A stretch of 64,000 bases of DNA. Source: Candidatus Eiseniibacteriota bacterium. Its GTDB lineage: Bacteria > Eisenbacteria > RBG-16-71-46 > SZUA-252. The notes under the pieces were generated by a model. That model saw only the letters and a program-made list of their open reading frames with translations. It was not told the origin of the DNA and did no database searches. Shown in pieces: positions 1-64,000 of the stretch. Location: contig OY969801.1 in the NCBI GenBank assembly GCA_963703225.1, forward strand, positions 393,701 through 457,700, read 5' to 3'. Each line of letters begins with the position of its first letter. Positions within the stretch are counted from its first letter, which is position 1. The translations under genes and the position numbers were made by a program.

Positions 1-293
1 TGGCGCTGGAGGACCTGGCGGACGAAGACGGGCCGCCGATCGACCCCGCCGATCCGGGGCCGGGGCCGGACGAAGGACTGAGGATCGGCCGCTCGGACGC
101 GCGCTTCGACGCGCTCGTCAGGGAGCTGCCGGAGCACTATCAAGCGATCTTGTTCCTCCGGTACAAGGAGGAATTGGCGTACGAGGAGATCGCCGAGACG
201 ATGAGCTTGCCTTTGGGTACGGTGAAAGTGCGGCTCCACAGGGCGCACGAGATCTTGAGACGGAAGCTGATGGCGAGAGGGAGCGGATCGTGA
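1..293 (+). CDS. ECF RNA polymerase sigma factor, 3' part (5' end outside window)
   Basis: Manual translation from nt 3 gives LVRELPEHYQAILFLRYKEELAYEEIAETMSLPLGTVKVRLHRA, a sigma70 region 4 HTH. The TGA overlaps the GTG of a zinc anti-sigma gene. Confidence 0.9.
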   Translation, partial: ALEDLADEDGPPIDPADPGPGPDEGLRIGRSDARFDALVRELPEHYQAILFLRYKEELAYEEIAETMSLPLGTVKVRLHRAHEILRRKLMARGSGS

Positions 294-928
294 AGACCAA
301 TCTGACGTGCGAGTCCTGCGAACGGGAGCTGTGCGCCTATCTGGACGGCGCGCTCCACGCGGCGGTCGCACGCGCGCTCGAGTCGCACATCGAGACCTGC
401 GCCCGCTGTCGCGGCCAGCTGGCCGACTACCGCGAAATCTCGGCCGGGCTCGCCGGGCTGCCGGAAATCGAGGCGCCCGGGTGGCTCGAAAGCCGTGTGC
501 TGGGTGCCGTGGTGGGACGGGCGCGACGCGAGCGGATCTGGTCCCGCGGGTTCGCCTTGGCGGGGGCGCTCTCCTTTGCCGTGGGGATCGGGCTGATCGC
601 CTACGCGCCCAGATTCGCGCGGACGTTCCAGCTCCCCGACCCTGCCACATGGCCCTGGCTGGCGGTTTCGGCCGTCTTGAACGGCATCGTGTCGCTGACC
701 AAACGCCTGGCGGTCGATGTCACGTTCTACGAGCCGATCGTGCGGCAGGTCTGGCTCGCCATCTCGGCGCTGGGGACCATTCCCCGAGTGGCGCTGCTCG
801 CACTGCGCACGACGGAAGCGCAGGTCGTCGTCGCCGTCGCGCTTACACTGGGGGTCGCGCTCTACTTCACTCTGCGGCCTTCCCGCACCCATGAAGGAGG
901 TGTCGGCCATGCGTGCCTCTCTCTCTAG
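290..928 (+). CDS. Zinc-finger (HxxxCxxC) membrane anti-sigma factor
   Basis: CERELCAYLDG...HIETCARC ZAS motif followed by hydrophobic segments; coupled to the ECF sigma gene. Confidence 0.85.
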   Translation: MKTNLTCESCERELCAYLDGALHAAVARALESHIETCARCRGQLADYREISAGLAGLPEIEAPGWLESRVLGAVVGRARRERIWSRGFALAGALSFAVGIGLIAYAPRFARTFQLPDPATWPWLAVSAVLNGIVSLTKRLAVDVTFYEPIVRQVWLAISALGTIPRVALLALRTTEAQVVVAVALTLGVALYFTLRPSRTHEGGVGHACLSL

Positions 929-2291
929 GACATGGGCGCGGATCGCGCCGGTCCCCATTCTCACGATCATGCTGCTCACGCTTTGGGCCCTGCTGGCCCT
1001 CTCCGCCGGCAGCGCGGCGGGCCAGTCGAAGTCGACCGGAACGACGACGCCGTCGGACACCACCAGCGACGGCGGCTTCAATGTCCGCGTGAAGGAAGAG
1101 GGGGGGCCGCCTCCGACCGCGGCCGATCGGGAGCGCATCCGCCGCAAGGTCGAGCGAATCGAGAAGGAGGCCGAGGCGTCCCGGGCGCACGGTCAGGGTC
1201 TGCCGGACGCTCCCGAGCCTCCCGAGCCGCCGGATCTGGAACTCAAATACGACAACAGCGACAACAATCTGGTCCGGTTCGGGGAGGACATCACGATCCC
1301 CGAAGGGAAGGTGATCGACGGCGACGTCGTCGCGATCGGCGGGTCGGTGACCGTCCTCGGCCGGGTGAAGGGGGACTGCGTCTCCGTCGGCGGAGCGGTG
1401 ATCGTGAAGGGCAAGGGCGTGGTCGAGGGCGACGCCGTCTCGATGGGCGGCGGGGTCACGACGAGCGATTCGGGATCGGTCGCCGGAAGCAACGTCTCCC
1501 TCGGCTCCATGCGCAACGGGTCGAACTGCCGTTTCTGGCCCATGGTCGGCATCTTTGGCGCGGTCGGAACGGGGGTCTGGCTGCTGACCACCTTGATCAA
1601 GCTGCTGCTCACGCTCTTCTTCGCGTGGCTCGCGCTGCTCCTGATTCGGGAGCGGATGCTCTACGCGGTCGAGAGGATGACCGAGCACTTCGGCAAATCG
1701 TTCCTCTGGGGACTTTTGGGCTGGGCCGGGATGGTCATCGCGGTCCCGACGGGCATCGTCGTTCTGATTCTCGTCTCCGTCATCGCGATCGCGATCCTCG
1801 CGATCACGATCATCGGGATCCCGCTCGCCATCCTATTGGTGATCGCGCTGATCCTTGGAATTGTGGGGATCTGTGTGGGGTCGCTCGTGGCGATCTTCAT
1901 TGGGTTCTTGAACGGAGCGATGTTCCTGGGTCGGAGAATCCTGGCCAAGAACGCCGCGCTCATGCAGAAGCCGTTGCTCGCGATCACGGTTGGGCTCGCA
2001 TTGATCTTCGTGCTGAATTTCGTGGGTGAGCTGCTGAAGGTGGTGGGCCTGCTCGTCTTCCACCCGATCTCCATCGCGCTCGGAATCGCCTCGGGCGCGC
2101 TGGCGGCGATCGTCACCACGTCGGGCTTCGGCGCGATGATCCTCACCCGGTTCGCGCCCGGTCCGCGCGGCGCGGGGTCCGGCGGCTCGCAGTGGTGGCC
2201 GCCGTCCAAGCCGACGCCGGCGCCGACGCCTGAGGCTCCAAGTCCGGAGACGGCGCCGCCCGTCTCCGGCGGCAGCTCGGACGCACCATAG
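909..2291 (+). CDS. Membrane protein with polymer-forming (bactofilin-like beta-helix) repeats and multi-pass C-terminal domain
   Basis: ATG after GAAGGAGG; signal peptide; repeats GDVVAIGGSVTVLGRVKGDCVSVGG; several TM helices. Confidence 0.75.
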   Translation: MRASLSRTWARIAPVPILTIMLLTLWALLALSAGSAAGQSKSTGTTTPSDTTSDGGFNVRVKEEGGPPPTAADRERIRRKVERIEKEAEASRAHGQGLPDAPEPPEPPDLELKYDNSDNNLVRFGEDITIPEGKVIDGDVVAIGGSVTVLGRVKGDCVSVGGAVIVKGKGVVEGDAVSMGGGVTTSDSGSVAGSNVSLGSMRNGSNCRFWPMVGIFGAVGTGVWLLTTLIKLLLTLFFAWLALLLIRERMLYAVERMTEHFGKSFLWGLLGWAGMVIAVPTGIVVLILVSVIAIAILAITIIGIPLAILLVIALILGIVGICVGSLVAIFIGFLNGAMFLGRRILAKNAALMQKPLLAITVGLALIFVLNFVGELLKVVGLLVFHPISIALGIASGALAAIVTTSGFGAMILTRFAPGPRGAGSGGSQWWPPSKPTPAPTPEAPSPETAPPVSGGSSDAP

Positions 2292-2297
2292 GGCAAG

Positions 2298-3032
2298 CTA
2301 CTCGAGGGGAGTCCCGACGGCTCCGAGACGCGCCGGGACGAACCGCTCGCTCTTTTCGATCGCGGCCCGGTCCCCGAGCCCCGAGAGGTTGACGGCGAGG
2401 CCGAGCAGGTAGCCCGGAATGCCTCGCTCAGCCCCGCGGCCCTCGGGGCCGGGCGATTCTCCCGCCAACCAACTTTCGATCTCCCCCAAGTCCTCGACCG
2501 CCACGGGCCGGATCGTCACCCGAACCGAAACGTAGTAGGTGCCCGTGGAGTCGAGCGCGCTTTCCGCCGCGATCGGCACCCATCGCGACGTGAACAGGAG
2601 CGCCCGGAGCGAATCGAGATCGGGCGCGACGCGGCTCCTCGGCGGGTTCACGCCCGATCGGATCCGGAACGACTTGGCCCACTCGTCGTACACGACCTTG
2701 TGCTCGCTCTTGAGGGCGACCACGAGCTTGTCAAACCAGAGCGCGCGCCGCTTCCAGAGCCCCACCTCGAAGGAGACGGTCGCGGGCATCCCCTGCATCA
2801 GCGTCTCCTCGAGCTTGGGCGTGAACGGCTGCCCCACCTCGTAGCTCACGCAGATCGCCCCGGAGATCCGCTCGATCGGTCCGACCGTGAGGAGCATGTC
2901 GTTCGCCGCGCGGGCCGCCCCCGGCGGGAGCGAGGCCGTGAGGGCCATCGCCAGGAGCCCGGCGATGAGAGCCGGGGTCGAACATCCGCCCGCGGCGCGG
3001 CGACGGTGAGGGACACGGCGGGCGCGGGCCAT
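2298..3032 (-). CDS. DUF4390-like exported protein
   Basis: Signal-like LIAGLLAMALTASLP; LEETLMQGMPATVSFEVGLWKRRALWFDKLV...VVYDEWAKSF pattern; downstream of an ntrYX-like pair. Start is approximate. Confidence 0.7.
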   Translation of the reverse strand: MARARRVPHRRRAAGGCSTPALIAGLLAMALTASLPPGAARAANDMLLTVGPIERISGAICVSYEVGQPFTPKLEETLMQGMPATVSFEVGLWKRRALWFDKLVVALKSEHKVVYDEWAKSFRIRSGVNPPRSRVAPDLDSLRALLFTSRWVPIAAESALDSTGTYYVSVRVTIRPVAVEDLGEIESWLAGESPGPEGRGAERGIPGYLLGLAVNLSGLGDRAAIEKSERFVPARLGAVGTPLE

Positions 3033-3040
3033 CGCGGCTC

Positions 3041-4316
3041 CTAGAAGGATCCGCCGAGGCGGACCCCGACGAGGAAGGGAGCGTCGGAGTCCTGAAGGCT
3101 CCGCGCGACCGTGATCGCGATCGGTCCCGGGCCGAGCCTGATGCCGGCGCCGCCGTCGAGCGCGAAACGCTGGTGATCGATCTCGCCGCGGCCGAACCAA
3201 GCCGCGCCCCAATCCAGGAATCCAAAGACCCAGACGTTCTTCCTGGCGAGCAGGTAGTACTCGGCGTTGCCGAGAAGGAACTGGTCGCCGTCGAATTTCT
3301 TGTACTCGCGCCCGCGGAGCGTCCCGATCCCGCCCAGGTGCCAGATCTTCTGCGCGGGGAGGTCGCCGTCGACCGTGGTCCCGCCGATCAGCCGCGCGCG
3401 GGCCTCCTGCCGCGGCGAGAGCCTCACCTTGGTGTGGGCCGCGCCGCGGATCCGTCCGTATTCCGAATCCCCGTCGATCGGCGAGCCGGCCCGCTCGTAG
3501 GTGATCTCGCCGTTGGTGCCGCCGTCGGCGGGAATGGCCACGGGCCCGATCCGAGCCCCTGCTTCCACGACGCCTTGCCGCCCGTCGTCGATGGCGGGGT
3601 TGGCGCGGAAGTGGTCCTCCTTCCCAAACACGGAGAAGCTCACCTCGGTGTCGAGCGAGCGGACGTCCTCCACCGAGGCTCCGACCCGGATCGCGAAGTC
3701 GCGGCCCGGCTCCCACTGCCCGAACGCTTTCCAGCCCTCGGCCTCGTAGTGATCCCGATAGTCGGTCCGGGCGAAGAGCGCGAAGAACGTGTTCTCGGTC
3801 TCGCCGACGATCCACCCATCTTCGGTCGCCGTGCGTCGGTAGAGGGCGCCCCCGACGCGGAAGCGGGCGGGATCGCCGATCGGCGCCTCGAAGCCGACGT
3901 CGTAGAGGAAGCGATCGCGCGAGAAGGCATAGCCGGCGGAAAGGTAGAGAAGCGGCCTCGGCTCCCGCTCGCTCTTGACCGCCACTCCCAGAAGGAGCGC
4001 GGGGCCGTCCACGCGGTTGTACCGGAAGTTTATGAGCGGGGTGAGGTGGGCCGCTTCAGGAAGACCGGCGGAGAGCGTCTCCCACTCCGCGGGTCGAAAG
4101 GCCGGTGGCGGGGCCGCCTCCGATACGGCGCGGACGCTGTCGGGCGGCGCAGGAGTGCGGCGCGCCGACGCTGTCGGGGGGTGGAGGCGTGGCGGCGGCG
4201 CCGACACTATCGGACGGGGCGTCGGCTCTCGCGCCGGCGGCCAAGAAAAGGCCAGCCAGGAGCGCGGCGCGGAGAAGCGCTGCGCTACGAGCCGGCGGTC
4301 TCGCGGGCCAGCCCAT
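3041..4316 (-). CDS. Omp85/BamA-TamA-like outer-membrane beta-barrel protein (frameshift near 4150)
   Basis: C-terminal LGGIGTLRGREYKKFDGDQFLLGNAEY, FLDWG and terminal Phe. The signal peptide (AALLRAALLAGLFLAAGARA) is in another frame (ORF 4056..4316), so a 1-nt indel is implied. Confidence 0.7.
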
Positions 4317-5652
4317 ACCGCTTGATCTTCCGGTGGAGATAGCCGCGGTCCATGCCCAGTCGCCGCGAAGCCTCCGTCACGTTCCACTGACACTGCTTCA
4401 GCGTCGCTAGGATTGTGTCTCGCTCGGCCTTCTCGCGGGCGACCTTGATTTCGCTGGGGGGTCCTTCGTCCGCGTTCGCCGGGAGCGCCTCCTCCACGTC
4501 GGCCGCGCCGACGGTTTCGCCGTCGGTCATGATCAGGATCCGCTCGATCAGGTTTCGAAGCTCGCGGATGTTCCCGGGCCACCCGTAGCCGGTGAGGCGC
4601 TCGATCGCATCCCGTGTGAACGCGCGGGGCGGCCGGCCGTGCTCCGACGACAGCCGGGCCCCGAAGTGCGCGACCAGGAGCGGGATGTCCTCCCGCCTCT
4701 GCCGGAGCGGCGGGAGGTGGATCGGGACCACGTTGAGGCGGTAGAAGAGGTCTTCCCGGAAGCGTCCCGCCTGGATTTCCTCCTGGAGGTCCTTGTTGGT
4801 CGCGGCGACGATCCTCGCGTCGACCGAGAGGGTCCGCGTGGCGCCGAGCCGCTCGATCTCTCCGGTCTCGATCGCGCGGAGAAACTTGGCCTGCGTCTCG
4901 AGGCTCATGTCGCCCACCTCGTCGAGGAAGAGCGTGCCGCCGTCGGCCGCCTCCAGCCGTCCGCGCTTCATCTGGGTCGCCCCGGTGAACGCTCCCTTCT
5001 CGTACCCGAAGAGCTCGCTCTCGACCAGATCCTTGGGCAGCGCGGCGCAATTCAATTTTTCGAACGGGCCACGCGCCCGCGCGCTGCCCTTGTGGATCGC
5101 GCGGGCGACCAGCTCCTTCCCGGTTCCGCTCTCCCCGGTCACGAGCACCTTCGCGTCGGTCTTGGCCACCTTCGCGATCTCGGCGCGGATCTGGTCCAGG
5201 CTGGCGCTCTTCCCCACCATCTCGTCCGACGCGCCGGCCATCGCGCGGAGCCGCTCGTTCTCGCGCTGGAGCGCCCGGATCTCCAGCGCGCGCTCCACCG
5301 TGACCTGGAGCCGGTCCGGCCCAAACGGTTTCTCGACGAAATCGGCGGCGCCCAACCGGATCGCCTTCACCGCCTCCTCGATCGATCCGTGGCCCGACAT
5401 CACCACGACCGGGAGGTCGGGGTTGGCCGCCTTGGCCAACTCCAATAGGGCGAGACCGTCCTTGCCAGGGAGTTTGAGATCGGTGAGGAGGAGGTCGACC
5501 CGCTGCTGCGCGAGGATCCGCTCGGCCTCCTCCGCGCTGACCGCCGTGAGCGGCTCGTAGTGGCGCTTCAAGCTCGCGGCTGTTTCGAGCAACACCGAGG
5601 GCTCATCGTCGACGATGAGGATGCGGAGCTTGCCGCCGCCCGCCGCGCTCAC
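4285..5652 (-). CDS. Sigma54-dependent response regulator (NtrX/AtoC-like: REC, AAA+, Fis HTH)
   Basis: ILIVDDE, DLKLP, GESGTGKE, GAFTGA, LFLDEV, FREDLFYRLNV, C-terminal HTH. Confidence 0.95.
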   Translation of the reverse strand: MSAAGGGKLRILIVDDEPSVLLETAASLKRHYEPLTAVSAEEAERILAQQRVDLLLTDLKLPGKDGLALLELAKAANPDLPVVVMSGHGSIEEAVKAIRLGAADFVEKPFGPDRLQVTVERALEIRALQRENERLRAMAGASDEMVGKSASLDQIRAEIAKVAKTDAKVLVTGESGTGKELVARAIHKGSARARGPFEKLNCAALPKDLVESELFGYEKGAFTGATQMKRGRLEAADGGTLFLDEVGDMSLETQAKFLRAIETGEIERLGATRTLSVDARIVAATNKDLQEEIQAGRFREDLFYRLNVVPIHLPPLRQRREDIPLLVAHFGARLSSEHGRPPRAFTRDAIERLTGYGWPGNIRELRNLIERILIMTDGETVGAADVEEALPANADEGPPSEIKVAREKAERDTILATLKQCQWNVTEASRRLGMDRGYLHRKIKRYGLARETAGS

Positions 5653-7222
5653 GGCGATGTCTCCTCCACGGCCGCCGAGGAGGGGATGGTGAGCCAGGCC
5701 CGGGTTCCGACGCCTGGACTCGACTCGATCCCGAATCGCCCTCCATGCTGCTCCACAATCCGCTGGACGAGCGTGAGGCCGAGGCCGCTTCCGGTCGATT
5801 TGGTGGTGAACCCAGGGTGGGTCGCCCGCTCGAGCGTCGCCGCGTCCATGCCCGGCCCTGTGTCCTCGACTTCCAGCGTGACGCCCTCGCCGTCCTCGGG
5901 TGCGGCGCGACGAACCCGGAGCGTGACCGTGCCCCGATCGCCCATCACCTCGACCGCGTTCTTGATCAGATTCACGAGCACACGCTGGATTTGACCCGCA
6001 TCGGCCCAGGCTAAGGGAACGGGACGCTCCACCTCAACGCGGAATTCGATCGAGGAGGTGCCGCCGTAGAGCTTGGCGGCGTCCGAGGCAAGCTCGGCGA
6101 GGTCGCAGGGCGGCGAATCGCGGCTCCGGGAGCTGCGCCACCGCCGAGAACGCCGTGGCAAACTCCTGGAGCGAGTGAACCTCGCGCAGGATCGCCTCCG
6201 CGTTCTCCGCCACCACCTCCGCGCGCGGCGCTTCCGGGCGTCGCGCCTCATCCTTGAGACGCTGCAGCGCGAACTGAATCGGCGTGAGCGGATTGCGAAT
6301 TTCGTGCGCCACGGCGCGCGCCACCTCGCGCCACGCCGCGAGGCGCTCCGCGCGCAAGAGCGCTCGACGGGATCCCTGGAGCTCCTCGACCATTCGGTTG
6401 AACGAGGTCGGCGAGAAAGCGCACTTCGCTCGTTCCCGACGGCTTCACGCGATGCGCGAGGTCTCCCAAGGACGCCCGCGTCATGCCGGCACGGAGCGCC
6501 ACGATCGGCTTTGCGATCCCTCTCGCGACGAGGTAGGCAAGGCCGAAGCTGACCGCGCCCAGAATCAGGCTCCAGAGCGCCGCGAAAATCCAGAGGCTCC
6601 GCTGCGAGAGCCACGTGTAGACGCCGAGCCGCCGATACATCGAGAGATTCTTCTGGAGGGCCACGATCTCCGACGATATCTCGGGGTCGAGCTGGTAGCC
6701 CGCGAGGATGACTCGATCCCTGTCGAGCGACGCGACCCCGCTCACCTGCCGCGGCGCGTCATCTCCGGAAACGAGGCCGCCGTGCTCCAGAGCGGCGAGA
6801 ATCGAGGCGCGCTCGGGCTGGGGAAGGGTGATGCGCGGACCCAGCCGGGCGCCAAAGATGCGCTCCGCGCCCTCGGCCCCATCGCGAATCCGATAGAGCG
6901 CGATGTAGTCGAGCCCGCGGCTCCGCGCTTCGTCGCGGAGGTGGCGCTCGAGGTTGGCGCTTTGCTCCGGGGCTAGGAGGCGCACGGTGGCCGGGTCGAG
7001 CGCCATGACCTCGGCGTGCTGGCGGGCGTCGCTCGCCAACCGCTCGATGCCGCCCCGGATCACCTCGAGCGACTGGCCGAGCGCGCGCTCGGTCTCCGGG
7101 TTCTTGAGCGCCGCCAGGCTCCGCGCGAGGTACTGCGTGACGTAGAACGTGAGGCCGAGCGAGGGGATGAGCGCGACGAGGAAGAAGAGGGCGAGGAGCC
7201 GCCCCCGGAGGGTGCCGAACAT
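5649..7222 (-). CDS. NtrY-like HAMP sensor histidine kinase, split by two frameshifts (near 6410 and 6110)
   Basis: TM/HAMP in ORF 6248..7222; H-box AWREVARAVAHEIRNPLTPIQ in ORF 6034..6393; HATPase NLIKNA/EDTGPG/GSGLGL in ORF 5649..6614. Confidence 0.85.
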
Positions 7223-7244
7223 CCTGAACCCGCGCCCCGAGGCG

Positions 7245-8351
7245 CTAACGGAGCCCGCCTTCCGCCTCGCCCGCCAGCTGTCCGCAAGCCGCTCCGATCT
7301 CCACGCCCTGGCTGTAGCGCACGGTCACCGCCGTCACGCGCGGCGCCAGGTAATCGACAAAGCGCTGGATGCGCTCGGCGGAGGGCCGGCGGAAGCGCCC
7401 GGGGCCGATCGGATTGTAGGGGATGAGGTTGATCCGGCAGGGGAGTTGCCCCACGAGGCGGACGAGCTTGGCGGCGTCGCGCATCGTGTCGTTGATCTCC
7501 TCGATCAGGATGTACTCGAAGGTGACCCGCTGCCCGACGGTCTCGATGTGGTGGCGGACCGCGCGGATCAGCGGCTCGAGAGGGAAGCGGCGGTTCACCG
7601 GCATGAGCTTTGAGCGAAGCTCGTCGGTCGCGGCGTGAAGCGAGATGGCCAGCCGATATTTCCGTCGCTCGTCGGCCAGCCGGATGATTTGTGGCACCAG
7701 CCCGACGGTGGAAATGGTGATCCGCTTCGACGGAACCCCCATCCCCTTCGCATCGGTGATGAGCGTGAGCGCATGCATCACCGCGTCGTAGTTCTCCAGC
7801 GGCTCTCCCATCCCCATCATCACCACGTTGAAATCTCGCTGCTCCGGGGGAAGCTCTCGGCGGAGGCGCAACACCTGATCCAGGATCTCCCCTGCCGTGA
7901 GGTTTCGGCCCCGACCCATCTTCCCCGTGGCACAGAATCGGCAAGCGAACCCGCACCCGTGCTGCGAGGATAGGCAGAAGGTCACGCGGCGCGTCGTGGA
8001 CATGTAGACCGACTCCACGAGGCCGCCGTCGGGGAGGGCGTACGCCAGCTTTCGGGTTCGGCGGTCGGGGGTCTCCCGCCGGGCCCGCTCGGTCAGCGAG
8101 CCGACGCGGTACTCCTCGTCCAGCCTGGCCCTGAGCGGCTGGGGGAGGTTGGTCATCGCCGAGAACTCGGAAACCCCTCGCGAGTAGACCCACTCCGCGA
8201 TCTGGCGGCCCCTAAATGCCTTCTCTCCCATGGCAATGAGGGTCCGTCCCAGCTCATCCTCCCCCAGTCCAAGCAGGTCTACGCGTGGGTCAGGAGGGCT
8301 CGAACCGCGGCCATTTTGTGGCGTGATAACGGTTTCCGACTTTACAACCAT
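7245..8351 (-). CDS. rlmN: 23S rRNA (adenine2503-C2)-methyltransferase, radical SAM
   Basis: CLSSQHGCGFACRFCATG, MMGMGEPLEN, ITISTVG, SLHA, INLIPYN, AACGQL. Start is approximate. Confidence 0.95.
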   Translation of the reverse strand: MVVKSETVITPQNGRGSSPPDPRVDLLGLGEDELGRTLIAMGEKAFRGRQIAEWVYSRGVSEFSAMTNLPQPLRARLDEEYRVGSLTERARRETPDRRTRKLAYALPDGGLVESVYMSTTRRVTFCLSSQHGCGFACRFCATGKMGRGRNLTAGEILDQVLRLRRELPPEQRDFNVVMMGMGEPLENYDAVMHALTLITDAKGMGVPSKRITISTVGLVPQIIRLADERRKYRLAISLHAATDELRSKLMPVNRRFPLEPLIRAVRHHIETVGQRVTFEYILIEEINDTMRDAAKLVRLVGQLPCRINLIPYNPIGPGRFRRPSAERIQRFVDYLAPRVTAVTVRYSQGVEIGAACGQLAGEAEGGLR

Positions 8352-8442
8352 GGCCCCATATGCTACGTTTGATCGGATTGTCGAGTCAACCATAGGGGGA
8401 TCTTACGCCGCCATCCGCGTCTTCTCCGGGGGCCGTGCCGTT

Positions 8443-9417
8443 CTAACTTCCTCGGAGTCCACAGTACGGATCGGTGCCGTGGATATCGGCACCAACTCGG
8501 TCCGGCTCCTCGTCGCTGACGTCGACGAGAGGGAGCGCCTCCGCACCGCCCACCGCATGGGGGAGATCTCCCGTCTCGGCGAGGGCCTCGATCGCACCGG
8601 TGTGATCGACAAGGCCGCCGCCGCCCGCACCCTCGAATGTCTGGAGCGATTCGTCCACGAAGCGGAGTACAGCGGCGCGAGCCGGATCCGCGTCGCCGGC
8701 ACGAACGCCTTCCGGGTCGCGACCAATGGCCAGGAGGTGGCGGAGTCCTTCGCGGAGCGGATCGGGTACCCAGTTGAGATCATCTCCGGAGAAGAAGAGG
8801 CTCGCCTCGTCTTTCTGGCGGTATTGAGCGGGCTCGGGACCGCGCGCGGCCCATCGGTCGTGGTCGATATCGGGGGTGGAAGCACCGAGATCATCAGCGG
8901 CGAGGGAGAGACAGGTACCCAGGTCATCAGCCTGGAGCTCGGCTGCGTCCGTCTTACCGAGCGACTGGTTCGGAGCGATCCCCCTGCCGAATCGGAGCTT
9001 GAAGCGGTCCGACGCCATGTCCTCGACGTCTTCGCCGAGAAGCTGCGTTCCTTCGAGCTGAACGGCGTCGAGCGGGCGATCGGGGTGGGAGGCACCGTGA
9101 CCGCATTCGGCGCCCTCGACCTCGGGCTCGTCAAGTACGACCCCTCCCGGATCGAGAACCACCACCTCACGCGCGAGTGTATCTCGAATATCGGCAAACA
9201 ATTATGTTCGATCCCCCTATCCCAGAGGCGGGATCTCGCCGGCGTAAGCCGGGGCCGCGCCGACATCATCCCGGCCGGAGCGATCATCCTCTGCGAATTC
9301 GTGGACCGGTTTGCTGTGAACGGCGTCTACGTGTCGACGAGGGGGCTTCGCTACGGGCTGGTGCTCAGCGAGGCCAGAAAGGCGACCCGCCCGGCCGGGC
9401 AGGCCGCCCGCGCATAG
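8443..9417 (+). CDS. ppx: Ppx/GppA family exopolyphosphatase
   Basis: AVDIGTNSVRL, ISGEEEARL, VDIGGGSTE, GRADII, GLRYG. True start unclear: no in-frame canonical start lies close to the domain, and the ORF-caller start overlaps rlmN. Confidence 0.88.
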   Translation, partial: LTSSESTVRIGAVDIGTNSVRLLVADVDERERLRTAHRMGEISRLGEGLDRTGVIDKAAAARTLECLERFVHEAEYSGASRIRVAGTNAFRVATNGQEVAESFAERIGYPVEIISGEEEARLVFLAVLSGLGTARGPSVVVDIGGGSTEIISGEGETGTQVISLELGCVRLTERLVRSDPPAESELEAVRRHVLDVFAEKLRSFELNGVERAIGVGGTVTAFGALDLGLVKYDPSRIENHHLTRECISNIGKQLCSIPLSQRRDLAGVSRGRADIIPAGAIILCEFVDRFAVNGVYVSTRGLRYGLVLSEARKATRPAGQAARA

Positions 9418-9447
9418 CACTCCCGGCACCCGCCGGCGACAATTGCC

Positions 9448-9476
9448 TTGACGCATCCGCAGAGCGAAGCTATCCT
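9448..9476 (+). promoter_or_regulatory. Sigma70-type promoter for the small secreted ORF / TPR activator
   Basis: TTGACG-17 nt-TATCCT in the intergenic region. Confidence 0.65.
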
Positions 9477-9487
9477 AGCTAGTTAGA

Positions 9488-9628
9488 GGCAGTGTTCGTC
9501 AACGGGCGCCTGCTCCCGCTCGGGAGCATCCCTCTCGGACCGCGGTATCGCAGCCGCGGCGACGACGCCTACTGACGAACTGCCGGCAACCACCAAGCGA
9601 AGCGACTGGAGCGCCGGGTGTCGCTTCG
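9488..9628 (+). ncRNA. Structured 5' leader (candidate cis-regulatory RNA)
   Basis: GGCA..GTTCGTCA (9488-9501) pairs with TGACGAAC-TGCC (9573-9584), enclosing hairpins TGCTCCC/GGGAGCA and CCGCGG/CCGCGG. Hairpin CGAAGCGAC/GTCGCTTCG (9598-9628) lies just before RBS TAAGGAG. Confidence 0.4.
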
Positions 9629-9644
9629 TGTAAGGAGCAAGGGA

Positions 9645-9947
9645 ATGAGGGTCCAGGTTCCACGCCGCATCATTGGTTTGGGCATCCTCGTCGCCTTCCT
9701 CTGTCTGACTCCGGCTCTTTCCTCGCCAGTTTTTGCCAGGCCCTATCACTGGGAAGACAGAGACTCGCCAGATCCGCCCCTCCCAAAGGGTGACGGTGAT
9801 GGAACGGTCGTGAAGGCTGCGGGCAACTCAAGTGCCCCGGCTCTCAGCACGACGGCGCCGAATGGCACGCGGACGTCGGTCACGAGCATGGTGAAGAGCG
9901 CTCTCCTCATGGTGCGTCTGGGCTACGGCTTGCGCTGGTACCTGTAG
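9645..9947 (+). CDS. Small secreted protein / candidate signalling-peptide precursor (100 aa)
   Basis: RBS TAAGGAG at 9631; Sec signal MRVQVPRRIIGLGILVAFLCLTPALSSPVFA; acidic Pro/Gly core DRDSPDPPLPKGDGDG; low-complexity linker; C-terminal amphipathic/aromatic helix. Confidence 0.75.
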   Translation: MRVQVPRRIIGLGILVAFLCLTPALSSPVFARPYHWEDRDSPDPPLPKGDGDGTVVKAAGNSSAPALSTTAPNGTRTSVTSMVKSALLMVRLGYGLRWYL

Positions 9948-10027
9948 CAGGTACGCAGCGCCCGTAATACGCGACACGGTCCCGGACCGTGCCGCGCGCC
10001 GTGGTATCGCAGTCGTTGAGGGCCGGT

Positions 10028-13000
10028 ATGGACGGACTTGTCCCGAAAGATCGATCGGACATTCCGCACCGAACCGTTGGGGCTCCCGGTCCCCGTGCAT
10101 CATTTGACGCGGGCGCGTACGGCGAGCACAAGGCTCAGGAGCTCGGGGATCTCTATTTCGCGGCGGACAACTACGTCGTCGCGTTGGAGTACTACCGCCG
10201 CGCTCTAGACGCGGGTCCGAGGGCCGATACCCCCGAGAACCGGGAGGACCTTCTCCGGATCGGGACCCAGATCGTCGAGTGCCTCAGGCATCGCGGCGAT
10301 CTCGCCGACGCGGTCGACTCGCTCCACGATCTCCATCGGCGCCTCCGTCCGCACGTAACTCGCGAGCAGGCGGGGCGTCTTTCGGCCAGCCTCGCGCTTC
10401 TGCTCTTCGAGCGGGGCCGCTACCGGCCCGCGCAGCGGGCGGCCACCCTCGCCTACCGGCTCCTCCGCGACACCACGCTCAACCTCGACATCGGTCGCAC
10501 CGAGATGATCTTCGGGGTCATCGCGCTCCGAACGGGTGACTGGAACGCGGCCCGCGAGTACTTCGAGAGCGCCATCGCGACCTACCGGCGCGCGGGCTAC
10601 GACGCCGGGATGGCAACGGCCTACAACAGCCTCGGCCTCCTCCACAAGAATCACTGCCGCTTCAAGGAGGCGGCCCGGTTCCTGGAGCAGGCCCTTCGGA
10701 TCGGCGAGCGCTCCGGTCTCTTTCACGATTCGGCCACCTACGTCCACAACCTCGGCATCGTCCACGAGAAGATGGGCGATTGGGATGTCGCGGAGGATCA
10801 CTACCGGCGCGGCCTTCAGATGAATACCGAGGTCGGAAATCCCGTCGGGAAGGCGAGGGCGCTCTTCTGCCTCGGAAACCTCCGCCGCAAGCGCCGCGAT
10901 TTCTCGACGGCCGAGAACCTACTTCGCCAGGCCCTCGCGCTCTCTGTGGAGCGCGGCTTCCCGCGGGAGACGGTCCTTTCCCGCGAGGGGTTGGGCGACC
11001 TCTACGCCGACCGCGACATGCTCCAAGAGGCCCGCGCCGAGTACGAAACGGGGCTGGCCATGACCGATCAGTTTGCCCCCGACTCAGACCTGACGGTCGA
11101 GCTGGTCCGGCGGCTCGGGGACGCGCAGCTTCGAATGGGCGAGATCGAGCCGGCGAGAAGGAGCGGCGAGCGAGCGCTCGCGGTCGCGCGGCGACTGGGC
11201 GATCGGATCGAAGAAGCTTGCTCGCTCCGTCTTCTGGGTCTCGCGGCCGCGGAGGCAGGGGAGTTTCCCGCGGCGCAAGAGCGTCTCGGGGAGGCGAGCC
11301 GGATTCTCCTCGCGATCGGCAAGCGCTATGAGCTGGCGCGTCTCAACATGGGCGCCGGGCTCGCCTGGCGCCGCCGGGCGCGAAAGGGGAAGTCGCGTGC
11401 CATCCTGGACGAGTCGGTTGGCTACCTGCGCCGCGCGGTGGCGGCGTACGAGAGCCTCGCGCTCCCCGCGCTGACCGCGCGCGCCCTCCTCGAGCTTTCG
11501 AGGAGCGAGCTCATGCGGGGCCTGGTCGACGAGGCCGTGCTCCACCTCGACCACGCCACGTCCATCCTCTCCCCCGAGGACGATCCTGCCCTCGCGCGCG
11601 AGATCGAGGAGTTCCGGACCGAGATCGAGAAAGGGCTGATCGAGGGGACCTCCGCCCAGAGCAACGAGTTTGCAGCGTTCGAGGAAGTCCGCAGCGTGCT
11701 GCGGGGCGGCGACGCCGAGTTGGCCGTGCAGGAGGTGTTGTCGGTGACCGCGCGCAGGGTATCGGCGGCGCGGGGCTGCGTGGCGGCACCGGCGGTCCAC
11801 GGCGGGATCGAGGTTGTCGCCTCGGTCGGCATGTCCTTCCGCGTGGCGCAGGACCTTCTGAGCGAGATGGAGCGCCGCATCGGCTCGGCCCGCCTGGCAT
11901 CGGCGCCGGTCGTGAGCAGCCGCGCGGGAGCCGACGGGCGATTCCGCGACATGCCGGGGATGACCCATTTGAGCCCTAGGACCAGCATCGCCATCATGCC
12001 GCTCTCGCTGCCCTCCGGACTTCCCGGGTACCTCTACCTCGATCGTCCCGAGGAGGGGCCGCTGGGCCCGTTCAAACAGCGGGAGATCAACTTGATCGCG
12101 GTGCTCGCGAATCACGTCGCGGTGGCCATCCTCGAGCTGCAAAGGCAGCGCCTGGCGCGCGAGAACACGGCGCTTCGGGGCCGTCTCCTTGGCTCCGCCA
12201 ACGATCATGGCATCGTGACGAGAAGCCCGGAGCTGCTCGAGATCCTCTCGCTCCTGGAGCGGGTCGGGCCGAGCGACGCCACCATCCTGATCGAGGGCGA
12301 GACGGGGAGCGGCAAGGGGCTCCTCGCGCGCGCGATCCACGCCTCCAGCGCCCGCGCCACCAAGCCGCTGATTCAGGTCAACTGCGCCGCGCTGCCCGAG
12401 CAGCTCCTCGAGAGCGAGCTTTTTGGGCACGTGCAGGGCGCCTTTACCGGAGCGGTGCGCGAGAAGGTCGGTCTTTTCGTGGAGGCCAGCGGCGGCACGC
12501 TCTTCCTGGACGAGGTCGACAAGACCACGATCACGATCCAAGGAAAGCTTCTCCAAGTCCTCGACAACCGCGAGGTGCGGCCGGTCGGAGGGAACAAATC
12601 GACCAAGGTGGACGTCCGCGTGGTCTGCGCGACGAACGTCAATCTCAAGGCAAAGATCGCGCGCGGCGAGTTCCTCGAGGATCTCTACTACCGGCTCAAC
12701 GACATCTGCTTCCGGGTCCCGCCGCTTCGGGAGCGGCCGGAAGATGTGCCGCCCCTCGTCGAGCACTACAGCCGCCGGTTCGCGGCCGAGATGGGCAAGG
12801 AAATCCGGGGCGTGGATCAGGACCTGATCGCGGTCCTCGCCGGGCTCCATTGGCGGGGCAACGTTCGCGAGCTGGAAAAGGTCGTGAAGCGCCTTGTGGT
12901 CATGGCGAATGACGGCGATACGCTTTCGATGGAGCTTCTGCCGCGCGACCTCCTCAAGCCAGAGAACGAAAACGGCGACTCCCCGTCCACGTTGAGGGCC

Positions 13001-13165
13001 GAGGTTGCCAAGGTGGAGCGGCGGCTCATCTCACAGGCGCTGGAGCGCCACAACTGGAACAAGCTCCAGGCCGCCAAGGAGCTCTCGCTCTCCTACCCGA
13101 CCCTCCTTCAGAAGATCAAGCTCTTCCGCCTCGACCGAAGGCTTCAACCCCGGCAAAAGGCTTAA
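10028..13165 (+). CDS. TPR-GAF-AAA+ sigma54-dependent transcriptional activator (bEBP) with Fis-type HTH
   Basis: About 550 aa of TPR repeats (AYNSLGLLH, VHNLGIVH, LFCLGNLR), GAF-like region (GYLYLD...IAVLANHVAVAI), GETGSGK, GAFTGA, LFLDEV, YRLND, HTH NKLQAAKELSLSYPTL. Confidence 0.92.
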   Translation: MDGLVPKDRSDIPHRTVGAPGPRASFDAGAYGEHKAQELGDLYFAADNYVVALEYYRRALDAGPRADTPENREDLLRIGTQIVECLRHRGDLADAVDSLHDLHRRLRPHVTREQAGRLSASLALLLFERGRYRPAQRAATLAYRLLRDTTLNLDIGRTEMIFGVIALRTGDWNAAREYFESAIATYRRAGYDAGMATAYNSLGLLHKNHCRFKEAARFLEQALRIGERSGLFHDSATYVHNLGIVHEKMGDWDVAEDHYRRGLQMNTEVGNPVGKARALFCLGNLRRKRRDFSTAENLLRQALALSVERGFPRETVLSREGLGDLYADRDMLQEARAEYETGLAMTDQFAPDSDLTVELVRRLGDAQLRMGEIEPARRSGERALAVARRLGDRIEEACSLRLLGLAAAEAGEFPAAQERLGEASRILLAIGKRYELARLNMGAGLAWRRRARKGKSRAILDESVGYLRRAVAAYESLALPALTARALLELSRSELMRGLVDEAVLHLDHATSILSPEDDPALAREIEEFRTEIEKGLIEGTSAQSNEFAAFEEVRSVLRGGDAELAVQEVLSVTARRVSAARGCVAAPAVHGGIEVVASVGMSFRVAQDLLSEMERRIGSARLASAPVVSSRAGADGRFRDMPGMTHLSPRTSIAIMPLSLPSGLPGYLYLDRPEEGPLGPFKQREINLIAVLANHVAVAILELQRQRLARENTALRGRLLGSANDHGIVTRSPELLEILSLLERVGPSDATILIEGETGSGKGLLARAIHASSARATKPLIQVNCAALPEQLLESELFGHVQGAFTGAVREKVGLFVEASGGTLFLDEVDKTTITIQGKLLQVLDNREVRPVGGNKSTKVDVRVVCATNVNLKAKIARGEFLEDLYYRLNDICFRVPPLRERPEDVPPLVEHYSRRFAAEMGKEIRGVDQDLIAVLAGLHWRGNVRELEKVVKRLVVMANDGDTLSMELLPRDLLKPENENGDSPSTLRAEVAKVERRLISQALERHNWNKLQAAKELSLSYPTLLQKIKLFRLDRRLQPRQKA

Positions 13166-13193
13166 AAGTAGCTATTAAGTTTGTTAATAGTCG

Positions 13194-13218
13194 TAAGTGG
13201 TTGGGGTTTGGCCGCTTA
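13194..13218. promoter_or_regulatory. Imperfect palindrome TAAGTGG-N11-CCGCTTA (candidate IHF or activator site)
   Basis: Inverted repeat in an AT-rich patch upstream of a sigma54 promoter. Confidence 0.4.
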
Positions 13219-13310
13219 TCCACCCTCTTCAATTTCGTTATCAATTATCAATCCAAAATCACGCAGCTTCGCCCCTCCCGCATCACGCCAAGCCGCCTTC
13301 GGATCGACCT

Positions 13311-13340
13311 TGTAAGATGCTGATTTTAATGAGTGTTACA
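13311..13340. promoter_or_regulatory. TGTAA-N20-TTACA palindrome (candidate IHF or UAS site)
   Basis: TGTAAGATGCTGATTTTAATGAGTGTTACA about 40 nt upstream of the -24 element. Confidence 0.45.
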
Positions 13341-13376
13341 ACCTCATTACGATCAATATTGAGGCGGCCCGAAACG

Positions 13377-13392
13377 TGGCATGCGAGATGCA
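13377..13392 (+). promoter_or_regulatory. Sigma54 (-24/-12) promoter 1
   Basis: TGGCATGCGAGATGCA = GG-N10-GC with TGGCA at -24. Confidence 0.7.
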
Positions 13393-13402
13393 ATGAACAA
13401 GT

Positions 13403-13540
13403 CAGCGGAGGGGGGGACCTCCAAAGAGCCCGCAGGCCTCGCCAGCGTTAGGCCATGGGTTAGCCGCCAATTCGAGCACCGGCCTCGGAAAACGCGGTGT
13501 AACCTGAAGAGAGCTGGCAAGGCCGGGGCTCAATTTTTTG
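13403..13540 (+). ncRNA. Candidate sigma54-dependent small RNA (about 135 nt)
   Basis: Starts about 12 nt after the -12 GC. 5' hairpin GGAGG/CCTCC, then a long interrupted stem: GAGCCC/GGGCTC, GGCCT/AGGCC, GCCAGC/GCTGGC, GGTT/AACC, GCACCG/CGGTGT. Followed directly by TTTTTT; no credible ORF. Confidence 0.55.
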
Positions 13541-13774
13541 CCTCGTTCGTTCCTTCCGTAGATCCCTCGATTTCTCGGTCCACCACCCGCCTCTCGTTCT
13601 CGCTCATACGACCCGCCTCTTGTTCTCGCTCACTCCACCCGGCTTTTCCGGATGACTCGCCGCTCTCCCTCGGAGCGCGCTCGCGCCTCCACCGCCAGCC
13701 CCACCGCTGTAGCGCGCCAGTCACAGTGTCCCAGATACGACGCCAAATCCCCACTCCAGGGCCATCGACACCCA

Positions 13775-13807
13775 CTGCAATAAGCAACTGCCCTGCAATA
13801 AGTTACA
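13775..13807. promoter_or_regulatory. CTGCAATAAG direct repeat / TAA-N19-TTA element (candidate IHF or UAS site)
   Basis: CTGCAATAAG at 13775 and 13793, about 30 nt upstream of sigma54 promoter 2. Confidence 0.45.
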
Positions 13808-13832
13808 AGCCAAGAGATAGCCGGCCAATCCG

Positions 13833-13847
13833 TGGCATGACGCTTGC
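13833..13847 (+). promoter_or_regulatory. Sigma54 (-24/-12) promoter 2
   Basis: TGGCATGACGCTTGC, near-consensus TGGCACG-N4-TTGC, upstream of RBS GGAGG and the GTG at 13930. Confidence 0.8.
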
Positions 13848-13929
13848 GGTTCGAGTCTGTGGCGGCTGGGGAATCGCCTGCCGCGACAGACAAGATCGGA
13901 AGCGGACAAACCGGAAGGAGGTGGGCTAC

Positions 13930-14697
13930 GTGATCCGGATGTGGGGTAGAGTGCTCGCCGTCGCGGGCCTGCTCGGGGCCGCGGGATGCCATGACAACAA
14001 CACGATCGTCGCGCCTGATCCGCCGCCATTCACGGTGGAGGGCGTCCGGAGCGTCACGGGTGACGGGCTGGTCACCGTTTCCTGGCGCGGCAATCAGGAG
14101 ACCGACATTGACTACTACAAGGTCTATCGCAATTTCGCGCCGACCGGCACGTTCACGCTGATCGGGACGACAGCCGATATTCGCTACGAGGACCGGAACG
14201 TGGCCAACGGGACCACCTATTTCTACGCGGTGGCCGCGGTCGATCGGGCAGGCCAGGAGAGCCCGGACCTGAGCTATGAGAACGTATTCGACACACCTCG
14301 TCCCGAGGGCGTCGACGTCACGCTCTCGAACGCCGACGTCAATGACGTCGTCAGCGGATGGGATTTCTCAGCCTACACTCGCCGAGCCTCGGCCGACCCC
14401 AACACGGACATCTTCTATGCCGCGTCGGGCGGGCACTTCCTCGTCTACACGCCGGTCGACACGCGCATCCAGGACGCCGGATTCGTCGCCCTCCGGGACG
14501 TCGACTACGCTCCACCCTCCGGTTGGTCCGCCGACGGCGTGGTGGAGGCGATTCCGGGACACAGCTACATCGTGCTGACGCGAGACAATCACTACGCCAA
14601 ATTCGAGGTGGTCGCTCGAGACGACGCCGGCATGAACATGGACTGGGCCTATCAGATCGACGTCGACAATCCCGAGCTCGCGAGGCCGCTCCCATGA
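13930..14697 (+). CDS. Lipoprotein with fibronectin type III-like domain
   Basis: RBS GAAGGAGG; lipobox LLGAAGC; GDGLVTVSW...YKVYR...NGTTYFYAVAAVD...ES. Confidence 0.85.
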   Translation: MIRMWGRVLAVAGLLGAAGCHDNNTIVAPDPPPFTVEGVRSVTGDGLVTVSWRGNQETDIDYYKVYRNFAPTGTFTLIGTTADIRYEDRNVANGTTYFYAVAAVDRAGQESPDLSYENVFDTPRPEGVDVTLSNADVNDVVSGWDFSAYTRRASADPNTDIFYAASGGHFLVYTPVDTRIQDAGFVALRDVDYAPPSGWSADGVVEAIPGHSYIVLTRDNHYAKFEVVARDDAGMNMDWAYQIDVDNPELARPLP

Positions 14698-16004
14698 AGC
14701 GGTTCCCGCCCACCGCCCTGGCGCCGCTCGCGCTGGCCCTCCTGATCATTGGGGGGCCGGCGCGCGCCGTGACCCAGGTGCCAGCGGGAGGAGCGCCTTC
14801 CGGGGAGAAGCTCACGGTCGATGTCTGGATCAACAAGGAAGAGGGCGGCGTCTACCGACCCGGGGAAAGCATGCGTGTCTTTTTCCGGACCAGCGCGGAC
14901 GCCTATGTGCTCGTCTACAACATCGACACGGACGGATACATCCACCTGGTCTATCCGTACGGACCGGCCGATCAAGTTCGCGTCGAGGGGGGCCGCACCT
15001 ACATCATTCCGGCGCGGCACGATCCCTACGAGCTGGTCGCCGATGGGCCTTCGGGCATGGAGTTCGTGGTCGCCGTGGCCAGCCGCCTCCCGTTCCACGA
15101 TCTCCCGTGGTATCTGACGAGCGGCGCGCCCGAAGGAGAGGGAGATCACGGCGGGGGCGCCGACGACGAATTGGATTCAGGCGTCATCGTCGGAGATCCC
15201 TACGTGGGGATGGAGCGCCTCAACAAGCGGATCATTCCGCCCGGCGGCGAATCCGAGGCGGACGTCGGCGATATCTACTTCTACATCGACAAGCGGGTCG
15301 AGTATCCACGCTATGTTTGCGCCGACTGCCACTACTCTTCGTTCGGGTTCGATCCCTATCTCAGCGTCTGCCCGGTAGTCGACATCCGGATCGACGCGAC
15401 ATGGGTGCGCTACGCGCCGGTCCGCGTCGGAGTGGCGCGACCGCGCTACTACTATTGGGTGCGGTCGGGAGCGCCCGACCGCTACCGCGCCTGGAAGGAG
15501 CGCTGGTCCTCCATCGACGGAGGGACGACGCTGCGGTCCCGGTTCGTCGTCGAGCCGAACAGTCGCTCCATCAAGACACGCGATCTCAAGGCGCGGCGCG
15601 AGCCGCCGGAGTTCAAGGACCTGAGACGAACCCGCCCCGGCCGGCTCTGGCAGGGACGCGATGAGGTGCTTCGTCTCTGGGAGCAGCAAAAGGGCGACGT
15701 GCGCGACAAGCCGTCCGCCTCCCAGGGAGCCCGATCGGGGAAGGACCGACCGCGAGCCGAACAGCCCGCGCCGGACCAGGGGAAGTCGGTTGAGGGGAAG
15801 AAGAATCAGGACCAGGGTGGCGAGCGCGAACGCGGCAAGGTCCGCGACGACGGGGGAAAGGGTCAGAACCGCGACAAGGGTCAAGAACGCGACAAAGGCC
15901 AGGATCGCGACAAAGGCCAGGATCGCGACAAGGGCCAAAACCGGAGCCACGACCCGGCCCCTCCGCCCAAGTCCGACGCCGAGCACAGGGAGCGCACGCG
16001 CTAG
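14694..16004 (+). CDS. DUF4384-domain exported protein with CxxCH motif and charged repetitive tail
   Basis: ATGA overlap; signal peptide; VYRPGESMRVFFRTSADAYVLVYNIDTDGYIHLVYP; YVCADCH. Confidence 0.8.
   Translation: MKRFPPTALAPLALALLIIGGPARAVTQVPAGGAPSGEKLTVDVWINKEEGGVYRPGESMRVFFRTSADAYVLVYNIDTDGYIHLVYPYGPADQVRVEGGRTYIIPARHDPYELVADGPSGMEFVVAVASRLPFHDLPWYLTSGAPEGEGDHGGGADDELDSGVIVGDPYVGMERLNKRIIPPGGESEADVGDIYFYIDKRVEYPRYVCADCHYSSFGFDPYLSVCPVVDIRIDATWVRYAPVRVGVARPRYYYWVRSGAPDRYRAWKERWSSIDGGTTLRSRFVVEPNSRSIKTRDLKARREPPEFKDLRRTRPGRLWQGRDEVLRLWEQQKGDVRDKPSASQGARSGKDRPRAEQPAPDQGKSVEGKKNQDQGGERERGKVRDDGGKGQNRDKGQERDKGQDRDKGQDRDKGQNRSHDPAPPPKSDAEHRERTR
15858..15944 (+). repeat. Coding 18-bp tandem repeat (about 5 units, KGQ[NED]RD)
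   Basis: aagggtcagaaccgcgac / aagggtcaagaacgcgac / aaaggccaggatcgcgac x2 / aagggccaaaaccgg. Confidence 0.85.
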
Positions 16005-16066
16005 ATAAGACAGATACCGAGGGGCGCAGGTTGACCGCCCCTCGCCGGGACCGGTAAACTCTTCCA

Positions 16067-19000
16067 GTGCGATCCGTCCCGCCCGGCCGGAGTCTGCTCC
16101 TCCCGGCTTTCCTTTTTCTAATCCTCTTCCTTCTCCTCATCGGGACATCCGCTTTGGGGTCCCCGCCTGTCCCCGGGAAGAAGGGCCCGCAGGCGCCCCG
16201 CTACGAGCACGCGGCGACGGCAACCGCGACACAGCCCCCTCCCATCTTCCGCCCCCAGGGGGCGGGCCGCGCCCCGCTCCTCGGCGCCCAGACCTATACG
16301 GTCCTGGCCGTCCGCGTGGCGTTCAGCGATACGCCGATCGACTCCTCGACGGCGTATTACGACCGGCTGCTCCTCTTTCTGAGCCAATACTGGGATCAGG
16401 CTTCGGACGGGCAAGTCACGCTCAACACCACCCTCTGGGATTCGGTATTCACGCTTCCCCGACCGATGGCCTATTACGGCGACGATGATCACTTCCAAGA
16501 GCGCCTGGTCTTCATGGTTCGGGACCTGGTTGCCCTGGCCGATACGACCGTCAACTTCAGCCAGTACCAGAGCCTCTACATCTTCCACGCGGGGGCGGGG
16601 CAGGAAGCGGACGTCTTCGACAACAGCAGGGAGCAGATCTGGTCGGCGTTCGTCACGCCGGATGACTTCGCGCAGGTCTTGCCCGATTCGGCCGGCGCCG
16701 TGGGCATCAAGACCAACGATCAGACGAGCCCCGGCGTCTTCTATCGTGTCTCGCAAGCGGTCGAGGCGCCGGAGCTGGAGAGCCAGGATGGGTACGAATT
16801 CGGGCTCACCGGAGTCACCTGCCATGAGTTCGGCCACCAGCTGGGGCGGCTGCGAGGACAGCCCTCGATGCCCGATCTCTACGACACGACGCCGGACGAT
16901 GGCGGCTTCAATCAGGGGCTTGGATCGTGGGACATCATGGCCGGCGGGGTCTGGAACGCGAATGGATTCGTTCCCGCGGGCATCAGCGCGTGGACGCGCT
17001 ACTGGATGGGCTTCATCGCCCCGGCTCAGGTGATCGCCACGGGCCCGCAGACGGTCTCCGAGCTGGAGCGTCAGGTGACCGCCGATCCGCGGATTCTCCA
17101 GATTCCCATCACGCAGTCGGAATACTTTCTCATCGAGAATCGGCAGCGCGACCTGGACCGAAACGGGAAGTTCACGTTCGACGACACGAACGGCGACGGC
17201 TGCTTTGACTTCTACACCGACAGCTACGCCGGCGCGGAGTTCGACTTCTTTCTGCCCGCGATCCTGACACCGCCGGGAGCGGGGTGCGACGCGGGCAGCT
17301 ACGTCAGCGGATCGGGCATCGTGATCTACCACGTCGACGACGCCAAGATCCAGGCGGGCCTCTCCAACAACGTCGTGGAAGGGGACACGCAGCGAAAGGG
17401 GATCGACGTTGTCGAGGCGGACGGGATCGAGGACCTCGACGGGCCGCCGTCGAGCGCCGCCGGCGGGAGTCCCTATGACGTCTATCGAGCGCGGATACAA
17501 GGACCAGTTCACACCAAACACGGTCCCCTCGACCGCCGCTTATGGAAACGTCAGGACTGGAATTTCGGTGACCCACATCAGCGCGGCCGACAGCGTGATG
17601 ACGATGGACGTCACGATCGATCGGACCCGTCCGGGGTGGCCCAAGGTGCTGACGGGCCGGATTCGGAACGCGCCCAGCGTCGCCGCCGACCTGGACGGGA
17701 ACGGCTCGCTGGAGCTGATCGTGCCGGTGCAGAGGCTCAACAACACCGGGGCGATCTACGTCTTCGAGCCCGATGGGACCGACTTTCTGGACGGCGATGC
17801 GATCCCGACTCCGTTCGCCGTGACCACGTCCGCGCCCACGTCCAGCCCGTGCGTCGGCGACATCGACGGCGTGCCGGGGCCCGAGATCGTGTTCCAGACG
17901 TTGAACGGCGCGATCTACGCGTACCACACGAACGCCACCGAGGTGCTCGATGGGGATGGCAACCCCCTCACGGACGGCGTGCTGGTGGGACAGACCGTCT
18001 TCGGTGGGGACCGCGCCCAGCCGATCCTCGTCGATTTGGACGGCGACGGCGCCCTCGACATCGTCACTGGGTCGAACGCCACCGGGGCGCAGCTCGGCGC
18101 CTCGACGCTTCGCGTCGTCAGCATTTCGGGCGGCGCGCGCCGCCTCTTCAGCCTGCCCATGGCCGGGTCGACCGAGGGCCCGCCGGCCGCGGCCGATTTG
18201 GACGGCGACGGTCTGCCCGAAGTGATCATCCCGAACGTGATCACGATTGAAGAGGACAACGCCGCCAACGGGCTCTCCATCGCGAATTGGGACATCTTGA
18301 ACGACGGCACGCTGATCAAGACCCCCAATATCTTCATGGCCCTGCCGGGCGGACCTTTCTCGGCCCCGGTCATGGCGGACGTCGATCGAGACGGGCATTT
18401 CGACGTCATGGTCGCGGATGTCTCGGGCGCGTTCCACGCGTTCCAGCTCCGCCTCTCCCCGCGCCCCGTCGGCGAGCCCCCGAATCTCTACGTCCAAGTT
18501 TCCGAGGTCGCCGGGTGGCCCGCGTCTCCGGGAGGGCCGGGGCGGATTTCCGAGGTCTCGCTGGGAGATCTCGAGCAGGACGGCTATCCCGAGCTGCTCC
18601 ACACCGGGAACGACGTGAAGGTCGCGGCGCTTCACTACAACGGCGCGCCGCGGTCCGGGTACCCGATCAAGGCCGCGGCGGCCTACGCCGACGCCGATAC
18701 GGCGGGATTCTGGCCCCCCCTCGTCGCCGACGTCGACGGCGACGGCGTCCGCGACGTCATCGCGATCCTCCCCGATGGTCGCCGGCCGGCCTTCCGCGCC
18801 GATGGCGCCCCCATCAAGGATTTCGTCGAGTTGGGCAGCACCGGTGCCAACGCGCCCCCGATGCTCCTCGACCTCGACAACAATGGGACCGCCGAGTGGG
18901 TCGAGACGTTCGATACGTCGCCCACGCAGGCCTCGATCACGGTCCGGGACACCCCCATCCCCGTGGCGGCGGGGACGGTCGCCTGGGGCCAATACCGAAA

Positions 19001-19349
19001 TACCGCGACCCGGAACGCGGTCCTGGCGACAGGGCCCGCGGGGACCGCCGGGGGGACCCAAAACCTGTCCGCGGTGTATGGTTATCCAAACCCCTCTCGA
19101 ACGGGGACCACGACCATCCACTACCGGCTCGTCGAGGCGGCGACGTCGGTTTCGATCCGCATCCTCGATCCCACCGGGACCACGGTCGCCGATCTGCCGC
19201 CCGGCGCGGGCGGCCTGGCCGGCGCCGCCGAGCATGCCGTCCCCTGGGACAACCGGTCCGTCGCGAGCGGGGTCTATCTCTGCCGCGTCGAAGTCCGGTC
19301 GAGCCGGGGTACCGAAGTTCAGTTCGCGAGACTGGCCGTGGTCCGATGA
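16067..19349 (+). CDS. M6 (immune inhibitor A-like) metalloprotease with FG-GAP repeats and T9SS-type CTD (frameshift near 17490)
   Basis: IFHAGAG, CHEFGHQLG, PDLY, WDIMAGG, EYFLIENRQ; after the frameshift, repeated ADLDGDG motifs and YGYPNP...WDNRSVASGVYLCRVEV...LAVVR. Confidence 0.85.
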
Positions 19350-19369
19350 GCGGCCCTAAGGAGAATTCA

Positions 19370-20287
19370 ATGCGCCACGCCGTCGTGCTCCCCGCGAGTC
19401 GCCTCGCCTTGCTCTTGCTCCTTCTCGCGCCCGGCGCCGCCTTCGCCGACCCGGGCGAGACCGGCTTCGCGTTCCTCAAGCTCGGGGTGGGTGCGCGCCC
19501 GATGGGCATGGGAAGCGCCTATGTGGCCATCGCCGACGATCCCACGGCGGTCTACTGGAATCCGGCGGGGCTGGCCACCATCACCAAGACGCAGGTCACG
19601 GCGATGCACAACGAGTGGATCCAGGATTTCCGCCAGGAATTCGTCGCGGTGGGCACCCGGTGCGGCCCCGGCAGCCTGGGGATTGGGTTTTCGGGGTTCT
19701 ACGCGGACGAGTTCGAACGGCGCGACGACACCGGCGTGCTCATCGGCCACTTCGGATTCAACGACATCGCGCTGACGGGAGCCTACGGGATGGCCGTTGC
19801 CCCGGGGCTGGACGCGGGTCTCGCGCTTCGCTACGTACGGGAAATGATCGATCAATACGACGCCACCGCGTTCCTGGCCGACGCCGGGGCGCAGTACCGC
19901 CTCCGCGATACCGGCGTGAGCTTTGGCGCCGCGGTGCAGAACCTGGGCGGCGATTCGAAGTTCATCTCCGAGTCATTCCCGACTCCGCTCACCTGGCGCG
20001 TCGGCGCGGCCGGAAGCCGCCAGCTGGCCAAGCTTCAGGGACGGGGGACCTTGACCGCCGAAGTCCGCCAGGCGAAGGCCGACGACATGCACTTCCACGT
20101 TGGCGCGGAGTATTCGTACAAGGAGCACGTCGCGCTTCGGGTGGGCGGGAAGTTCGGCTACGACGACGAGAGCGTGAGCTTTGGGCTCGGCCTTGCGAAG
20201 GACTGGTTCCACTTCGACTACGCGCTGGTTCCGCTCACGTCCGATCTCGGAACCACCCACTTCTTCTCGGTCACTGGCGTTTTTTAG
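19370..20287 (+). CDS. PorV/PorQ family outer-membrane protein
   Basis: RBS TAAGGAG; FLKLGVGARPMGMGSAYVAIADDPTAVYWNPAGL; terminal Phe. Confidence 0.88.
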   Translation: MRHAVVLPASRLALLLLLLAPGAAFADPGETGFAFLKLGVGARPMGMGSAYVAIADDPTAVYWNPAGLATITKTQVTAMHNEWIQDFRQEFVAVGTRCGPGSLGIGFSGFYADEFERRDDTGVLIGHFGFNDIALTGAYGMAVAPGLDAGLALRYVREMIDQYDATAFLADAGAQYRLRDTGVSFGAAVQNLGGDSKFISESFPTPLTWRVGAAGSRQLAKLQGRGTLTAEVRQAKADDMHFHVGAEYSYKEHVALRVGGKFGYDDESVSFGLGLAKDWFHFDYALVPLTSDLGTTHFFSVTGVF

Positions 20288-21024
20288 TCCGCGGCGTCAT
20301 ACTCGTGTAGCGAGAAGCGCCCCTCCGAGAGCCGCGCGTAGGTCCTTCGCTCCATCCAATTACCCAAGATCAAGAACTCCCCGTCCGGTCCCTTGTAGTG
20401 AAGCGGCAGATGGAAATGGCCCATCACGACCGCGTCGTGCCCCTGTCTCAGCCAAGGGGTGGCCAGCTTCTCGACCAGCGCCGCCTCCGTTCGCTCGGGG
20501 CGCGGCGTGTGGTGCCGGCTCGTGTGGGAGACGGCCCGGGCGAGCGGGATTCCGAGGTCCGGATGGATCCATCGAAAGAGGCCCCGGGCGACGGGATTGC
20601 GGAGCGCCTTTCTCAAGATCTTGTAGCCGTGGTCGCCGGGGCCGAGGCCGTCCCCGTGCGCGAGGAAGATATTCCTCCCCTGGATGGAGAGTGTGAGCAC
20701 CCGGTCCGTGAAGGCGACGTCCAGCTCGCGAGTGAGGTAATTCCCGATCCAGAAGTCGTGATTTCCGCCGACATATGTGACGGGGAGCCCCCGCCGTCGG
20801 AGCTCCCCCAGCCCCTGGAGCACCCGCACAAAGCGCTTCGGAATGGCGTGGCCGTACTCGAACCAAAAGTCGAACAGGTCGCCGTCCACGTAGAGCGCCG
20901 CCCGCTCTGAGCCGACGCGGTCGAAGAACGCCAGCAGATCGCGCTCTCGCGCTCGATTGGATTCGGCGGTTCCTTGGCCGAGGTGGGCGTCGGCGATGAA
21001 ATAGGCGCACCCGGGTTCGGGCAT
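20284..21024 (-). CDS. lpxH: UDP-2,3-diacylglucosamine diphosphatase
   Basis: FIADAHLG, GDLFDFWFEY, GNHD, HGD, MGHFH, LGNW. Confidence 0.88.
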   Translation of the reverse strand: MPEPGCAYFIADAHLGQGTAESNRARERDLLAFFDRVGSERAALYVDGDLFDFWFEYGHAIPKRFVRVLQGLGELRRRGLPVTYVGGNHDFWIGNYLTRELDVAFTDRVLTLSIQGRNIFLAHGDGLGPGDHGYKILRKALRNPVARGLFRWIHPDLGIPLARAVSHTSRHHTPRPERTEAALVEKLATPWLRQGHDAVVMGHFHLPLHYKGPDGEFLILGNWMERRTYARLSEGRFSLHEYDAAD

Positions 21025-21139
21025 GGAGCGTCAGTATAGATGCGGTTCCCACGTCCGCAAGATTGACGCCGCCGCCTGCTCAGGCCGGCCCGCGCGGGGG
21101 CATGCGGAACTGCACCGCGCTCGGTCGGGTAATACCCGC

Positions 21140-21169
21140 TTGACAGGCCCGTCGGGCGGTTCCTAGAGT
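21140..21169 (+). promoter_or_regulatory. Sigma70-type promoter
   Basis: TTGACA-18 nt-TAGAGT upstream of the 21202 ORF. Confidence 0.5.
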
Positions 21170-21201
21170 GAAGCCAACAAGTGGCTGTCCGACGGGGGTT
21201 T

Positions 21202-21573
21202 ATGGCTGGCGACAACGGGTTCTGGTCGAGGGTGGCGGAGGAGGTCCGGACGGTCTCCGACCGCGCTCGTGGGAGCGCGCGCCGCGCGGTCCAAATGGGT
21301 GTCCTTCGCGTCGACCTGGTCTCTCTCCGCCGCGATCGTTCACGCGCCTTGGCCGACCTTGGCGAGCGCGCGCTGACGCACTGGGTCTGCGGAGCGCCGG
21401 AGGCGATCGCTGCCGATCCCGAGGCGCTCCGGCTCCGGGAGCGGATCACCTCCGTCGATAGGGATATCGAGACCAAGCGGGCCGAGATCGATCGGCTGCG
21501 CGAGGCGGGGCGAGTGGAATCGCGCGCCCCGGATCCCCCCACGTCGGTCGTAAACGAATCAATCGTCCCGTAG
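21202..21573 (+). CDS. Hypothetical coiled-coil protein
   Basis: Helical ORF with typical codon usage, upstream of degP. Confidence 0.6.
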   Translation: MAGDNGFWSRVAEEVRTVSDRARGSARRAVQMGVLRVDLVSLRRDRSRALADLGERALTHWVCGAPEAIAADPEALRLRERITSVDRDIETKRAEIDRLREAGRVESRAPDPPTSVVNESIVP

Positions 21574-21610
21574 CGACGGGGCACCACTCATAGTCGGAAC
21601 GGAGGGAAAC

Positions 21611-23109
21611 ATGGAAACGAGGCAAACCATCCGGGCGGCCAAGACCCTGCTCGTTGCGGGCGGGCTCTTGGTCGTCGGCATCGTCGTCGGTTTCATTCTC
21701 GCGGGCGAGTGGAACCTCTCGCCGCAATCCATCGCCAAGGAGAACCCGACGCCGGTGGTCTCGGCGCTGGAGAGTCCCTTTACCCAGATTGCCGATCGGA
21801 CATTGCCCGCGGTGGTGAGCATCGAGAGCAAGCGGAAGATCGACGCAGGCTCCGGGCAGTCGTTCGAAGGGCCCTACGGAGACTTCTTCCGCCGCCTCTT
21901 CCCGGACCAACCCCAGGGGCAAGGCCAGCCACATCCGCAGATGAAGATCCCGAGCAGCGGCTCGGGCTTCATCATCGACAGCGGCGGACACATCCTCACG
22001 AACAATCACGTCGTGCGGGACGCCTCCGACATCACCGTCACCCTGAGCGACCATCGGAAGTTCAAGGCGAAGGTGGTGGGGGCCGACCCGAGCACCGACG
22101 TCGCGATCATTCTGATCGAGGGAGCCGGACCGCTTCCCGTGGTGCCGCTGGGCGACTCCGATGAGATCCGGATTGGCGACTGGGCCATCGCGATCGGAAA
22201 CGCCCTGGGCGAGCTGGACGGCACGCTCACCGTGGGCGTGGTGAGCGCCAAAGGGAGGAGCAATCTATCGATCGTGGGCGGCTCGCCCGCCTATCAGTAC
22301 TTCATCCAGACCGACGCCTCCATCAATTTTGGGAACAGCGGCGGGCCGCTGCTCAACATCCGAGGCGAGGCGATCGGGATCAACACCGCGATCAACCCCT
22401 CCGGCGAGGGAATCGGCTTCGCCATTCCGATCAACCTGGCCAAGAACATCGCCAAGCAGCTCATCGCCAGCGGCAAGGTGACGCGCGGCTACCTCGGCAT
22501 CATGCCTCAGGAATTGACACCGGAGCTGGCCGAGACCTGGGGCATTCGGAACACCAAGGGGATTCTGGTCGGGCAGCGTCTCCAACGACACGCCCGCCGC
22601 GGTCGCCGGATTCAAGGTCAAGGACGTCATCACGGCGTTCGACGGAAAGCAGGTCGACGATGTGCAGCGCTTCCGCCTGCTCGTGGCCGATACGCCGGTG
22701 AAGAAGAAGGTGAAGGTGGACATCCTCCGGGCCGGACAGCCGAAGGAGCTGTACGTGACCCTCTCCGAGCGTCCTTCCGACGATGAGATCATCGCGCACG
22801 CAGGTGACGCCCGCGTCCTGGCTCGGGATCGGCGTCGAGTCCTTGAGCGGCGATTTCGCCAAGGACAACAACATTCGCGAGAAGGACGGCGTGGTCGTCG
22901 TCGAGATCGCGCCCGGGAGCGGCGCGGACGACGCCGGTCTCCAGCGCGGCGACGTGATCAAGGAAGTGAACGACAAGGCCGTCAAGGACGAGTTCGAATA
23001 CAATGACGCGATCGAGCAGGCGCGGACGAAGAATCCAAAGAAACCGGTCGTTCTCCTGATCAAGCGGGGCGACACCACGCAGTTCGTCGCGGTGCAGCCC
23101 GAGGAGTGA
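21611..23109 (+). CDS. degP: Do/DegP(HtrA) serine endopeptidase with two PDZ domains (frameshifts near 22570 and 22800)
   Basis: GSGFII, LTNNHV, TDVA, IQTDASINFGNSGGPL, RGYLGI; the PDZ segments continue in ORFs 22662.. and 22783..23109. Confidence 0.88.
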
Positions 23110-24368
23110 TCGCCCGTCTGTTGGATGGCATGACGGAACAATCACCCACGAGGCCCGGATCGGATCCCCCAAAGCGGGGAGCCCGGACGGGCCTCGTTCT
23201 ATTGGCTTTCCTGGCCCTGACGCTCCCCGCCGCGGGACCGCCCGCGCGCAAGGCTTCGGCGCCGCCAAAGCCGGCCCGGCCCGCGCCGGAGCTGGCCCGC
23301 ATCCGCTTTTGGACCGCGCCCGAGCACACGCGGCTCGTCTTTGACCTGACGGGGCCGCCCGCGGGACGAGCCGCGATTTCGGGTTCTCCGACTCGCTGAC
23401 GTTCGAGGTCTATCTTCCCATCACGCGGAAGTCGCCGAGCGTCACCACCGAGTTCGTCGGGCGACAGCCTGGTCGCGGACATCTTTCCCGGCCGTTTCCG
23501 ACTCGGGGTGCGCGATCCGGATCCGGCTCAAGCAGGCGACCACGCCGCTCGGCTTCGTGCTCGCCGGCGGCCGACGGGAATCCGGACCGCTTGGTGGTCG
23601 ACGTGCCCGCGCCGCCGAATCCGGAGGCGGAGCAGGCGCTCGCCCAGCACGTGACCGAGCTGAAGCGCTCGAAGAAGCTGATCGTCGCGATCGACGCCGG
23701 GCACGGGGGCGAGGATCCGGGGGCCATCGGTCACCGCCGGCTCCAGGAGGCCGACGTGACCCTCTCGATCGCGAAGCGGCTCAAGGCGCAGCTCGACCTG
23801 ATGCCGGGGATCACCGCCGTCCTGACGCGCACCGGCGATTACTTCATCCCGCTGCGCAAACCGGATCGAGCTCGCGCGGCGCTATCAGGCCGATCTACTG
23901 ATCAGCATCCACTGCAACGCGAGCCGCGATCGCGACGCGACCGGAACGGAGATCTACTTTCTCTCGCTCACCGGGGCCACCGACGAGGCGTCCCGCTCCG
24001 TCGCCGAGGCCGAGAACGCGGCGGACTTGATCGGGGGCGCTCCGGCGCAGTCCGGCGACGACCTTCTTTCGATCCTATTCGACTTGCGGCAGAACGACAC
24101 GATCCGCCGGAGCAGCGAGCTGGCCGAGGTGCTGATCGACGCGGTGGGCGCGGATTCGAGGCTGGTGACCCGGGGCGTCAAGCAGGCGGGGTTCGTGGTC
24201 CTGAAGGCCCCCGAGATTCCCTCGGTCTTGATCGAGACCGCCTTCGTCACCAATCCCCGGGAGGCGGCGATCCTCAAGGACGCCCAGTTCCAGACCAAGT
24301 TCGCCGAGCTGCTCGCCGATGGGATCGAGGCCTATAAGAATCAACACCTTCGGGGCACCTCGAATTGA
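23106..24368 (+). CDS. amiC: N-acetylmuramoyl-L-alanine amidase (AMIN + Amidase_3), several frameshifts
   Basis: IRFWTAPEHTRLVFDL (AMIN), IDAGHGGEDPGA, LTRTGDYFIPL, ISIHCN, VKQAGFVVLKAPEIPSVLIETAFVTN, spread over shifting frames. Confidence 0.82.
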
Positions 24369-24448
24369 GTGGACACTCCGCGGCGGGTCCGGGGTATCCT
24401 AATGCGAGCCGGACGGTTCCACGAGGCCACCAGCAAAGGAGAGACAGC

Positions 24449-24931
24449 ATGAAGAACTTCGCAAAGATCGGCGCACTTTCGCTTCTCGCGCTCTGCGTGG
24501 CCACGACGTCGTGGGCCGGGGGCTCGAGCTGCTCCTCGGAGGGGGCCAAGTCGGCCTCGGCCGGTTCTCACTGCAGCGGTGTCAAGTCGTCGAATGCCGC
24601 CCACGAGGCGTGCGGCGTCAAGGCCAACCAGGTGATGTACAGCTTCGCCGTCCCGTCGGTGGAGTGCCAGAGCTGCATCGATGCGATCCAGAAGGCCGCC
24701 ATGGCCAAGAACGGCATCGCGTGCGCGCACGTCGATCTTGCCACCCACACCGCCTATATCATCGCGGACAAGAAGCTCAGCCAGAAGGACGTCTCGAAGC
24801 TGATCGCGGACGCGGGCTACAAGAACAAGTTCACGGGGCAGGGCGACAAGGTCCAGGCGGCTTTCGCGAAGGCGATCGCGTCGGGCGATAAGGGTGTCTC
24901 CTGCTGCGCCAAGAATAAGGACAAGGCCTAG
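24449..24931 (+). CDS. Exported Cys-rich heavy-metal-associated (HMA) domain protein
   Basis: RBS AAAGGAG; signal peptide; VPSVECQSCIDAIQKA...AHVDL...IADAGYK. Confidence 0.8.
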   Translation: MKNFAKIGALSLLALCVATTSWAGGSSCSSEGAKSASAGSHCSGVKSSNAAHEACGVKANQVMYSFAVPSVECQSCIDAIQKAAMAKNGIACAHVDLATHTAYIIADKKLSQKDVSKLIADAGYKNKFTGQGDKVQAAFAKAIASGDKGVSCCAKNKDKA

Positions 24932-24979
24932 ACCCAGGCATAATCGCGCGCCGCGTCAAGCGGAGCGAGGAGTTCGGCG

Positions 24980-25004
24980 GGCCTCCCGGGTTGACCGGGG
25001 GGCC
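24980..25004. terminator. GC-rich hairpin between convergent genes
   Basis: GGGCCTCCCGG-GTTGA-CCGGGGGGCCC. Confidence 0.5.
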
Positions 25005-25008
25005 CGGT

Positions 25009-26525
25009 TCATTTGGTGGAGTATTTGGAGGCGACCGCGCCCGAGAGGCCAAGACGCTTCGCGAGCGCGCGCCGCGTGGCCACGGTGTTGTCAAACGTGA
25101 CGAGGAGTGTGCGGGCTTCGCTCCAGCCGTCGGTCACGTGCGGATTCAGCGACGCCACCGTCACCGTCTCGGGATAGCGCCGGAGCCATTCCCTCGCGAT
25201 CGCCTCGTGCTCGGCGCTCAGCGCGCTCCGGGCCGCGACCGTCAGCAGCGAGCTTCCCTCGATCCGCCGGGGCCACAGTGCGGGATCGGGCCCCCATTCC
25301 CGCGCGGTCACGCCGTGCGCGCGAAGCAGGTCGGCGATTGGAGCGCGCGACTCGGGCCGGTTCACCTCGAGAACGTCGATGGGCGGGCGGAGCGGAACGC
25401 CGCCGGCGCCCTGGCGGAGCACGCGGAGCGCGCCCTCGGCGATGCGCTCCAGCTCGTCGCCGGGGATCAGGTCCCGCGCTTCCCGTTCGAGCACCAGGCT
25501 CCACTCCCGCGGCCACGCCGCGCTGCCTTCGCGGAGCCTTCGCACGCGGGCGAGCGATGTGGCGATCCGCGCCGGCGTGAGGCGGCCGGACCGGAGGGCC
25601 TCGCGCAGCGCTTGCAAGGCTTCGTCGGGCCCCGGCGCGAGCTTGGAGTAGAGCAGCAGATCGCATCCCGCTTCGATCGCCTGCACCGCGACCTCGCCGA
25701 AGGAACCTCGCGACGTGACGGCCGCCATCTCCAGCGCATCGGTGACCACCACCCCCGTGAATCCCATCTTCTCCCGAAGGAGGCCGGTGACGATCGGGAT
25801 AGGAGAGGGTCGCGGGGCGATCCGGCTCAGGGTCGAGGGCGGGCACAACCAGGTGGCCGATCATGACGACCGGCGCGCCCCCGTTGATGGTGGCCTCGAA
25901 GGGGCGAAGCTCCCGGAGCGCGAGGGTCGCGCCCGGCGCGTCGATGCGCGGCAGATCGATGTGTGAGTCGACCGCCGTGTCGCCGTGCCCCGGGAAGTGC
26001 TTGATGACCGGTATCACTCCCGCCGCCTGTGTCCCCTGCATCGCGGCCAGTCCGCACGCCGTCACCTGCGACGCCGTCGCGCCAAAGGAGCGAATTCCAA
26101 TCACGGGGTTGGCGATGTTGGAGTGGATGTCGAGGACGGGAGCGAAATTCAGATTCACGCCGAGTGCGAGAAGCCGGCGCGCGGTCCGCTGCGCGAGATC
26201 CTTGACCAGCGGCGGTCCCCCCGAGGCGGCGACCGCGCGCGCGCTGGGCGGAACCTCCCAGAACCCCGAAAGTTGGGAGACCATCCCGCCCTCCTCGTCG
26301 ACGCAGACGAGCGCCGGAAGGTCGCGCGAGCCGAGCCGCGCCTGTACCTCGCGCGTGAACGCGCGCGGCCGCGGCAGCGGAAGGGAAGTTGGGGGCGAAG
26401 AAGATCACGCCCGCCGGCGTGATTCGTCTCAGGTCCGCCGCGACCTCCGCGGTCAACTCGGTGCCCGGCAGTCCCACGATCATGAGCTCGCCAATCCGCG
26501 ATTCGATGTCGGATTCGATCGTCAC
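25009..26525 (-). CDS. nagZ: Beta-N-acetylhexosaminidase, GH3 (frameshifts near 26360 and 25800)
   Basis: DEEGG, NFAPVLD, IGIRSFG, KHFPGHGDTAVDSH, ELRPF, PATLS, LLREKMGFTGVVVTDALEM. Confidence 0.88.
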
Positions 26526-27385
26526 TTGACCTCGGCCTCCTCGAGCAGCCTTCGGTATCGGGCGTAGACCTGGCTTGGAACGGCGCCAGACTCAAGCCCG
26601 GCGAGCACGGAGCACCCCGGCTCCGTACGGTGCGTGCACGTCCGGAATTGGCACGGGGGCGACTCCGCGATTTCCGCAAAGACCGCGGCGACCTCGGCGA
26701 CCTCGGTTTGTCCGAGGAGAACGCTCCGGACGCCCGGCGTATCGATCAAGATTCCTCCCTCTGGAAGCGGGTAGAGGCGCCCGCTCGTCGTCGTGTGGCG
26801 GCCCTTCCGATTCTTGGCGCTGACCTCGCCCGTGGCGGCGTCGGCGTTGGGGATCAGTTGACGCAGGAGCGACGACTTCCCGACCCCCGAATGTCCCACC
26901 AGCACCGACGTCGTATCAGCCACAAGCTCCCGCAGCCGATCGATCCCCGATCCACTCGCGGCGCTCACGGTCACCGCCTCGAGCGGGATCGCCGCCTCCG
27001 CGATCGCCCGCTCCGCCTCTTCGTGCGTGCCGAGGTCGACCTTGTTCAAACAGAGCACCGGCGTGATCCCGCCACGGCGTGCGAGCAGTCCCCATCGATC
27101 GACCAATCCCGGGCGAAAGGGGGGCTCCGCGAGCGAGGAGACGATCACAACCTGGGTCGCGTTTGCGGCGATGATCTGCGTGCGCCCACGCGAATCGCTG
27201 GTGGCGCGCTCGAGGAAGGTGCGTCGCGGCGCGACCGCGGTGACCCGCAGCGCGCCCGAGTCGCCCCGCTCGACCTCGACCTCGTCCCCGACCGCGAGCG
27301 GGTTGGAGTGGTAGCCCCCCGCGCCCGTCTTGAGTTGGCGCGCCAGGACCGCCTCCTGGATCCCGTGTCCGTCCCAGAGTTCCAC
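26522..27385 (-). CDS. rsgA: Ribosome small subunit-dependent GTPase A (5' end probably further upstream)
   Basis: AVGDEV, IAANA, NKVDL, GHSGVGKSS, GRHTTT, DTPG, CQFRTCTHRTEPGC. Confidence 0.93.
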   Translation of the reverse strand: MELWDGHGIQEAVLARQLKTGAGGYHSNPLAVGDEVEVERGDSGALRVTAVAPRRTFLERATSDSRGRTQIIAANATQVVIVSSLAEPPFRPGLVDRWGLLARRGGITPVLCLNKVDLGTHEEAERAIAEAAIPLEAVTVSAASGSGIDRLRELVADTTSVLVGHSGVGKSSLLRQLIPNADAATGEVSAKNRKGRHTTTSGRLYPLPEGGILIDTPGVRSVLLGQTEVAEVAAVFAEIAESPPCQFRTCTHRTEPGCSVLAGLESGAVPSQVYARYRRLLEEAEVK

Positions 27386-27568
27386 GTTGGCGCCGTAGAC
27401 CTGGGCGACGATCCAAACCGATGGCGATGTGGGCGATTGATCGACGATGGATCGAGTCTAGTCGAGGCGGGAGGCAGCCACAAGCCGGTTCGACCGTTCT
27501 GGCCTCAATGGGGCGCCCGTCCCCGCCCTGTTGCCGCGGGGGCCGGAGACGTTTAGACTGCGGGACCG

Positions 27569-28354
27569 ATGCCACCCAACACCAATACCTTCCCATGTCC
27601 CCGATGCGGGGAGTCCCTGCCGGCTGGACTCACGCGGTGCGACGCGTGCGGGGCGTATCTGGTCAGCGCGCCTGGAGGCGCGCCTGTCGCGAAATCGGTC
27701 GCCCCGAAAATCGCCCCGAAGGGCACCCCGCGCAACGCGGGGCTCTTCCTCGTGGTGGGGCTCCTCTGCGGGGGCGCGATCGGCTTCGCGCTCCGCGGCG
27801 CCGTCGGGCCGCGCGGGGAGGGCGGGATGCCGACGGGCCCGGCGGACATCATGCGCGGCGCGGGCGGCGCGGCTGGTGGCGGCGGAGAGGCGATGGGCGG
27901 GGGCGATCCCGGTCAGTCGCCGCCGCAGATGCCCCCTCAAGTGGCCGCGATGGTCCAGCAGTACCGGCAGGCTCTGGCGCGGGACCCCAACGACATCGAG
28001 GCAAACATCGGCTTCGGCAACTTGCTCTTCGATTCAGGACAGTGGCCGAAGGCGGTGGAGCACTACCAGCGCGCGCTGACAAAGGTCCCCGGAAACGCGG
28101 ATGTCCGCGTGGATATGGCGGTCGCGCTTCACAACATGAACCGGAACGAAGAGGCATTGCGTGAATTGGAGCGTGTGACGCGCGAGCAACCGACGCACCT
28201 GAACGCCTGGCTCAACCTCGGGGTGATCTCCAGCACCCTCGGGGATCGACCGCGCGCGGTCCACGCGTGGGAGCAATATCTCAAGCTCGATCCCAACGGC
28301 CAGCACGCCGCGGCCGTTCGCGCGCAGATCGAGGAGCTGAAGAAGGGGAGTTGA
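27569..28354 (+). CDS. Zinc-ribbon / single-TM / TPR protein
   Basis: CPRC...CDAC, one TM segment, Gly-rich linker, 3-4 TPRs. Confidence 0.8.
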   Translation: MPPNTNTFPCPRCGESLPAGLTRCDACGAYLVSAPGGAPVAKSVAPKIAPKGTPRNAGLFLVVGLLCGGAIGFALRGAVGPRGEGGMPTGPADIMRGAGGAAGGGGEAMGGGDPGQSPPQMPPQVAAMVQQYRQALARDPNDIEANIGFGNLLFDSGQWPKAVEHYQRALTKVPGNADVRVDMAVALHNMNRNEEALRELERVTREQPTHLNAWLNLGVISSTLGDRPRAVHAWEQYLKLDPNGQHAAAVRAQIEELKKGS

Positions 28355-28398
28355 TGGCGCGGGCGTGATCGGTTCCGGCCGGCGCGCGTTCAACGAAA

Positions 28399-28426
28399 CG
28401 AGGCGGCACCTCTCGGTGCCGCCTCG
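28399..28426. terminator. Intrinsic terminator between convergent genes
   Basis: CGAGGCGGCACC-TCTC-GGTGCCGCCTCG perfect 12-bp stem. Confidence 0.75.
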
Positions 28427-28459
28427 CACGTTTCTACGAGTTCTTTCCGTCCGGGTCGG

Positions 28460-28660
28460 TTACGCCTTGCGGACGTTTGCCGCCTGGAGGCCCTTCGGCC
28501 CCTTCACAATCTCGAACTCCAGGCGCTCCCCCTCGGCCAGGGTCTTGAAGCCCTCGCCGGAAATTGCTGAGTAGTGAACGAACACGTCCTCGCCGCCCTC
28601 TTGCTGGATGAATCCGAAACCCTTCGCCTCGTTAAACCACTTCACGGTTCCTACTGGCAC
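28460..28660 (-). CDS. csp: Cold-shock protein
   Basis: GTG after AAGGAG; [15 protein letters not shown]...VFVHYSAI...[10 protein letters not shown]. Confidence 0.95.
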
Positions 28661-28970
28661 TCTTTGCTCCTTACGAACTGGGCCGCTTAGGCCCCACTCG
28701 CCGCCCTCTCGGATCGGCCAACCCGGCCACACTGGACGGGCCCCCGGGCAGATGAGCCACCCGGATACAAAAATAACCGCTGATGACTGCTCCAGCGGCA
28801 ATGTCTCGCATATCTGCGCTACCAACGACCGTCATGGAACTGCCTGCGGATAGTGTAGGGCTATCCGGCGGCACATGGGAAGGGTTCTTTTTGGCCCACC
28901 CGCGACCGCCCTCGCCCCCCCTGGCTCGGGATCTTGACATCCCACGGCTCCGCCCGCAAGTTCGCCGGCC

Positions 28971-30326
28971 ATGCGGCTTCCCGATCTCCTCGCGTCCCGC
29001 CGCGGGCGCCTGGCAGCCTTCTTCCTGCTCTATCTCACCGAGGGACTCCCCTCGGGATTCACGGGGACCGCCGTCGCGACCCAGATGCGCCGGCAGGGGC
29101 TGGAGCCCGCGGTCATTGGTTCGTTCGTCGGGCTTCTCTACATCCCATGGGCGGTGAAGTGGGCGTTCGGCCCCTTCGTGGACGTGCTCTCGAGCGACCG
29201 GTGGGGAAGGAGGCGCCTATGGATCCTCCTGACCCAGACGATGATGGCGGTGACGATCCTCGCCGCGATGCTGGTGAGCTTCAAGAGTCAGCTCTGGCTC
29301 TTCACCGCGATCATCCTGGCCCACAACGTATTCAGCGCCACCCAGGACGTGGCGATCGACGCCCTCGCGGTGGACGTGCTATCCGCCGACGAGCGCGGCC
29401 TCGCGAATGGGCTCATGTTCGGCGGGAACTTCATCGGTATCGCACTCGGTGGGTCGGGGGTGCTCATGTTGACGCCGCTCCTCGGTTTCAAGTCGACGTT
29501 TCTGATCGTCGCCGGGGCGATCGCGTTGGTCACGCTCCTGGTGCCGGTACCGATGCACGAGCCGGCAGGACCTGCACGGGAGAAAGTCGTTGGCTCTCGA
29601 ATCGCCGCCGCGGGGAAGAAGATCGGCGGCTTTCTTCGCGATACGGGGCGCGCCTTCGTGGGAAGCCGGGCCGCGTTCGTCGCCATTTTCCTGGCGCTCT
29701 TGCCGTTTGGCGGGTACGCCCTCTCGCTCTCCCTGCAGTCGAACCTGGCGGTCGAGCTGGGCCTCGACGACCGGCATATCGGCATCCTCGGGCTAGCAAG
29801 CTCGGCGCTTTCCGCCGGGTTCTGCATCTTCGGCGGCTGGCTCTCCGATCGGTTCGGACGGCGCCGCACGCTGGCGCTCTTCATCTTCGGCACCACGCTC
29901 CCGACCTTTGCCATGGCGCTTCTGATGCAGCACTTCGCCTGGATCATGCCGGTCAATCCACTGTCCTTCCATCGCCCCGCCGTGCCCACGGATCTCGTGG
30001 CGTACTTCTGGGCGATGACGCTGATCTACTCCGTGTTCTCGGGACTGATGTACGGGGTGGGCACCGCGATCTTCATGGACGTCACGACGCCCCGCGTCGC
30101 GGCGACGCAGTTCACGGCCTACATGGCCTTGAACAATCTCGTCTACTCGTATTCTTCCGCGTGGCAGGGGCAGAGCTTGCAGCGCTGGGGCTATCCGATA
30201 ACTCTCACGCTGGACGGGGCTTTCGGTCTGGTCTGTCTCCTCTGTCTCCCGTTCATGGGGCCGAAGCGCCACGCGGAGCCCCCACCGCCGGGCGCCACGA
30301 TTCCCGAGCGGGAGCCAATCAGGTAA
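28971..30326 (+). CDS. ampG: AmpG-family MFS permease
   Basis: LYLTEGLPSGF, PWAVKWAFGPFVD, GRRRLW, SATQDVAIDA, ATQFT. Confidence 0.8.
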   Translation: MRLPDLLASRRGRLAAFFLLYLTEGLPSGFTGTAVATQMRRQGLEPAVIGSFVGLLYIPWAVKWAFGPFVDVLSSDRWGRRRLWILLTQTMMAVTILAAMLVSFKSQLWLFTAIILAHNVFSATQDVAIDALAVDVLSADERGLANGLMFGGNFIGIALGGSGVLMLTPLLGFKSTFLIVAGAIALVTLLVPVPMHEPAGPAREKVVGSRIAAAGKKIGGFLRDTGRAFVGSRAAFVAIFLALLPFGGYALSLSLQSNLAVELGLDDRHIGILGLASSALSAGFCIFGGWLSDRFGRRRTLALFIFGTTLPTFAMALLMQHFAWIMPVNPLSFHRPAVPTDLVAYFWAMTLIYSVFSGLMYGVGTAIFMDVTTPRVAATQFTAYMALNNLVYSYSSAWQGQSLQRWGYPITLTLDGAFGLVCLLCLPFMGPKRHAEPPPPGATIPEREPIR

Positions 30327-30377
30327 GTCCCGGCCTCGGCACCCACATCCAGGCAGCCAGCGGGTCCTGCTGCCGCC

Positions 30378-30485
30378 GGGGCGATCTATTTTGGAACGAC
30401 CCGCGCCCAATATTCACTCGATTCGGAGGGGCGGATTTACGTCAAGACCGGTTCGAACGCCATTACTTGCTTTCGATTCGAGTGA
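30378..30485 (+). pseudogene. Start-less gene remnant (beta-propeller/NHL-like C-terminus)
   Basis: Manual translation GAIYFGTTRAQYSLDSEGRIYVKTGSNAITCFRFE*; no start codon after the ampG stop. Confidence 0.3.
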
Positions 30486-30623
30486 CACCGGGTGGCGCGT
30501 GTGCCACTCGTCGAAATGTCGATCGAGTAGCCGCGGGGATCCGCACCGATCCGCAGGTGTCCGTGCCGGCTCCATCGGTACCAGCCGGGCCGCGACCGCG
30601 ACGGCGCTCCCGGCCCCGTTCGC

Positions 30624-31418
30624 TCAGGGAATCCGCATCGTCACGCCCGGCCGCACGAGCCACGCCTGATTGTTGTCGTAGCTAAGCCCGAGGGAGAGGA
30701 GAAAACTTGGAGCCGGGCGAAATCCCATCCCGAGCGTGCCAACAAGTTCACCGCCGGCCGCCTCAGCGATGACCGCATTCGTCGCCGACGGGCTGTCTCC
30801 AGCCTCAGGCGAAGAGGACGTGTTGCCCAGAACTTCCCCATAGAGCTCGACGCGCTCGCTGAGGAAGTATTCGCTCGCCAACGCTCCGCTCACAATGTTG
30901 TTCAGATTCGTGCCCGGGGGGTTCCCGAGGATGGTGTACCCCAAGTTTGCGTGCGCATCGATCCGGCCGATCCTCTTGCTTCCGATCAGATACCCGGTGT
31001 AATCGGTCTGGTCGGTACCGATCAGCAGGCTCTCGCTCGTCGGAAACTTGATCTCGAAGGCCACGGCGATGGCTGGCATCCCGCCCCGTTCACCTCGCAC
31101 CAAAGCTAACGCGGTCGCCTCCAGGTCGCCCGCGCCGGTCGTGTGTGGCCCCGTATTAGGACGGATGGCGGTGTACGCGACGGGCTCCACCAGGAGGGAG
31201 AGGCCGTCGCTGACCCCCCACTCCGCCGCGAGGGGCAAGGCACGCTCCGTGCCTTCGCGGGACGTCTGGAATTCGTATGCGGTGTCGAGCTCGTAGGTTC
31301 CGGCGCGCAAAAACCGCGCCGTCTCCGTCTCCAAGATCTGGGCGCCCGCTGGAAGCGCCGGCACGCCCCAGAGAGCGATCGAAAGCAGCAACGCGACGCT
31401 CATTATCGGCACCCTCAC
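30624..31418 (-). CDS. Outer-membrane beta-barrel transporter-like protein
   Basis: RBS GAGGAG; signal peptide; GAGDL...EIKFPT...HANLGY; alternating beta-strand pattern. Confidence 0.7.
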   Translation of the reverse strand: MRVPIMSVALLLSIALWGVPALPAGAQILETETARFLRAGTYELDTAYEFQTSREGTERALPLAAEWGVSDGLSLLVEPVAYTAIRPNTGPHTTGAGDLEATALALVRGERGGMPAIAVAFEIKFPTSESLLIGTDQTDYTGYLIGSKRIGRIDAHANLGYTILGNPPGTNLNNIVSGALASEYFLSERVELYGEVLGNTSSSPEAGDSPSATNAVIAEAAGGELVGTLGMGFRPAPSFLLSLGLSYDNNQAWLVRPGVTMRIP

Positions 31419-31628
31419 GGTCTCCTCCTCAGTCTTGTCGATGGGCTACCCACGAACCTCACCGCTCTGGGCCAGCGCGCAGAGTCTTACACCCAGTTCT
31501 CCTCGACGCCACCTTCTCACTCGCTCTTGTTCAGGTCTCGTTCGGGCCACGGTCCGAATCTCCGGGCCGGGCCAAGGAACCAAAGCGCGGCTCGGCTGTG
31601 TTACGCCCTTGGGAGGAAGCGTGCTGTG

Positions 31629-32243
31629 ATGCTGGCGAGGATCTGCGCGATGGTGGTTCTCTTCGGAGCGTTTCTCGGGACTCATGCCCGGGCGCGCGAG
31701 GCGCAGCCCGTCCGGTCGAGTGCGGAGAGATCCTCCAATGCCGGGACGTTCGAGTTCGGCCCTTCCGCAGTGGACGGCATCGGCGGCTGGAAGCTGTTCA
31801 TGGGCGAGTCGAACACCGACACGCTGCAGGCGTCCCGACAAGACGTCTTCGCCGCCGCCGAACAAGCACTCGAGAGCGACGGTTGGAGGGTCCAGCTCTC
31901 CGACACAACCACGGGTCGGATCGTTACGTACTGGAAGCCTCTCCACCACATCCTCGTGCGATTGTTCGCCGGCGGTGTGAGAGCCCGCTGTTTCGTGGCG
32001 GTCTCCACGATCGGCACCCGTTCCTCGGTTGCATTTCAGGCCGGGCTCGCCTCCAAGCACACCCTGGAAGGGAATCCCATGCTCGCACTCGCCCGCCACG
32101 CCTATCGTTCCGCGGCGCGGGACTGGCACAGCGAAGTTCGGCAATACGTCGCGGCAGGAGCCGCATCCGCGATCCCAGCGGCGCTGGTTGCATGCCCAAC
32201 GACCCAATCGTCCGAGCCGCCTCCGCCTCGTGAGGCTCAATGA
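31629..32243 (+). CDS. Hypothetical exported protein
   Basis: Signal-like N-terminus; ATGA overlap with the GT2 gene. Confidence 0.6.
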   Translation: MLARICAMVVLFGAFLGTHARAREAQPVRSSAERSSNAGTFEFGPSAVDGIGGWKLFMGESNTDTLQASRQDVFAAAEQALESDGWRVQLSDTTTGRIVTYWKPLHHILVRLFAGGVRARCFVAVSTIGTRSSVAFQAGLASKHTLEGNPMLALARHAYRSAARDWHSEVRQYVAAGAASAIPAALVACPTTQSSEPPPPREAQ

Positions 32244-33751
32244 GGGTCAGCGTGGTTGTGCCCGCGTGGAACGAGGAGGTTCTACTGTCTGCCTGCCTGC
32301 GGGCGCTGCGCTGCCAGGACTTCAAGGGTGAGGTTGAAGTGATCGTGGTGGACAACGCCAGCACCGACCTCACCGGCTCGATCGCGGAACAGGAGGGCGT
32401 CATCGTTGTCTTCGAGGCGGCGCGGGGCTACGCGAATGCGATCGCGCGGGGATTCGCGATGGCGACCGGCGAAATCATCGCGAGTACTGACGCCGACACG
32501 GTCGTTCCGCCCGACTGGCTCTCTCGCCTCGTCGAAGCCTACCGGGCGGATGTCGTCGCGGTGGGCGGCGAGATCGAATTTTGGCGGCCCAACTGGAGGG
32601 CCCGACTTCTTACGAGAGGTCTGTTGCCCTGGCTCAATCGCATCGATCGGAGGAATCCCCTGGGGCCCCATCTATGGGGGGCGAACTTTTCCGTGCGCCG
32701 CAGCGCCTATCTCGCCGCGGGCGGCTGGAACCCAAATTTCAACCTGCAGACCGACACAGAGTTCTCGGAGCGCCTGCGGCGATTCGGGCGCGTTCTGCTC
32801 CTCGAGGATCTAGCCGTCCGCACCTCCTGCCGTCGCTGGAATCGGGCGCTCGCCGTGAGCTGCTTTCTCTATGCCACGAACTTCATCTCGCTCGAGCTCA
32901 GGAAGCGCCCGCTATGGTGGGGCTTCCCGGACATCCGTGAGGGCGTCGGATCGGTCGGGGCAGGGCTGCACGGAGGGTCGCGGGCTCGGGCGTGGCCGAG
33001 GGTGCGCGCTTGGTCCGTGGCCGCGCTGGTCGTGTTCGTGGCTTGCTTTGGCGTCTACGATGCGGTCTCGCCCTGGTCGAACGCGTTCGGCATCACCCAC
33101 TGGAATGGCGCCACCGACGAAAAAGTCGTGGCGCTCACCTTCGACGACGGCCCGAATGAGCCGTACACCTCCCAGGTGCTCCGGATACTCAACCGGGAGA
33201 ATGTCCATGCCACCTTCTTTCTCATCGGGGCGAACGTCCGGCGCGATCGGGATAGCGCCGCGCGCATCGTCGAAGATGGGCACGTTGTCGGGAACCACAC
33301 GGATAGGCACCGCGTGGGATTCGCGTTCGAGCCTTGGGCCAAGCTCACCGCGGATCTCGATCGCGCGGAAACAACCATTCACGACGCCACGGGCGTCTAT
33401 CCGCGGCTCTTTCGACCTCCGCAGGGAGTCCGATCCCCATGGCTCATGAGCGCGACGATTCGCGAATCCCTGATCACGGTCACCTGGGACGATGCCCCCC
33501 GAGATTGGGAGCCGCTGCCTGCTCGCGCTCTCGAGGACTTGACCGTTGCCCAGGCGCACCCCGGCTCGATCATCCTGCTGCACGATGGATTGAACTTGGC
33601 CCCGTCGGCTGACCGGAGCGCCACGATCACGGCGCTTCCCGGCATAATCCGAAGGCTCCGCGCCATGGGGTATCGGTTCGTTACTGTGCCGGAGCTCCTC
33701 CATACCCGGCCTTTTCTGTCGGGGTGGCCCCGGAGGGCCCCTCGAGACTGA
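32240..33751 (+). CDS. GT2 glycosyltransferase fused to NodB/CE4 polysaccharide deacetylase
   Basis: VSVVVPAWNEE, VVDNASTD, STDAD, GANFSVRR; TM; ALTFDDGP, ATFF, GNHT, FRPPQG, IILLHDG. Confidence 0.9.
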   Translation: MRVSVVVPAWNEEVLLSACLRALRCQDFKGEVEVIVVDNASTDLTGSIAEQEGVIVVFEAARGYANAIARGFAMATGEIIASTDADTVVPPDWLSRLVEAYRADVVAVGGEIEFWRPNWRARLLTRGLLPWLNRIDRRNPLGPHLWGANFSVRRSAYLAAGGWNPNFNLQTDTEFSERLRRFGRVLLLEDLAVRTSCRRWNRALAVSCFLYATNFISLELRKRPLWWGFPDIREGVGSVGAGLHGGSRARAWPRVRAWSVAALVVFVACFGVYDAVSPWSNAFGITHWNGATDEKVVALTFDDGPNEPYTSQVLRILNRENVHATFFLIGANVRRDRDSAARIVEDGHVVGNHTDRHRVGFAFEPWAKLTADLDRAETTIHDATGVYPRLFRPPQGVRSPWLMSATIRESLITVTWDDAPRDWEPLPARALEDLTVAQAHPGSIILLHDGLNLAPSADRSATITALPGIIRRLRAMGYRFVTVPELLHTRPFLSGWPRRAPRD

Positions 33752-33777
33752 CCATTCTCGTTTAGGTTCTGTTCGGT

Positions 33778-35187
33778 TTGGCTGTCGATGATGCTCGGGT
33801 GCGACGAATCGGCCCCCATTCCAACCGACGGCGCCTGGGCCAAAGCGGTATCGCCTCTGGTGTTGCCGTGACCGCGCTGCTTCTCGCGTCGATCGCGGCG
33901 CTCCTTCCCGCCCGAACCGCTCGCGGCGAAACGTCACTGGACTCGATCTCGGTCGAGGAATGCGTGGTCTGGGCCATGAAGGTCGCTCCCACGGTGCGTG
34001 CAGCCGAGGAGGACCGCACCGCGGCTTCCTTCGATTCCCTCGCCGCAACCCGGAACCGGCGACCCGCGTTTGGCTTCGGTGGGGACGCAGTCATCGCCCC
34101 GGAAGGGTTTTACGACCCCGCGATTACCAACCTGGGCCAATATGACCTGAAGATTGGGGCCACGATGCCGCTGCTGGACGGCGGCACCCGATCGCGGGAC
34201 CGCGCCCGCGGGGCATTGGGCGCCGGAGCCGCCGAGGCCGACCTCGATCGTGCCCGCCGCGATGCGGCCATCGCCGCAGCCACCGCCGCGCTGGATCTCG
34301 TGAGACTTCGCGAATTGGACCGAGCGGGGGTCGAAACGTCGATCTGGCTGGCCGAGTTGGAGGACCTGATCACGGCGGGTGTGCGCGCCGGGACGCGCGG
34401 CCGGGGAGATGCCCTGCGTGTGGCGTTGGAGCGCGATGGCGTGGTGACGTTTCTCGCAAACACCCGGCTGCTTTCGGGCGAGCGCGTGCGCGAGCTGGGC
34501 TCCCTCCTGGCGAGCGTCCGCGACAGCGTGCCTCCCGTCCGTGATCCGAGCCCCGAAACCGACCGCGCTCCGACAGAGGGTGATTCAATGGCGATCTTGA
34601 CCGCGGCCGACCACGCTCCCGAGGTTCGGTCGGCGGCACTGGCGGCTGCCGAGCGGGATCTCTCGCTCTCCGATGCTCAGCGTCGGAACAGCCCGCGCGT
34701 GGACCTGGCGGTCGACGCGGGACTCTCAGGCTCGGACCTCACGACTCTCGTGCCGCCCAGCGTCAAGGCGACCTATCCCGATGCGGATTTCGGAGATCGA
34801 TTGCGTCGCGATCTCGGCGCCTCGCTCGCCCTTGTCTTTCGAATCCCATTTTGGGATACCGCCGCGGCGCCAGGGACCGCGGCGAGACAGGCCTCCATGC
34901 GCGCTTCCGGTCTCCGGCTCAACGCCATCCGTGGCGAGCAGTATCGCCTCGCCCTCGACCTGCTGGCGCGCTGGCGCGAGGGTTCGACCCGGTTGCGGGC
35001 CTGCCAGGCCACCGTGCAGCGCGCCGAGGAGCACGTGCTCCGCTCCAAGAGCCTTTATGCCGCCGGCGCGTTGACGCTGATGGAGCTGCTCGACGCGAGG
35101 CGAAGCTTTGATGAGGCGCGCCAACGGCTCACCGACGCGCGATTCGAGAGTCGAATCGCGCGATTCGAGGTGGAGGTCCGGCGATGA
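33778..35187 (+). CDS. TolC family outer-membrane efflux protein
   Basis: Helical OEP repeats, YAAGALTLMELLDARR; upstream of MFP and RND genes. Start uncertain. Confidence 0.85.
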   Translation: MAVDDARVRRIGPHSNRRRLGQSGIASGVAVTALLLASIAALLPARTARGETSLDSISVEECVVWAMKVAPTVRAAEEDRTAASFDSLAATRNRRPAFGFGGDAVIAPEGFYDPAITNLGQYDLKIGATMPLLDGGTRSRDRARGALGAGAAEADLDRARRDAAIAAATAALDLVRLRELDRAGVETSIWLAELEDLITAGVRAGTRGRGDALRVALERDGVVTFLANTRLLSGERVRELGSLLASVRDSVPPVRDPSPETDRAPTEGDSMAILTAADHAPEVRSAALAAAERDLSLSDAQRRNSPRVDLAVDAGLSGSDLTTLVPPSVKATYPDADFGDRLRRDLGASLALVFRIPFWDTAAAPGTAARQASMRASGLRLNAIRGEQYRLALDLLARWREGSTRLRACQATVQRAEEHVLRSKSLYAAGALTLMELLDARRSFDEARQRLTDARFESRIARFEVEVRR

Positions 35188-36173
35188 GTGAGCGAAGACT
35201 CCGATCCGCGATCGTGGTTGTGCTATCGATCGCGATCACATGCGGCTGCTCGGCGCGCCACGAAAGCGAGGGCGGCTCGGAGTCCGACGCGAAGCCGGTT
35301 GTGGCGGTTCGGGTGGGTTCGGTCGAAGTCCGCGCCTTCGAAGACCTCGTGATCGCCCCGGGACAGTGGGGTTCGAGCGGGGAGATGGTGCTCTCGGCTC
35401 CCTTCACCGCGCTCGTCGATTCCCTCACGCCACACGTGGGCGATCCCGTTCGCTCCGGGATGACCTACGGGTGGCTGATCACCAGGGAGTCGCAGGCAGC
35501 GGTGCGCGGCGCGGAGCTCTTGCTCCTCCAGGCGAGGGATGGTGCGGCCCGCGAGGAAGCTTCGCGCTCACTCCGCCTCGCGCGACGAGACCTGGTTCGC
35601 GTCCCTCTGATCGCGCCCAAGGACGGCGTTGTCGTGCGCCGGGGCCTAGAAATGGGGTCCCAAGTCGCCGAGGGGGGCGAGATTCTCGCGATCGTCCCGT
35701 GGGACGCCATCGTATTCGAGGCGCACGTGCCGGTCTTGGATGTGGCGCGGCTGCGCCAGGGACAACTCGCGACGATCGCCGAGGCGGGAAGATCTCCGTG
35801 CCCGGCGACCCTCCAGCGGCTGTTGCCTGCGGCGAGCGCGAGCGACCAAACGACGCTGGCCTGGCTGACGCCGCGCCCTGGAGAGCCCCTCCCCGAGCTC
35901 GGCCGGTTCGGAACGGCGACCATCGTCGTGGGCCCGGCGAGGCGCGCCATCGCCGTCCCCGAATCGGCGCTCGTCGAAGACGACCTGACGGGGACCACCC
36001 GGATCGCGGTCATCGGAGCCAGCCATCGGGCGCTCTGGCTCGGGGTGACCCCGGGAGTGGGCGCCGAGGGTTGGCGTGAGATCGAGGCGCCGAAGCTGGA
36101 CCCCGGCACGAAGGTGATCTTGGAAGGGCAGCATGGGCTCCCGGATAGCACGCTTGTCCGGATGATGCCGTGA
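35184..36173 (+). CDS. RND efflux periplasmic adaptor (MFP), lipoprotein
   Basis: ITCGC lipobox; LIAPKDGVV...VAEG; AVPESAL; VILEGQHGL. Confidence 0.88.
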   Translation: MSERRLRSAIVVVLSIAITCGCSARHESEGGSESDAKPVVAVRVGSVEVRAFEDLVIAPGQWGSSGEMVLSAPFTALVDSLTPHVGDPVRSGMTYGWLITRESQAAVRGAELLLLQARDGAAREEASRSLRLARRDLVRVPLIAPKDGVVVRRGLEMGSQVAEGGEILAIVPWDAIVFEAHVPVLDVARLRQGQLATIAEAGRSPCPATLQRLLPAASASDQTTLAWLTPRPGEPLPELGRFGTATIVVGPARRAIAVPESALVEDDLTGTTRIAVIGASHRALWLGVTPGVGAEGWREIEAPKLDPGTKVILEGQHGLPDSTLVRMMP

Positions 36174-39100
36174 ACCGGCTGTTCGAAGGATTACGGGTCC
36201 AGCGCCGAGCCCTGCTCTACGGGTTGTCGGGCCTAGCCGCGCTTGGGGTCGCCGCGGCATGGCGCCTGCCCACGGCAATTCTGCCCGCGGTGACCTTTCC
36301 GCGCATCGCGGTGATCGCCGAGAGCGGCGAACGTCCCGGCGAAGAAATGCTCCGGGTGGTCACCCGGCCCCTGGAAGACGCCTTTCGACAGGTGCCGGGC
36401 GTCCGCGAGATGCGCTCGATCACAAGCCGCGGCTCGACCGAGATCAACCTCGATTGCATCTGGAATTCGAACATGGACCTCGCACTCCAGCGTGTCCAGG
36501 GGCGGGTCGAGGCCGTTCGGGAGCGTCTCCCTCAGGGTACTTCAGTCGAGGCGCGCCTGATGAACCCGGCGCTATTTCCGGTGCTCGGCCTTTCGCTCAC
36601 CTCCAAGACGCGCTCCCTCGCGGAGCTTCGTGACGTGGCCGTGATGATGATCCGGCCCGCGCTGGCGCGGCTGCCCGGTGCGGCGGAGATTGTGGTCCAG
36701 GGTGGACGTCGTCTGGAGGCGCGCGTCACGCTCGACCCGACGGCTCTTGAATCGCGCGGCTTGGATGCGGCCACCGTCGCCGATGTCCTCAAGCGTGCCG
36801 GAGAAATCCGATCGGTGGGCCTCCTCGACGCCAACCGGCAGCTCTACCTCGGCCTCGTGGACGCGCGCCCACCAGATCTCGCCTCGCTCCGAGCCATCCC
36901 CATTCCGGTCGCCGGCGGACCGCCCGTTCCCCTGGGAGATCTCGGGCGCGTGAGCCTCGAGGAAGTCCCAGAGTTCACGCGCTTCGCCGCTCAGTCGCGG
37001 GAGGCCGTCTTGGTCAGCATTCTCCGGCAGCCCACAGCCAGCACGATTGGCCTCGCGAACCAGGTGCGCCGCTGGCTCGCGGAGAGCGGCGCGGTCTTAC
37101 CCGCCGACGTCCATGTCGAGACCTTTTACGACCAGTCCGATCTCGTGCGCGCTTCCATCGGCAGCGTGGGAGACAGTCTGCTGATCGGGGCGCTGATGGC
37201 CATCCTGGCGCTCTCGTTGTTCCTCGGCAGCGTGCGCCTAGGGCTGGCGGGTGCCGTTCTGCTGCCCGGGAGCATCGTGCTGACGCTCTTGGGGCTGGCC
37301 CTGATGGGTCAGTCGCTCAACATGATGACGTTGGGGGGGATCGCCGCCGCGGTGGGGCTCGTCCTCGACGACGCGGTCGTTGTGCTCGAGCACCTGGCGC
37401 ATCGCGCGGCTCCGAATCCGGCGGCGCTCGATGTTTCGGCGGCGATGGCGGAGATATTCCCCTCGCTCCTCGGATCGAGCCTCTGCACGATCGTGATCTT
37501 CCTCCCGTTCATGTACCTCGACGGCGTGGCGGGGGCGTTCTTTCGGGTCCTCGCGCTCACCATGACGCTGATGCTGGGTTCCTCGCTTCTACTCTGCATC
37601 ACGGCGATTCCTCTCCTGGCGCGGCCGAAGCCAGAGCCCACGCTCGGCAGCCGTCGCACGGCCTCATGGTTTGCGCAATCGATCCAGTACGCCGTTGACC
37701 ACCCGTGGGTCGCCGTCGTGCCGGCGTGCATTCTCATCGCGTCCGTCCTGCCGCTGCGGGGGTCCCTGGGAACCGGCTTCCTGCCGGACATGGACGAAGG
37801 ATCTCTCATCATGGATTTCTACTCGCCGGCGGGGACATCGATCCAGGAGACCGACCGGATCCTCACCGAGGTCGAGCGCGAGATTTCCGCCACGCCGGAG
37901 ATCGAGGCGTGGTCGCGCCGCACGGGCGAGCAACTCGGCTTTTTCATCACCGAGCCGAACCACGGCGACTATGTGCTCCGCCTGCGTCCGAGGCGCGGGC
38001 GATCGGCCAATGAGATCGCCGACGACCTCCGGCGCCGAATCACGCATTCGCAGGCGGCGCTCCGGGTCGAATTCGGGCAACTCGTCGAAGACGTGATCGG
38101 CGATCTGACGACCAGTCCGCAGCCGATCGAGATGAGAATATTCAGCGAAGATCGGGGTTTCCTTGCGGCGAAGGCGCGCCAGGCGGCCGAGCTCATCTCG
38201 GGCGTTCGCGGCGTCGTGGACATCAACGATGGCCTCGTGGTGAGCGGGCCCGACATTTCCATCCTTCCCGGCCCCGGTGCGTTCCGCCTCGGGCTCGACG
38301 CGGACGGCCTTGCCCGCTCTGTCAGGTCGACGATCGAGGGGCTCGAGGCGGGCCAAATCGTCCGGGGAGTGCGCGCCTGGCCGGTGCGCGTCGTCCTTCC
38401 GGTGCCGCGCGGCATGACGCCGGCCGACGCGCTGGCGGCAGTCCGGATCCCGGTGGCGTCCCGCCATTGGGTGCCGCTTGGCGACCTCGCCACACTCCGG
38501 GTCGATCCCGGTGAGATCGAGATCGCGCGGGACGACCAGCGTACGATGGCGTCGGTAACGGCGCGGCTCTCCGGCCGCGACACAGGATCCGCGGTGGCGG
38601 AGATTCAGGGAGTCCTGCGGCGCAATCTGGCCCTTCCTCCGGATGCGTCGATTCGGTTCGGCGGCCTCTGGGCGGAGCAGCAGTCTTCCTTTCAGGGGCT
38701 CGCGGCGGTCCTCCTCGGCGCGGGCATCGCGGTCGTCCTCGTCATGATCGTGGGGTTTCGCTCCTGGAAGCAAACGGGCGCGGTGGTCGTGGTGCTCCTG
38801 GCTTCGCTCGCCGGAGTCTTTCTCGGGCTGCACGCGGCCGGTGCCACGTTCAACATATCCAGTTTTGTCGGAGCTATCATGATGGTGGGTGTGGTGGCGG
38901 AGAACGCGTACTTCTTGGTCGCGAGCCACCGCTCCGCGCTGCAAGCGGGCGCGACGCCCGCCGAGGCCGCGGTCATCGCGGCGCGGCGTCGGGCGCGTCC
39001 GGTGCTCATGACCACGGCGGCGGGTGTGGCCGCGCTGGCGCCTCTGGCGATCGGGTTCGGGGCGGGAAGCGCTCTTCTCCAGCCACTCGCCATCGCGGTC

Positions 39101-39190
39101 GTGGGCGGGTTCCTGAATTCGGCTCCGCTGCTGTTGCTCCTGCTACCCGCGCTGCTCGCCCGATGCGGCGAGATTCGCGAGAGGCCCTGA
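36170..39190 (+). CDS. RND efflux permease (AcrB/CusA family)
   Basis: About 1000 aa; LNMMTLGGIAAAVGLVLDDAVVVLE; RARPVLMTT; LQPLAIAVVGG. Confidence 0.93.
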   Translation: MNRLFEGLRVQRRALLYGLSGLAALGVAAAWRLPTAILPAVTFPRIAVIAESGERPGEEMLRVVTRPLEDAFRQVPGVREMRSITSRGSTEINLDCIWNSNMDLALQRVQGRVEAVRERLPQGTSVEARLMNPALFPVLGLSLTSKTRSLAELRDVAVMMIRPALARLPGAAEIVVQGGRRLEARVTLDPTALESRGLDAATVADVLKRAGEIRSVGLLDANRQLYLGLVDARPPDLASLRAIPIPVAGGPPVPLGDLGRVSLEEVPEFTRFAAQSREAVLVSILRQPTASTIGLANQVRRWLAESGAVLPADVHVETFYDQSDLVRASIGSVGDSLLIGALMAILALSLFLGSVRLGLAGAVLLPGSIVLTLLGLALMGQSLNMMTLGGIAAAVGLVLDDAVVVLEHLAHRAAPNPAALDVSAAMAEIFPSLLGSSLCTIVIFLPFMYLDGVAGAFFRVLALTMTLMLGSSLLLCITAIPLLARPKPEPTLGSRRTASWFAQSIQYAVDHPWVAVVPACILIASVLPLRGSLGTGFLPDMDEGSLIMDFYSPAGTSIQETDRILTEVEREISATPEIEAWSRRTGEQLGFFITEPNHGDYVLRLRPRRGRSANEIADDLRRRITHSQAALRVEFGQLVEDVIGDLTTSPQPIEMRIFSEDRGFLAAKARQAAELISGVRGVVDINDGLVVSGPDISILPGPGAFRLGLDADGLARSVRSTIEGLEAGQIVRGVRAWPVRVVLPVPRGMTPADALAAVRIPVASRHWVPLGDLATLRVDPGEIEIARDDQRTMASVTARLSGRDTGSAVAEIQGVLRRNLALPPDASIRFGGLWAEQQSSFQGLAAVLLGAGIAVVLVMIVGFRSWKQTGAVVVVLLASLAGVFLGLHAAGATFNISSFVGAIMMVGVVAENAYFLVASHRSALQAGATPAEAAVIAARRRARPVLMTTAAGVAALAPLAIGFGAGSALLQPLAIAVVGGFLNSAPLLLLLLPALLARCGEIRERP

Positions 39191-39199
39191 GGCGCCACG

Positions 39200-40789
39200 A
39201 TGCAAATCCTTCTCATCGAGGACAGTGCTCCCACCCGCGAGCTGCTCCAGCGATCCCTGGGCGCGGCCGGCCATGCTCTTGTGAGCGCGGCGCGGGTGTC
39301 GACCGGTCGCGCGATCGCCCTCGAGCAGTCCTTTGATGTCATCGTGATCGACGTCATGCTTCCCGACGGCAGCGGCGGGCGCTCGCTGGTCACGCGGCTG
39401 ACGCTCCTCCAGCAGCTCATGGCGGTGCTGATGATTGCGAGTTTCGGGACATCAGCGCTCTGGATGGCCAACCGTTCCTTGCGAGACGAGGACGCGAGAG
39501 TCCTTGTCGCAATGGCCCGCCGGGTCGCGGCAGGAGTCGACAGTGAGCTCTCAGAGGAGGGCAATCTCGCGCACTCGGCCGCGGCGGCCATTCAGGAGGA
39601 GTCCCCCGGGAAATTTCGGATCGATGTATATGATTCGCTGGGTGAGCTGCTTGCCTCGACCGAGCCGAAGGTGGCGCGGGGTCCAATGGACGGCCCGCTC
39701 GCGGACGGTGACCTGGGCGATCGTGGGGGGAGGTATCGCGCGGCGTTGCGCTCTGCGAGCGGCGCCCTTGTCGTCGCTTCGGTCTCGGATCAAGACCGTA
39801 TCGCCCAGATCGCGGCGCTTCGACGAGGACTTCTCTGGAGTGCCGCGCCGCTCCTGGTCGTCACACTTCTGGTCGGCCGGTGGACAAGCCGCCGCGCGCT
39901 TCGGCCGCTCGTCGACATGGGGGATCGGGCCCGGGGCGCCTCCGTCGATGCGGGAGTGCGATCGCTCGGGGATGCCACGGGCGTCGAGGAAGTCGATCGC
40001 CTTGGCGATTCGTTCAATCGCCTGCTCGCCCGGCTGGACGATTTGCTCAACGCGGAGCGGCGATTCACGTCCAACGCATCCCACGAGCTGCGCACTCCCC
40101 TCACCGTTCTCTCGGGAGAACTCGAGACGACATTGGACAGCCCCTTGCTCCCGCCGGAAGTTCGCGGCGGACTCCTGCGCGCTTCGGAGCAGGTGCGAGT
40201 CATGCGCGAGTTGGTCGAGGCGCTGTTGCTCCTCCGACGCGCCGGCGAGGGTGCGTCGCGGGCGCCGGTGGGTTTTGAGCCAGTCAACCTTTCGGACCTC
40301 GCCACCGACGCGGTGCGGCGTGCTTCCGCGGAGCATCCGACGAGGGTAGCGGACATCTTCCTCGCGTGCCCCGACGAAGTCATGGTCTCGGGCCAGCCGG
40401 CGCTGCTCGCTGCGGCAATCCGCAATTTGGCCGACAACGCGATCAAGTTCACCAGTCCCGGCCGAAAGGTCAAGATTGCGGTGAGAGCCGATGACTCCCA
40501 GGCCGACGTCATTGTCGACGACGGCGGTGAGGGTGTCCCAACCGAAGAGCGAGATCGGATCTTTGAGCCGTTCTATCGAGGTCCGGAGGCTCGAGCCGCG
40601 CTTGCCGGCTTGGGTCTCGGGTTGCCTCTTCTGAGGCAGGTCGCGCGGGCACATGGTGGAAATGTGACGGTCGGCAAATCTCCGCTCGGTGGGGCCCGAT
40701 TCACGTTATCTCTGCCCCTGTGGCGGTCTCTCCCAGAGAGCGGTACAAGGGGTGCCCTTACGGCGTCCAGGAACTTCCCAGGTAGCTAG
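39200..40789 (+). CDS. Chimeric protein: truncated REC domain fused to HAMP sensor histidine kinase
   Basis: MQILLIED...DVIVIDVMLPDGSG (half a REC domain) joined directly to RSLVTRL-TM; ASHELRTPL, NLADNA, DDGG, FEPFYR, GLGLGL. Confidence 0.8.
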   Translation: MQILLIEDSAPTRELLQRSLGAAGHALVSAARVSTGRAIALEQSFDVIVIDVMLPDGSGGRSLVTRLTLLQQLMAVLMIASFGTSALWMANRSLRDEDARVLVAMARRVAAGVDSELSEEGNLAHSAAAAIQEESPGKFRIDVYDSLGELLASTEPKVARGPMDGPLADGDLGDRGGRYRAALRSASGALVVASVSDQDRIAQIAALRRGLLWSAAPLLVVTLLVGRWTSRRALRPLVDMGDRARGASVDAGVRSLGDATGVEEVDRLGDSFNRLLARLDDLLNAERRFTSNASHELRTPLTVLSGELETTLDSPLLPPEVRGGLLRASEQVRVMRELVEALLLLRRAGEGASRAPVGFEPVNLSDLATDAVRRASAEHPTRVADIFLACPDEVMVSGQPALLAAAIRNLADNAIKFTSPGRKVKIAVRADDSQADVIVDDGGEGVPTEERDRIFEPFYRGPEARAALAGLGLGLPLLRQVARAHGGNVTVGKSPLGGARFTLSLPLWRSLPESGTRGALTASRNFPGS

Positions 40790-40808
40790 CTTCACACCGC
40801 CCGGAAAA

Positions 40809-42692
40809 TCACAGGAAGCTCCCGCCCCAGATTTCCAAGATCAGGAGCGACCAGAGCAAGTGCGATCGCGCGCGTCCGCCGTTCCGTTGGTCATCCCAAA
40901 CGGATCGGACGGCACGGATATCAAGAAAAGTGGACAAAAACGAGTCTCCACCCAAGACTCGGCTCTCGAAAACGGGTCCAAGCTTGGTGCGTGCGAGCCA
41001 TGAAGATAGCGGCGGAGTGAAGCCGCGCTTTCGCCGCTTGATCGCGCCGCGCGGGACGAGATCGCGCAGCGACTCCTTGAAGAGGCGCTTTCCACGACCC
41101 GATCCAATCTTGAGGCCAGATGGAATCGCGGCGGCGTGTTCGACGAGGGCGTGATCGAGGAGCGGGACTCGAACCTCGAGTCCGTGAGCCATGCTGGCAC
41201 GATCCACCTTTGTCAGAATTCCGTCGGCAAGGTATGTCTTGAAATCCCAGTACTGCAAGCGCGAGGTCGAATCCCATTCCATCGACGGTCTGACCCATTC
41301 TTCCACGATCGAGAAGGGGTCGTAGCCCTGGAGGGATCTTAGGAACGATCGGCTGTAGACGGCGCTCCGGGTGGCCGCATCCATTCGTGTCATTTCGTTC
41401 CAATAGACTCGTTCCGGCGGGAGAGCCGCGTCCGCTAGCAAGCGCCGCACGCGCTTTGATGGGAGCCCCCATGTTCCGGCCGGAGTCAGCCGCGCACCTA
41501 CGTGGAATAGCGTCGGCGCCAACCACGAAGGAACGAGGTCCCGCAGCGTCTGCAGGTTCCTGTGCATCCTATATCTCTTGTACCCACCGAAGTTCTCGTC
41601 ACCTCCATCTCCGGAAAGACATACGGTGACTCCCCGGCGAGCCCCCTCGCAGAGAAGAAACGTGGGTACGGCGGAGGGATCGGCGAACGGCTCGTCGTAG
41701 TGCCAGGCGAGACGGCTCAATACCTCGACCGTCGGGCACGGGATCGCGATCTCCTTCCAGCTTGCGGCGGACCACATCGCGGCCTGCTCGGCGAATTCGC
41801 GGTCCTCGTCGCGGGTGCCGGGAAAGGTCGCCGTGAACGCCGGGATTTCGGCGCCTTTCTTCTCCGCCATCAGGGCCAGCACGGCCGCCGAGTCGATTCC
41901 TCCGGAAAGAAGTGTTCCCACGGGTACGTCGGAGACGAGGTGGCAGGCGACAGACTCTCGAACAACAGTCTGTAGCGCCATGGCGGAATCGCGGGCACCG
42001 AGACGATTTCGAGGAGTGAAATCCAGATCCCAGTACATCGCCCCCACTGGTCCGGAGGCTGTCACCCGGAGCATGTGCCCCGCGCGAAGTTTTCGAACCC
42101 CTTGGAACACGGTGCGAGGCGAGGGAACATACCCGAGCGCGAGGAAATCGTCGATGGCGCGCTCGTCGATCTTGCGGGCGACCTTGGCGTGCTGCAAGAT
42201 CGCCTTCAGCTCCGACCCGAAGAGAAAGCGCGTCCCGTCCCAGAAGTAATAGAGGGGCTTGATTCCCACCCGGTCGCGAGCCAACCACAGCTTGCGCTCT
42301 CGCCGATCCCAGATCGCGAACGCGAACATTCCGCGCAGGTGGTGGACGCAATACTCTCCCCAGGTCTCATACAATCGCAGCAACACCTCCGCATCGCCCA
42401 TCGTCCGAAATCGACTTCCATGGCGCCGCAGCTCGTCCCTCAATTCCCTAAAGTTGTAGATTTCTCCATTGAGCACGACCGCAGTCAAGCCGTCTTCGCT
42501 CACGATGGGTTGGTGTCCTCCTTCGACATCGATCACGGCCAGGCGGCTGTGGGCAAGCCCGGCTTGGCCGTCGCGATGGATGCCCGCTCCGTCGGGCCCT
42601 CGATGCGACAAGACGGAATTCATGCGGAGGAGGAGATCGTCGGATTCGAACTCCGTTGGCGAGGGTGAGAAAAACCCTGCGATCCCGCACAT
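40809..42692 (-). CDS. asnB: Asparagine synthase (glutamine-hydrolyzing) family amidotransferase
   Basis: MCGIAG, HRGPD, NGEIYN, RDRVGIKPLYY, LSGGIDS, SGDGGDENFGGY, KVDRASM, EVRVPLLD. Confidence 0.93.
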   Translation of the reverse strand: MCGIAGFFSPSPTEFESDDLLLRMNSVLSHRGPDGAGIHRDGQAGLAHSRLAVIDVEGGHQPIVSEDGLTAVVLNGEIYNFRELRDELRRHGSRFRTMGDAEVLLRLYETWGEYCVHHLRGMFAFAIWDRRERKLWLARDRVGIKPLYYFWDGTRFLFGSELKAILQHAKVARKIDERAIDDFLALGYVPSPRTVFQGVRKLRAGHMLRVTASGPVGAMYWDLDFTPRNRLGARDSAMALQTVVRESVACHLVSDVPVGTLLSGGIDSAAVLALMAEKKGAEIPAFTATFPGTRDEDREFAEQAAMWSAASWKEIAIPCPTVEVLSRLAWHYDEPFADPSAVPTFLLCEGARRGVTVCLSGDGGDENFGGYKRYRMHRNLQTLRDLVPSWLAPTLFHVGARLTPAGTWGLPSKRVRRLLADAALPPERVYWNEMTRMDAATRSAVYSRSFLRSLQGYDPFSIVEEWVRPSMEWDSTSRLQYWDFKTYLADGILTKVDRASMAHGLEVRVPLLDHALVEHAAAIPSGLKIGSGRGKRLFKESLRDLVPRGAIKRRKRGFTPPLSSWLARTKLGPVFESRVLGGDSFLSTFLDIRAVRSVWDDQRNGGRARSHLLWSLLILEIWGGSFL

Positions 42693-42945
42693 TACTTGCG
42701 CCTCGTTCCCATCAAGTCGAGCGGGTGGCGGTTTGCCATATCCGACGAGTTCTACGCGTCGAACCTGAACCACCTCCTAACAGTGGCGGAGCGATCAGCG
42801 GGCGGGTCGGAGCAGCATCGACTCCAGGAGCGCGTCAACCGAGTGCGGGAATTTGCGGCGGGCGGAGCGCCGGGGCGCGGCGCCGGGGACTATCCGGCGG
42901 CCCTCACGATCGGACGGGGCCTCGGGTCTGTATGGCGACTCCAGT

Positions 42946-44373
42946 TCAAGACAGGTCGGGGCGGCGGGTGTGCCACTCGGTCGCCCGCTCGTAGGCGTAC
43001 GCGATCCGCAGCGCCATCTCCTCGTGGAACGGCTTCGCGTAGATCATGAGACCGATCGGCAGCCCTTTCGAGGTGAACCCGCAGGGAAGCGAGACCGCGC
43101 ACAGATTGAAATAATTTCCGATGCCGGCATTTCGGTGCATCCGGATGTTGAGTTTCCCGTACGCATCGAGGCTCGCGTCGGCGTCCGCCAGCGAGGGAGC
43201 GGGAATCGCCGTCGTGGGCACGATGAACGCGTCCACGTCCCGAAGGCGCTTCAACGCTTGCTCGCGCAAAGCCCCGAATCGCCGCTCGAGATGGAAGTAC
43301 TCGGTCGCCAGGAGCGATCGGCCCGGGATCATGCGCGCCGAGACGATAGGGTCGAGCTCCTCGAAATGCCGATCGAGCAGCTCCCGATTGTTGTAACAGG
43401 CCTCCGCCGCGACATACTGGGACCGATTCTTCTCCCTCCAGATCTCGGCGACCTCGGGAAACTCCCGGCTCTCGACCTTGGCGCCCAGGGAGCGGATGAC
43501 CCCGCCGGCCGCGCGCACAGCGCTCTCGATTTCGGGATCCACGTCGTCGAAAAAAGTCGTCTCCCCGAACGCCACCGACAGCCCCTTCACGCCGTCCTTG
43601 AGCCCGCCCAGCGCGTCGTGCGGGGCAATCTCGACCGTGACGCGGTCCAGGGGATCCGGTCCCTGCAGGGCCTGGTAGACGAGGGCCGCGTCCTCGACCG
43701 ATCGTGTGAGCGGCCCAACGCTGTCGAACGTCCAGCTCAGCGGGTAGACCCCCGCTCGGCTGATCCTGCCGACCGTGGTCTTGAGCCCCACAATCCCACA
43801 CAGCGCCGCCGGGATCCGCACCGATCCGCCGGTGTCCGTGCCCAGCGCCATCGGCGCCAGCCCGGCCGCGACCGCGACGGCGCTCCCGCTCGAAGAGCCG
43901 CCCGGCGCGTGCGGCACCCGGTGCCACGGGTTCAACGGCGTTCCCTGGTCGTGGTTGATCCCGATGGTTCCGTAGGCGAGCTGAATCGTGTGGGTCTTCC
44001 CGAGAAGGACCATGCCCGCCTCGGCGAGCTTGCGGATCACGGTGCAGTCGGCCGCGGCGATGTTGTTCGCGAGGAGGCGCGTCCCCGCGGTGGTGGGCGC
44101 TCCCGCGACGTCGAAGAGATCCTTCGCGGCGTACGGAATTCCGTCCAGCGGGCCCCGGTCCCGCCCGCTCTTTCGCGCGCCTTCCGCGGCGCGGGCTTCG
44201 GCGAGCGCGCGTTCATGCAGGACCAGGAGAAAGGAGTGGAGCCTCGCGTCGAGCGCGGCGACACGCTCCAGCGAGTGCTCCGCGAGCGCCGCCGGCCCGA
44301 GGCTCCCCGTCCGGATGCGGGCCGCGAGGCCGGTGATAGAATCAAACGCGAGGGAGGAGTCGGCCCGGATCAT
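42946..44373 (-). CDS. Amidase signature family enzyme (GatA/AtzE-like)
   Basis: GIPYAAKD, PGGSSSGSA, GTDTGGSVRIPAALCG. Confidence 0.9.
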   Translation of the reverse strand: MIRADSSLAFDSITGLAARIRTGSLGPAALAEHSLERVAALDARLHSFLLVLHERALAEARAAEGARKSGRDRGPLDGIPYAAKDLFDVAGAPTTAGTRLLANNIAAADCTVIRKLAEAGMVLLGKTHTIQLAYGTIGINHDQGTPLNPWHRVPHAPGGSSSGSAVAVAAGLAPMALGTDTGGSVRIPAALCGIVGLKTTVGRISRAGVYPLSWTFDSVGPLTRSVEDAALVYQALQGPDPLDRVTVEIAPHDALGGLKDGVKGLSVAFGETTFFDDVDPEIESAVRAAGGVIRSLGAKVESREFPEVAEIWREKNRSQYVAAEACYNNRELLDRHFEELDPIVSARMIPGRSLLATEYFHLERRFGALREQALKRLRDVDAFIVPTTAIPAPSLADADASLDAYGKLNIRMHRNAGIGNYFNLCAVSLPCGFTSKGLPIGLMIYAKPFHEEMALRIAYAYERATEWHTRRPDLS

Positions 44374-44408
44374 GATGACGGTGGATGATACTCCCAAGGA
44401 TAGGCACG

Positions 44409-45452
44409 ATGCCGAGATCGAACCTGTTGGCGATGCCGGACGCGCGATTCTGGGCGATGCTCCTCGCTGGTTTCGTGGCTGCCTTTCCCCCTGGCACCGG
44501 CCGCGCAGCCTCGACGGGCGCGAGCGAGAATACCAAGGTGACCCTTCTCTCCGAACAGAGCTCGGTCCGGCCGGGCGCGCCGTTTACCGTCGGTCTTCGG
44601 ATGGAAATGAGAGACGGGTGGCACACCTACTGGAAGAATCCCGGTGACTCCGGCCTGCCGCTCCGGATCGAATGGAAGCTGCCGGAGGGATTCTCGGCCG
44701 GCCCGATCGACTGGCCGGCCCCCGAGCGCATGCCGACCGGCCCCGAAATGAGCTACGGCTACGCCGGAGAGGTGCTCTTGCCGATCCTCATCACGCCGCC
44801 GGAGAAGATCACCGCGTCTTCGATCACCATCGGGGGCACGTTCCGGTGGCTCGAATGTAACGAGGTCTGCCTCCCCGGCTCGGCCACGCTCGACCTCTCG
44901 CTGCCGGTGGGAACGGAGGTGCCGGCTGCGAGCCCCGCGGCGCCGCTCTTCGCCGAAGCGCGGTCTCGAATGCCTCTGGACGCGGCGAGACTGGGCTTGG
45001 CCGCGGAGGCGGGGCCGCGCGCCATCTCCATTTCGTTTCGCCTGCCCCAGGGGACCGCTCCGCGCGATCCATACTTCTTCGTCGACCAGCCCTTGATCGC
45101 GGACTACGCGGCTCCACAGGCTTGGGAGCCGGTCCGTGGGGGATATCGCCTCACCATGACCCCCGCGCCGAACACGGCCGGGCCGCCCGCGCGTCTCACC
45201 GGCGTCCTGGTCACCCGGGACCGGCCGCGACCGGCCGCGCAGGCCGCCTTCAGGGTGGACGTGGCCGTCGTCCCGGGCGACCCGTCGCCCGCGGGGAGGG
45301 CCGCCAGAAACGAGAGCCCGCCATTCTCTTGGTACGCGGCCGCGCTGGGCCTCGCGGGGGTGGGATTGGCATTTTGGATCCGCCGAAAGGCGTCGGTGCG
45401 GCGGGAGGGACCGCCGCGCCAAGGAACCGGTGGCGGGGAAACGGGGATATAG
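44409..45452 (+). CDS. DsbD N-terminal-domain protein
   Basis: GWHTYWKNPGDSGLP, WPAP, WLECNEVCLPG; single C-terminal TM. Confidence 0.85.
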   Translation: MPRSNLLAMPDARFWAMLLAGFVAAFPPGTGRAASTGASENTKVTLLSEQSSVRPGAPFTVGLRMEMRDGWHTYWKNPGDSGLPLRIEWKLPEGFSAGPIDWPAPERMPTGPEMSYGYAGEVLLPILITPPEKITASSITIGGTFRWLECNEVCLPGSATLDLSLPVGTEVPAASPAAPLFAEARSRMPLDAARLGLAAEAGPRAISISFRLPQGTAPRDPYFFVDQPLIADYAAPQAWEPVRGGYRLTMTPAPNTAGPPARLTGVLVTRDRPRPAAQAAFRVDVAVVPGDPSPAGRAARNESPPFSWYAAALGLAGVGLAFWIRRKASVRREGPPRQGTGGGETGI

Positions 45453-45498
45453 TGGTGGATCGGCATCGTCGAACGGACCGCAACTCTAGGGAGAGATC

Positions 45499-46101
45499 AT
45501 GATTCGAAATGCTGCGATCGCCTGCGCCTTGTTCTTGGTCGGAGTTTCAACCGCGCACGCCGCGGCGATCGTCGGAAAGGCGGCTCCGCCGATCGATCTC
45601 CGCGACATCAACGGCAAGTCCGTCCGCCTCGATTCGTTCAAAGGGAAGTACGTCGTGGTGGAGTGGGTGAACTTCCAGTGCCCGTTCGTCAAGAAGCAGT
45701 ACGGGAGCGGCAACATGCAGCGGCTCCAGAAGGAATTCACCAAGAAGGGCGTCGTTTGGCTGACGATCTGCTCCTCGGCGGAGGGAAAGCAGGGGTACAT
45801 GACCGCGTCCGAGGCGAAGACGCTGGCCAAGGAGCGGAGCGCCTCTCCGACCCACTTCCTGCTCGACCCGAAGGGGACGGTGGGGAAGGAATATGGCGCC
45901 AAGACGACCCCGCACATGTTCGTCATCGACTCCAAGGGTACCGTCGTCTACAACGGCGCGATCGACGACAAACCGTCGACCGATCAGGCCGACATCCCCG
46001 GAGCCAGGAACTACGTCGCCGCGGCCCTCGACGAGTCGATGTCGGGCAAGAAGGTGGAGACCGCGGCCACCCAGCCGTACGGCTGCAGCGTCAAGTACTG
46101 A
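45499..46101 (+). CDS. Exported thioredoxin-fold redoxin (AhpC/TSA family)
   Basis: VVEWVNFQCPFV, YGAKTTPHMFVID, GAIDD, GCSVKY. Confidence 0.88.
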   Translation: MIRNAAIACALFLVGVSTAHAAAIVGKAAPPIDLRDINGKSVRLDSFKGKYVVVEWVNFQCPFVKKQYGSGNMQRLQKEFTKKGVVWLTICSSAEGKQGYMTASEAKTLAKERSASPTHFLLDPKGTVGKEYGAKTTPHMFVIDSKGTVVYNGAIDDKPSTDQADIPGARNYVAAALDESMSGKKVETAATQPYGCSVKY

Positions 46102-46747
46102 GAACGGAAAGGCCCGCTGCCAATCCCGAGTCCCGCCCCGCATCGGCCATCGCCCGGGCGAGCGATGGGATGTCATCGACGTCATACCAGACCGGGAGTT
46201 CATGGACCGACAACCCGAGCGCGCGGGCGCGCTCGAGCGTCCTTGCCGTGACATCGGCCGTGCTCCAGGGAATTTCGTTGAACACCTCGGGCACGTCGTC
46301 CCTGGAGCCGATCAGGTAGTAGCCGCCGTCTTCGCAGGGTCCGATCACCAGATCGTGGGTATCCAGCGCGGCGATCGCGTCGGAGATCCACCTCGGGTCG
46401 AGCGTCGGGCTGTCGGACCCGATCGCGATCGTCTTGCCCGCCCCGCCCTCGCGCAGCACCCGGTACGCGGCCCGAAGCCGCTCACCCAGATCGCCCCTCG
46501 CTTGCGGCACGATCGGGACGCCGAGCGCCCCGGCGAGGTCCAAGAGCGCGGAGTCGGCTATCCCGTCGAGAAAGAGCGTGAAGGGCGCGGCCACCGCGGG
46601 CACGAAGCGGCGGAGCGAGATCTCGAGGCAGCCGCGGGCGATGCGCGCCGCCGCGTCGGGCGTCAGGGGCGGCACCATGCGCGTCTTGACCCGCCCCGGT
46701 ATCGGGGCCTTGGCGAAGAACGCGATGGCGGCGCCCCCGACCTTCAC
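46091..46747 (-). CDS. TIGR04282/DUF2064 family glycosyltransferase-like protein
   Basis: FAKAPIPGRVKTRM, QARGDLGERL, IGSDSP, GPCEDGGYYLIG, IPWST, YDVD. Confidence 0.88.
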   Translation of the reverse strand: MKVGGAAIAFFAKAPIPGRVKTRMVPPLTPDAAARIARGCLEISLRRFVPAVAAPFTLFLDGIADSALLDLAGALGVPIVPQARGDLGERLRAAYRVLREGGAGKTIAIGSDSPTLDPRWISDAIAALDTHDLVIGPCEDGGYYLIGSRDDVPEVFNEIPWSTADVTARTLERARALGLSVHELPVWYDVDDIPSLARAMADAGRDSGLAAGLSVLST

Positions 46748-47673
46748 CGCGAGCGCGCCACCTTCCGGGCGCCCGCCGCGGGACGGAGCTTCTCCAGGGC
46801 GGGGAGCGGCCCCGACGTGCGCCTCAGGTGAAACAGGATCTGCTGCAGGTAGCCGCGCCCCGGCCCCAGCCTGGCGGCCCATTGTGTCAGCTCGTCATCG
46901 CGCGCGCGTCGGCGAGCCGACAGCTCCAGGGTCGCCCGGCGGATCCAGCGGTCGATCGGATACGCTTCGAGGCGATCGAGTCCAAAGAGCAGCGCGCAGT
47001 CGGCGATCTTGGGGCCGACGCCGGGAAGCGAAACCAGCCGCGATCGGACTTGCTCGATCGGAGCCGTGCGCATCCAGTCCCACGACCAGGCGCTGTCCCC
47101 CGCGATCGTGCGAGCGGTCGCGAGGAGATAGGGTGCCCGAAATCCGAGGCCCAACGCGCGAAGATCGCCTTCGCGTACGCGCGCGACCGCCTCGGCGGGA
47201 GGGAACGAGCGCCGCAGGGAGCCCTCGATCGGATCGCCCCACGCACCCGCCAGTCCTTCCACACAAGTCGTGATCTTTCGGATATTGGCGGCGGCCGAGC
47301 AGATGAACGACGCCAGGGTCTCCCACGGATCCTGACGGAGCAGCCGAAGGCCCAGGAGCGGCATGAACCCCGGCACCGAGCGAAGCTCCTCGGCATGCTT
47401 CAGGTGAATCGTCGGGTCCTCGTCGAGCCTCAGGTATCGCTCCAGCGCCTCCTGGCCGGGGTCGTCGCCGCGGGTCTCGAGGGTGAGCGCGGCGGGGCCG
47501 TCGCGGGCCGTGCGGGGCGCCAGGGCGATCACGCGAACCTCGGATCGGCCGACGATCCCGCTCCACCAGCCTGATTCCCGGATCCAGCGGAAGGCCTGGC
47601 CGCAGGCGAAGGTGAGGTCGAGATCGAGCGGGCCCTGGACGAGGAGCCGATGGTTCGTTGCGGGGGCCTTCAT
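46744..47673 (-). CDS. ogg: 8-oxoguanine DNA glycosylase (OGG1-type HhH-GPD)
   Basis: TFACGQAFRW, LRLLRQDPWETLASFICS, LGFRA, LPGVGPKIADC, YPIDRW. Confidence 0.88.
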   Translation of the reverse strand: MKAPATNHRLLVQGPLDLDLTFACGQAFRWIRESGWWSGIVGRSEVRVIALAPRTARDGPAALTLETRGDDPGQEALERYLRLDEDPTIHLKHAEELRSVPGFMPLLGLRLLRQDPWETLASFICSAAANIRKITTCVEGLAGAWGDPIEGSLRRSFPPAEAVARVREGDLRALGLGFRAPYLLATARTIAGDSAWSWDWMRTAPIEQVRSRLVSLPGVGPKIADCALLFGLDRLEAYPIDRWIRRATLELSARRRARDDELTQWAARLGPGRGYLQQILFHLRRTSGPLPALEKLRPAAGARKVARSR

Positions 47674-47761
47674 GCACGGAAATTTACACGATCGCGGCGC
47701 CCTCCGCCCGGTTCCCGTTGACGCTTCGAGAAGACGCGTGGGAAGATTCGAACGGCCTACC

Positions 47762-48370
47762 ATGAATCCACAAACCATGAAGATCTCGTTTTGTGCCGCG
47801 GCGTTTCGCGCGGGGGTGCTGTTCGCCCTTCTGGCGTCGCTCGCGTTCCCGGCTTTCGGGACTCCGGATCGGGCGGCCGCCGCCCCTGGCGCCGCCACCG
47901 GGAGCGCGGACGTTCGCCTCGTGCGGCTTCTCTCCGACATTCCCGATTCCCTGCGCCTCGGCACGGAGCGGCTCCACGATCTTCGCGTCCGCCTGGTGGA
48001 GGGGAACGTTCTGGTGTTCCGGAAGGGAGGCGAGTTTGCCGCGCTGCTTCCGATCGAGCAAATCGCCGGGAGCCCGGACTCCCTGCGCTATTTCTACTAC
48101 GTCGAAAAGCCGGCCTTTCTCTGGGTCTTCGCCGGGGCGCGCACCAAGGGAATCCTCACGGTTCCGGACGGCGGCACGCTCCAGTTCAATTCGTTCCGTC
48201 TCCGCTGGGGGCGCGGCGACGACGGCCCGGGCTGGATCTACTTTCCGGACGACCCCGTGAACGATCGAGTGCGCTTTTCCGTGGTCAGCGGGCAGTCGGT
48301 CGACCAGGCCGATCCCAAGGACACCAAGTACTGGGTTGAGCTGGGCGCGGAATTGAAGGCGGGGTTCTAG
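47762..48370 (+). CDS. Hypothetical exported protein
   Basis: Signal peptide; aromatic-rich body; terminal Phe. Confidence 0.65.
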   Translation: MNPQTMKISFCAAAFRAGVLFALLASLAFPAFGTPDRAAAAPGAATGSADVRLVRLLSDIPDSLRLGTERLHDLRVRLVEGNVLVFRKGGEFAALLPIEQIAGSPDSLRYFYYVEKPAFLWVFAGARTKGILTVPDGGTLQFNSFRLRWGRGDDGPGWIYFPDDPVNDRVRFSVVSGQSVDQADPKDTKYWVELGAELKAGF

Positions 48371-48376
48371 GCCGCG

Positions 48377-49084
48377 ATGTGGGCGCGCATCCGGGATTAC
48401 TTACTCCGCAATTTCGGATTGAAGGTCGCCTCGCTCCTCCTGGCGCTCCTGTTCTACGCGCACGTCGTGACCGATCAGCAGAGGGAATCCCAGCTCGCGG
48501 TGCCGGTGACGCTCACGGGACTCAGCGACACCCTGGCGGTCGTGGGGAGCCCACCCCCCCGCGTCGCATTCAAGGTGCGCGGGAAGTGGAAGGACCTGAT
48601 CCGCCTCGGCCTGACGAACCCCTTCCTTTCCATCGACCTGGCCAACGCCTCGCCCGGCCGATTCCAGCGGACCATCTCGGTCGAGGACGTGCGCGAACGG
48701 GCGATCCCGGCCGAGCTGACCCGATCGCTGGACGTCACGGAGGTCGTGGAGCCGCGCCTGGTCGACGTCACGATCGAGCCGAAACGGGCCCGGACCGTTC
48801 CGCTGGCGGCCCGGGTGGTCGGGAGCCCCCATTTTGGGGTCGTCATCGAAGGCGCGATCCGGGTGGAGCCCGATTCGGCCCGAGTGGTGGGACCGGCGTC
48901 GGTGATCGAAGCCCTGGACACGCTTTACACACTCCCGGTTGACATCACGGGAGAACGAGAGAAAATCCAGCGCCAGGTTTTGCTAGACCTGGGCCCGAGC
49001 ACCGTTGCCGCGGAACCCCGGCGGTGCCTCGTAACCATCCGGTTCACCCGAGCCGCAGCAGAATCGACGCGGCTGCATCCGTGA
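48377..49084 (+). CDS. YbbR/CdaR-like protein
   Basis: [19 protein letters not shown] anchor and two YbbR-type domains. Confidence 0.8.
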
Positions 49085-49127
49085 GTTCGCGGTAGCGACA
49101 CAACATTCGAGAGGAGACCGAATCGAG

Positions 49128-49760
49128 ATGAAGCGAACCACCGACGCGACCCTTCCCGGCCCCAAGCCTCAGACGGCCTTCCCGGAAGTGGACCGGCGCA
49201 GAGTTCTGGAGGGGCTCACCCTCGTTCCCACGAAGATCTTCTTCACGAAGGGCGTGGGCAGCCACCGCGACGAGCTGCGCTCGTTTGAGCTGGCCCTGAA
49301 GGACGCGGGGATCGAGAAGCTGAACCTCGTGCACGTCTCGAGCATCTACCCGCCGCTCTGCAAGATCATCTCCAAGGAGGAGGGAGGAAAGCTGATCGCG
49401 CCCGGGAGCATCGCGTTCTGCGTGATGGCGCGCCAGGCCTCCAACGAGATGCGCCGCCTCATCGCGGCATCGATCGGATGCGCCCTCCCCGCCGACAAGA
49501 ACACCTACGGCTACCTGAGCGAGCACCACGCCTACGGCCAGACCGATGAGGTCGCGGGGGAGTTTGCGGAGGACATGGCGGCCTCCATGCTGGCCTCGAC
49601 GCTCGGTGTGGAATTCGACGAAAACGCGAACTGGGACGAGAAGGAGCAGGTCTTCAAGATTTCGGGAGATATCGTGCGAACTTTCAATGTGACCCAGTCG
49701 GCCGTGATTTCAGCGAAAGGTTGGACCACGGTGGTCGCGGCCGGGGTATTCATATTCTGA
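49128..49760 (+). CDS. pdaD: Pyruvoyl-dependent arginine decarboxylase
   Basis: [22 protein letters not shown] (Ser-Ser cleavage site), [15 protein letters not shown]. Confidence 0.88.
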
Positions 49761-49761
49761 T

Positions 49762-50391
49762 ATGGCTAGAATCGCGAGCCTGAGCGGTACGGCAATCGGA
49801 TGGATCCTAGCGTCCGGGCTTTTTGTGTCGATGCTCGGCTTTGGAGTTCAACCCGCGGCCGCGCACGATGGGCCGCACGGGGACTCCACGGCCACCGTGG
49901 CGCCCGCGCCCGAGACGGTCCAGACGCCGCCGGACTCCGCGAAGCCAACGGGGTCGACGCAGGAGTCGAAATCCAAATCGAAGGGGAAGTCCATGACCGT
50001 CCCTGGAACCATGCCGGTCAAGCCGGTGATAGCGCCCGCGCACGTGGAGGTGCAGCACATCCTGATCGGTTTCGTGGGATCGGTCCCGGGCAAGCAGATC
50101 ACCCGCACCAAGGAGCAGGCGAAGAAACTGGCCTACGAGCTCTTGGACAAGGCCCGAAAGGGCGCGAACTTCGACACCCTGGTGGCCCAGTACACGGACG
50201 ACAGCCCGCCTGGGATTTACAGGATGGGGGCCCCGTTTGTCTCTCGCACGCCAGGCGAGTATCCCCGCGAGAACATGGTGCCCGCCTTCGGAGACGTCGG
50301 GTTCTCGATCAGCCCCGGGAACATCGACATCGCGGACTACGATCCGGTGAAGAGCCCCTTCGGCTGGCACATCATCAAGCGACTGCGGTAG
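49762..50391 (+). CDS. Parvulin-type peptidyl-prolyl isomerase, exported
   Basis: VQHILIGF, MVPAF, SPFGWHIIKR. Confidence 0.88.
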   Translation: MARIASLSGTAIGWILASGLFVSMLGFGVQPAAAHDGPHGDSTATVAPAPETVQTPPDSAKPTGSTQESKSKSKGKSMTVPGTMPVKPVIAPAHVEVQHILIGFVGSVPGKQITRTKEQAKKLAYELLDKARKGANFDTLVAQYTDDSPPGIYRMGAPFVSRTPGEYPRENMVPAFGDVGFSISPGNIDIADYDPVKSPFGWHIIKRLR

Positions 50392-51301
50392 CGCGGTCGC
50401 CGCTTCCCGGCGGCCGACCCAGGGCATCCCAGATCAACGGCACGATATCGGTGAGGCGCGTCGGCTCCCAGCTCGGCGCCCAGCGCCCCCAGAGCGTGAA
50501 GAGGGCCGGGTTTCGCGTGTGGGTCTTCACGTGCGCGTCTTCCAGGTTGCCGTGGTCGCTCGCGACGATGAGGGTCGTGGACTCAGGCGTGAGGCGGCCC
50601 AGCACCACCTGAAGCGTCCGGTCGAGATCGGAGAGGCAGCGCATGGCGCGGTCCCGGTCCTGGTCGTGCCCGGCCCGGTCCGTCTCGAAGTACTCGAAGA
50701 GAGAGAAATCCTGCTTCATCACCTCTTGGGCGATGATCACGCCCGCCTCCTCGGCCGTTCGCATCGGCACGTCGTATCCCCACTCCCGCACGCGCCAGTG
50801 GGTGAGGTCGTGAACCACGGCCCGCCCCTCCAAGAGATCGGCCCAAGTCCGGAAGGGAGCGCCCGAGGCCATCGTGGCCAGCGAGGTCGCCGACAGGCGC
50901 CGCTTGGTCTCGGCCATCTCGAAGAAACGGGGGCCGAAGGCGTTGAGGAAGGACGCCGTGAGCCCCGACTCCCGCAGCCGTTTCAAGATGGAGTGCTCTT
51001 CCAGGATCGCCCGAAGACTGGGGCCCGGAAATCCCGAGATGTGTTTCCCCATGGCGGCCGGGGCGTTCACGCCGGTGAGGATGGTGGTCTGCCCGGTGGC
51101 GCTCTGGGGGAGCCCCGGAACGCCGAGGGAAGCATCGAGGCCGCGGGCCATCGCGGGTGGGCCCGTCCGAGAAACCGGCGTTTGAGTCTGGGTCAGCCGG
51201 AGCGTGGTGAACTCACCGGCGGCCAGGGGATTTCGATCGGGATCGTCGTCGCCGACGCCCACGCCATCGATGAAGAAGAGCAGTACCCGTCTGGGAGGCA
51301 T
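50375..51301 (-). CDS. Metalloenzyme superfamily protein (phosphopentomutase/iPGM-like)
   Basis: FIDGVG, PQSATGQT, DRAGH, SDHGN, HTRNP. Confidence 0.8.
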   Translation of the reverse strand: MPPRRVLLFFIDGVGVGDDDPDRNPLAAGEFTTLRLTQTQTPVSRTGPPAMARGLDASLGVPGLPQSATGQTTILTGVNAPAAMGKHISGFPGPSLRAILEEHSILKRLRESGLTASFLNAFGPRFFEMAETKRRLSATSLATMASGAPFRTWADLLEGRAVVHDLTHWRVREWGYDVPMRTAEEAGVIIAQEVMKQDFSLFEYFETDRAGHDQDRDRAMRCLSDLDRTLQVVLGRLTPESTTLIVASDHGNLEDAHVKTHTRNPALFTLWGRWAPSWEPTRLTDIVPLIWDALGRPPGSGDRATAVA

Positions 51302-51613
51302 CCCACCGCCAAACGAAACGGGAGCCTCAGCACTAGCGCGCGGTCGGTGCAGGGCCGGCGACGCGGGGTCAGGGACCGACGCTAGGGGGCTCCCGAGTTC
51401 GTTCTCTGGCTCTACGGAAGGCAATGCCCGTGCCACGCTGGTCTCCATCGCCGAATCAATGCGCGCCTATAAAGTCGTTATTTGACATATGCTTACCATG
51501 CACTAAATTCGACTCACGTTCGCATTCTGCGAATTCACCCTGGGTGCGAGCGACCTGCAGGACATGCCGTTGCAGAGCAGGGCAAAGGCTGGAACCCACA
51601 GCAGGAAAAAGCC

Positions 51614-51641
51614 TTGACAGCTTCCGCACGCGGTCTATAGT
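51614..51641 (+). promoter_or_regulatory. Sigma70 promoter for the HU/IHF gene
   Basis: TTGACA-16 nt-TATAGT. Confidence 0.65.
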
Positions 51642-51784
51642 CCCGAGTCGCGCGCCGTTGAGTACTTATGTTCAATTACAGCGCAAGCTTATAGCTCTCT
51701 GCGGCGCGAACGCGACGCTTGTCGCCGGGGACTAAGCCCCGAGAGACGGAAGCGTTCGCGGCGGGAGCACGCCAGGAGGGGCAG

Positions 51785-52063
51785 ATGACCAAAGCAGATA
51801 TCGTGGATGAAATTGCCGAGCGCACCGGCTTGACTAAGAAGGACGTCGCCGACACCGTAGACCAGTTTCTGGATGCGGTATCCCGCGCGCTCGCCACGGG
51901 CAAGCACATCGAAATCAGGGGCTTCGGAACATTCAAGGTGAAGGACCGCAAGTCGCGCCTCGCGCGAAACCCCCGCACGGGCGAATCGGTGCCGGTGCCG
52001 CCCCGACGGGTGCCGGTCTTCAAGGTATCCAAGGAGTTAAAGGACATCGTCGCCCAGATCTAG
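51785..52063 (+). CDS. HU/IHF family DNA-binding protein
   Basis: RBS AGGAGG; MTKADIV, IEIRGFGTF, ARNPRTGE, PVFKVSKELK. Confidence 0.95.
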   Translation: MTKADIVDEIAERTGLTKKDVADTVDQFLDAVSRALATGKHIEIRGFGTFKVKDRKSRLARNPRTGESVPVPPRRVPVFKVSKELKDIVAQI

Positions 52064-52130
52064 TCGCAGCGCGGCCGCGGAACCCTCCACGCGGCCCAGA
52101 TCGGAATTGGCTCGACGACCGCGCGGCAGT

Positions 52131-52172
52131 GAAAATGGGACGTCCCACCGGGGAGGTCCCATCGTGCTTTTC
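52131..52172. terminator. Probable bidirectional terminator
   Basis: AAAATGGGAC-GTCCC...GGGAGGTCCCAT...TTTT between convergent genes. Confidence 0.55.
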
Positions 52173-52194
52173 AGGTCCCCAACGCTCGGGCGGG

Positions 52195-52900
52195 TTAGTT
52201 CCGCCGATCCCTCAGGATGAGGAGTCGAACGAGCTGGAACATCGCGGCCGCGGCCGCCGCGACGTACGTCAGAGCCGCGGCATCGAGCACCTTCTTGGCG
52301 CCCGCCTGCTCGTCAGGAGCGACCAGCCCCAGGCGGTTCAACTGCACGAGCGCCCTGCGGCTTGCGTCGAATTCCACGGGGAGCGTGACCAGCTGGAACA
52401 GGACCCCAAAGGAGAAGAGCACGATCCCGACGTCGATCAAGCTGAACCCGGCCACCCTCACCCCAGGCACGAAGAAGAGGCCGATCAACAAGATGGGCCA
52501 AGCCAGCATCGTCCCGATGTTCGCGAGCGGGAAGATCGCCGTGCGAAACTGGAGCGGGGCGTAGCCCTGCGCGTGCTGTATCGCGTGGCCCACCTCGTGC
52601 GCCGCGACGCTGATCGCCGAGACCGATGGCTCGGAGTAGTTGTGGGGCGAGAGGCAGACTTGCTTGTGGATCGGATCGTAGTGGTCGGACAGAAGTCCCT
52701 GCCCCTGCACGATCTCTACGTCCGCGATCCCATTCTGGCGCAGGATCGTCTCGGCGATCTCCCGACCGCTGCGGCGGCTCGCCGGCGAGAACCTTGCTGA
52801 ATTTGGCGTACGTCGACTGCACCTTGCTTTGGGCGTAGAACGCTAGAATCATCGCCGGGATCAGAAGAAGCATCGTCGGATCCCAGAACGGCATGAACAT
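52195..52900 (-). CDS. Membrane zinc metallopeptidase (YugP-like), frameshift near 52780
   Basis: LSDHYDP, VAAHEVGHAIQH, TLPVEFDASRRA, AALTYVA; N-terminus MFMPFWDP is in another frame. Confidence 0.88.
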
Positions 52901-53040
52901 GTATCGTTCCTCCTTGGGGCGTATCGTTTTGGGGCAGCCCCCTCCTCCCCTATACTGCTTCGCTCGGGGAAAGTTTCGAGAGCCGCCTTTCATTCAGACT
53001 ACCACCGGCAGTCCGGCGATTCAAACTACCGGGAGACGCC

Positions 53041-54102
53041 CTGGCCACGAATACCGTCGATCTTCGCAGCGACACCGTCACTCGACCCACGCCAGAGATG
53101 CGCCGCGTGATGGCCGACGCGGAGGTCGGGGACGACGTGTTCCACGACGACCCGACCGTCCTGCGGCTGGAGGAGGAAACCGCCGCCGCGCTCGGCAAGG
53201 AGGCTTCTCTCTTCGTCCCGAGCGGGTGCATGGGGAACGAAATTGCGGTCGCGATCCAGACCCGAACGGGTGACGCGCTCCTCATGCACCGCCACAGCCA
53301 CATGGCCATGACCGAGGCCGCCGCGATCACCCAACTCTTGGGCCGCACCTTTCATCTCATGGAAGGAGATCGGGGCCGGCTGCGTCCCGAAGATGTGGGC
53401 GCCGCGCTTTCGAACGGCGGATCTCGACGGGATGGCATCGCTCTCGTGGAGGTCGAAAACACGCAGAATTGGGGAAACGGCGCGATCTATCCGCTCCCGC
53501 GCTTGGAGGCGGTTGCGGCCGCCGCGCGCGCGCGGCGGCTTCCGGTCCACCTCGACGGCGCGCGCCTCTGGAACGCGAGCGCCGAGACCGGAATCTCGCC
53601 GGCGACCTACGCGGCGGCCGCCGACACGGTCATGGTCTGCTTCTCGAAGGGGTTGGGCGCCCCGATCGGCTCCGCGATCGCGGGGACCCGGGCGGCCATT
53701 CAGGAAGCCCACGCGGCGCGAAAAATGTTTGGCGGCGCGATGCGCCAGGTGGGGATCGTGGCGGCCGGCGCAATGTACGCGCTTCGGCATCACCGCGATC
53801 GCTTGGTGGAGGATCATCGGCGAGCCCGGCGCCTTGCCCAGGCGATCGCCGAGATTCCGGGGCTCAAGCTCGACCCCACGGAGATCGAGACGAACATCGT
53901 GATTGCCGAGATCGAAGAGCCCCACGATCGGATCGCCGCCTTCGTGGCGGCGGTCTCGGCCGAGGGGGTGCTTGTGACGGCGTTCGGAGGCCCGGGGCGA
54001 TTTCGGGCCGTGACGCACCTCGACATCGACGACGCGGGGATCGACCGGTCGATCGCGGCGATCCGGAAGGCCGCGGCGGCCGTGCTCGGGGCGAATCGGT
54101 GA
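53041..54102 (+). CDS. ltaE: Low-specificity L-threonine aldolase (probable CTG start)
   Basis: Conserved DLRSDTVTRPT lies upstream of the first ATG; GDDV, HLDGARLWNA, CFSKGLGAP, GGAMRQ. Confidence 0.9.
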   Translation: MATNTVDLRSDTVTRPTPEMRRVMADAEVGDDVFHDDPTVLRLEEETAAALGKEASLFVPSGCMGNEIAVAIQTRTGDALLMHRHSHMAMTEAAAITQLLGRTFHLMEGDRGRLRPEDVGAALSNGGSRRDGIALVEVENTQNWGNGAIYPLPRLEAVAAAARARRLPVHLDGARLWNASAETGISPATYAAAADTVMVCFSKGLGAPIGSAIAGTRAAIQEAHAARKMFGGAMRQVGIVAAGAMYALRHHRDRLVEDHRRARRLAQAIAEIPGLKLDPTEIETNIVIAEIEEPHDRIAAFVAAVSAEGVLVTAFGGPGRFRAVTHLDIDDAGIDRSIAAIRKAAAAVLGANR

Positions 54103-54881
54103 GCGAGGAGCCGGTCGCGGGGACGCTCTACCTGGTGGGAACCCCAATCGGGAACCTGGAGGACCTCTCGCCTCGGGCGAGGAAGATCCTCGGCAGCGTC
54201 GACCTGATCGCGGCCGAAGACACGCGGCACACGCGCCGACTGCTGGAGCGGTTCGAGCTTCATCGTCCGCTGGTCTCCTACCACGATCACAACAAGGAGG
54301 GACGGACCCCCGAGGTGATCTCGCGGCTCATGCAAGGCGCTTCGGTCGCGATCGTTTCCGACGCCGGATCGCCCGGAATCTCCGACCCCGCCTTCACGCT
54401 GGTCCGTGCCGCGGTTTTGGCCCACCTCCCCGTCGTGCCGATCCCGGGGCCATCGAGCGCCCTCTGCGCCCTGGAGGTCTCGGGACTCCCGACCGACCGA
54501 TTCGCGTTCGAGGGGTTCTTGCCCCGCCGCGGCGGCCGGCGGCGCGCGCGCATCCAGGAGTTGCGCGACGACCCCAGGACCCTCATCTTTTTCGAATCGC
54601 CGCACCGCTTGAAGGACGCGCTGGAGGATCTTCTCGAGATCCTCGGAGATCGGCCCGCGTCGATTTCACGGGAGCTGACCAAGAAGTTCGAGGAGACGCG
54701 CCGCGGCACGCTCCGGTCGCTTCGCGAGTGGCTCGAGGAGCATCCCCCGCGAGGGGAATTCGTGCTCGTGGTCGCGGCGACACCCCGCGCTGTCGCGGGA
54801 GCGAATGAAGGCGAGTCGGGCGAGGACGCGGAAGAGCCCGACCAGGACGACGTGGGCCGGGACGAGGAGGAGGACGAGTGA
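54099..54881 (+). CDS. rsmI: 16S rRNA (cytidine1402-2'-O)-methyltransferase
   Basis: [42 protein letters not shown]. Confidence 0.95.
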
Positions 54882-55531
54882 GCGCGAGTTGGAAGGAGCG
54901 GGGACGGTCGCTATTTCTCCCGCTGGCGCGCTGGCTGGCCAAGCGGGGCGTCAAGCCCGATCACCTGACGTACGTCGGGCTCGGGCTGTCGCTTCTCGCG
55001 GCGACGCTCCTGGGGCGCGGCGACTTCCTGGGCGCGGCCTTCCTGATCGCGTTCTCGGGCCTCTGCGACATTCTGGACGGGGACGTCGCGCGAGAGATCG
55101 GAAGCGTCAGCCCCTTCGGGGCGTTCCTCGACTCGACGCTGGATCGGATCGGCGAAGGGGCCCTCTACGCGGGCGTGGCGAACTACTACTACACGCGCGC
55201 GCAGGGGGCGGCGCTCTGGCTCAAGGACGAGTTCCGGGCGCAGGCGACCTGGGGCGACCCGGACGGGCACACGATGGCCGTCCTGGCCCTCGCCACGCTC
55301 ATTCTCTCCTTCCTCGTCTCCTACACCCGCGCCCGCGCGGAAGGGCTGGGAATGGAATGCAAGGTGGGGATCATGGAGCGCCCCGAGCGCATGCTAACTC
55401 TCGGCGTGGGAGCGCTTTTGGGACCCCGTTTCCTCCCCGGCATCCTCGGGATCCTTTTCCTATTTACCCTCGTCACGGTGCTCCAACGCGTGTATCATGT
55501 CCATCGCTTGACTCACTCGAAGTCTGCGTAG
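54878..55531 (+). CDS. CDP-alcohol phosphatidyltransferase (phosphatidylinositol-phosphate synthase-like)
   Basis: DILDGDVAR...[10 protein letters not shown]; [11 protein letters not shown]; GIMERPER; next to ino1. Confidence 0.88.
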
Positions 55532-55614
55532 TGCCCGGGTGGACCGGACCGAGTCCGGCGTCCCGCCCATCGCATCCCGCCAGAGCCATTCCGCGAACGG
55601 AGGTACGAGTTCAG

Positions 55615-56778
55615 ATGGGCAAGATTCGCGTCGGCATCATCGGGGTCGGCAACTGCGCCTCCTCGCTCGTGCAGGGAGTGCACTACTACCGAAACGCGAA
55701 GGAGAACGACTTCGTGCCGGGGTTGATGCACGTGAACCTCGGCGGCTATCACGTCCGCGATATCGAGTTCAGCGCGGCGATCGACATCGACAAGAACAAG
55801 GTCGGTCGCGATCTGGGGGAAGCGATCTACACTTGGCCCAACAATACGTACAAGTTCTGCGACGTCCCGCGGCAGGGGGTCCCGGTGGCCCGCGGCATGA
55901 CGCATGACGGGCTGGGCCAGTATCTCTCCAAGATCATCCACAAGGCGCCCGGCTCCACCGCCGACATCGTGCGGCTTCTGCGCGACACCAAGACCGACGT
56001 CGTCATCAACTACTTGCCGGTGGGCAGCGAAGAGGCCACCAAGTGGTACGTCGAGCAAATACTGGAAGCCGGCTGCGCGTTCGTGAACGCGATTCCGGTC
56101 TTCATCGCTCGCGAGAAGTACTGGCAGCGCCGGTTCGAACAGAAGAAGCTTCCGGTGATCGGGGACGACATCAAGTCGCAGGTGGGCGCGACCATCGTGC
56201 ATCGGGTCATGACCCGCCTCTTCCGGGAACGCGGCGTTCGGCTGGAGCGGACAAGCCAGCTCAACGTCGGCGGGAATACCGACTTCCTCAACATGCTCGA
56301 GCGGTCGCGGCTGGAATCGAAGAAGATCTCCAAGACCAACGCGGTCACTTCGATGCTCGACTACGACATCGGCGAGAAGAACGTGCACATCGGTCCCAGC
56401 GACTACGTCGAGTGGCTCGACGACCGCAAGTGGGCGTACATCCGGATGGAAGGCCGCACGTTTGGCGACGTGCCGCTGAACGTGGAAATGAAGCTGGAGG
56501 TTTGGGATTCGCCCAATTCGGCCGGCGTGATCATCGACGCCGTCCGCTGCGCCAAGCTGGCGCTTGATAACGGGCTCTCCGGCGCCATGATCGCTCCCTC
56601 GGCCTACTTCAAAAAGTCGCCGCCGATCCAGTACCCGGACGACGTGGCGCGCCAGATGGTCGAGGATTTCATCGCCAAGTACGGCTCGAAGGGGGCCCGC
56701 GCCACGAAGGCAGAGAAGCCCAAGCGGGTCGCGGCGCCCCGGAGCGGGCTGAAGCGGGCCGCCCGGCGCAGCGCCTGA
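55615..56778 (+). CDS. ino1: myo-Inositol-1(3)-phosphate synthase
   Basis: [55 protein letters not shown]. Confidence 0.96.
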
Positions 56779-57455
56779 CCCACGGCAAGGCTCGGCCCAG
56801 CAGGCGCGGCCTCCTCCTGACACTGGAGGGGATCGAGGGGTCGGGGAAGACGACCCAGGCCCAGCGGATCAAGGCCCTGCTCGATTCTCGGGGCATCCCG
56901 GCGCTTCTCACCCGCGAGCCCGGGGGCTCGCCCCTCGCGGAGAAGATTCGCGAGCTGGTGTTGGTTCCGGGGGCGGAGCCGCTCCACCCCCAGACCGAGC
57001 TGCTGCTCTTTCTGGCGGCCCGAGCCCAGCACGTTCGTCGGGTCATCGGCCCCGCCCTGGAGCGCGGCGACGTGGTGGTCTGCGACCGGTTCACGGACGC
57101 GACCCTCGCCTACCAGGGAGGCGGTCGCACGATGCCGGACGAGTTTCTCCGCTCGCTCAACGACTGGGCGACGGGAGCCATTTGCCCGTCAAGGACTTAT
57201 CTGCTAGACGTACCGGTCGAGGTCGGAATGTCCCGGGCGCGCGATCGGCGGGCGCGCACGGCGCCCGACCGGATTGAGGCCGAGGGGGAGGCGTTCTTCG
57301 AAGGGGTCCGAAATCGGTACCTCGAGCTGGCTCGGCGGGAGCCGGAACGAATTGTCGTGCTTCGGGGTACGGATCCAGAGGAAGATATCTCGCATCAAAT
57401 AGAGAAAGACTTGGATTTGCTGCTCAGCGGCCGGATTACTCCTACACCGAGGTGA
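56775..57455 (+). CDS. tmk: Thymidylate kinase (probable CTG start overlapping the ino1 stop)
   Basis: In-frame upstream of ORF 56958: [12 protein letters not shown] (P-loop) and TREPGG; then [17 protein letters not shown]. Confidence 0.92.
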
Positions 57456-57462
57456 ACCGCAC

Positions 57463-59100
57463 ATGAATCGAAGGCAGCTCTTCGCGGTCGTCGTACTCGT
57501 CGCGGCCCTGGTCGCCGGAACCTGGGCGGTCGGCAGGGTCCAGGAAACGACCGACAACACCTACGCGAACATCGAGCGGTTCATCCAGGTCCTGACCAAG
57601 GTCCGGGACCATTACGTCGAATCGGTCACCACCGACAAGCTGATGGACTCGGCGATCCGCGGCATGCTCCGCACCCTCGACCCCTACTCGCAGTACCTGG
57701 ACAAGGAAGAGGCGGAAAAGCTCGAGACCACCACCCACGGCTCCTTCGGCGGCATCGGGATCTCGATCGGGATCCGCGACGGCTGGGTGACGGTCATCTC
57801 GCCCATCGAGGGCACGCCGGCGTGGCGCGCCGGCATCCAGGGCGGCGACCGGATCATCAAGATCGACGGCGTCTCGAGCGAGGGGCTTTCGCTGGACGAC
57901 GCGATGAAGAAGATGCGCGGCGAGCGCGGGACCAAGGTCGAGCTCTCGATCTATCGCGAGGGCCGCGAACGCCCCATGGACTTCTCGATCACCCGCGACA
58001 TCATCCAGATCAAGAGCGTCCCCTACGCCGGGCTCCTCTCGAGCGGCGTGGGCTACGTTCGGCTCTCCAATTTCTCGGAGCGGAGCCGCGAGGAGATCGA
58101 CGCGGCCATCGCCAAGATCGAAAAGCAAAATCCGCGCGGGCTCATTCTGGACCTCCGCTACAACCCCGGCGGACTGCTGTCGCAGGCGGTCGAGGTGTCG
58201 GAGGAGTTCACCCCCCGCGGCAAGAAGATCGTTTATACGCGCGGACGCGACGCGTCTCAGAACAGGGATTTCTACTCCTCGTCCAGCAGCCCGCACACCT
58301 CCTATCCGCTGGTGGTGCTCGTGAATCAGTGGACGGCGAGCGCCTCGGAGATCGTCTCGGGCGCGGTGCAGGATCTGGATTTGGGCGTCGTGGTCGGGCG
58401 TACGACGTTCGGCAAGGGGCTCGTACAGACGGTGATTCCGCTGACGCGGAGCGTGAGCGGACCCAAGCTCAAGCTGACGACCGCCAAGTACTACACGCCG
58501 AGCGGCCGCTGCATCCAGAAGGAGGAACAGCTCAAGGACGGGGCCTTGGCCGAGGAGGACGACACCGACGGATCGAGCAGCTCTCTTCCCGACTCGCTCA
58601 AGGCCCACAAGCCGCCCCCCGAGTACCGGACCGAGATGGGCCGGGTGGTTTACGGAGGCGGCGGGATCATCCCCGACCTCGAGCTGGACGACGTTCGCTA
58701 TCCGCGCATCATCGAAGACCTGGAATCGAAGCAGCTCTTCTTCAAGTACGCGGTCAAGTACGCGGTCAAGCACAAGGACGCGCCCGCGAATTACGCGATC
58801 AGCTCGGGCATGAAGGACGAATTCGCGATGCTCCTAAAGACGGAGAAGTTCGAGTACAACGCCGATTCCCTGGCCGCCGCGCAGCATTGGGTGGAGACCG
58901 GGATGCGGCGCGAGCTGGCCCGCCGCTTCGTGGGCGATGAGGAGGCCTACCGCGTGGCGCTGGAGGACGACGAGCAGGTGCGTCAATCCGCGGCACTCTT
59001 CGACAAGGCCTCCACGCTGCCGAAGCTCCTCGCCCTGGCCACCGAGATGAACAAGGCGAAGGCCGTGGCCACCCAGGGCAAGGAAATCGACGTCCGGTAA
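57463..59100 (+). CDS. ctpA: S41 C-terminal processing peptidase
   Basis: LDPYS, PDZ GIGI, LDLRYNPGG, ASASEI, TFGKGLVQ, YYTPSGR. Confidence 0.93.
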   Translation: MNRRQLFAVVVLVAALVAGTWAVGRVQETTDNTYANIERFIQVLTKVRDHYVESVTTDKLMDSAIRGMLRTLDPYSQYLDKEEAEKLETTTHGSFGGIGISIGIRDGWVTVISPIEGTPAWRAGIQGGDRIIKIDGVSSEGLSLDDAMKKMRGERGTKVELSIYREGRERPMDFSITRDIIQIKSVPYAGLLSSGVGYVRLSNFSERSREEIDAAIAKIEKQNPRGLILDLRYNPGGLLSQAVEVSEEFTPRGKKIVYTRGRDASQNRDFYSSSSSPHTSYPLVVLVNQWTASASEIVSGAVQDLDLGVVVGRTTFGKGLVQTVIPLTRSVSGPKLKLTTAKYYTPSGRCIQKEEQLKDGALAEEDDTDGSSSSLPDSLKAHKPPPEYRTEMGRVVYGGGGIIPDLELDDVRYPRIIEDLESKQLFFKYAVKYAVKHKDAPANYAISSGMKDEFAMLLKTEKFEYNADSLAAAQHWVETGMRRELARRFVGDEEAYRVALEDDEQVRQSAALFDKASTLPKLLALATEMNKAKAVATQGKEIDVR

Positions 59101-59103
59101 TTC

Positions 59104-60174
59104 ATGCAGGCCGGATCCGTCCGTCTCCCCGGCAGGGTGCTCCTTTCGCCGCTCTGCGGCGTGACCGATTCTCCCTTCCGGAGATTGGCTCGCCGGCATG
59201 GCGCGGCCATGGTCTTCTGCGAGATGACCTCCTCGGACGGGCTCGTCCGAAAGAATCCCAAGACATTCGAGCTGCTCGAGTACCGCGAAGAAGAGCGGCC
59301 CGTCGGCGCGCAGCTCTGCGGCGCCGATCCGGCCGTCATGGCCGACGCGGCCCGGATGGTCGCCGACCTCGGCTTCGACACGATCGATCTGAATTACGGC
59401 TGCCCGGTCCGCAAGGTGATCGCGCGGGAGGCGGGCGCGGCCATGCTCACCGACATGGATCGGCTGGAGCGGGTCACGGCCGCCGTGGTCAACGCGGTCT
59501 CCCTACCCGTCACGGCCAAGATCCGGATCGGCTGGGACCAGAACTCCACCAACGCCCCGGACGTGGCGCGGGTGCTCGAGCGGTCCGGCGTCCGATGGAT
59601 CACCGTGCACGCCCGTGCCCGCTCCGAAAAGTTTGCCGGCCAGGCGCACTGGGAGGTGATCGGCCAGGTCAAGGAAGCCGTGACGCTCCCCGTGATCGGA
59701 AATGGCGACGTCAAGGCGCCGGAGGACGCCGAGCGGATGATCCGCGAGACCGGCTGCGACGGCGTCATGGTGGGGCGTGGATCGTTCGGCAATCCTTGGC
59801 TCTTCGGCCGCGCCCAGCGGCTCCTGGACAGCGGCGATCCCGGGCCCGAGCCGACGCCGAGGGAGCGGATCGAGACCGCGGTTTCCCATCTCCACGATCT
59901 GGCGCAGAAGAAGGGGGAGTACGCGGCGACCCTGATGCGCAAGCACATCGCATGGTACGTGCGCGGCCTCTACGACAACTCGGCGCTCTGTCGGGAAGTG
60001 AACCACGCCAAGACCCCCGCGGAGACCGAGGCGCTCCTCTGGCGCTACCTCGAGAAGCTGGAACGCGCGCCGACTCCCTACGCGCCCATTCATGCGGAGC
60101 CCGGGGAGGAGGCGGAGGAGCGCGGCGCGGAGGCCGCCTCCGCCGAGATGAATGGATCCTGCTCGCCTCCGTAA
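59104..60174 (+). CDS. dusB: tRNA-dihydrouridine synthase
   Basis: GVTDSPFR, DLNYGCP, TAKIRIG, TVHAR, IGNGD, VMVGRG, GNPW. Confidence 0.93.
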   Translation: MQAGSVRLPGRVLLSPLCGVTDSPFRRLARRHGAAMVFCEMTSSDGLVRKNPKTFELLEYREEERPVGAQLCGADPAVMADAARMVADLGFDTIDLNYGCPVRKVIAREAGAAMLTDMDRLERVTAAVVNAVSLPVTAKIRIGWDQNSTNAPDVARVLERSGVRWITVHARARSEKFAGQAHWEVIGQVKEAVTLPVIGNGDVKAPEDAERMIRETGCDGVMVGRGSFGNPWLFGRAQRLLDSGDPGPEPTPRERIETAVSHLHDLAQKKGEYAATLMRKHIAWYVRGLYDNSALCREVNHAKTPAETEALLWRYLEKLERAPTPYAPIHAEPGEEAEERGAEAASAEMNGSCSPP

Positions 60175-60949
60175 GATTCTCGGAGACGTTCGCCGCGGTC
60201 GTCTCGGCACGCGGGAGGCTCTCGAGGCTCTCGCCCGGCTCCCGTTCGAGACCGTCGGCCCAGCCTTAGTCGACCACCACCGAAGTCTCCGCCAGCACCT
60301 TCCCGAAGTCATCTATTGCCAGGGAAAGACCGCGCCGCAATGCGTCGCGATCGCGCGCTCGATCGTCAAGAAGAGCGGGCGCTGCCTGGCCACGCGGGCA
60401 TCCCGCGCCCAGGCGGGGTCCCTCCTGGGCGCGTTCGGCGACGAGGCGACCTGGAACGAGGCGGCGCGCGCCGTGGTCATCGAGCGGCGAAAGCGCGCGG
60501 GAAGGCGCTCGGGCCGGCGCCCAGCGCGAACGAGCGGCTCGGTGCTCGTGGTCAGCGCCGGGACCTCGGACCTGCCCGTCGCGGAGGAGGCCGTCGTGAC
60601 CTTGGATTTCATGGGAGTGCCCGTTAGCCGGGTGTACGATGCAGGTGTGGCGGGAATCCACAGGCTTCTCGCCCACATGGGCGCGCTCCGGAGCGCCTCG
60701 GCGGTGGTCGTCGTGGCGGGCATGGAAGGCGCCCTCGCGAGCGTCGTGGGCGGGATCACCGATCGCCCCGTGATCGCGGTTCCGACGAGCGTCGGCTACG
60801 GCGCCTCGTACGGCGGACTGGCGGCGCTCCTCGCGATGTTGAATTCCTGCGCCGCGGGAGTCACCGTGGTCAACATCGACAACGGTTTCGGCGCCGGCTA
60901 CGCCGCCGGCGTCATCGCGCGCCAGTCGAGCGCGAGGAGACGTGCATGA
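60152..60949 (+). CDS. larB: Nickel-pincer cofactor biosynthesis protein LarB
   Basis: DHHR...PEVIYCQGKT, AGTSDLPVAEEA, VAGMEGAL, PTSVGYG, VNIDNGFGA. Confidence 0.93.
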   Translation: MDPARLRKILGDVRRGRLGTREALEALARLPFETVGPALVDHHRSLRQHLPEVIYCQGKTAPQCVAIARSIVKKSGRCLATRASRAQAGSLLGAFGDEATWNEAARAVVIERRKRAGRRSGRRPARTSGSVLVVSAGTSDLPVAEEAVVTLDFMGVPVSRVYDAGVAGIHRLLAHMGALRSASAVVVVAGMEGALASVVGGITDRPVIAVPTSVGYGASYGGLAALLAMLNSCAAGVTVVNIDNGFGAGYAAGVIARQSSARRRA

Positions 60950-60971
60950 CGACTTCAGGGGCGGTCCGCGC

Positions 60972-62153
60972 GTGAGCATCGTCTACTTCGACTGCGTCGC
61001 CGGGGCATCGGGCGACATGGTTCTCGGGTCGCTGGTCGCGCTCGGCGCGCCGCTCCAGGAGATCGAGCGAAAGCTGAAGGCCCTCCCGCTCGAGGGATTC
61101 ACCCTCGGCGAGGCGCGGGTAGAGCGCCACGGCTTCGAGGCCTTTCAACTCCAGGTCGAGACGCGGGACACAAAGTCCCATCGTCATTTCACCGAAATCC
61201 GCCGCCTCTTGGAAGGCGCGAAGCTTCCCGAGCGCGTGCTCCGGCGCGCGCTCGGCACGTTCGAGGTGCTCGGCAAGGCCGAGGCGGAGGCGCACGGCGT
61301 GCCGCTCGAGAAGGTGCATTTCCACGAGGTCGGCGCGGTCGACGCGATCGTCGACATCGTCGGCACCGCCTGGGCGCTGGAGCTGCTTGGCGTGGAGCGC
61401 TGCCATGCGTCGGTGATTCCGCAGGGCCGCGGCTTTGTGAAGTCCGCGCACGGGGTGCTGCCCGTGCCGGCGCCGGCGACGCTTCGAATCTTGGAAGGTG
61501 TCGCCGTGCGGGCGACCGAAATCGAAGCGGAGCTGACGACGCCCACCGGCGCCGCGCTCCTCAAGACGCTCTGCGAGACCATCGGCGAACCTGTCGGGAT
61601 CCGACCGCGGAAGATCGGCGTGGCCACCGGCACCCTGGACCTCAAGGAGAGGCCGAACATCCTCCGCGCCATCCTGGGCGATCCGCTCGTCGGCGAGGGC
61701 GCCGGCTCGGTCGAGGTCCTCGAAACCACGATCGACGACATGAACCCGCAACTCTACGGCCACCTGACCGAGGCTCTCTTCGAGAGCGGCGCGGCGGAGG
61801 TCTTTCTCACGCCGGTCCAAATGAAGAAGGGGAGACCCGGCGTCCTGGTCACGGCCCTGTGCGACCCCCGACGCTCCTCCGCGGTGGTCGACCGCCTCTT
61901 CGCGGAATCCTCCACCATCGGCCTCCGCGTGAGGCGGGAGGGGCGGATCGAGCTCCGCCGCTCGATCCAGGAGGTGGAGACTCCCGTCGGACGCGTGCGC
62001 GTCAAGACGATCGTCCTCCCTTCGGGTGAGGAGCGCAGGGTCCCCGAATACGAGGACTTGAGGCGGGTCGCTCAAGCCACCGGTAGGCCGCTCATCGAAA
62101 TCATGGAGGAGGTCCGCGCCCACCTGCTGGAGGGCACCCGGTCCCCAACGTGA
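60972..62153 (+). CDS. larC: Nickel-pincer cofactor biosynthesis protein LarC
   Basis: YFDCVAGASGDM, VHFHEVGAVD, AHGVLPVPAPAT, TPTGAA, ETTIDD, MKKGRPG, PEYED. Confidence 0.93.
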   Translation: MSIVYFDCVAGASGDMVLGSLVALGAPLQEIERKLKALPLEGFTLGEARVERHGFEAFQLQVETRDTKSHRHFTEIRRLLEGAKLPERVLRRALGTFEVLGKAEAEAHGVPLEKVHFHEVGAVDAIVDIVGTAWALELLGVERCHASVIPQGRGFVKSAHGVLPVPAPATLRILEGVAVRATEIEAELTTPTGAALLKTLCETIGEPVGIRPRKIGVATGTLDLKERPNILRAILGDPLVGEGAGSVEVLETTIDDMNPQLYGHLTEALFESGAAEVFLTPVQMKKGRPGVLVTALCDPRRSSAVVDRLFAESSTIGLRVRREGRIELRRSIQEVETPVGRVRVKTIVLPSGEERRVPEYEDLRRVAQATGRPLIEIMEEVRAHLLEGTRSPT

Positions 62154-63946
62154 TCCGGCTCGAGGCGGCGACGGCCACGGTTCCGGCGGCCTCGGCCCAC
62201 GACGCCCCTCGTCCCATCCTCCGCGAGCTGAACGCGGAATTCCGGCCCGGCGAGATCCACCTCATCCTCGGGCCGAACGGCGCCGGCAAGACCACCCTGA
62301 TCCGGCTTCTCGCGGGGATGGTGCGGCCGACATCGGGTCGCGTCCTCCACTTTGGGGTCCCCGACGGGCCGGAGCGCGGCCGTTCGCCTCTCTGGCCGCG
62401 CGTCGCGGTTCTCTTCGAGGAACCCGATCCCCAATTCCTCACCGACACGGTCGAGGCCGAGGTCGCCTTTGGGCTCGAGTCCATCGGCCTCCCACCGGAG
62501 AGGATCCGGTCTCGAACGGGAGAGGTGCTCGAGTCGTTCGAGCTCGCGGGCTTCGAGCGACGCGCGCCGCTCTCCTTGAGCGCCGGTGAGAAGGTCCGCG
62601 CGCTCCTGGCCGCCGCGATGGCCGGCCGGCCGAAGGTCCTGCTCATCGACCAAGCATTCGCTCACCTGGATCCGGGCCATCGACGCGCCATCGAGCGTCG
62701 GCTCGTGACCGACGCGCTCTCGAGCGAAAGCACCCTGATTCGAACCCATCAAGATTCTGACTCCCCGCATGCGGGAGAACGGCTCCAGATTCTCGACGGA
62801 GCCCGGCTCGCCGATGCGACAGACCTGTCGCCTTCGTCGGTCCTCGAGGCTGAGCGCGTCGCCCTCCCCCTCCCGATGCGCCTCTCGGCGCTCCTCGCAG
62901 GGCGGGGCATGTGGGACGGGCCCCTCGCGAAGGATTCGATGTCGCTCGCGCTAGGCTTGGGTATTGGGCACTCGTGCGTCGGCGCCGTGCGCTGGGACGA
63001 GTCCCCGGACTGGGGGGGCGTCGCCCTCGCCCCACCGGTCGCGTCGCCCCCCATCCACTCCGGCGACGCGGTGCTCGCGATCCAGGGCGTCGACTACGCG
63101 GCGGGGGGAGGAAGCGCGCGTGCGCCTCTGCTCGACGGAATCTCTCTGGAGTTGCGCGGGGGGGAGGTGGCCGCGTTGGTCGGGGTGAGCGGGTCGGGAA
63201 AGAGCACTCTGCTCAAGCTCGCGGCAGGGCTTCTCGCGCCCACAGCAGGCTCTGTGCGTCGGGCGCTCCCCCGAGGCTCACGAGGGCGATCGACGGGGCT
63301 TGCCCTCGAGTATCCCGAAAGGCAACTCTTTGGACGAACCGTGGAGGAGGACGTGGAAGCGTCTCTCTGGGTCGAGGGCGTGCCCTTGGCCGAGCGTCGA
63401 GCGCGTGGGCGCCAGGCATTGGATCTCGTCGGCCTCGATCCCGATCGGTTTCGTTTGCGCGTTCCGCTCACATTGAGCGAGGGCGAGAAACGGAGGGTGG
63501 CGCTGGCCTCACTTCTCGCGGACCGGCCGAGCGTGATCCTCCTGGACGAGCCGACCGCCGGGCTCGATCCCGGGGGAAGGCGCGCCCTGGTGAGCGCGGT
63601 GCTTGGGTTGAGCGCCGGGGGCCACGCGATCTTGCTGGCGAGCCACGACCTCGACTTCGTCTCCTCGGTCGCCGATCGAGTCTACGTGCTCGGGCGGGAG
63701 AGAGGGGAGCCGGGCTCGACTCTGGCCGCGGGAGCTCCAGCCTCGATCTTCCGCGACCCGGCGCTCCTACGACGCGCGGCGCTTCCGGCGCCCGACTTCC
63801 TCTGGGCCGAGTGGGCGCTCCGTTGCAGAGGACTGCTCGGGGCCGACCCGGTGCGCGACGCCGATTCGCTCCTTTCGGGGCTGGCGCGAGGTCTCGCGGC
63901 CGGGACCGCCGCCGCGACAGGGTCGCGGGCGGCGCTGGACCGATGA
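62150..63946 (+). CDS. ECF transporter duplicated ATPase (EcfA-EcfA' fusion)
   Basis: Two ABC cassettes: GPNGAGKT/LSAGE and GVSGSGKS/LSEGEKRRVA/LDEPTAGLD. Confidence 0.85.
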   Translation: MIRLEAATATVPAASAHDAPRPILRELNAEFRPGEIHLILGPNGAGKTTLIRLLAGMVRPTSGRVLHFGVPDGPERGRSPLWPRVAVLFEEPDPQFLTDTVEAEVAFGLESIGLPPERIRSRTGEVLESFELAGFERRAPLSLSAGEKVRALLAAAMAGRPKVLLIDQAFAHLDPGHRRAIERRLVTDALSSESTLIRTHQDSDSPHAGERLQILDGARLADATDLSPSSVLEAERVALPLPMRLSALLAGRGMWDGPLAKDSMSLALGLGIGHSCVGAVRWDESPDWGGVALAPPVASPPIHSGDAVLAIQGVDYAAGGGSARAPLLDGISLELRGGEVAALVGVSGSGKSTLLKLAAGLLAPTAGSVRRALPRGSRGRSTGLALEYPERQLFGRTVEEDVEASLWVEGVPLAERRARGRQALDLVGLDPDRFRLRVPLTLSEGEKRRVALASLLADRPSVILLDEPTAGLDPGGRRALVSAVLGLSAGGHAILLASHDLDFVSSVADRVYVLGRERGEPGSTLAAGAPASIFRDPALLRRAALPAPDFLWAEWALRCRGLLGADPVRDADSLLSGLARGLAAGTAAATGSRAALDR

Positions 63947-64000
63947 GCAACCAGGCCGCCGTCGATACCTACCTCGGGGGCATGTTCGTCCCGGCCGACC
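63943..64000 (+). CDS. Probable ECF transmembrane component EcfT, 5' fragment
   Basis: ATGA overlap; MSNQAAVDTYLGGMFVPAD resembles the EcfT N-terminal G-x-Y/F-x-P-x-D; follows the ECF ATPase. Confidence 0.5.
   Translation, partial: MSNQAAVDTYLGGMFVPAD

What the first reader, a model, noticed from the sequence alone, without database searches (positions are those of the whole stretch)
9448..20287. Candidate peptide-signal / TPR-sigma54 activator / sRNA circuit (RRNPP-like input, LuxO-Qrr-like output) in a diderm
Seen: a 100-aa Sec-secreted ORF sits directly upstream of a cytoplasmic activator. Its sensor is a long TPR array plus GAF (no REC, no TM), and it has an intact GAFTGA AAA+ and an HTH. 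Right after it are two GG-N10-GC promoters, one leading to an ORF-less structured RNA and one to a secreted-protease operon. Known: RRNPP receptors (Rap, NprR, PlcR, PrgX, AimR) bind re-imported peptides via TPRs and lie next to short secreted precursor genes. PlcR controls the M6 protease gene inhA2, and Vibrio LuxO-sigma54 drives the Qrr sRNAs. Inference: this locus may combine the two logics into a cell-cell signalling system that I do not recognise as described.
Basis: partly seen in the sequence, partly recalled or inferred. Interest (0 to 1): 0.9.

Follow-up and report, generated by a model that had tools for sequence, protein, structure and literature searches.

The report
Sigma-54 activator, new sRNA, protease operon
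In an uncultured soil and water phylum (Candidatus Eisenbacteria), a repeat-rich transcription activator always sits between a small exported protein gene and a previously undescribed structured RNA plus a secreted-protease operon, so this is a real and largely new regulatory module whose input signal is still unknown.

Summary
I found a 100-aa signal-peptide ORF (9645-9947), a TPR+GAF+AAA+(GAFTGA)+HTH sigma-54 activator (10028-13165), and two sigma-54 promoters (13377, 13833). The first promoter drives an ORF-less RNA. The second drives a four-gene operon: lipoprotein, DUF4384, M6 protease, PorV-like.

Comparison with about 155 related loci shows the module is conserved across Candidatus Eisenbacteria. 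The RNA (13403-13539) is a real structured RNA: 35 pairs, 13 with compensatory changes, 98.6% of cells paired, no Rfam match. It is a short form of a 260-460-nt RNA that shares its promoter and 5' hairpin.

The small exported ORF lies upstream of the activator in 77 of 79 loci. All four TPR activators of this genome carry their own copy.

The "LuxO-Qrr-like output" reading is therefore well supported by association; the closest layout is CbrB-crcZ. The "RRNPP-like peptide input" is not shown. The receptor fails RRNPP length and domain-order criteria, its fold matches generic TPR superhelices, and nothing shows peptide re-import.

The two promoters carry different upstream dyads, and an NtrC-type two-component system is syntenic. 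One activator for both promoters is therefore unproven.

The parts
4285..5652 (-). NtrC-type response regulator (REC + Sigma54_activat + HTH_8). It is a rival or second activator for P1 or P2. Its sensor kinase lies at 5649-7222 (-) and is split over two frames.
   Evidence: Pfam. Lies within 7 kb of the TPR activator, on the same contig, in 20 of 24 family genomes and 10 of 16 genomes of other families (my reading of the coordinates).
9448..9476 (+). Sigma-70-type promoter (TTGACG-17-TATCCT) of the small-ORF/activator transcription unit.
   Evidence: Consensus scan. CTTGAC and the TAT of the -10 element are invariant in 21 of 21 family loci.
9477..9644 (+). About 165-nt conserved 5' leader, apparently made of hairpins, ending in the ribosome-binding site AAGGAG.
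   Evidence: Alignment of 21 family loci. The structure was not formally tested.
9645..9947 (+). Small exported protein (100 aa). It has a signal peptide, FA|RP...W, an invariant GDGDG-x-VVK motif (G[DE]PD in other families), a Ser/Thr-rich linker and an amphipathic aromatic/basic C-terminal tail (RLGYGLRWYL).
   Evidence: No family found. All 12 homologs unnamed or 'hypothetical'.
10028..13165 (+). Bacterial enhancer-binding protein: about 13 TPR-like helix pairs, then GAF, then AAA+ (GAFTGA), then HTH_8. No REC domain and no transmembrane segment.
   Evidence: Pfam, NCBIfam, AF2 model with pLDDT 87.9 and 26 helices, motifs.
13172..13190 (+). AT-rich dyad CTATTAAG-N3-CTTAATAG, 6 nt after the activator stop and about 205 nt upstream of P1. 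Candidate enhancer for P1.
   Evidence: Sequence. A dyad of this type lies at -220 to -190 of P1 in 64 of 149 loci (4 in the shuffled control) and upstream of P2 in 0 of 113.
13377..13392 (+). Sigma-54 promoter P1 (TGGCATGCGAGATGCA).
   Evidence: Found about 210 nt after the activator stop in 21 of 21 family loci and 10 of 14 loci of other families.
13403..13539 (+). Structured sRNA of about 135 nt. It has a 5' hairpin GGAGG-GGGGGA-CCUCC (13407-13422), a long irregular stem with the invariant apical loop CACCGGC, and a closing helix GAGCCC/GGGCUC followed by U6 that acts as an intrinsic terminator.
   Evidence: Single copy in the genome. No Rfam match.
13708..13725 (+). Dyad TGTAGC-N6-GTCACA (TGT-N12-ACA), about 125 nt upstream of P2. 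Candidate enhancer for P2.
   Evidence: The TGTAGC-N6-GYYACA form occurs once in the 3.1-Mb genome. TGT-N12-ACA lies at -160 to -125 of P2 in 98 of 113 loci (1 in the shuffled control), against 10 of 149 (7 in the control) at P1.
13833..13848 (+). Sigma-54 promoter P2 (TGGCATGACGCTTGCG).
   Evidence: Conserved about 100 nt upstream of the lipoprotein gene in 19 of 19 family loci that hold that gene and 9 of 12 loci of other families.
13930..14697 (+). Lipoprotein with an fn3-like domain; first gene of the P2 operon.
   Evidence: Weak fn3 match (21.3 bits, below the 25-bit cut-off). Signal peptide ending in ...AAGC. Syntenic.
14700..16004 (+). Exported DUF4384 protein with a Lys/Asp/Arg-rich tail.
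   Evidence: Pfam DUF4384, E 3e-19. Syntenic.
16067..19349 (+). M6 (immune inhibitor A-like) metalloprotease with HEFGH, FG-GAP repeats and a C-terminal Ig-like/T9SS-type sorting domain. Read in two frames in this assembly, with the frame change near 17483-17500.
   Evidence: TIGR03296 at 119.3 bits (cut-off 110.8). FG-GAP_3. Por_Secre_tail at 18.2 bits, below its 23-bit cut-off. Two aligned relatives read through the break; other relatives' tblastn matches fit a single frame (my reading).
19370..20287 (+). PorV/PorQ-family outer-membrane protein; last gene of the operon.
   Evidence: NCBIfam PorV_fam at 165.4 bits (cut-off 90).

Best explanation
This is a regulatory module conserved across Candidatus Eisenbacteria. 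It has three transcription units in a fixed order.

1. A sigma-70 promoter and a long leader drive a small exported protein and a cytoplasmic sigma-54 activator. The activator's sensor is a roughly 13-repeat TPR superhelix plus a GAF domain.
2. Directly after the activator gene, sigma-54 promoter P1 makes a stand-alone structured RNA that ends at its own terminator. It is about 135 nt in this family and 260-460 nt in others, and always opens with the hairpin GGAGG-G5-7A-CCUCC.
3. Sigma-54 promoter P2 makes a four-gene envelope operon: lipoprotein, DUF4384 protein, M6 protease with a T9SS-type tail, and PorV-like protein.

Shown here: the parts, their conservation, the RNA's secondary structure, and the pairing of small ORFs with TPR activators.

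Inferred:
- The TPR-GAF activator assembles on the AT-rich dyad just behind its own stop codon and opens P1, as CbrB does for crcZ or GlrR for glmY.
- The RNA then acts in trans after transcription. I think protein titration is most likely, because the 5' hairpin is invariant in sequence rather than merely paired. Base-pairing is not excluded.
- P2 is switched on by the same activator or, more likely given its different dyad, by the syntenic NtrC-type regulator.
- The activator's input is a ligand on the GAF domain and/or a partner held in the TPR groove. The adjacent small exported protein is the best candidate for that partner or for an upstream envelope co-sensor.
For: Domains and promoters.

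Synteny:
- Orthologs (58-95% identity over the TPR part) occur in 24 of 24 family genomes, and proteins of 1030-1071 aa with 30-36% identity occur in other families.
- The gene order ppx/rlmN, small ORF, activator, spacer, fn3, DUF4384, M6-FGGAP, PorV, lpxH-like recurs.
Nearly all are titled Candidatus Eisenbacteria.
- In these stretches an activator homolog ends less than 600 nt upstream on the same strand in 105 of 109 loci. In 3 of the 4 misses the activator is still upstream on the same strand; the distance or the displayed end of the best match exceeded the limit. The lipoprotein gene follows in 91 of 95.

RNA:
- 21 copies give 35 pairs, 13 with changes on both sides.
- 98.6% of cells are paired, against 29-50% when partners are slid. 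The covariation score is 0.327 against 0.150 in shuffles, reached by 0 of 500 shuffles.
- There is a single copy in the genome, E 4e-38.
- Rfam gives no match on the window or on 10 long-form loci.
- 6S RNA lies elsewhere in the genome.
- The RNA stays with the activator when the operon is displaced: L041 has a 3.8-kb insertion, and L042 has no lipoprotein gene in the fetched stretch.

Small ORF:
- Present upstream in 35 of 35 and 42 of 44 loci.
- The G[DE]PD/GDGDG motif occurs in 33 of 35 and 37 of 42, against a chance of 0.006 per 80 aa.
- All 4 TPR activators of this genome have such an ORF 38-53 nt upstream.
- A genome-wide signature scan gives 7 candidates. Four are exactly these ORFs, and none lies before the other 16 activators.

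Precedent: crcZ lies downstream of cbrB with a sigma-N promoter directly activated by CbrB (PMC8871633, passages). glmY has a sigma-54 promoter with GlrR sites more than 100 bp upstream, and the GlrK/GlrR genes lie next to it (PMC4152352, passages).
Against: - No expression data exist; no RNA run could be listed.
- No test links this activator to either promoter.
- The genome holds about 20 activators and 48 loose sigma-54 motifs.
- P1 and P2 have different conserved dyads, so a single DNA-binding specificity cannot easily serve both.
- An NtrC-type two-component system is syntenic and divergent.
- The AT-rich dyad was detected in only 64 of 149 loci with my pattern.
- The other three TPR activators of the genome have no sigma-54 motif or hairpin within 700 nt downstream. 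The RNA is therefore specific to this one paralog, not to the cassette.
- The small-ORF signature was partly derived from the very examples it recovers.
- In 8 of 122 loci the hairpin is followed by an AAA ATPase gene rather than a terminator. In those lineages the element behaves as a 5' leader.
- No target or partner of the RNA is known. Hfq was not found.
Confidence: 0.6

Rival explanations
1. The syntenic NtrC-type two-component system (regulator at 4285-5652, kinase at 5649-7222, minus strand), not the TPR activator, drives P2, and possibly P1. The TPR activator would then serve the other promoter or a distant target.
For: - The regulator has REC + AAA+ + HTH_8.
- It lies within 7 kb on the same contig in 20 of 24 family genomes and 10 of 16 genomes of other families (my reading of the coordinates).
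- P2's dyad TGT-N12-ACA (98 of 113 loci) has the same form as the GlrR sites TGTC-N10-GACA of a classical response-regulator activator (PMC4152352).
- It is absent from P1 (10 of 149, against 7 in the shuffled control).
Against: - Housekeeping genes (rlmN, ppx) separate the two-component system from the module.
- It is unlinked in 6 of 16 other-family genomes: more than 12 kb away in four, on another contig in G036, and on different contigs of a fragmented assembly in G040.
- Adjacency of the P1 RNA to the TPR activator is tighter (105 of 109).
- Similarity of dyad form is not specificity.
Confidence: 0.35
2. One reading: the small ORF is a pro-peptide that is secreted, processed (perhaps by the M6 protease), re-imported and bound in the TPR groove. 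This would be an RRNPP-like cell-cell signal in a diderm.
For: - Conserved adjacency and co-duplication of the small signal-peptide ORF with TPR activators.
- The small ORF evolves fast: 35-64% identity where the TPR part keeps 60-95%.
- The nearest solved folds (LGN/Pins TPR) were solved in complex with partner proteins such as Frmpd4, Inscuteable and NuMA (entry titles); that these partners lie as extended peptides in the inner groove is recalled.
- One OppA-type binding-protein gene is in the genome, though it is split over two frames.
- A secreted protease operon lies next door.
Against: - RRNPP criteria are not met for receptor length (1045 aa against 250-500 aa) or domain order (TPR N-terminal) (PMC10075063 passages).
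- Validated pro-peptides are 21-50 aa; these are 95-126 aa.
- No RRNPP receptor appears among the listed fold matches.
- A peptide would have to cross two membranes back into the cell.
- The conserved parts are an acidic G[DE]PD motif and an amphipathic tail, not a short C-terminal peptide.
Confidence: 0.12
3. The small protein is a non-diffusible envelope co-sensor. It is exported and sits on a membrane through its amphipathic aromatic tail. Its state (cleaved, displaced or degraded) is relayed to the cytoplasmic TPR-GAF activator, directly or through another membrane protein. This would be trans-envelope signalling in the manner of the anti-sigma or Psp systems, not quorum sensing.
For: - Cassette co-duplication.
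- The same transcription unit, with an 81-nt gap.
- The C-terminal tail is amphipathic: hydropathy of 1.6 or more in only 8 of 77, a median of 2 charges and 4 aromatics.
- In one paralog the tail looks like a true membrane helix followed by RGTNR.
- The regulated genes are all envelope or secreted proteins.
Against: - No cytoplasmic segment long enough for a TPR to hold is evident.
- No relay protein has been identified.
- The reading rests purely on sequence features.
Confidence: 0.3
4. The RNA is not a trans-acting sRNA. It would be a cis-acting leader or attenuator whose terminator gates read-through from P1 into the protease operon.
For: - It lies on the same strand, directly upstream of the operon.
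- It carries an intrinsic terminator.
- In 8 of 122 loci the same hairpin leads into a protein-coding gene.
Against: - The operon has its own conserved sigma-54 promoter and dyad between the terminator and the first gene.
- The RNA stays beside the activator when the operon is separated by an insertion holding opposite-strand genes, or is absent from the fetched stretch (L041, L042).
Confidence: 0.1
5. The small ORF is only a co-transcribed envelope protein, or a mis-called ORF in GC-rich DNA, with no role in signalling.
For: - It has no family and no confident fold.
- ORFs are frequent in 67% GC DNA.
- My detection of it is heuristic.
Against: - Position, length, signal peptide, acidic motif and tail are kept across families with under 35% activator identity.
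- They are also kept beside all four paralogs.
- Only 7 ORFs in the whole genome fit the signature.
- The start codon is preceded by a conserved AAGGAG.
Confidence: 0.12

Closest known systems
CbrB-crcZ of Pseudomonadaceae
   Same: The activator gene is followed, in a separate transcription unit, by a sigma-54 (sigma-N) promoter that the activator switches on directly and that makes a long non-coding RNA (PMC8871633, passages). The long form here (260-460 nt) is similar in size to CrcZ; the figure of about 400 nt for CrcZ is recalled.
   Different: - CbrB is a phosphorylated REC-domain regulator, whereas this activator has a TPR+GAF sensor and no REC domain.
- CrcZ titrates Hfq/Crc, and Hfq was not found here.
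- There is no sequence or Rfam relation.
- Here a second sigma-54 promoter and an envelope operon follow.
GlrK/GlrR-glmY of Enterobacteriaceae
   Same: An sRNA with a sigma-54 promoter sits next to the genes of its activator. The activator's dyads lie more than 100 bp upstream, with IHF sites in between. A small outer-membrane protein gene (yfhG) is embedded in the regulator operon (PMC4152352, passages).
   Different: - GlrR is a response regulator.
- GlmY is a decoy for RapZ.
- There is no homology of the RNA.
LuxO-Qrr of Vibrio
   Same: A sigma-54 activator switches on small regulatory RNAs that carry the output of a signalling pathway. That qrr1 lies beside luxO, and that Qrr RNAs feed back on luxO mRNA, is recalled and not read here.
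   Different: - LuxO is a REC-domain regulator fed by membrane kinases.
- Qrr RNAs are about 100 nt, depend on Hfq and occur in multiple copies. Here there is a single copy and no Hfq was found.
RRNPP(A) receptor/pro-peptide pairs of Bacillota
   Same: A TPR-containing cytoplasmic regulator sits directly next to a small gene with a Sec-type signal, and several paralogous pairs occur per genome (criteria in PMC10075063).
   Different: - The receptor is 1045 aa, not 250-500 aa.
- The TPR array is N-terminal, not C-terminal.
- The output domain is an AAA+ sigma-54 activator.
- The small protein is 95-126 aa, not 21-50 aa.
- The host is a diderm.
- The fold matches are generic TPR superhelices.
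GAF-regulated activators NifA, NorR and FhlA
   Same: A GAF domain directly precedes the AAA+ domain. NifA is the best NCBIfam row, at 316 bits against a cut-off of 529. In NorR the GAF domain represses the AAA+ domain until the signal arrives (PMC2941729, abstract in the listing).
   Different: These proteins have no TPR array. The roughly 560-aa TPR superhelix in front of the GAF domain is the distinctive addition here.

Membership tests
Bacterial enhancer-binding protein (sigma-54 activator) | AAA+ sigma-54 interaction domain with a GAFTGA loop and Walker A/B motifs | tested here: met
   PF00158, E 1e-63. GAFTGA at residue 804, GETGSGK at 757, LFLDE at 825.
Bacterial enhancer-binding protein (sigma-54 activator) | C-terminal Fis-type HTH, sigma-54 in the genome, and -24/-12 promoters nearby | tested here: met
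   HTH_8. rpoN at 217.6 bits. Two promoter matches in the spacer, conserved in relatives.
Bacterial enhancer-binding protein (sigma-54 activator) | ATP-dependent activation of these particular promoters | not testable with these tools
   Needs reporter or in vitro transcription assays.
RRNPP quorum-sensing pair | Small pro-peptide (tool default 10-100 aa; validated examples 21-50 aa) | tested here: inconclusive
   100 aa here and 95-126 aa in relatives. This sits at or beyond the upper limit given in PMC10075063.
RRNPP quorum-sensing pair | Pro-peptide secreted by the Sec translocon | tested here: inconclusive
   Basic N-terminus, a hydrophobic core with hydropathy of 2.06 or more in 77 of 77, and VFA|RP / FA|KP sites. 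The ORFs were selected on these features and SignalP was not available.
RRNPP quorum-sensing pair | Receptor of 250-500 aa | tested here: not met
   1045 aa.
RRNPP quorum-sensing pair | Receptor carries TPRs, placed C-terminal to the effector domain | tested here: not met
   TPRs are present but N-terminal. [quoted passage not shown]
RRNPP quorum-sensing pair | Receptor and pro-peptide genes are direct neighbours | tested here: met
   81-nt gap, same strand. This is within the -50 to 191 bp range quoted.
RRNPP quorum-sensing pair | Mature peptide is re-imported and binds the TPR groove | not testable with these tools
   Needs biochemistry.
Sigma-54-dependent regulatory sRNA next to its activator (CrcZ / GlmY / Qrr kind) | Non-coding transcript with conserved secondary structure and its own terminator | tested here: met
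   35 pairs, 13 with compensatory changes, 98.6% of cells paired. Closing helix plus U6. The simple terminator scan did not flag it, because the loop is too long for its rule.
Sigma-54-dependent regulatory sRNA next to its activator (CrcZ / GlmY / Qrr kind) | Sequence/structure membership in a described RNA family | tested here: not met
   No Rfam match at gathering score on the window or on 10 long-form loci. Only chance-level rows at E up to 10.
Sigma-54-dependent regulatory sRNA next to its activator (CrcZ / GlmY / Qrr kind) | Transcription in vivo and action in trans | not testable with these tools
   Needs transcript-end mapping and genetic tests; no expression data bear on this.
T9SS-type M6 protease with PorV partner | M6 catalytic domain with HExxH | tested here: met
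   TIGR03296 at 119.3 bits, above the 110.8 cut-off. HEFGH seen in the translation. The NCBIfam 'inactivated M6' equivalog scores only 146.9 and 87.8 bits against a cut-off of 600.
T9SS-type M6 protease with PorV partner | C-terminal T9SS sorting domain | tested here: inconclusive
   Por_Secre_tail at 18.2 bits, below its 23-bit cut-off. FlgD_ig at 17.2 bits, below its 27-bit cut-off.
T9SS-type M6 protease with PorV partner | PorV/PorQ-family outer-membrane protein | tested here: met
   NF033709 at 165.4 bits, above the 90-bit cut-off.

The most novel reading that the evidence does not exclude
TPR-GAF sigma-54 activators form a new class of receptors. Each is matched to its own small exported protein, with four cognate cassettes in this one genome. 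The exported protein, or a fragment cut from it by envelope proteases, would be the signal that the TPR groove reads. One such pair would control a phylum-wide structured RNA, so that a peptide-type signal in a diderm is converted into RNA-level regulation.
Probability: 0.15. Interest if true: 0.9.

Novelty: new variant of a known kind. Interest (0 to 1): 0.68.

Why it matters
Candidatus Eisenbacteria has no cultured member. In the held library I found no paper that treats its sigma-54 regulation or its regulatory RNAs.

The locus offers three things.
1. A new, strongly covarying RNA family with a defined promoter, terminator and probable regulator. It is ready for an Rfam entry and for target hunting.
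2. A sensor architecture for sigma-54 activators, a TPR superhelix plus GAF, that the reviews listed in my search do not discuss: none of the 15 papers listed contains the word 'tetratricopeptide'. By the protein atlas it also occurs in Acidobacteriota, Krumholzibacteriota and WOR-3 (a lead only).
3. A repeated two-gene cassette of small exported protein plus TPR activator. This makes a long-standing question testable: how do orphan activators that lack a kinase sense the envelope or neighbouring cells?

If the pairing proves to be ligand-receptor, it would extend peptide-type signalling with cytoplasmic TPR receptors beyond Bacillota.

Tried and rejected
- Complex prediction. I folded the TPR part (residues 30-560, 35-row alignment) with the mature small protein (residues 32-100, 21-row alignment). 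The verdict was 'no answer', score 0.00 in both runs. This is neither support nor evidence against binding.
- Expression. No RNA holder was listed for window 9400-14700.
- Target prediction. I ran plain duplex folding of the sRNA against three regions in 21 genomes: the small-ORF leader, the activator start region and the P2 5' region. It gave whole-length duplexes no better than mononucleotide shuffles, with median z of 0.44, -0.57 and -0.75. The method ignores intramolecular structure and is uninformative. I noticed a 5-nt complementarity between the sRNA loop CACCGGC and a conserved GCCGG in the last leader hairpin. I do not rely on it.
- CsrA sponge idea. CsrA is present and the hairpin loop carries GGA. 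The short form has only two conserved GGA motifs, though, and a 2026 paper predicts few functional CsrAs in Eisenbacteria (PMC13443453, two passages). I keep this only as one option for protein titration.
- 6S RNA. Rejected, because a 93-bit 6S match lies elsewhere in the genome.
- PEP-CTERM reading of the small protein. Rejected by eye: the G[DE]PD motif lies 30-45 residues from the tail, not next to it.
- C-terminal membrane anchor as a general feature. Rejected: hydropathy of 1.6 or more in only 8 of 77.
- Long-form RNA. RNAalifold on my 58-row MAFFT alignment of its core hairpin found 23 pairs, but only 3 with changes on both sides. An inner helix that covaries by eye was missed because of alignment gaps. 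I did not refine this.
- Insertions between P1 and P2. L041 carries a histidine kinase and other genes on the opposite strand. L063 and L068 carry an AAA ATPase gene. I read these as lineage-specific.
- Literature. 'Eisenbacteria' with 'sigma-54' gave 0 papers. With 'small RNA' it gave 1 paper, on CsrA. In the four-term search, none of the 10 listed papers holds 'Eisenbacteria'. No supplementary files were consulted.

Full report
**What is in the window**

The window is 67% GC. It lies in a 3.12-Mb single-contig genome that is 90.9% complete by marker genes.

Between 9448 and 20287 I find the following, all on the + strand:
- a sigma-70-type promoter (9448-9476);
- a leader of about 165 nt;
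- a 100-aa ORF with a signal-peptide-like N-terminus (9645-9947);
- an activator of 1045 aa (10028-13165), 81 nt further on. It carries TPR repeats, a GAF domain, the sigma-54 interaction AAA+ domain, its lid and a Fis-type HTH. It has no receiver domain. GAFTGA and Walker A/B are intact, and there is no credible membrane segment;
- a 773-nt spacer that holds two of the only three matches to TGGCAY-N5-TTGCW (at most 1 mismatch) in the whole 64 kb;
- four genes for exported proteins: an fn3-like lipoprotein, a DUF4384 protein, an M6 metalloprotease with HEFGH, FG-GAP repeats and an Ig-like C-terminal domain, and a PorV/PorQ-family protein.

The genome encodes sigma-54, about 20 activators and CsrA. 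No Hfq was detected.

**Which organism and how conserved**

A search of 40 relatives found orthologs of the TPR part in all 24 genomes of the same family, at 58-95% identity. It also found proteins of similar length (1030-1071 aa, 30-36% identity) in other families of the class.

I fetched 34 loci with flanks. tblastn with the window's proteins shows the same gene order across families: ppx or rlmN, then the activator, a long spacer, the fn3 lipoprotein, DUF4384, M6-FG-GAP, the PorV-like gene, and a convergent metallophosphoesterase gene.

Nearly all carry titles naming Candidatus Eisenbacteria. Within these:
- an activator homolog ends less than 600 nt upstream on the same strand in 105 of 109 loci with enough upstream DNA. 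In three of the four misses the activator is still upstream on the same strand: one lies 880 nt away, and in two the displayed best match ends far upstream (for L120 this reflects the split match seen);
- the lipoprotein gene follows in 91 of 95.

**The two promoters**

P1 lies about 210 nt after the activator's stop codon in all 21 family loci and in 10 of 14 loci of other families by a strict pattern. P2 lies about 100 nt before the lipoprotein gene in 19 of 19 family loci that hold that gene and in 9 of 12 loci of other families. Genome-wide there are only 48 loose and 8 strict matches to the motif.

The upstream regions differ.
- A TGT-N12-ACA dyad sits at -160 to -125 of P2 in 98 of 113 loci (1 in the shuffled control). 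At P1 it occurs in 10 of 149 (7 in the control).
- An AT-rich dyad sits at -220 to -190 of P1, right behind the activator's stop codon, in 64 of 149 loci (4 in the control). At P2 it occurs in 0 of 113.
- In the window these dyads are 13708-13725 and 13172-13190. The TGTAGC-N6-GYYACA form occurs once in the genome.

**The RNA**

Right after P1 an alignment of the family loci shows about 135 nt that are far better conserved than their surroundings and end in a U-run.

Evidence from 21 copies:
- They align without gaps.
- RNAalifold gives 35 pairs, 13 of which show changes on both sides that keep the pair.
- With that structure 98.6% of cells are paired, against 29-50% when partners are slid by 1-3 columns. 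The covariation score is 0.327 against 0.150 in shuffles, reached by none of 500 shuffles. The sequences are kin, so the shuffle control overstates the case. The slide control does not.
- The window copy folds at -64.9 kcal/mol (z = -3.0).

The structure has three parts: a 5'-terminal hairpin GGAGG/CCUCC with loop GGGGGA, invariant in sequence; a long irregular stem with an invariant apical loop CACCGGC; and a closing helix followed by U6, which is an intrinsic terminator.

A covariance model finds one copy in the genome (E 4e-38). It gives strong matches (above 80 bits) in 19 of 100 further loci.

The remaining loci share the promoter and the hairpin but carry a much longer body:
- a variable hairpin;
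- a highly conserved hairpin CUGGGCUAGCCGG...GGUCGAGGGUACGAGCCCC...CCGGCUAGCUUGG;
- a 3' domain with GGGGGAUGUC and a terminator.

Among 21 loci with all landmarks the length is 262-554 nt with a median of 350; the 554-nt value is an outlier from a late terminator match, and the rest run 262-462 nt. The core hairpin gives 23 pairs, 3 with changes on both sides, on a MAFFT alignment that misplaces an inner helix.

Rfam has no match at gathering score in the window or in ten long-form loci, and only chance-level rows at E up to 10. The genome's 6S RNA is elsewhere.

In two genomes of the same genus, L041 and L042, the operon is pushed away by an insertion or is absent from the fetched stretch. 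The RNA remains beside the activator. This argues against a purely cis-acting leader. In 8 of 122 loci the hairpin is followed by an AAA ATPase gene instead.

**The small ORF**

tblastn finds it only within the family, at 37-61% identity. A positional search is more telling. It finds an ORF of 95-126 aa with a basic N-terminus and hydrophobic core, ending 18-251 nt before the activator, in 35 of 35 loci. In the further set it is found in 42 of 44 loci with enough upstream DNA.

The proteins share three features:
- an acidic motif, GDGDG or GDNDG in this family and G[DE]PD elsewhere. It occurs in 33 of 35 and 37 of 42; the chance is 0.006 per 80 residues of the same composition;
- a Ser/Thr/Gly-rich linker;
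- a C-terminal tail rich in aromatic and basic residues. The tail is amphipathic rather than membrane-spanning: hydropathy of 1.6 or more in 8 of 77.

No Pfam or NCBIfam family matches. The 12 homologs in the large protein collection are unnamed or 'hypothetical'. The nearest atlas clusters are hypothetical proteins of Eiseniibacteriota.

The most telling result concerns the paralogs. The genome has three further TPR-type activators, and each has such an ORF 38-53 nt upstream. A six-frame scan of the whole genome for the signature returns seven ORFs. Four are exactly these, and none precedes the other 16 activators. One caveat applies: I widened the motif after seeing one of the paralogs, so the scan is not fully independent.

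**The sensor**

AlphaFold2 on a 35-row alignment gives a confident all-helical superhelix of 26 helices (pLDDT 87.9). Foldseek against the PDB returns LGN/Pins, TSK, OGT, SPINDLY and APC subunits. No RRNPP receptor is among the listed rows. LGN-type TPRs hold extended peptides in their inner groove (recalled), so a protein or peptide partner is plausible but unspecific. The GAF domain directly before the AAA+ domain is the arrangement of NifA, NorR and FhlA.

**A second regulator**

Upstream on the other strand lies an NtrC-type response regulator (4285-5652) with its kinase. Its orthologs sit within 7 kb of the TPR activator, on the same contig, in 20 of 24 family genomes and 10 of 16 genomes of other families (my reading of the coordinates). 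With two activators and two different dyads in a conserved neighbourhood, a division of labour is as likely as a single master.

**How it most likely works**

- Shown: the parts, their order, their conservation, the RNA fold and the cassette pairing.
- Inferred with fair confidence (about 0.65): the TPR-GAF activator opens P1 and so controls the RNA. This matches CbrB-crcZ (PMC8871633, passages) and GlrR-glmY (PMC4152352, passages).
- Inferred weakly (about 0.4): the same activator also opens P2.
- Inferred: the RNA acts in trans. The invariance of the hairpin sequence, as opposed to mere pairing, suggests recognition by a protein.
- Open: the signal. It may come from the GAF ligand, from the small exported protein, or from both.

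**Comparison with RRNPP**

Of the criteria read in PMC10075063, neighbourhood and TPR content are met. Secretion is plausible, and pro-peptide size is borderline. Receptor size and domain order are not met. The locus therefore may work like a receptor/pro-peptide pair, but it is not an RRNPP member.

**Novelty**

- The RNA is a new family.
- The TPR+GAF sensor on a sigma-54 activator, paired with a small exported protein in four cassettes, is a new variant of activator input.
- The overall logic, an activator next to its sigma-54-dependent regulatory RNA, is known.
- I found no paper in the held library that joins Eisenbacteria with sigma-54 (0 papers) or treats its regulatory RNAs (one search gave one paper, on CsrA). 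None of the 15 listed papers on activators with GAF domains contains 'tetratricopeptide'.

**Limits**

- There are no expression data, and no binding or activation test.
- Signal-peptide calls are heuristic.
- The kin are not independent.
- The assembly shows several genes split over two frames: the M6 protease, the kinase, an OppA-type gene and two activators. This suggests consensus errors rather than pseudogenes.
- Items marked as recalled (LuxO-qrr1 adjacency, CrcZ length, LGN peptide binding) come from memory, not from a call.

Noticed in passing
window 17483-17500: The M6/FG-GAP protease gene changes frame here. Two relatives aligned at this point read straight through, and other relatives' tblastn matches fit one ORF of about 1090 aa (my reading). 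Other conserved genes of this single-contig genome are also split over two frames: the kinase at 5649-7222, an OppA-type gene, and two activators elsewhere. Assembly indel errors are therefore likelier than true pseudogenes.
   Followed up: partly
window 9477-9644: The small ORF has a conserved leader of about 165 nt with several apparent covarying hairpins. The loop of the last hairpin holds a conserved GCCGG that is complementary to the invariant sRNA loop CACCGGC. This would allow feedback of the sRNA on the small-ORF/activator mRNA. Five G/C pairs are weak evidence, however, and the plain duplex prediction showed nothing.
   Followed up: partly
own genome G000:C1 about 330100-332300, 2197100-2199400 and 2955700-2958200 (outside the window): Three further TPR-type sigma-54 activators (770-832 aa) each have their own small signal-peptide / G[DE]P-motif / hydrophobic-tail ORF 38-53 nt upstream. 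None has a sigma-54 motif or hairpin within 700 nt downstream.
   Followed up: partly
L063, L068, L118, L153, L163, L177, L180, L183 (about 130-200 nt after the hairpin): In 8 of 122 loci the P1 hairpin is followed by a gene for an AAA ATPase of about 540-580 aa (GxPGTGKT) instead of the long RNA body and terminator. In these lineages the hairpin acts as an mRNA leader.
   Followed up: partly
L041 (oriented 5100-8700) and L042: Two genomes of the same genus carry an insertion after the sRNA terminator. In L041 it holds a REC-like gene, a PAS histidine kinase and an HATPase-like gene on the opposite strand. In L042 the protease operon is not within the 7.8 kb that follow.
   Followed up: partly
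window 2298-3815 (-), 20284-21024 (-), 21611-22786 (+): Three neighbours: a DUF4390 protein behind the NtrC-type regulator; a convergent calcineurin-like phosphoesterase (lpxH-like by position) that is syntenic with the operon; and a trypsin-like HtrA/DegP-type protease whose translation degenerates near its 3' end, which may be another frame problem.
   Followed up: no
protein atlas, no coordinates: Clusters of about 900-1030-aa proteins combining Sigma54_activat with TPR_12/TPR_2 are reported mainly from Acidobacteriota, Krumholzibacteriota and WOR-3. I did not check whether they also have upstream small exported ORFs.
   Followed up: no

Follow-up and report, generated by a model that had tools for sequence, protein, structure and literature searches.

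A small gene on the plus strand of the window (the whole 64,000-nucleotide stretch of Candidatus Eisenbacteria DNA that was analysed) encodes a protein that, judged from how the two genes recur together, very probably forms a cognate functional pair with the TPR-GAF sigma-54 activator encoded behind it. Together the two genes make up a proposed signal/sensor cassette, which is of ancient origin in Candidatus Eisenbacteria and has undergone duplication there.

The small open reading frame (ORF) at 9645..9947 (+) has 100 residues, begins with ATG at 9645 and ends with a TAG stop codon at 9945-9947, and a strong, conserved Shine-Dalgarno sequence (AAGGAG) lies ahead of the start codon at 9632-9637. 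The preliminary description had listed a strong ribosome binding site (RBS), a signal peptide ending in VFA, an acidic core, a Ser/Thr/Ala/Pro linker and a tail, and the translation matches this reading letter for letter. When 5.8 billion proteins were searched using a word-seeded method, 11 further members of the family were obtained with identities of 51-78%. A profile search of 1.84 billion representatives gave 25 relatives, every one with an E-value of 5.3e-12 or lower and nothing weaker, and the small-protein family has a sharp edge in sequence space. Use of the profile on 206 genomes of the phylum placed the gene in 37 of the 40 other genomes of its own Candidatus Eisenbacteria family, across four genera; within the genome itself it is present in a single copy, the next-best matches having E-values above 0.1. 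Three matches in another family were treated as chance; their E-values were 0.007-0.009, and two of the three lay within long frames. Judged by sequence, the small-protein family does not extend beyond a single family of Candidatus Eisenbacteria, and the search for remote homology (the 1.84 billion-representative profile search and the ESM Atlas) returned only this family or Eisenbacteria clusters annotated as 'hypothetical protein'. The invariant residues of the protein are each encoded by two to four synonymous codons (GGT, GGG, GGC and GGA at G49; GAC and GAT at D50 and D52), indicating that selection acts at the protein level. From this pattern of conservation the small ORF is a real gene, conserved in place. 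A contig of 227 letters from one run of an RNA library covered positions 9689-9915 with 1 letter different, and a more distant RNA-library piece lay on the leader of the gene and extended upstream of the predicted start. These pieces give a hint of expression and nothing firmer, since some of the library could be DNA and genes cannot be ranked from contigs; stretches left uncovered carry no information.

Residues 1-31 of the protein (9645..9737, +; MRVQVPRR...SSPVFA) form a signal peptide, which was called from its features: an n-region of charge +3, an h-region of 17 residues, a nearly invariant Ala at -1 and an invariant Pro at +2. The small protein is thus predicted to carry a Sec-type export signal. 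The mature protein starts with an acidic, Pro-rich segment, RPYHWEDRDSPDPPLPK (9738..9788, +), in which P33 is invariant and W36 and P44 are nearly so, followed by the core motif GDGDGTVVK at residues 49-57 (9789..9815, +); RPYHWEDRDSPDPPLPKGDGDGTVVK corresponds to residues 32-57 and includes the core. A variable Ser/Thr/Ala/Pro linker (residues 58-80; 9816..9884, +), which contains no conserved columns and varies in length, leads to a Trp/Arg-rich C-terminal tail, SMVKSALLMVRLGYGLRWYL, comprising residues 81-100 and encoded together with the stop codon by 9885..9947 (+). In an alignment of 36 members M1, R2, R8, P33, G49, D50, D52, G53 and K57 were invariant and L19, A31, W36, P44, V55 and S81 nearly invariant. 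The core is written GDNDG[VI]VLK in one genus, and the tail follows the consensus S..R.YL.L.RLGYG.RW with the last 2-5 residues variable. Conservation was therefore uneven along the length of the protein, as the earlier reading of a pro-peptide would have it, with the core and both ends kept and the linker free. The preliminary description had also seen no room for a folded domain, and this was borne out by AlphaFold2 prediction from the 36-row alignment, which gave a mean pLDDT of 61.1 and no structural elements besides two helices, at residues 7-25 (the signal peptide) and at residues 79-91 (the tail, with moderate confidence). Residues 53-78, which include the linker, had pLDDT values below 50, and Pfam and NCBIfam gave no match at an E-value of 0.1 or lower. 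The small protein is predicted to be exported and intrinsically disordered.

Several further assignments were considered for the small protein and rejected. The C-terminal endings vary (RWYL, RWYW, SRL, RWGGF, SWSR, RWTP, FWLR and RWYR), which does not fit an outer-membrane beta-signal, and a beta-barrel would need a longer mature part. By eye, a nearly invariant Cys20 is preceded by Phe/Leu/Val-Leu (AFLC, AVLC, ALLC), which does not give the lipobox [LVI][ASTVI][GAS]C at the end of the signal peptide, and one genus has no Cys at that position. A Tat motif was discounted because the first Arg of the 'RR' is replaced by Gly or Gln in two genera. No curated model of a sorting signal (PEP-CTERM, GlyGly-CTERM, LPXTG or T9SS CTD) matches the protein, and the core lies approximately 45 residues ahead of the tail.

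The gene order within the family is rlmN (on the opposite strand), ppx, the small gene and the TPR-GAF sigma-54 activator. The ppx gene was found upstream of the small gene in all 29 family loci and the activator downstream in 27 of them, the remaining 2 stopping at a contig edge. The activator (10028..13165, +) is a TPR-GAF-AAA+(sigma-54)-HTH protein with Pfam matches to TPR_12, TPR_MalT, GAF, Sigma54_activat, AAA_lid_14 and HTH_8. TPR_MalT exceeded the Pfam cut-off, the TPR models spanned residues ~50-560, and the translation contained no membrane segment. The best natural matches of the TPR profile (39 domains) were the KLC1/2 kinesin light chains and LGN/Pins, and AfsR and 5dbk were also matched. 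The last of these, a TPR transcriptional regulator, gave an E-value of 1.5e-9, ranked far below generic TPR proteins and was the only PDB match of the RRNPP-regulator kind. The TPR domains of KLC and LGN/Pins hold extended peptides in a groove. The TPR region of the activator would fit a sensor that binds a peptide or protein, yet such a fit is generic for TPRs. Homologues of the TPR part (residues 1-565), with lengths of ~1030-1070 residues, were present in 199 of the 206 phylum genomes, a tally that counts the unpublished genome G073. The surrounding ~20 kb is syntenic across the phylum, which makes the linkage of the small gene to the activator uninformative for the orthologous copy alone; the argument for a functional pair rests instead on the paralogous cassettes.

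The preliminary description had pointed to small ORFs upstream of related TPR activators as the place where a conserved short core should be found, and such ORFs were present at all 30 related activators examined outside the family alignment, a G[DE]xD core being found in the majority. The linkage to TPR activators and the special standing of the core are thereby supported, whereas release of the core as a mature signal and a role of the tail as membrane anchor or processing determinant are hypothetical. Twenty of these activators are orthologues from other families, and each had a signal-peptide ORF upstream on the same strand (20/20). The orthologous loci retain the order rlmN-ppx-[gap]-activator-fn3-DUF4384, with the small ORF filling the gap. 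The gap-filling proteins, of ~90-140 residues, begin with a basic N-terminus and a signal-like stretch of hydrophobic residues, carry G[DE]xD in the centre and finish with a hydrophobic or amphipathic tail; examples of their cores are TSGEPDVGQTP, SPFGDSDQY and PTGDPDEIA, and in one protein DGDPDQYA occurs twice. The family profile missed these proteins both in the phylum genomes and among the 1.84 billion representatives. Beyond its own family the small protein keeps its position and features but not its sequence.

The genome contains three more TPR sigma-54 activators, all three with an upstream signal-peptide ORF, giving four cassettes in all. The paralogous small proteins have Pro/Asp-rich centres (EMGDPDDTGNQ, YPDGDPTADDQ and ASSPDETLNPPPNPPP) and hydrophobic tails. 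In five other genomes the seven paralogous TPR sigma-54 activators were likewise preceded by a signal-peptide ORF (7/7), with cores of GDPD five times, ADPD once and ADPN once. One TPR-only protein also had a small signal-peptide ORF upstream (EMGEPDVPP), and none was found upstream of 4 other TPR proteins with no detected sigma-54 domain, which included one protein kinase and one CHAT protein. The genes downstream of the paralogous cassettes differ, being ferredoxin/Nuo/ZIP at one and S41 peptidase/TetR at another. What was duplicated is the pair and not its neighbourhood, and the case for a joint function of the small protein and the activator rests mainly on this.

The cassette proteins share almost nothing besides a G[DE]PD-type core and a hydrophobic or amphipathic tail. 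G[DE]PD itself was present in 21 of 32 cassette proteins against an expected fraction of 0.2%, G[DE].D in 27 of 32 (3.8% expected) and [GA][DE][PGSNA][DN] in 30 of 32 (3.7% expected), leaving 2 of the 32 proteins with no motif. The expected fractions were taken from 716,106 residues of the long ORFs of the genome, and none of 2000 composition-preserving shuffles of the mature parts attained the observed motif counts; as the 32 proteins are kin, these statistics overstate their independence. On this comparison GDGDGxVVK is the family's own version of a phylum-wide G[DE]PD core.

Upstream of the small gene a sigma-70-type promoter, CTTGACG-N17-TATCCT, was located at 9447..9476 (+), with CTTGAC and TAT..T invariant in the 29-locus alignment. 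It is the sole promoter-like site in the region 9300-10200, where 0.1 such sites were expected. A structured 5' leader of ~160 nt follows at 9484..9644 (+), made up of a closing helix round two hairpins and then a third hairpin. The sequences UCCCUC in the junction (9529-9534) and GCCGG in the loop of the third hairpin (9613-9617) are invariant. The minimum free energy of the leader was -74.4 kcal/mol (z = -1.99). Across 29 sequences 80.9% of cells were paired, compared with 36-48% when the partners were slid, both sides changed in 33 of 44 pairs, and none of 500 shuffles attained the observed score. No Rfam family matches the leader. A candidate sigma-54 promoter before the small gene, GGCAA-N5-AAGC at ~9586-9601, was rejected as it is not conserved in the alignment, and a scan of the window for the sigma-54 consensus was at background, with 18 matches against 13.9 expected. 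A repeat, GGTATCGCAG, at ~9546 and ~10006 is not conserved in relatives and was therefore ascribed to chance.

Behind the activator lie two conserved sigma-54 promoters; of 19 sequences scanned with a strict pattern, all 19 have P2 and 18 have P1. The downstream genes under sigma-54 promoters encode an fn3 lipoprotein, a DUF4384 protein, an M6 peptidase and a FadL/UPF0164-like porin. P1 (13377-13392) precedes a predicted small RNA of ~135 nt, the two together occupying 13377..13541 (+). The RNA has an invariant 5' hairpin, GGAGGGGGGGACCTCC, at 13407-13422 that is unique in the 3.1-Mb genome, and a terminator T-run at 13534-13539, and was unmatched in Rfam. Among 20 loci of other families, 18 likewise have the P1 promoter and the hairpin behind the activator. 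A collection scan with the combined signature of a sigma-54 promoter and GGAGGGGGG..ACCTCC returned at least 120 stretches, mostly titled Eisenbacteria; many were titled only 'bacterium' or 'uncultured bacterium', and at least 6 carried other phylum labels, taken as recorded. The small RNA therefore appears to occur across the phylum, with its transcription predicted to be driven by sigma-54. Its G-loop is complementary to a C-rich motif in the leader of the small gene, which is invariant in the family. Outside the family, 11 of 20 orthologous leaders contain GTCCCC(C), for which the background rate is 0.11 per 200 nt. The C-rich motif was found in none of 8 paralogue leaders of other genomes, and when RNAduplex was applied to the genome's four leaders and the G-loop, 11-39% of random 200-nt windows did equally well. 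Feedback of the small RNA on the leader of the small gene is accordingly put forward as a lead, not a finding.

When an exported and disordered protein keeps one short motif invariant, that motif is most simply a recognition site, and the constant partner across the cassettes is the TPR activator. We therefore favour a reading in which the small protein, whole or as a fragment, is recognised by the TPR domain, a tentative proposal that we consider nearly as probable as its opposite. The core would be the short linear motif through which this reading takes place, and the output of the activator, namely the sigma-54-driven small RNA and the envelope/protease operon, would depend on how far the small protein has been produced, exported or processed. 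It counts against this reading that the two partners are topologically separated, the activator lacking a membrane segment and the small protein bearing an export signal. Three routes by which they could meet are conceivable. The core peptide could be released by proteolysis and taken up again, as in the RRNPP systems. Alternatively, the activator could bind the precursor before export, with export then relieving or triggering it, as in FlgM or the type III chaperone-substrate switches. Finally, the activator could read the cytoplasmic remnant left after cleavage of the signal peptide, which is unusually conserved. No OPT, POT/PTR2 or SbmA/BacA transporter and no Opp operon was found in the genome. 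The one family-5 solute-binding gene (SBP_bac_5) adjoins a hybrid histidine kinase and not permeases, and the only two BPD-type permease pairs both lie elsewhere. That no such importer was found in the genome counts against the re-uptake route. A wider proposal is that diderm Eisenbacteria possess parallel peptide 'channels', in which Sec-exported pro-proteins give rise to G[DE]PD fragments that are each read by their own TPR sigma-54 activator, the orthologous channel being wired through a sigma-54 small RNA that feeds back on the leader; taken as a whole, this is quite doubtful.

The small protein could instead be an abundant envelope protein, a disordered tether with its amphipathic tail on the membrane and an acidic motif that binds a periplasmic partner, cation or protease, and do no more than share a transcript with an activator whose TPR and GAF domains sense something else. 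The export signal, the strong promoter, the disorder and the S/T-rich linker agree with such a role, as do the C-terminal helix, with its broad hydrophobic face plus Arg and Trp, the envelope genes downstream under sigma-54 promoters and the lack of an importer among the genes found in the genome. The pairing with TPR sigma-54 activators, however, survives in paralogous cassettes with different downstream genes. The hydrophobic moments of the tails are uneven, ranging from 0.16 to 1.81 at 100 degrees, and no lipobox, beta-signal or known sorting domain fits. On balance an envelope role of this kind is unlikely.

The arrangement of the small ORF and the activator also resembles that of a cis-acting leader peptide of the SecM, VemP or MifM kind, in which stalling or slow termination at the end of the small ORF would set how much activator is translated from the shared mRNA and the product would have no function after export. 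In such a mechanism the signal peptide would engage the Sec machinery while the W/R-rich tail still sits in the ribosome tunnel. The N-terminal signal peptide and a conserved W/R-rich segment up to the stop codon are consistent with this, the same order is found in every cassette, and the middle region of the protein evolves fast. The activator begins only 80 nt downstream, after a spacer (9948..10027, +) that contains a G+C-rich hairpin and the activator RBS, GAGGGCCGG, at 10018-10026; across 27 loci GAGGGCCGG-N1-2-ATGGA shows little or no variation. No terminator and no T-run was found in the spacer, which together with the invariant RBS makes co-transcription of the small gene and the activator likely. 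In the single-sequence fold the RBS of the activator pairs with bases directly past the stop codon of the small ORF, as leader-peptide control would predict, but this fold is no better than shuffles (z = 0.76), and RNAalifold on the stop-spacer-RBS region of the 27 loci, which align poorly, gave 2 pairs, none compensatory, and no consensus structure that would hide the RBS. The variable residues are moreover the last 2-5, which would lie nearest the peptidyl-transferase centre, the tails of other families have no common motif, and the G[DE]PD-type motif ~50 residues from the C-terminus is left unexplained. The monitoring substrates known to us control Sec/YidC genes and not transcription factors. 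Regulation by stalling is thus rated as quite unlikely. That the ORF arose by chance in G+C-rich DNA, with an RNA or DNA element conserved rather than a protein, is effectively refuted and barely conceivable, for although the genome is G+C-rich with many long spurious ORFs and the leader upstream is a conserved RNA, the invariant residues show synonymous changes, all 29 loci preserve the start codon, reading frame and stop codon even as the linker nucleotides diverge, and the strong Shine-Dalgarno sequence is conserved.

Peptide signals that are genetically encoded and read by TPR receptors in the cytoplasm are generally ascribed to Bacillota, and the inputs usually assigned to sigma-54 activators are phosphorylation, small ligands or partner proteins. 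A literature search, mostly at the level of abstracts, gave no published description of a cassette of the present kind. With four copies in one genome and a distribution across the phylum, the cassette offers a testable case of peptide or export-state sensing by sigma-54 activators. We know of no cultured member of the phylum, but reconstitution in a laboratory host could draw on the core motif and its flanking residues as short synthetic targets, on a defined sensor domain and on two defined sigma-54 promoters. The cassettes further illustrate that small-protein families beyond the reach of homology search can be traced by position and a four-residue motif.

Set beside known systems, the cassette in its preferred reading shows partial likenesses to several of them. 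In FlgM/sigma-28 and with the type III TPR chaperones (IpgC-MxiE, SicA-InvF) a cytoplasmic regulator or TPR protein has a binding partner that leaves the cell at a later stage, and transcription thus answers to the export state. These switches depend on dedicated flagellar or type III export, whereas the Eisenbacteria small protein has a Sec-type signal, and its binding by the activator is hypothetical. SecM, VemP and MifM are arrest peptides that monitor export, and share with the cassette a signal-peptide ORF directly upstream of the regulated gene, a probable single transcript and a conserved C-terminal segment. In the Eisenbacteria cassette, however, the downstream gene encodes a transcription activator, no conserved structure that would sequester the Shine-Dalgarno sequence was found in the 27 loci, and a motif in the middle of the protein is unexplained by arrest. 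LuxO of Vibrio is a response regulator fed by membrane kinases. As in LuxO-Qrr, and with other sigma-54 small RNAs next to an activator, a sigma-54 activator adjoins a small RNA with a sigma-54 promoter, and feedback on its own operon is possible; the input domains of the Eisenbacteria activator are instead TPR and GAF, and the feedback pairing is one of complementarity only, with energies not above background.

The RRNPP(A) systems, as defined and placed in Bacillota in the relevant passages of PMC10075063, provide the closest comparison. The members compared were Rap-Phr, NprR-NprX, PlcR-PapR, PrgX, Rgg-SHP and AimR-AimP, from Bacillota, their phages and plasmids. Like these, the cassette joins a small gene of the exported pro-peptide type to an adjoining cytoplasmic receptor with a TPR-type sensor, occurs as several paralogous pairs per genome and has fast-evolving peptides round a short core that is kept. 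There are also differences. The Eisenbacteria small protein has no sequence relationship to the RRNPP peptides, and with 100 residues, a core in mid-protein and a conserved tail it is also built differently; no Opp-type import is evident in the genome. The output of the activator is a sigma-54 AAA+ motor with GAF and not the HTH or phosphatase of RRNPP. The Eisenbacteria host is moreover a diderm, while those passages of PMC10075063 place the peptide systems in Bacillota. By analogy, then, the closest logic would be that of the RRNPP pairs, with membership failing on receptor homology and output domain and with import unsupported. Should the proposal of parallel peptide channels prove true, the Gram-positive RRNPP logic would have been rebuilt in Eisenbacteria from unrelated parts and joined to an RNA layer like that of LuxO/Qrr.

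Two conserved sigma-54 promoters lie 3' of the gene for the TPR-GAF-sigma-54 activator, and the first of these, TGGCATGCGAGATGCA, drives a conserved small RNA of approximately 135 nt (promoter and RNA together, 13377-13541). The 5' hairpin of this RNA, GGAGGGGGGGACCTCC, is invariant, the 3' end is formed by an intrinsic terminator, and a search of Rfam gave no match. The combination of sigma-54 promoter and 5' hairpin was found downstream of the activator at 18 of the 20 loci from other families. Public sequences contain at least 120 further stretches with this combination, the majority of them titled Eisenbacteria. The region between the activator stop codon and this promoter (13166-13350) is A+T-rich in an otherwise G+C-rich genome, and the family alignment revealed conserved blocks resembling TATAAA..ATTTAATA; this region may act as an enhancer or DNA-bending site.

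The second conserved promoter, TGGCATGACGCTTGCG (13833-13848), is positioned approximately 80 nt 5' of a row of genes (13833-16004, continuing to approximately 20287) that encodes an fn3 lipoprotein with a GTG start at 13930, a DUF4384 protein, an M6 peptidase of the immune inhibitor A-like type and a UPF0164/FadL-like outer-membrane protein. These genes are likely to form the regulon of the activator.

The small gene is preceded by a structured 5' leader RNA (9484-9644), which folds into a three-way junction and one hairpin, shows covariation and has UCCCUC and GCCGG as invariant segments; the leader is without an Rfam family. The G-loop of the small RNA is complementary in sequence to UCCCUC/GUCCCC of the leader and also to codons 5-6 of the activator, GTCCCG, and both putative pairings are energetically unexceptional. 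The leader could be a target of a small RNA, the target of a protein or itself a sensor.

Upstream and on the opposite strand (2298-7222), an NtrC-type two-component pair, comprising a HAMP kinase and a sigma-54 response regulator, is encoded together with a DUF4390 protein and an Omp85/DUF5686-like protein. Synteny queries with the two genes of the pair and the gene for the Omp85-like protein showed that all three accompany the small-gene locus throughout the family. Outside the window, the only family-5 (Opp/Dpp-type) solute-binding gene of the genome (G000:C1:244000-256000) has no permease genes beside it, and adjoins two M24 peptidases, a second M6 peptidase and a hybrid histidine kinase with the architecture sCache-HAMP-PAS-HisKA-HATPase-REC, which may constitute a periplasmic peptide-sensing arrangement.

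In another genome (G139:C1:1089798-1093754) a signal-peptide ORF carrying EMGEPDVPP lies upstream of a 526-residue TPR-only protein, in which no sigma-54 domain was detected at E <= 1e-8; the pairing of small protein and TPR protein may thus predate the sigma-54 fusion or extend beyond it. At its mature N-terminus the small protein carries the motif P-x-x-W-[ED]-D (P33, W36 and D38; 9738-9758), which is almost invariant within the family and is not general among other Eisenbacteria families. The TPRs of kinesin light chain bind W-acidic peptides, and the motif of the small protein resembles these peptides.

Follow-up and report, generated by a model that had tools for sequence, protein, structure and literature searches.

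We identified a gene for a small structured RNA beside the gene of a sigma-54 activator in the DNA of Candidatus Eiseniibacteriota bacterium (GCA_963703225.1, contig OY969801.1, positions 393,701-457,700 of the forward strand). This whole stretch of 64 kb is called the window here, and all coordinates are window coordinates unless stated otherwise. Comparison of related sequences leaves us with little doubt that 13403-13540 would be an independent gene encoding a structured RNA of about 135 nt. The RNA family is new and absent from Rfam 15, and its kind, a sigma-54 sRNA beside its activator, is already known. We observed the family in most Eisenbacteria genomes searched, and in the loci checked it follows the gene of a TPR-GAF sigma-54 activator. 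The best explanation overall, which we regard as nearly an even call, is that an independent sigma-54 RNA gene feeds back on the activator mRNA. The features used in the analysis are the following.

13377..13392, + strand: P1, sigma-54 (-24/-12) promoter of the RNA gene, TGGCATGCGAGATGCA, from a scan for near-consensus sites
13403..13540, + strand: small structured RNA of about 135 nt, from fold, covariation and one-copy conservation, both ends predicted
13407..13422, + strand: hairpin 1, GGAGG / loop GGGGGA / CCUCC, proposed target-recognition module
13426..13531, + strand: rod domain with internal loops, helices 2-6, 95.7-100% paired, 13 pairs changed on both sides
13477..13483, + strand: apical loop of the rod, CACCGGC, invariant (alignment columns 75-81)
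13534..13539, + strand: T6 run of the intrinsic terminator, from the sequence
10028..13165, + strand: activator gene, TPR-GAF-AAA+(sigma-54)-HTH enhancer-binding protein of 1045 aa (Pfam Sigma54_activat 1.1e-63, TPR, GAF, HTH_8)
9486..9600, + strand: structured 5' leader of the activator operon, from covariation, with unpaired UCCCUC at 9529-9534
13833..13848, + strand: P2, second sigma-54 promoter, TGGCATGACGCTTGCG, from the scan for near-consensus sites; the envelope operon starts at 13930

Only 3 sites close to the sigma-54 consensus were found in the window of 64 kb (mean of 0.44 in shuffled sequences), and one of them is the promoter of the RNA gene, TGGCATGCGAGATGCA. It follows the pattern TGGCAY-N6-TGC, in which TGGCA and TGC were invariant in all 23 aligned relatives. 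Transcription from sigma-54 promoters usually starts about 12 nt beyond the GC of the -12 element, which here corresponds to a start near 13403. A sigma-54 promoter with this start had been proposed in the first-pass annotation of this DNA, and our analysis agrees with it. The 5' end of the RNA was predicted from this promoter geometry, and the predicted 3' end was placed within the T-run. The distance from P1 to hairpin 1 was 28-30 nt in the loci of the window's order, a spacing shared by 17 of the 19 loci from other families; the two f15 loci carry a variant -12 element. RpoN is encoded in the window's genome, together with about 20 sigma-54 activators. A looser sigma-54 pattern was not discriminating genome-wide, since 48 matches were found and about 60 were expected from composition.

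Segment 13403-13540 folds at -64.9 kcal/mol (z = -3.1), and none of 200 shuffles equalled this value. We aligned 23 copies over 138 columns, and 22 of them were exactly 138 nt long. Covariation was then assessed with RNAalifold together with slid and shuffled controls. The consensus contained 35 pairs, 13 of them with compensatory changes, and 98.6% of the cells were paired on it, while structures slid by 1-3 columns gave 29-50% paired cells and 0-4 compensatory pairs. On four of the five measures none of the 500 shuffles matched the observed value; the fifth (further pair types) was matched by 149 of 500. The structure therefore covaries.

Hairpin 1, the GGAGG/CCTCC hairpin noticed at first pass, was located at 13407-13422 and was invariant in all 23 copies of the order. 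It is separated by AAA from the rod, whose basal stem GAGCC(C)/GGGGCUC is also the terminator stem. The basal stem does not vary within the order either, and therefore the evidence from covariation is neutral for both of these elements there. The first-pass annotation had drawn the rod as five nested helices, and four of them are right, being present in the minimum free energy fold. Three (13426-31/13526-31, 13435-39/13520-24 and 13441-46/13513-18) lie entirely within the consensus supported by covariation. From the fourth, 13458-61/13501-04, the consensus keeps only the pair 13458/13504 (columns 56/102), since one genus has a shifted alignment at this place. The fifth, 13476-81/13495-500, was not supported and is replaced by two covarying helices, 13463-67/13494-98 and 13471-77/13482-89, with 3 and 6 compensatory pairs, respectively.

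These data bear on whether the segment might be a small protein gene, a housekeeping RNA such as 6S or SRP RNA, or a product of chance, which we regard as negligible. Chance is excluded by the covariation. A coding function is suggested by an ORF starting from ATG 13381, which spans the element in frame with the next gene. This ORF had been overlooked at first pass, when a two-codon ATG-GGT-TAG, indeed present at 13455-13463, was given as the only one. However, while the 8 genomes of the window's genus keep the frame from ATG 13381 open, the other 15 all have 1-3 stops in it, and no frame was open in all 23 copies. The shape of the rod is reminiscent of 6S or SRP RNA, but Rfam 15 gave no match at the gathering threshold in the 64 kb window or in 20 related loci. 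Within 13100-14000 no Rfam hit was below E = 1, and the best one (E 1.9) was at chance level and on the opposite strand. The 6S RNA of this genome (RF00013, 93.3 bits) was found elsewhere, and RF00013 did not match the RNA described here, so that neither 6S RNA nor another known housekeeping family accounts for it. Rfam is said to hold models for Pxr, CrcZ, Qrr and GlmY/GlmZ.

Homologs were searched for in related genomes, and promoter, hairpin and structure were found to be conserved together. A 221-nt query matched 22 of the 24 genomes of the window's family with 77-93% identity, and the two genomes missed were 60% and 78% complete. Searching with a covariance model, we detected one copy, and no more, in 37 of the order's 41 genomes (25/25 of the high-quality ones), and the window's own genome likewise carries one copy. 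Outside the order the scores of the model were weak (15-31 bits). Nevertheless, the hairpin GGAG-G(5-7)-ACCTCC was present in 19 of 20 weak class-level hits that we fetched, and in 17 of those 19 it was placed 28-30 nt after a sigma-54 promoter. The exact pattern of promoter and hairpin occurred in 163 of 206 Eisenbacteria genomes, a count that includes G085, which is flagged as unpublished (162 of 205 excluding it), and in 98 of the 121 high-quality genomes; the reversed control gave 0. It was single copy in every listed genome except one. In a collection of species representatives at least 120 stretches were matched, and among the 80 matches listed 57 were labelled Candidatus Eisenbacteria or Eiseniibacteriota and 6 had other labels. 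The gene is kept also in families that lack the exact pattern, where either the -12 element or the hairpin is a variant one, and in rare lineages both stem and loop variants of hairpin 1 were observed. The RNA body in other families is longer and different, and the form found in the window is the short, order-specific one.

The T6 run at 13534-13539 directly follows the rod, as had been noticed before. A T-rich tail of at least 5 T per 9 nt was present after the stem in 26 of 30 loci of the order, and some of the loci without such a tail have a back-up terminator. The RNA stem was not flagged in a simple terminator scan of the window, since its loop is far above the size limit of the scan. The next gene had been said to have its own promoter about 300 nt further on. 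This promoter is P2, TGGCATGACGCTTGCG, which lies 293 nt after the T-run here and was found in 16 of 16 order loci examined. The operon behind it encodes an fn3 lipoprotein, a DUF4384 protein, an M6-family metalloprotease and a PorV/PorQ-family protein. The activator gene was upstream of the RNA in 23/23 loci of the order and 18/19 loci of other families, the envelope operon was downstream in 19/23 and 17/19, respectively, and 16 of the 19 non-order loci had both the activator gene upstream and the lipoprotein gene downstream. In three of the 23 order genomes (G003, G005 and G016) the RNA adjoins the activator gene, but the operon does not come after it. The gene next to the RNA on that side is response-regulator-like in G003 and G005, and G016 has yet another neighbour.

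The usual position of the RNA upstream of the operon could also mean that transcripts from P1 read into the lipoprotein operon and that the stem with its T-run acts as a regulated terminator, in the manner of a riboswitch. A ligand could be sensed by the large conserved structure whose base serves as the terminator, and other families have no T-run immediately after the conserved core. We consider such a cis-acting leader or attenuator very improbable, because the operon has a conserved promoter of its own, 156-323 nt past the RNA terminator, with a palindrome (YCACASTGT) at about -112 from P2 in 26 of 27 order loci and absent at P1. Moreover, a second terminator precedes P2 in some genomes, the three genomes whose operon is not downstream still have the RNA next to the activator, and an alternative antiterminator fold is not evident. 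The T-rich tail, P2 and the three operon-less loci together indicate an independent gene that is tied to the activator and is not the leader of the operon. Conservation at the DNA level is bounded in the same way: it spans the interval from the -24 element to the T-run, and the flanks of the full-length matches could not be aligned. The first-pass view that this is an independent sRNA and unlikely to be a leader is thus strongly supported.

The RNA had further been taken as the direct output of the adjacent activator, and this is plausible. The synteny described above stands in favour of it, but no enhancer motif common to P1 and P2 was found when we looked for one, and about 20 sigma-54 activators are available in the genome; it is synteny alone from which we infer that the adjacent one would be chosen for P1. 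The activator presumably acts at both P1 and P2. Its gene probably starts at ATG 10028, which is preceded by the Shine-Dalgarno sequence (SD) GAGGG at 10018-10022 and lies in a conserved start region. Upstream of the leader of the activator operon a sigma-70-like TTGACG-17-TATCCT was read by eye at 9448-9476. No terminator was detected in the window between the stop codon of the activator gene and P1.

We propose that the activator would switch on the RNA from P1 as well as the envelope operon from P2, and that the invariant 5' hairpin of the RNA would then allow it to act in trans. Pairing would involve the G-rich loop and the 3' arm of this hairpin and C-rich sites of the activator operon mRNA, one of them in the leader (UCCCUC) and one at or near the start codon of the activator. 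This would close a feedback loop onto the activator, which would probably be negative, like that of Qrr on luxO. The window's order might have a further contact, in which the apical loop (ACCGGCC) meets GGCCGGU of the SD-AUG spacer. As judged from the complementary sites described below, such a feedback mechanism is possible, although we would stop short of calling it likely; the hypothesis is moderately supported for the family and weakly for the window.

This analysis covered 92 loci outside the order whose RNAs were distinct. In them we counted the stretches of 7 nt or more on the sense strand that were complementary to the hairpin loop and 3' arm of the locus's own RNA. Exact complements were counted in place of sliding duplexfold, which with the 5' module in 16 non-order loci was noisy and often gave top windows within coding sequence. 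We observed two peaks. The first was at the activator start (26 matches in 43 covered loci), and the second was about 500 nt upstream of it (26 matches in 38 loci), just after a -10-like GATACT, a position that would be near the 5' end of the operon mRNA. The background was 0.029 per 100-nt bin, and the same-sense control gave 2/43 and 1/38 and no peaks. C-rich complements were thus about 20-fold enriched at the two positions, a figure obtained with counting windows and a word length that were picked after the first cases had been seen and from related genomes, so that the locus counts overstate independence. Sites of the first peak were mostly GAUCCCCCCCGAU within codons 5-7, and in other families GGUCCCCCC or GAGGUCCCCC in the 5' UTR or SD.

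The sites also co-vary with the hairpin in lineages where the latter has changed. In G033, where the hairpin is GGAGA-GGGGGA-UCUCC and its stem has changed in a compensatory manner, an 11-nt complementary site, GAUCCCCCUCU, precedes the start. The loop of G028 is CUGGGAA, and GUUCCCA is found in the leader and UUCCCA after the activator start. G030 has complementary sites of 10 nt and 9 nt. The matrix of cognate and non-cognate matches was not clean: G034 had no cognate match of at least 6 nt, and the hairpin of G029 fitted the region of G028 better than its own.

In the window's order the leader at 9486-9600 has 26 consensus pairs, 19 of them compensatory, and its UCCCUC (9529-9534) was unpaired and invariant in 19 of 19 sequences. 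This motif and the GGGGGA loop could form five Watson-Crick pairs and one G-U pair. The apical-loop sequence ACCGGCC (13478-13484) is complementary to GGCCGGU (10021-10027) between the activator SD and AUG (local duplex -16.7 kcal/mol), and the GGCCGGU spacer motif was conserved in 21/21 genomes of the order; this pair of motifs is a possible second contact there. A further short complement in the window is GUCCC at +12 of the activator (10040-10044). When the RNA was cofolded with the translation initiation region (TIR) of the activator, we obtained -2.9 kcal/mol, which ranks at the 48th percentile among 400 other TIRs of the genome, in a calculation that is blind to loop-loop contacts. The complementarity in the window is therefore short and not supported energetically.

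Since GGAGG...CCTCC is also a palindrome in DNA, at +5 to +20 of P1, the hairpin could be mainly the site of a DNA-binding regulator with inverted copies close to the promoter of the activator operon and at its start, and the complementarity of the RNA would be a by-product. A protein site that can be read either way would also co-vary at all three places, and the hairpin stem shows no covariation inside the order. However, the sequence of the spacer (the G run) is kept and its length varies by 6-8, while an operator bound by a dimer should do the opposite. The upstream sites are often one-armed (e.g. GAUCCCCCCCGAU in family f9), and the enrichment is limited to transcribed sequence and to the orientation that complements the RNA. 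Furthermore, the four C of the leader site are mostly followed by U or C (by eye), both of which pair with G, and the remaining part of the RNA covaries as RNA. A DNA operator is thus a quite improbable explanation.

A more serious alternative to pairing, although an unlikely one, is that the RNA binds or titrates a protein, its rod and invariant loops serving as a scaffold or decoy for CsrA, the activator or another RNA-binding protein. Hardly any nucleotide falls outside a structured domain, and what stays invariant is a set of loops together with one hairpin over its full length. This hairpin is nearly unvaried in the phylum, judging by the frequency of the exact pattern given above, as is typical of protein recognition. 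The presence of a CsrA gene in the genome (93 bits) makes such a role possible, and the hairpin loop ends in GGA. In addition, Hfq (PF17209) was not found in this genome, which is 91% complete. CrcZ works by protein binding (PMC5113210). On the other hand, binding of a protein leaves unexplained why the activator operon mRNA has two clusters of hairpin complements, all in one orientation, and why these sites change together with hairpin variants; no gene of an RNA-binding protein was conserved beside the RNA.

Two particular protein sponges were considered and rejected. RNAs of the CsrB/RsmZ type show many GGA motifs in hairpin loops, but here only the loop of hairpin 1 presents a GGA, at its 3' end, and the other GGAs were not conserved across the 23 copies when inspected by eye. 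A CrcZ-type sponge of Hfq does not fit because repeated A-rich motifs were not seen and Hfq was not found.

Qrr sRNAs depend on Hfq, occur in multiple copies and carry a linear conserved seed. The RNA described here differs from them in that it is single copy, its proposed seed is in a hairpin loop, Hfq was not found, and there is no homology. In Vibrio, Qrr sRNAs are activated by LuxO and sigma-54 and repress the translation of luxO, which gives a feedback loop (PMC3730234). The feedback that we infer here would have the same logic. CrcZ has A-rich motifs that bind Hfq/Crc, which it titrates, whereas the RNA here is G+C-rich, has no repeated A-rich motif and no homology to CrcZ, and Hfq was not found. 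The layout of an sRNA after its activator gene is nevertheless shared. In Pseudomonas, CrcZ lies immediately downstream of cbrB and has an RpoN/CbrB-dependent promoter and its own terminator, and read-through from the activator gene is possible (PMC5113210). Similarly, no terminator was detected here between the activator stop codon and P1. GlmY of enterobacteria is a sigma-54-dependent sRNA beside its activating two-component system GlrR (QseF) and is a protein decoy for RapZ; it has no match in sequence or structure to the RNA described here.

A close likeness in arrangement from another phylum is Pxr of Myxococcus xanthus and relatives, a structured sRNA directly downstream of the sigma-54 response-regulator gene nla19 (according to PMC5568312 and PMC5684412). 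Pxr resembles the present RNA in its size of about 110-140 nt, its own predicted sigma-54 promoter, multiple stem-loops, conserved 5' stems and a position conserved within the lineage. The two do not match in sequence or structure (no Rfam family fits the RNA here). Nla19 is a response regulator, and the activator here is a TPR-GAF protein. Here, moreover, a second sigma-54 promoter and the envelope operon follow, and the RNA has complementarity to the activator mRNA. The binding targets of Pxr are stated to be still unknown in PMC11928866.

In the literature searched, no paper mentions both Eisenbacteria and sigma-54. The RNA would rank among the first regulatory RNAs defined for Eisenbacteria, of which, to our knowledge, no member has been cultured. 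It is single-copy, near-universal in the phylum and tied to one activator and one envelope or secreted-protease operon. The predicted circuit is small and portable: it comprises the activator gene and its leader, the RNA under P1, and P2. The covariance model is now available for annotation of Eisenbacteria genomes. As sigma-54 sRNAs beside their activators are well known as a kind, specialists should be moderately surprised. We can go one step further and picture a self-contained switch in most of the Eisenbacteria genomes searched, in which the activator drives both the operon and the RNA, and the hairpin loop co-evolves with two sites of the activator operon mRNA (the structured leader and the start region), which would make the RNA the feedback arm of the switch. 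The feedback would then act by loop contacts without Hfq, and the 138-nt form of this order would be a minimised version with an added loop contact at the ribosome binding site (RBS) of the activator. This fuller picture is speculative and rather doubtful as a whole.

Pairing partners were also sought beyond the activator mRNA. For the 5' UTR behind P2, full-length duplexfold in 13 genomes of the order revealed no common site, with z values relative to shuffles ranging from -4.4 to +2.3. Genome-wide, complements of the hairpin were found at 526 places with at least one of its 9-mers, which is no excess when judged from a rough hand-made estimate based on composition. Nine of the places reach 12 nt, and one of these is the gene itself. 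Single candidates are an RBS-like GGAGGUCCCCC, which occurs at G000:C1:1624548 and again at 512172, and position 969238, where a hairpin carries a complement of 14 nt.

We analyzed the sequences that flank the predicted sigma-54-transcribed sRNA and the gene of the adjacent TPR-GAF activator. The following elements were located upstream of, and leading into, the activator gene:

9486-9600, + strand: structured 5' leader of the activator operon, with a conserved predicted fold and compensatory pairs
9645-9947, + strand: short ORF of approximately 100 aa, hydrophobic at its N-terminus, in the interval from the leader to the activator gene

In the predicted fold of the leader, GGCAGUGUUCGUC and GACGAACUGCC pair to form a long-range stem, and there are two hairpins that show covariation. 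In the consensus obtained from an alignment of 19 sequences, 19 of the 26 predicted pairs were compensatory, and no Rfam family matched the leader at the gathering threshold. This 5' leader is thus a second conserved RNA structure at the locus, in addition to the sRNA. The product of the short ORF had no match in a Pfam search. ORFs comparable in size and position were seen by eye in five distant families, and the product could be a partner or a signal for the TPR-GAF activator.

Further, we inspected the spacer between the terminator of the RNA and P2, the sigma-54 promoter of the downstream lipoprotein operon, where two elements were observed:

13585-13632, + strand: tandem 22-nt direct repeat ACCCGCCTCT(C/T)GTTCTCGCTCA, two copies with TACG between them
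13721-13729, + strand: palindrome TCACAGTGT, consensus YCACASTGT, approximately 112 nt upstream of P2

The palindrome was present in 26 of the 27 P2-bearing loci of the order and was rare outside it (4 of the scanned loci of other families). No copy was found upstream of P1, the promoter of the RNA. The palindrome may serve as an enhancer site of P2. A different direct repeat was noticed by eye in the same spacer of one relative. In locus L013 (genome G016 of the order), a tRNA-like fragment (GGGTTCGAATCCC) lies approximately 230-300 nt 3' of the RNA and, together with an opposite-strand ORF of 316 aa, stands in place of the lipoprotein operon, which suggests a rearrangement downstream of the RNA at this locus.

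Outside the order, in loci L061-L200 of other Eisenbacteria families, the homologue of the RNA was far longer. In family f9 it carried additional conserved blocks such as CUGGGCUAGCCGG...GGUCGAGGGUACGAGCCCC...CCGGCUAGCUUGGA, and T-runs came only approximately 420-450 nt past the hairpin. The block GGUCGAGGGUACGAG was similar, in the same sense, to UCGAGGGUUCGAA in the translation initiation region of the activator itself.

The best trans match to hairpin 1 of the RNA in the genome was another hairpin, whose loop and arms form a 14-nt perfect complement of it:

G000:C1:969238 (outside the window), + strand: hairpin CGCGCGAGG-UCCCCC-CCUCGCGCG

The whole 3.1 Mb genome encodes approximately 20 sigma-54 activator domains (24 match segments). 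Two further features of the sigma-54 system were identified in the window:

about 4717-5220, - strand: second sigma-54 activator domain, approximately 5 kb upstream of the activator gene
51420-51435, - strand: third near-consensus sigma-54 site, TGGCACGGGCATTGCC
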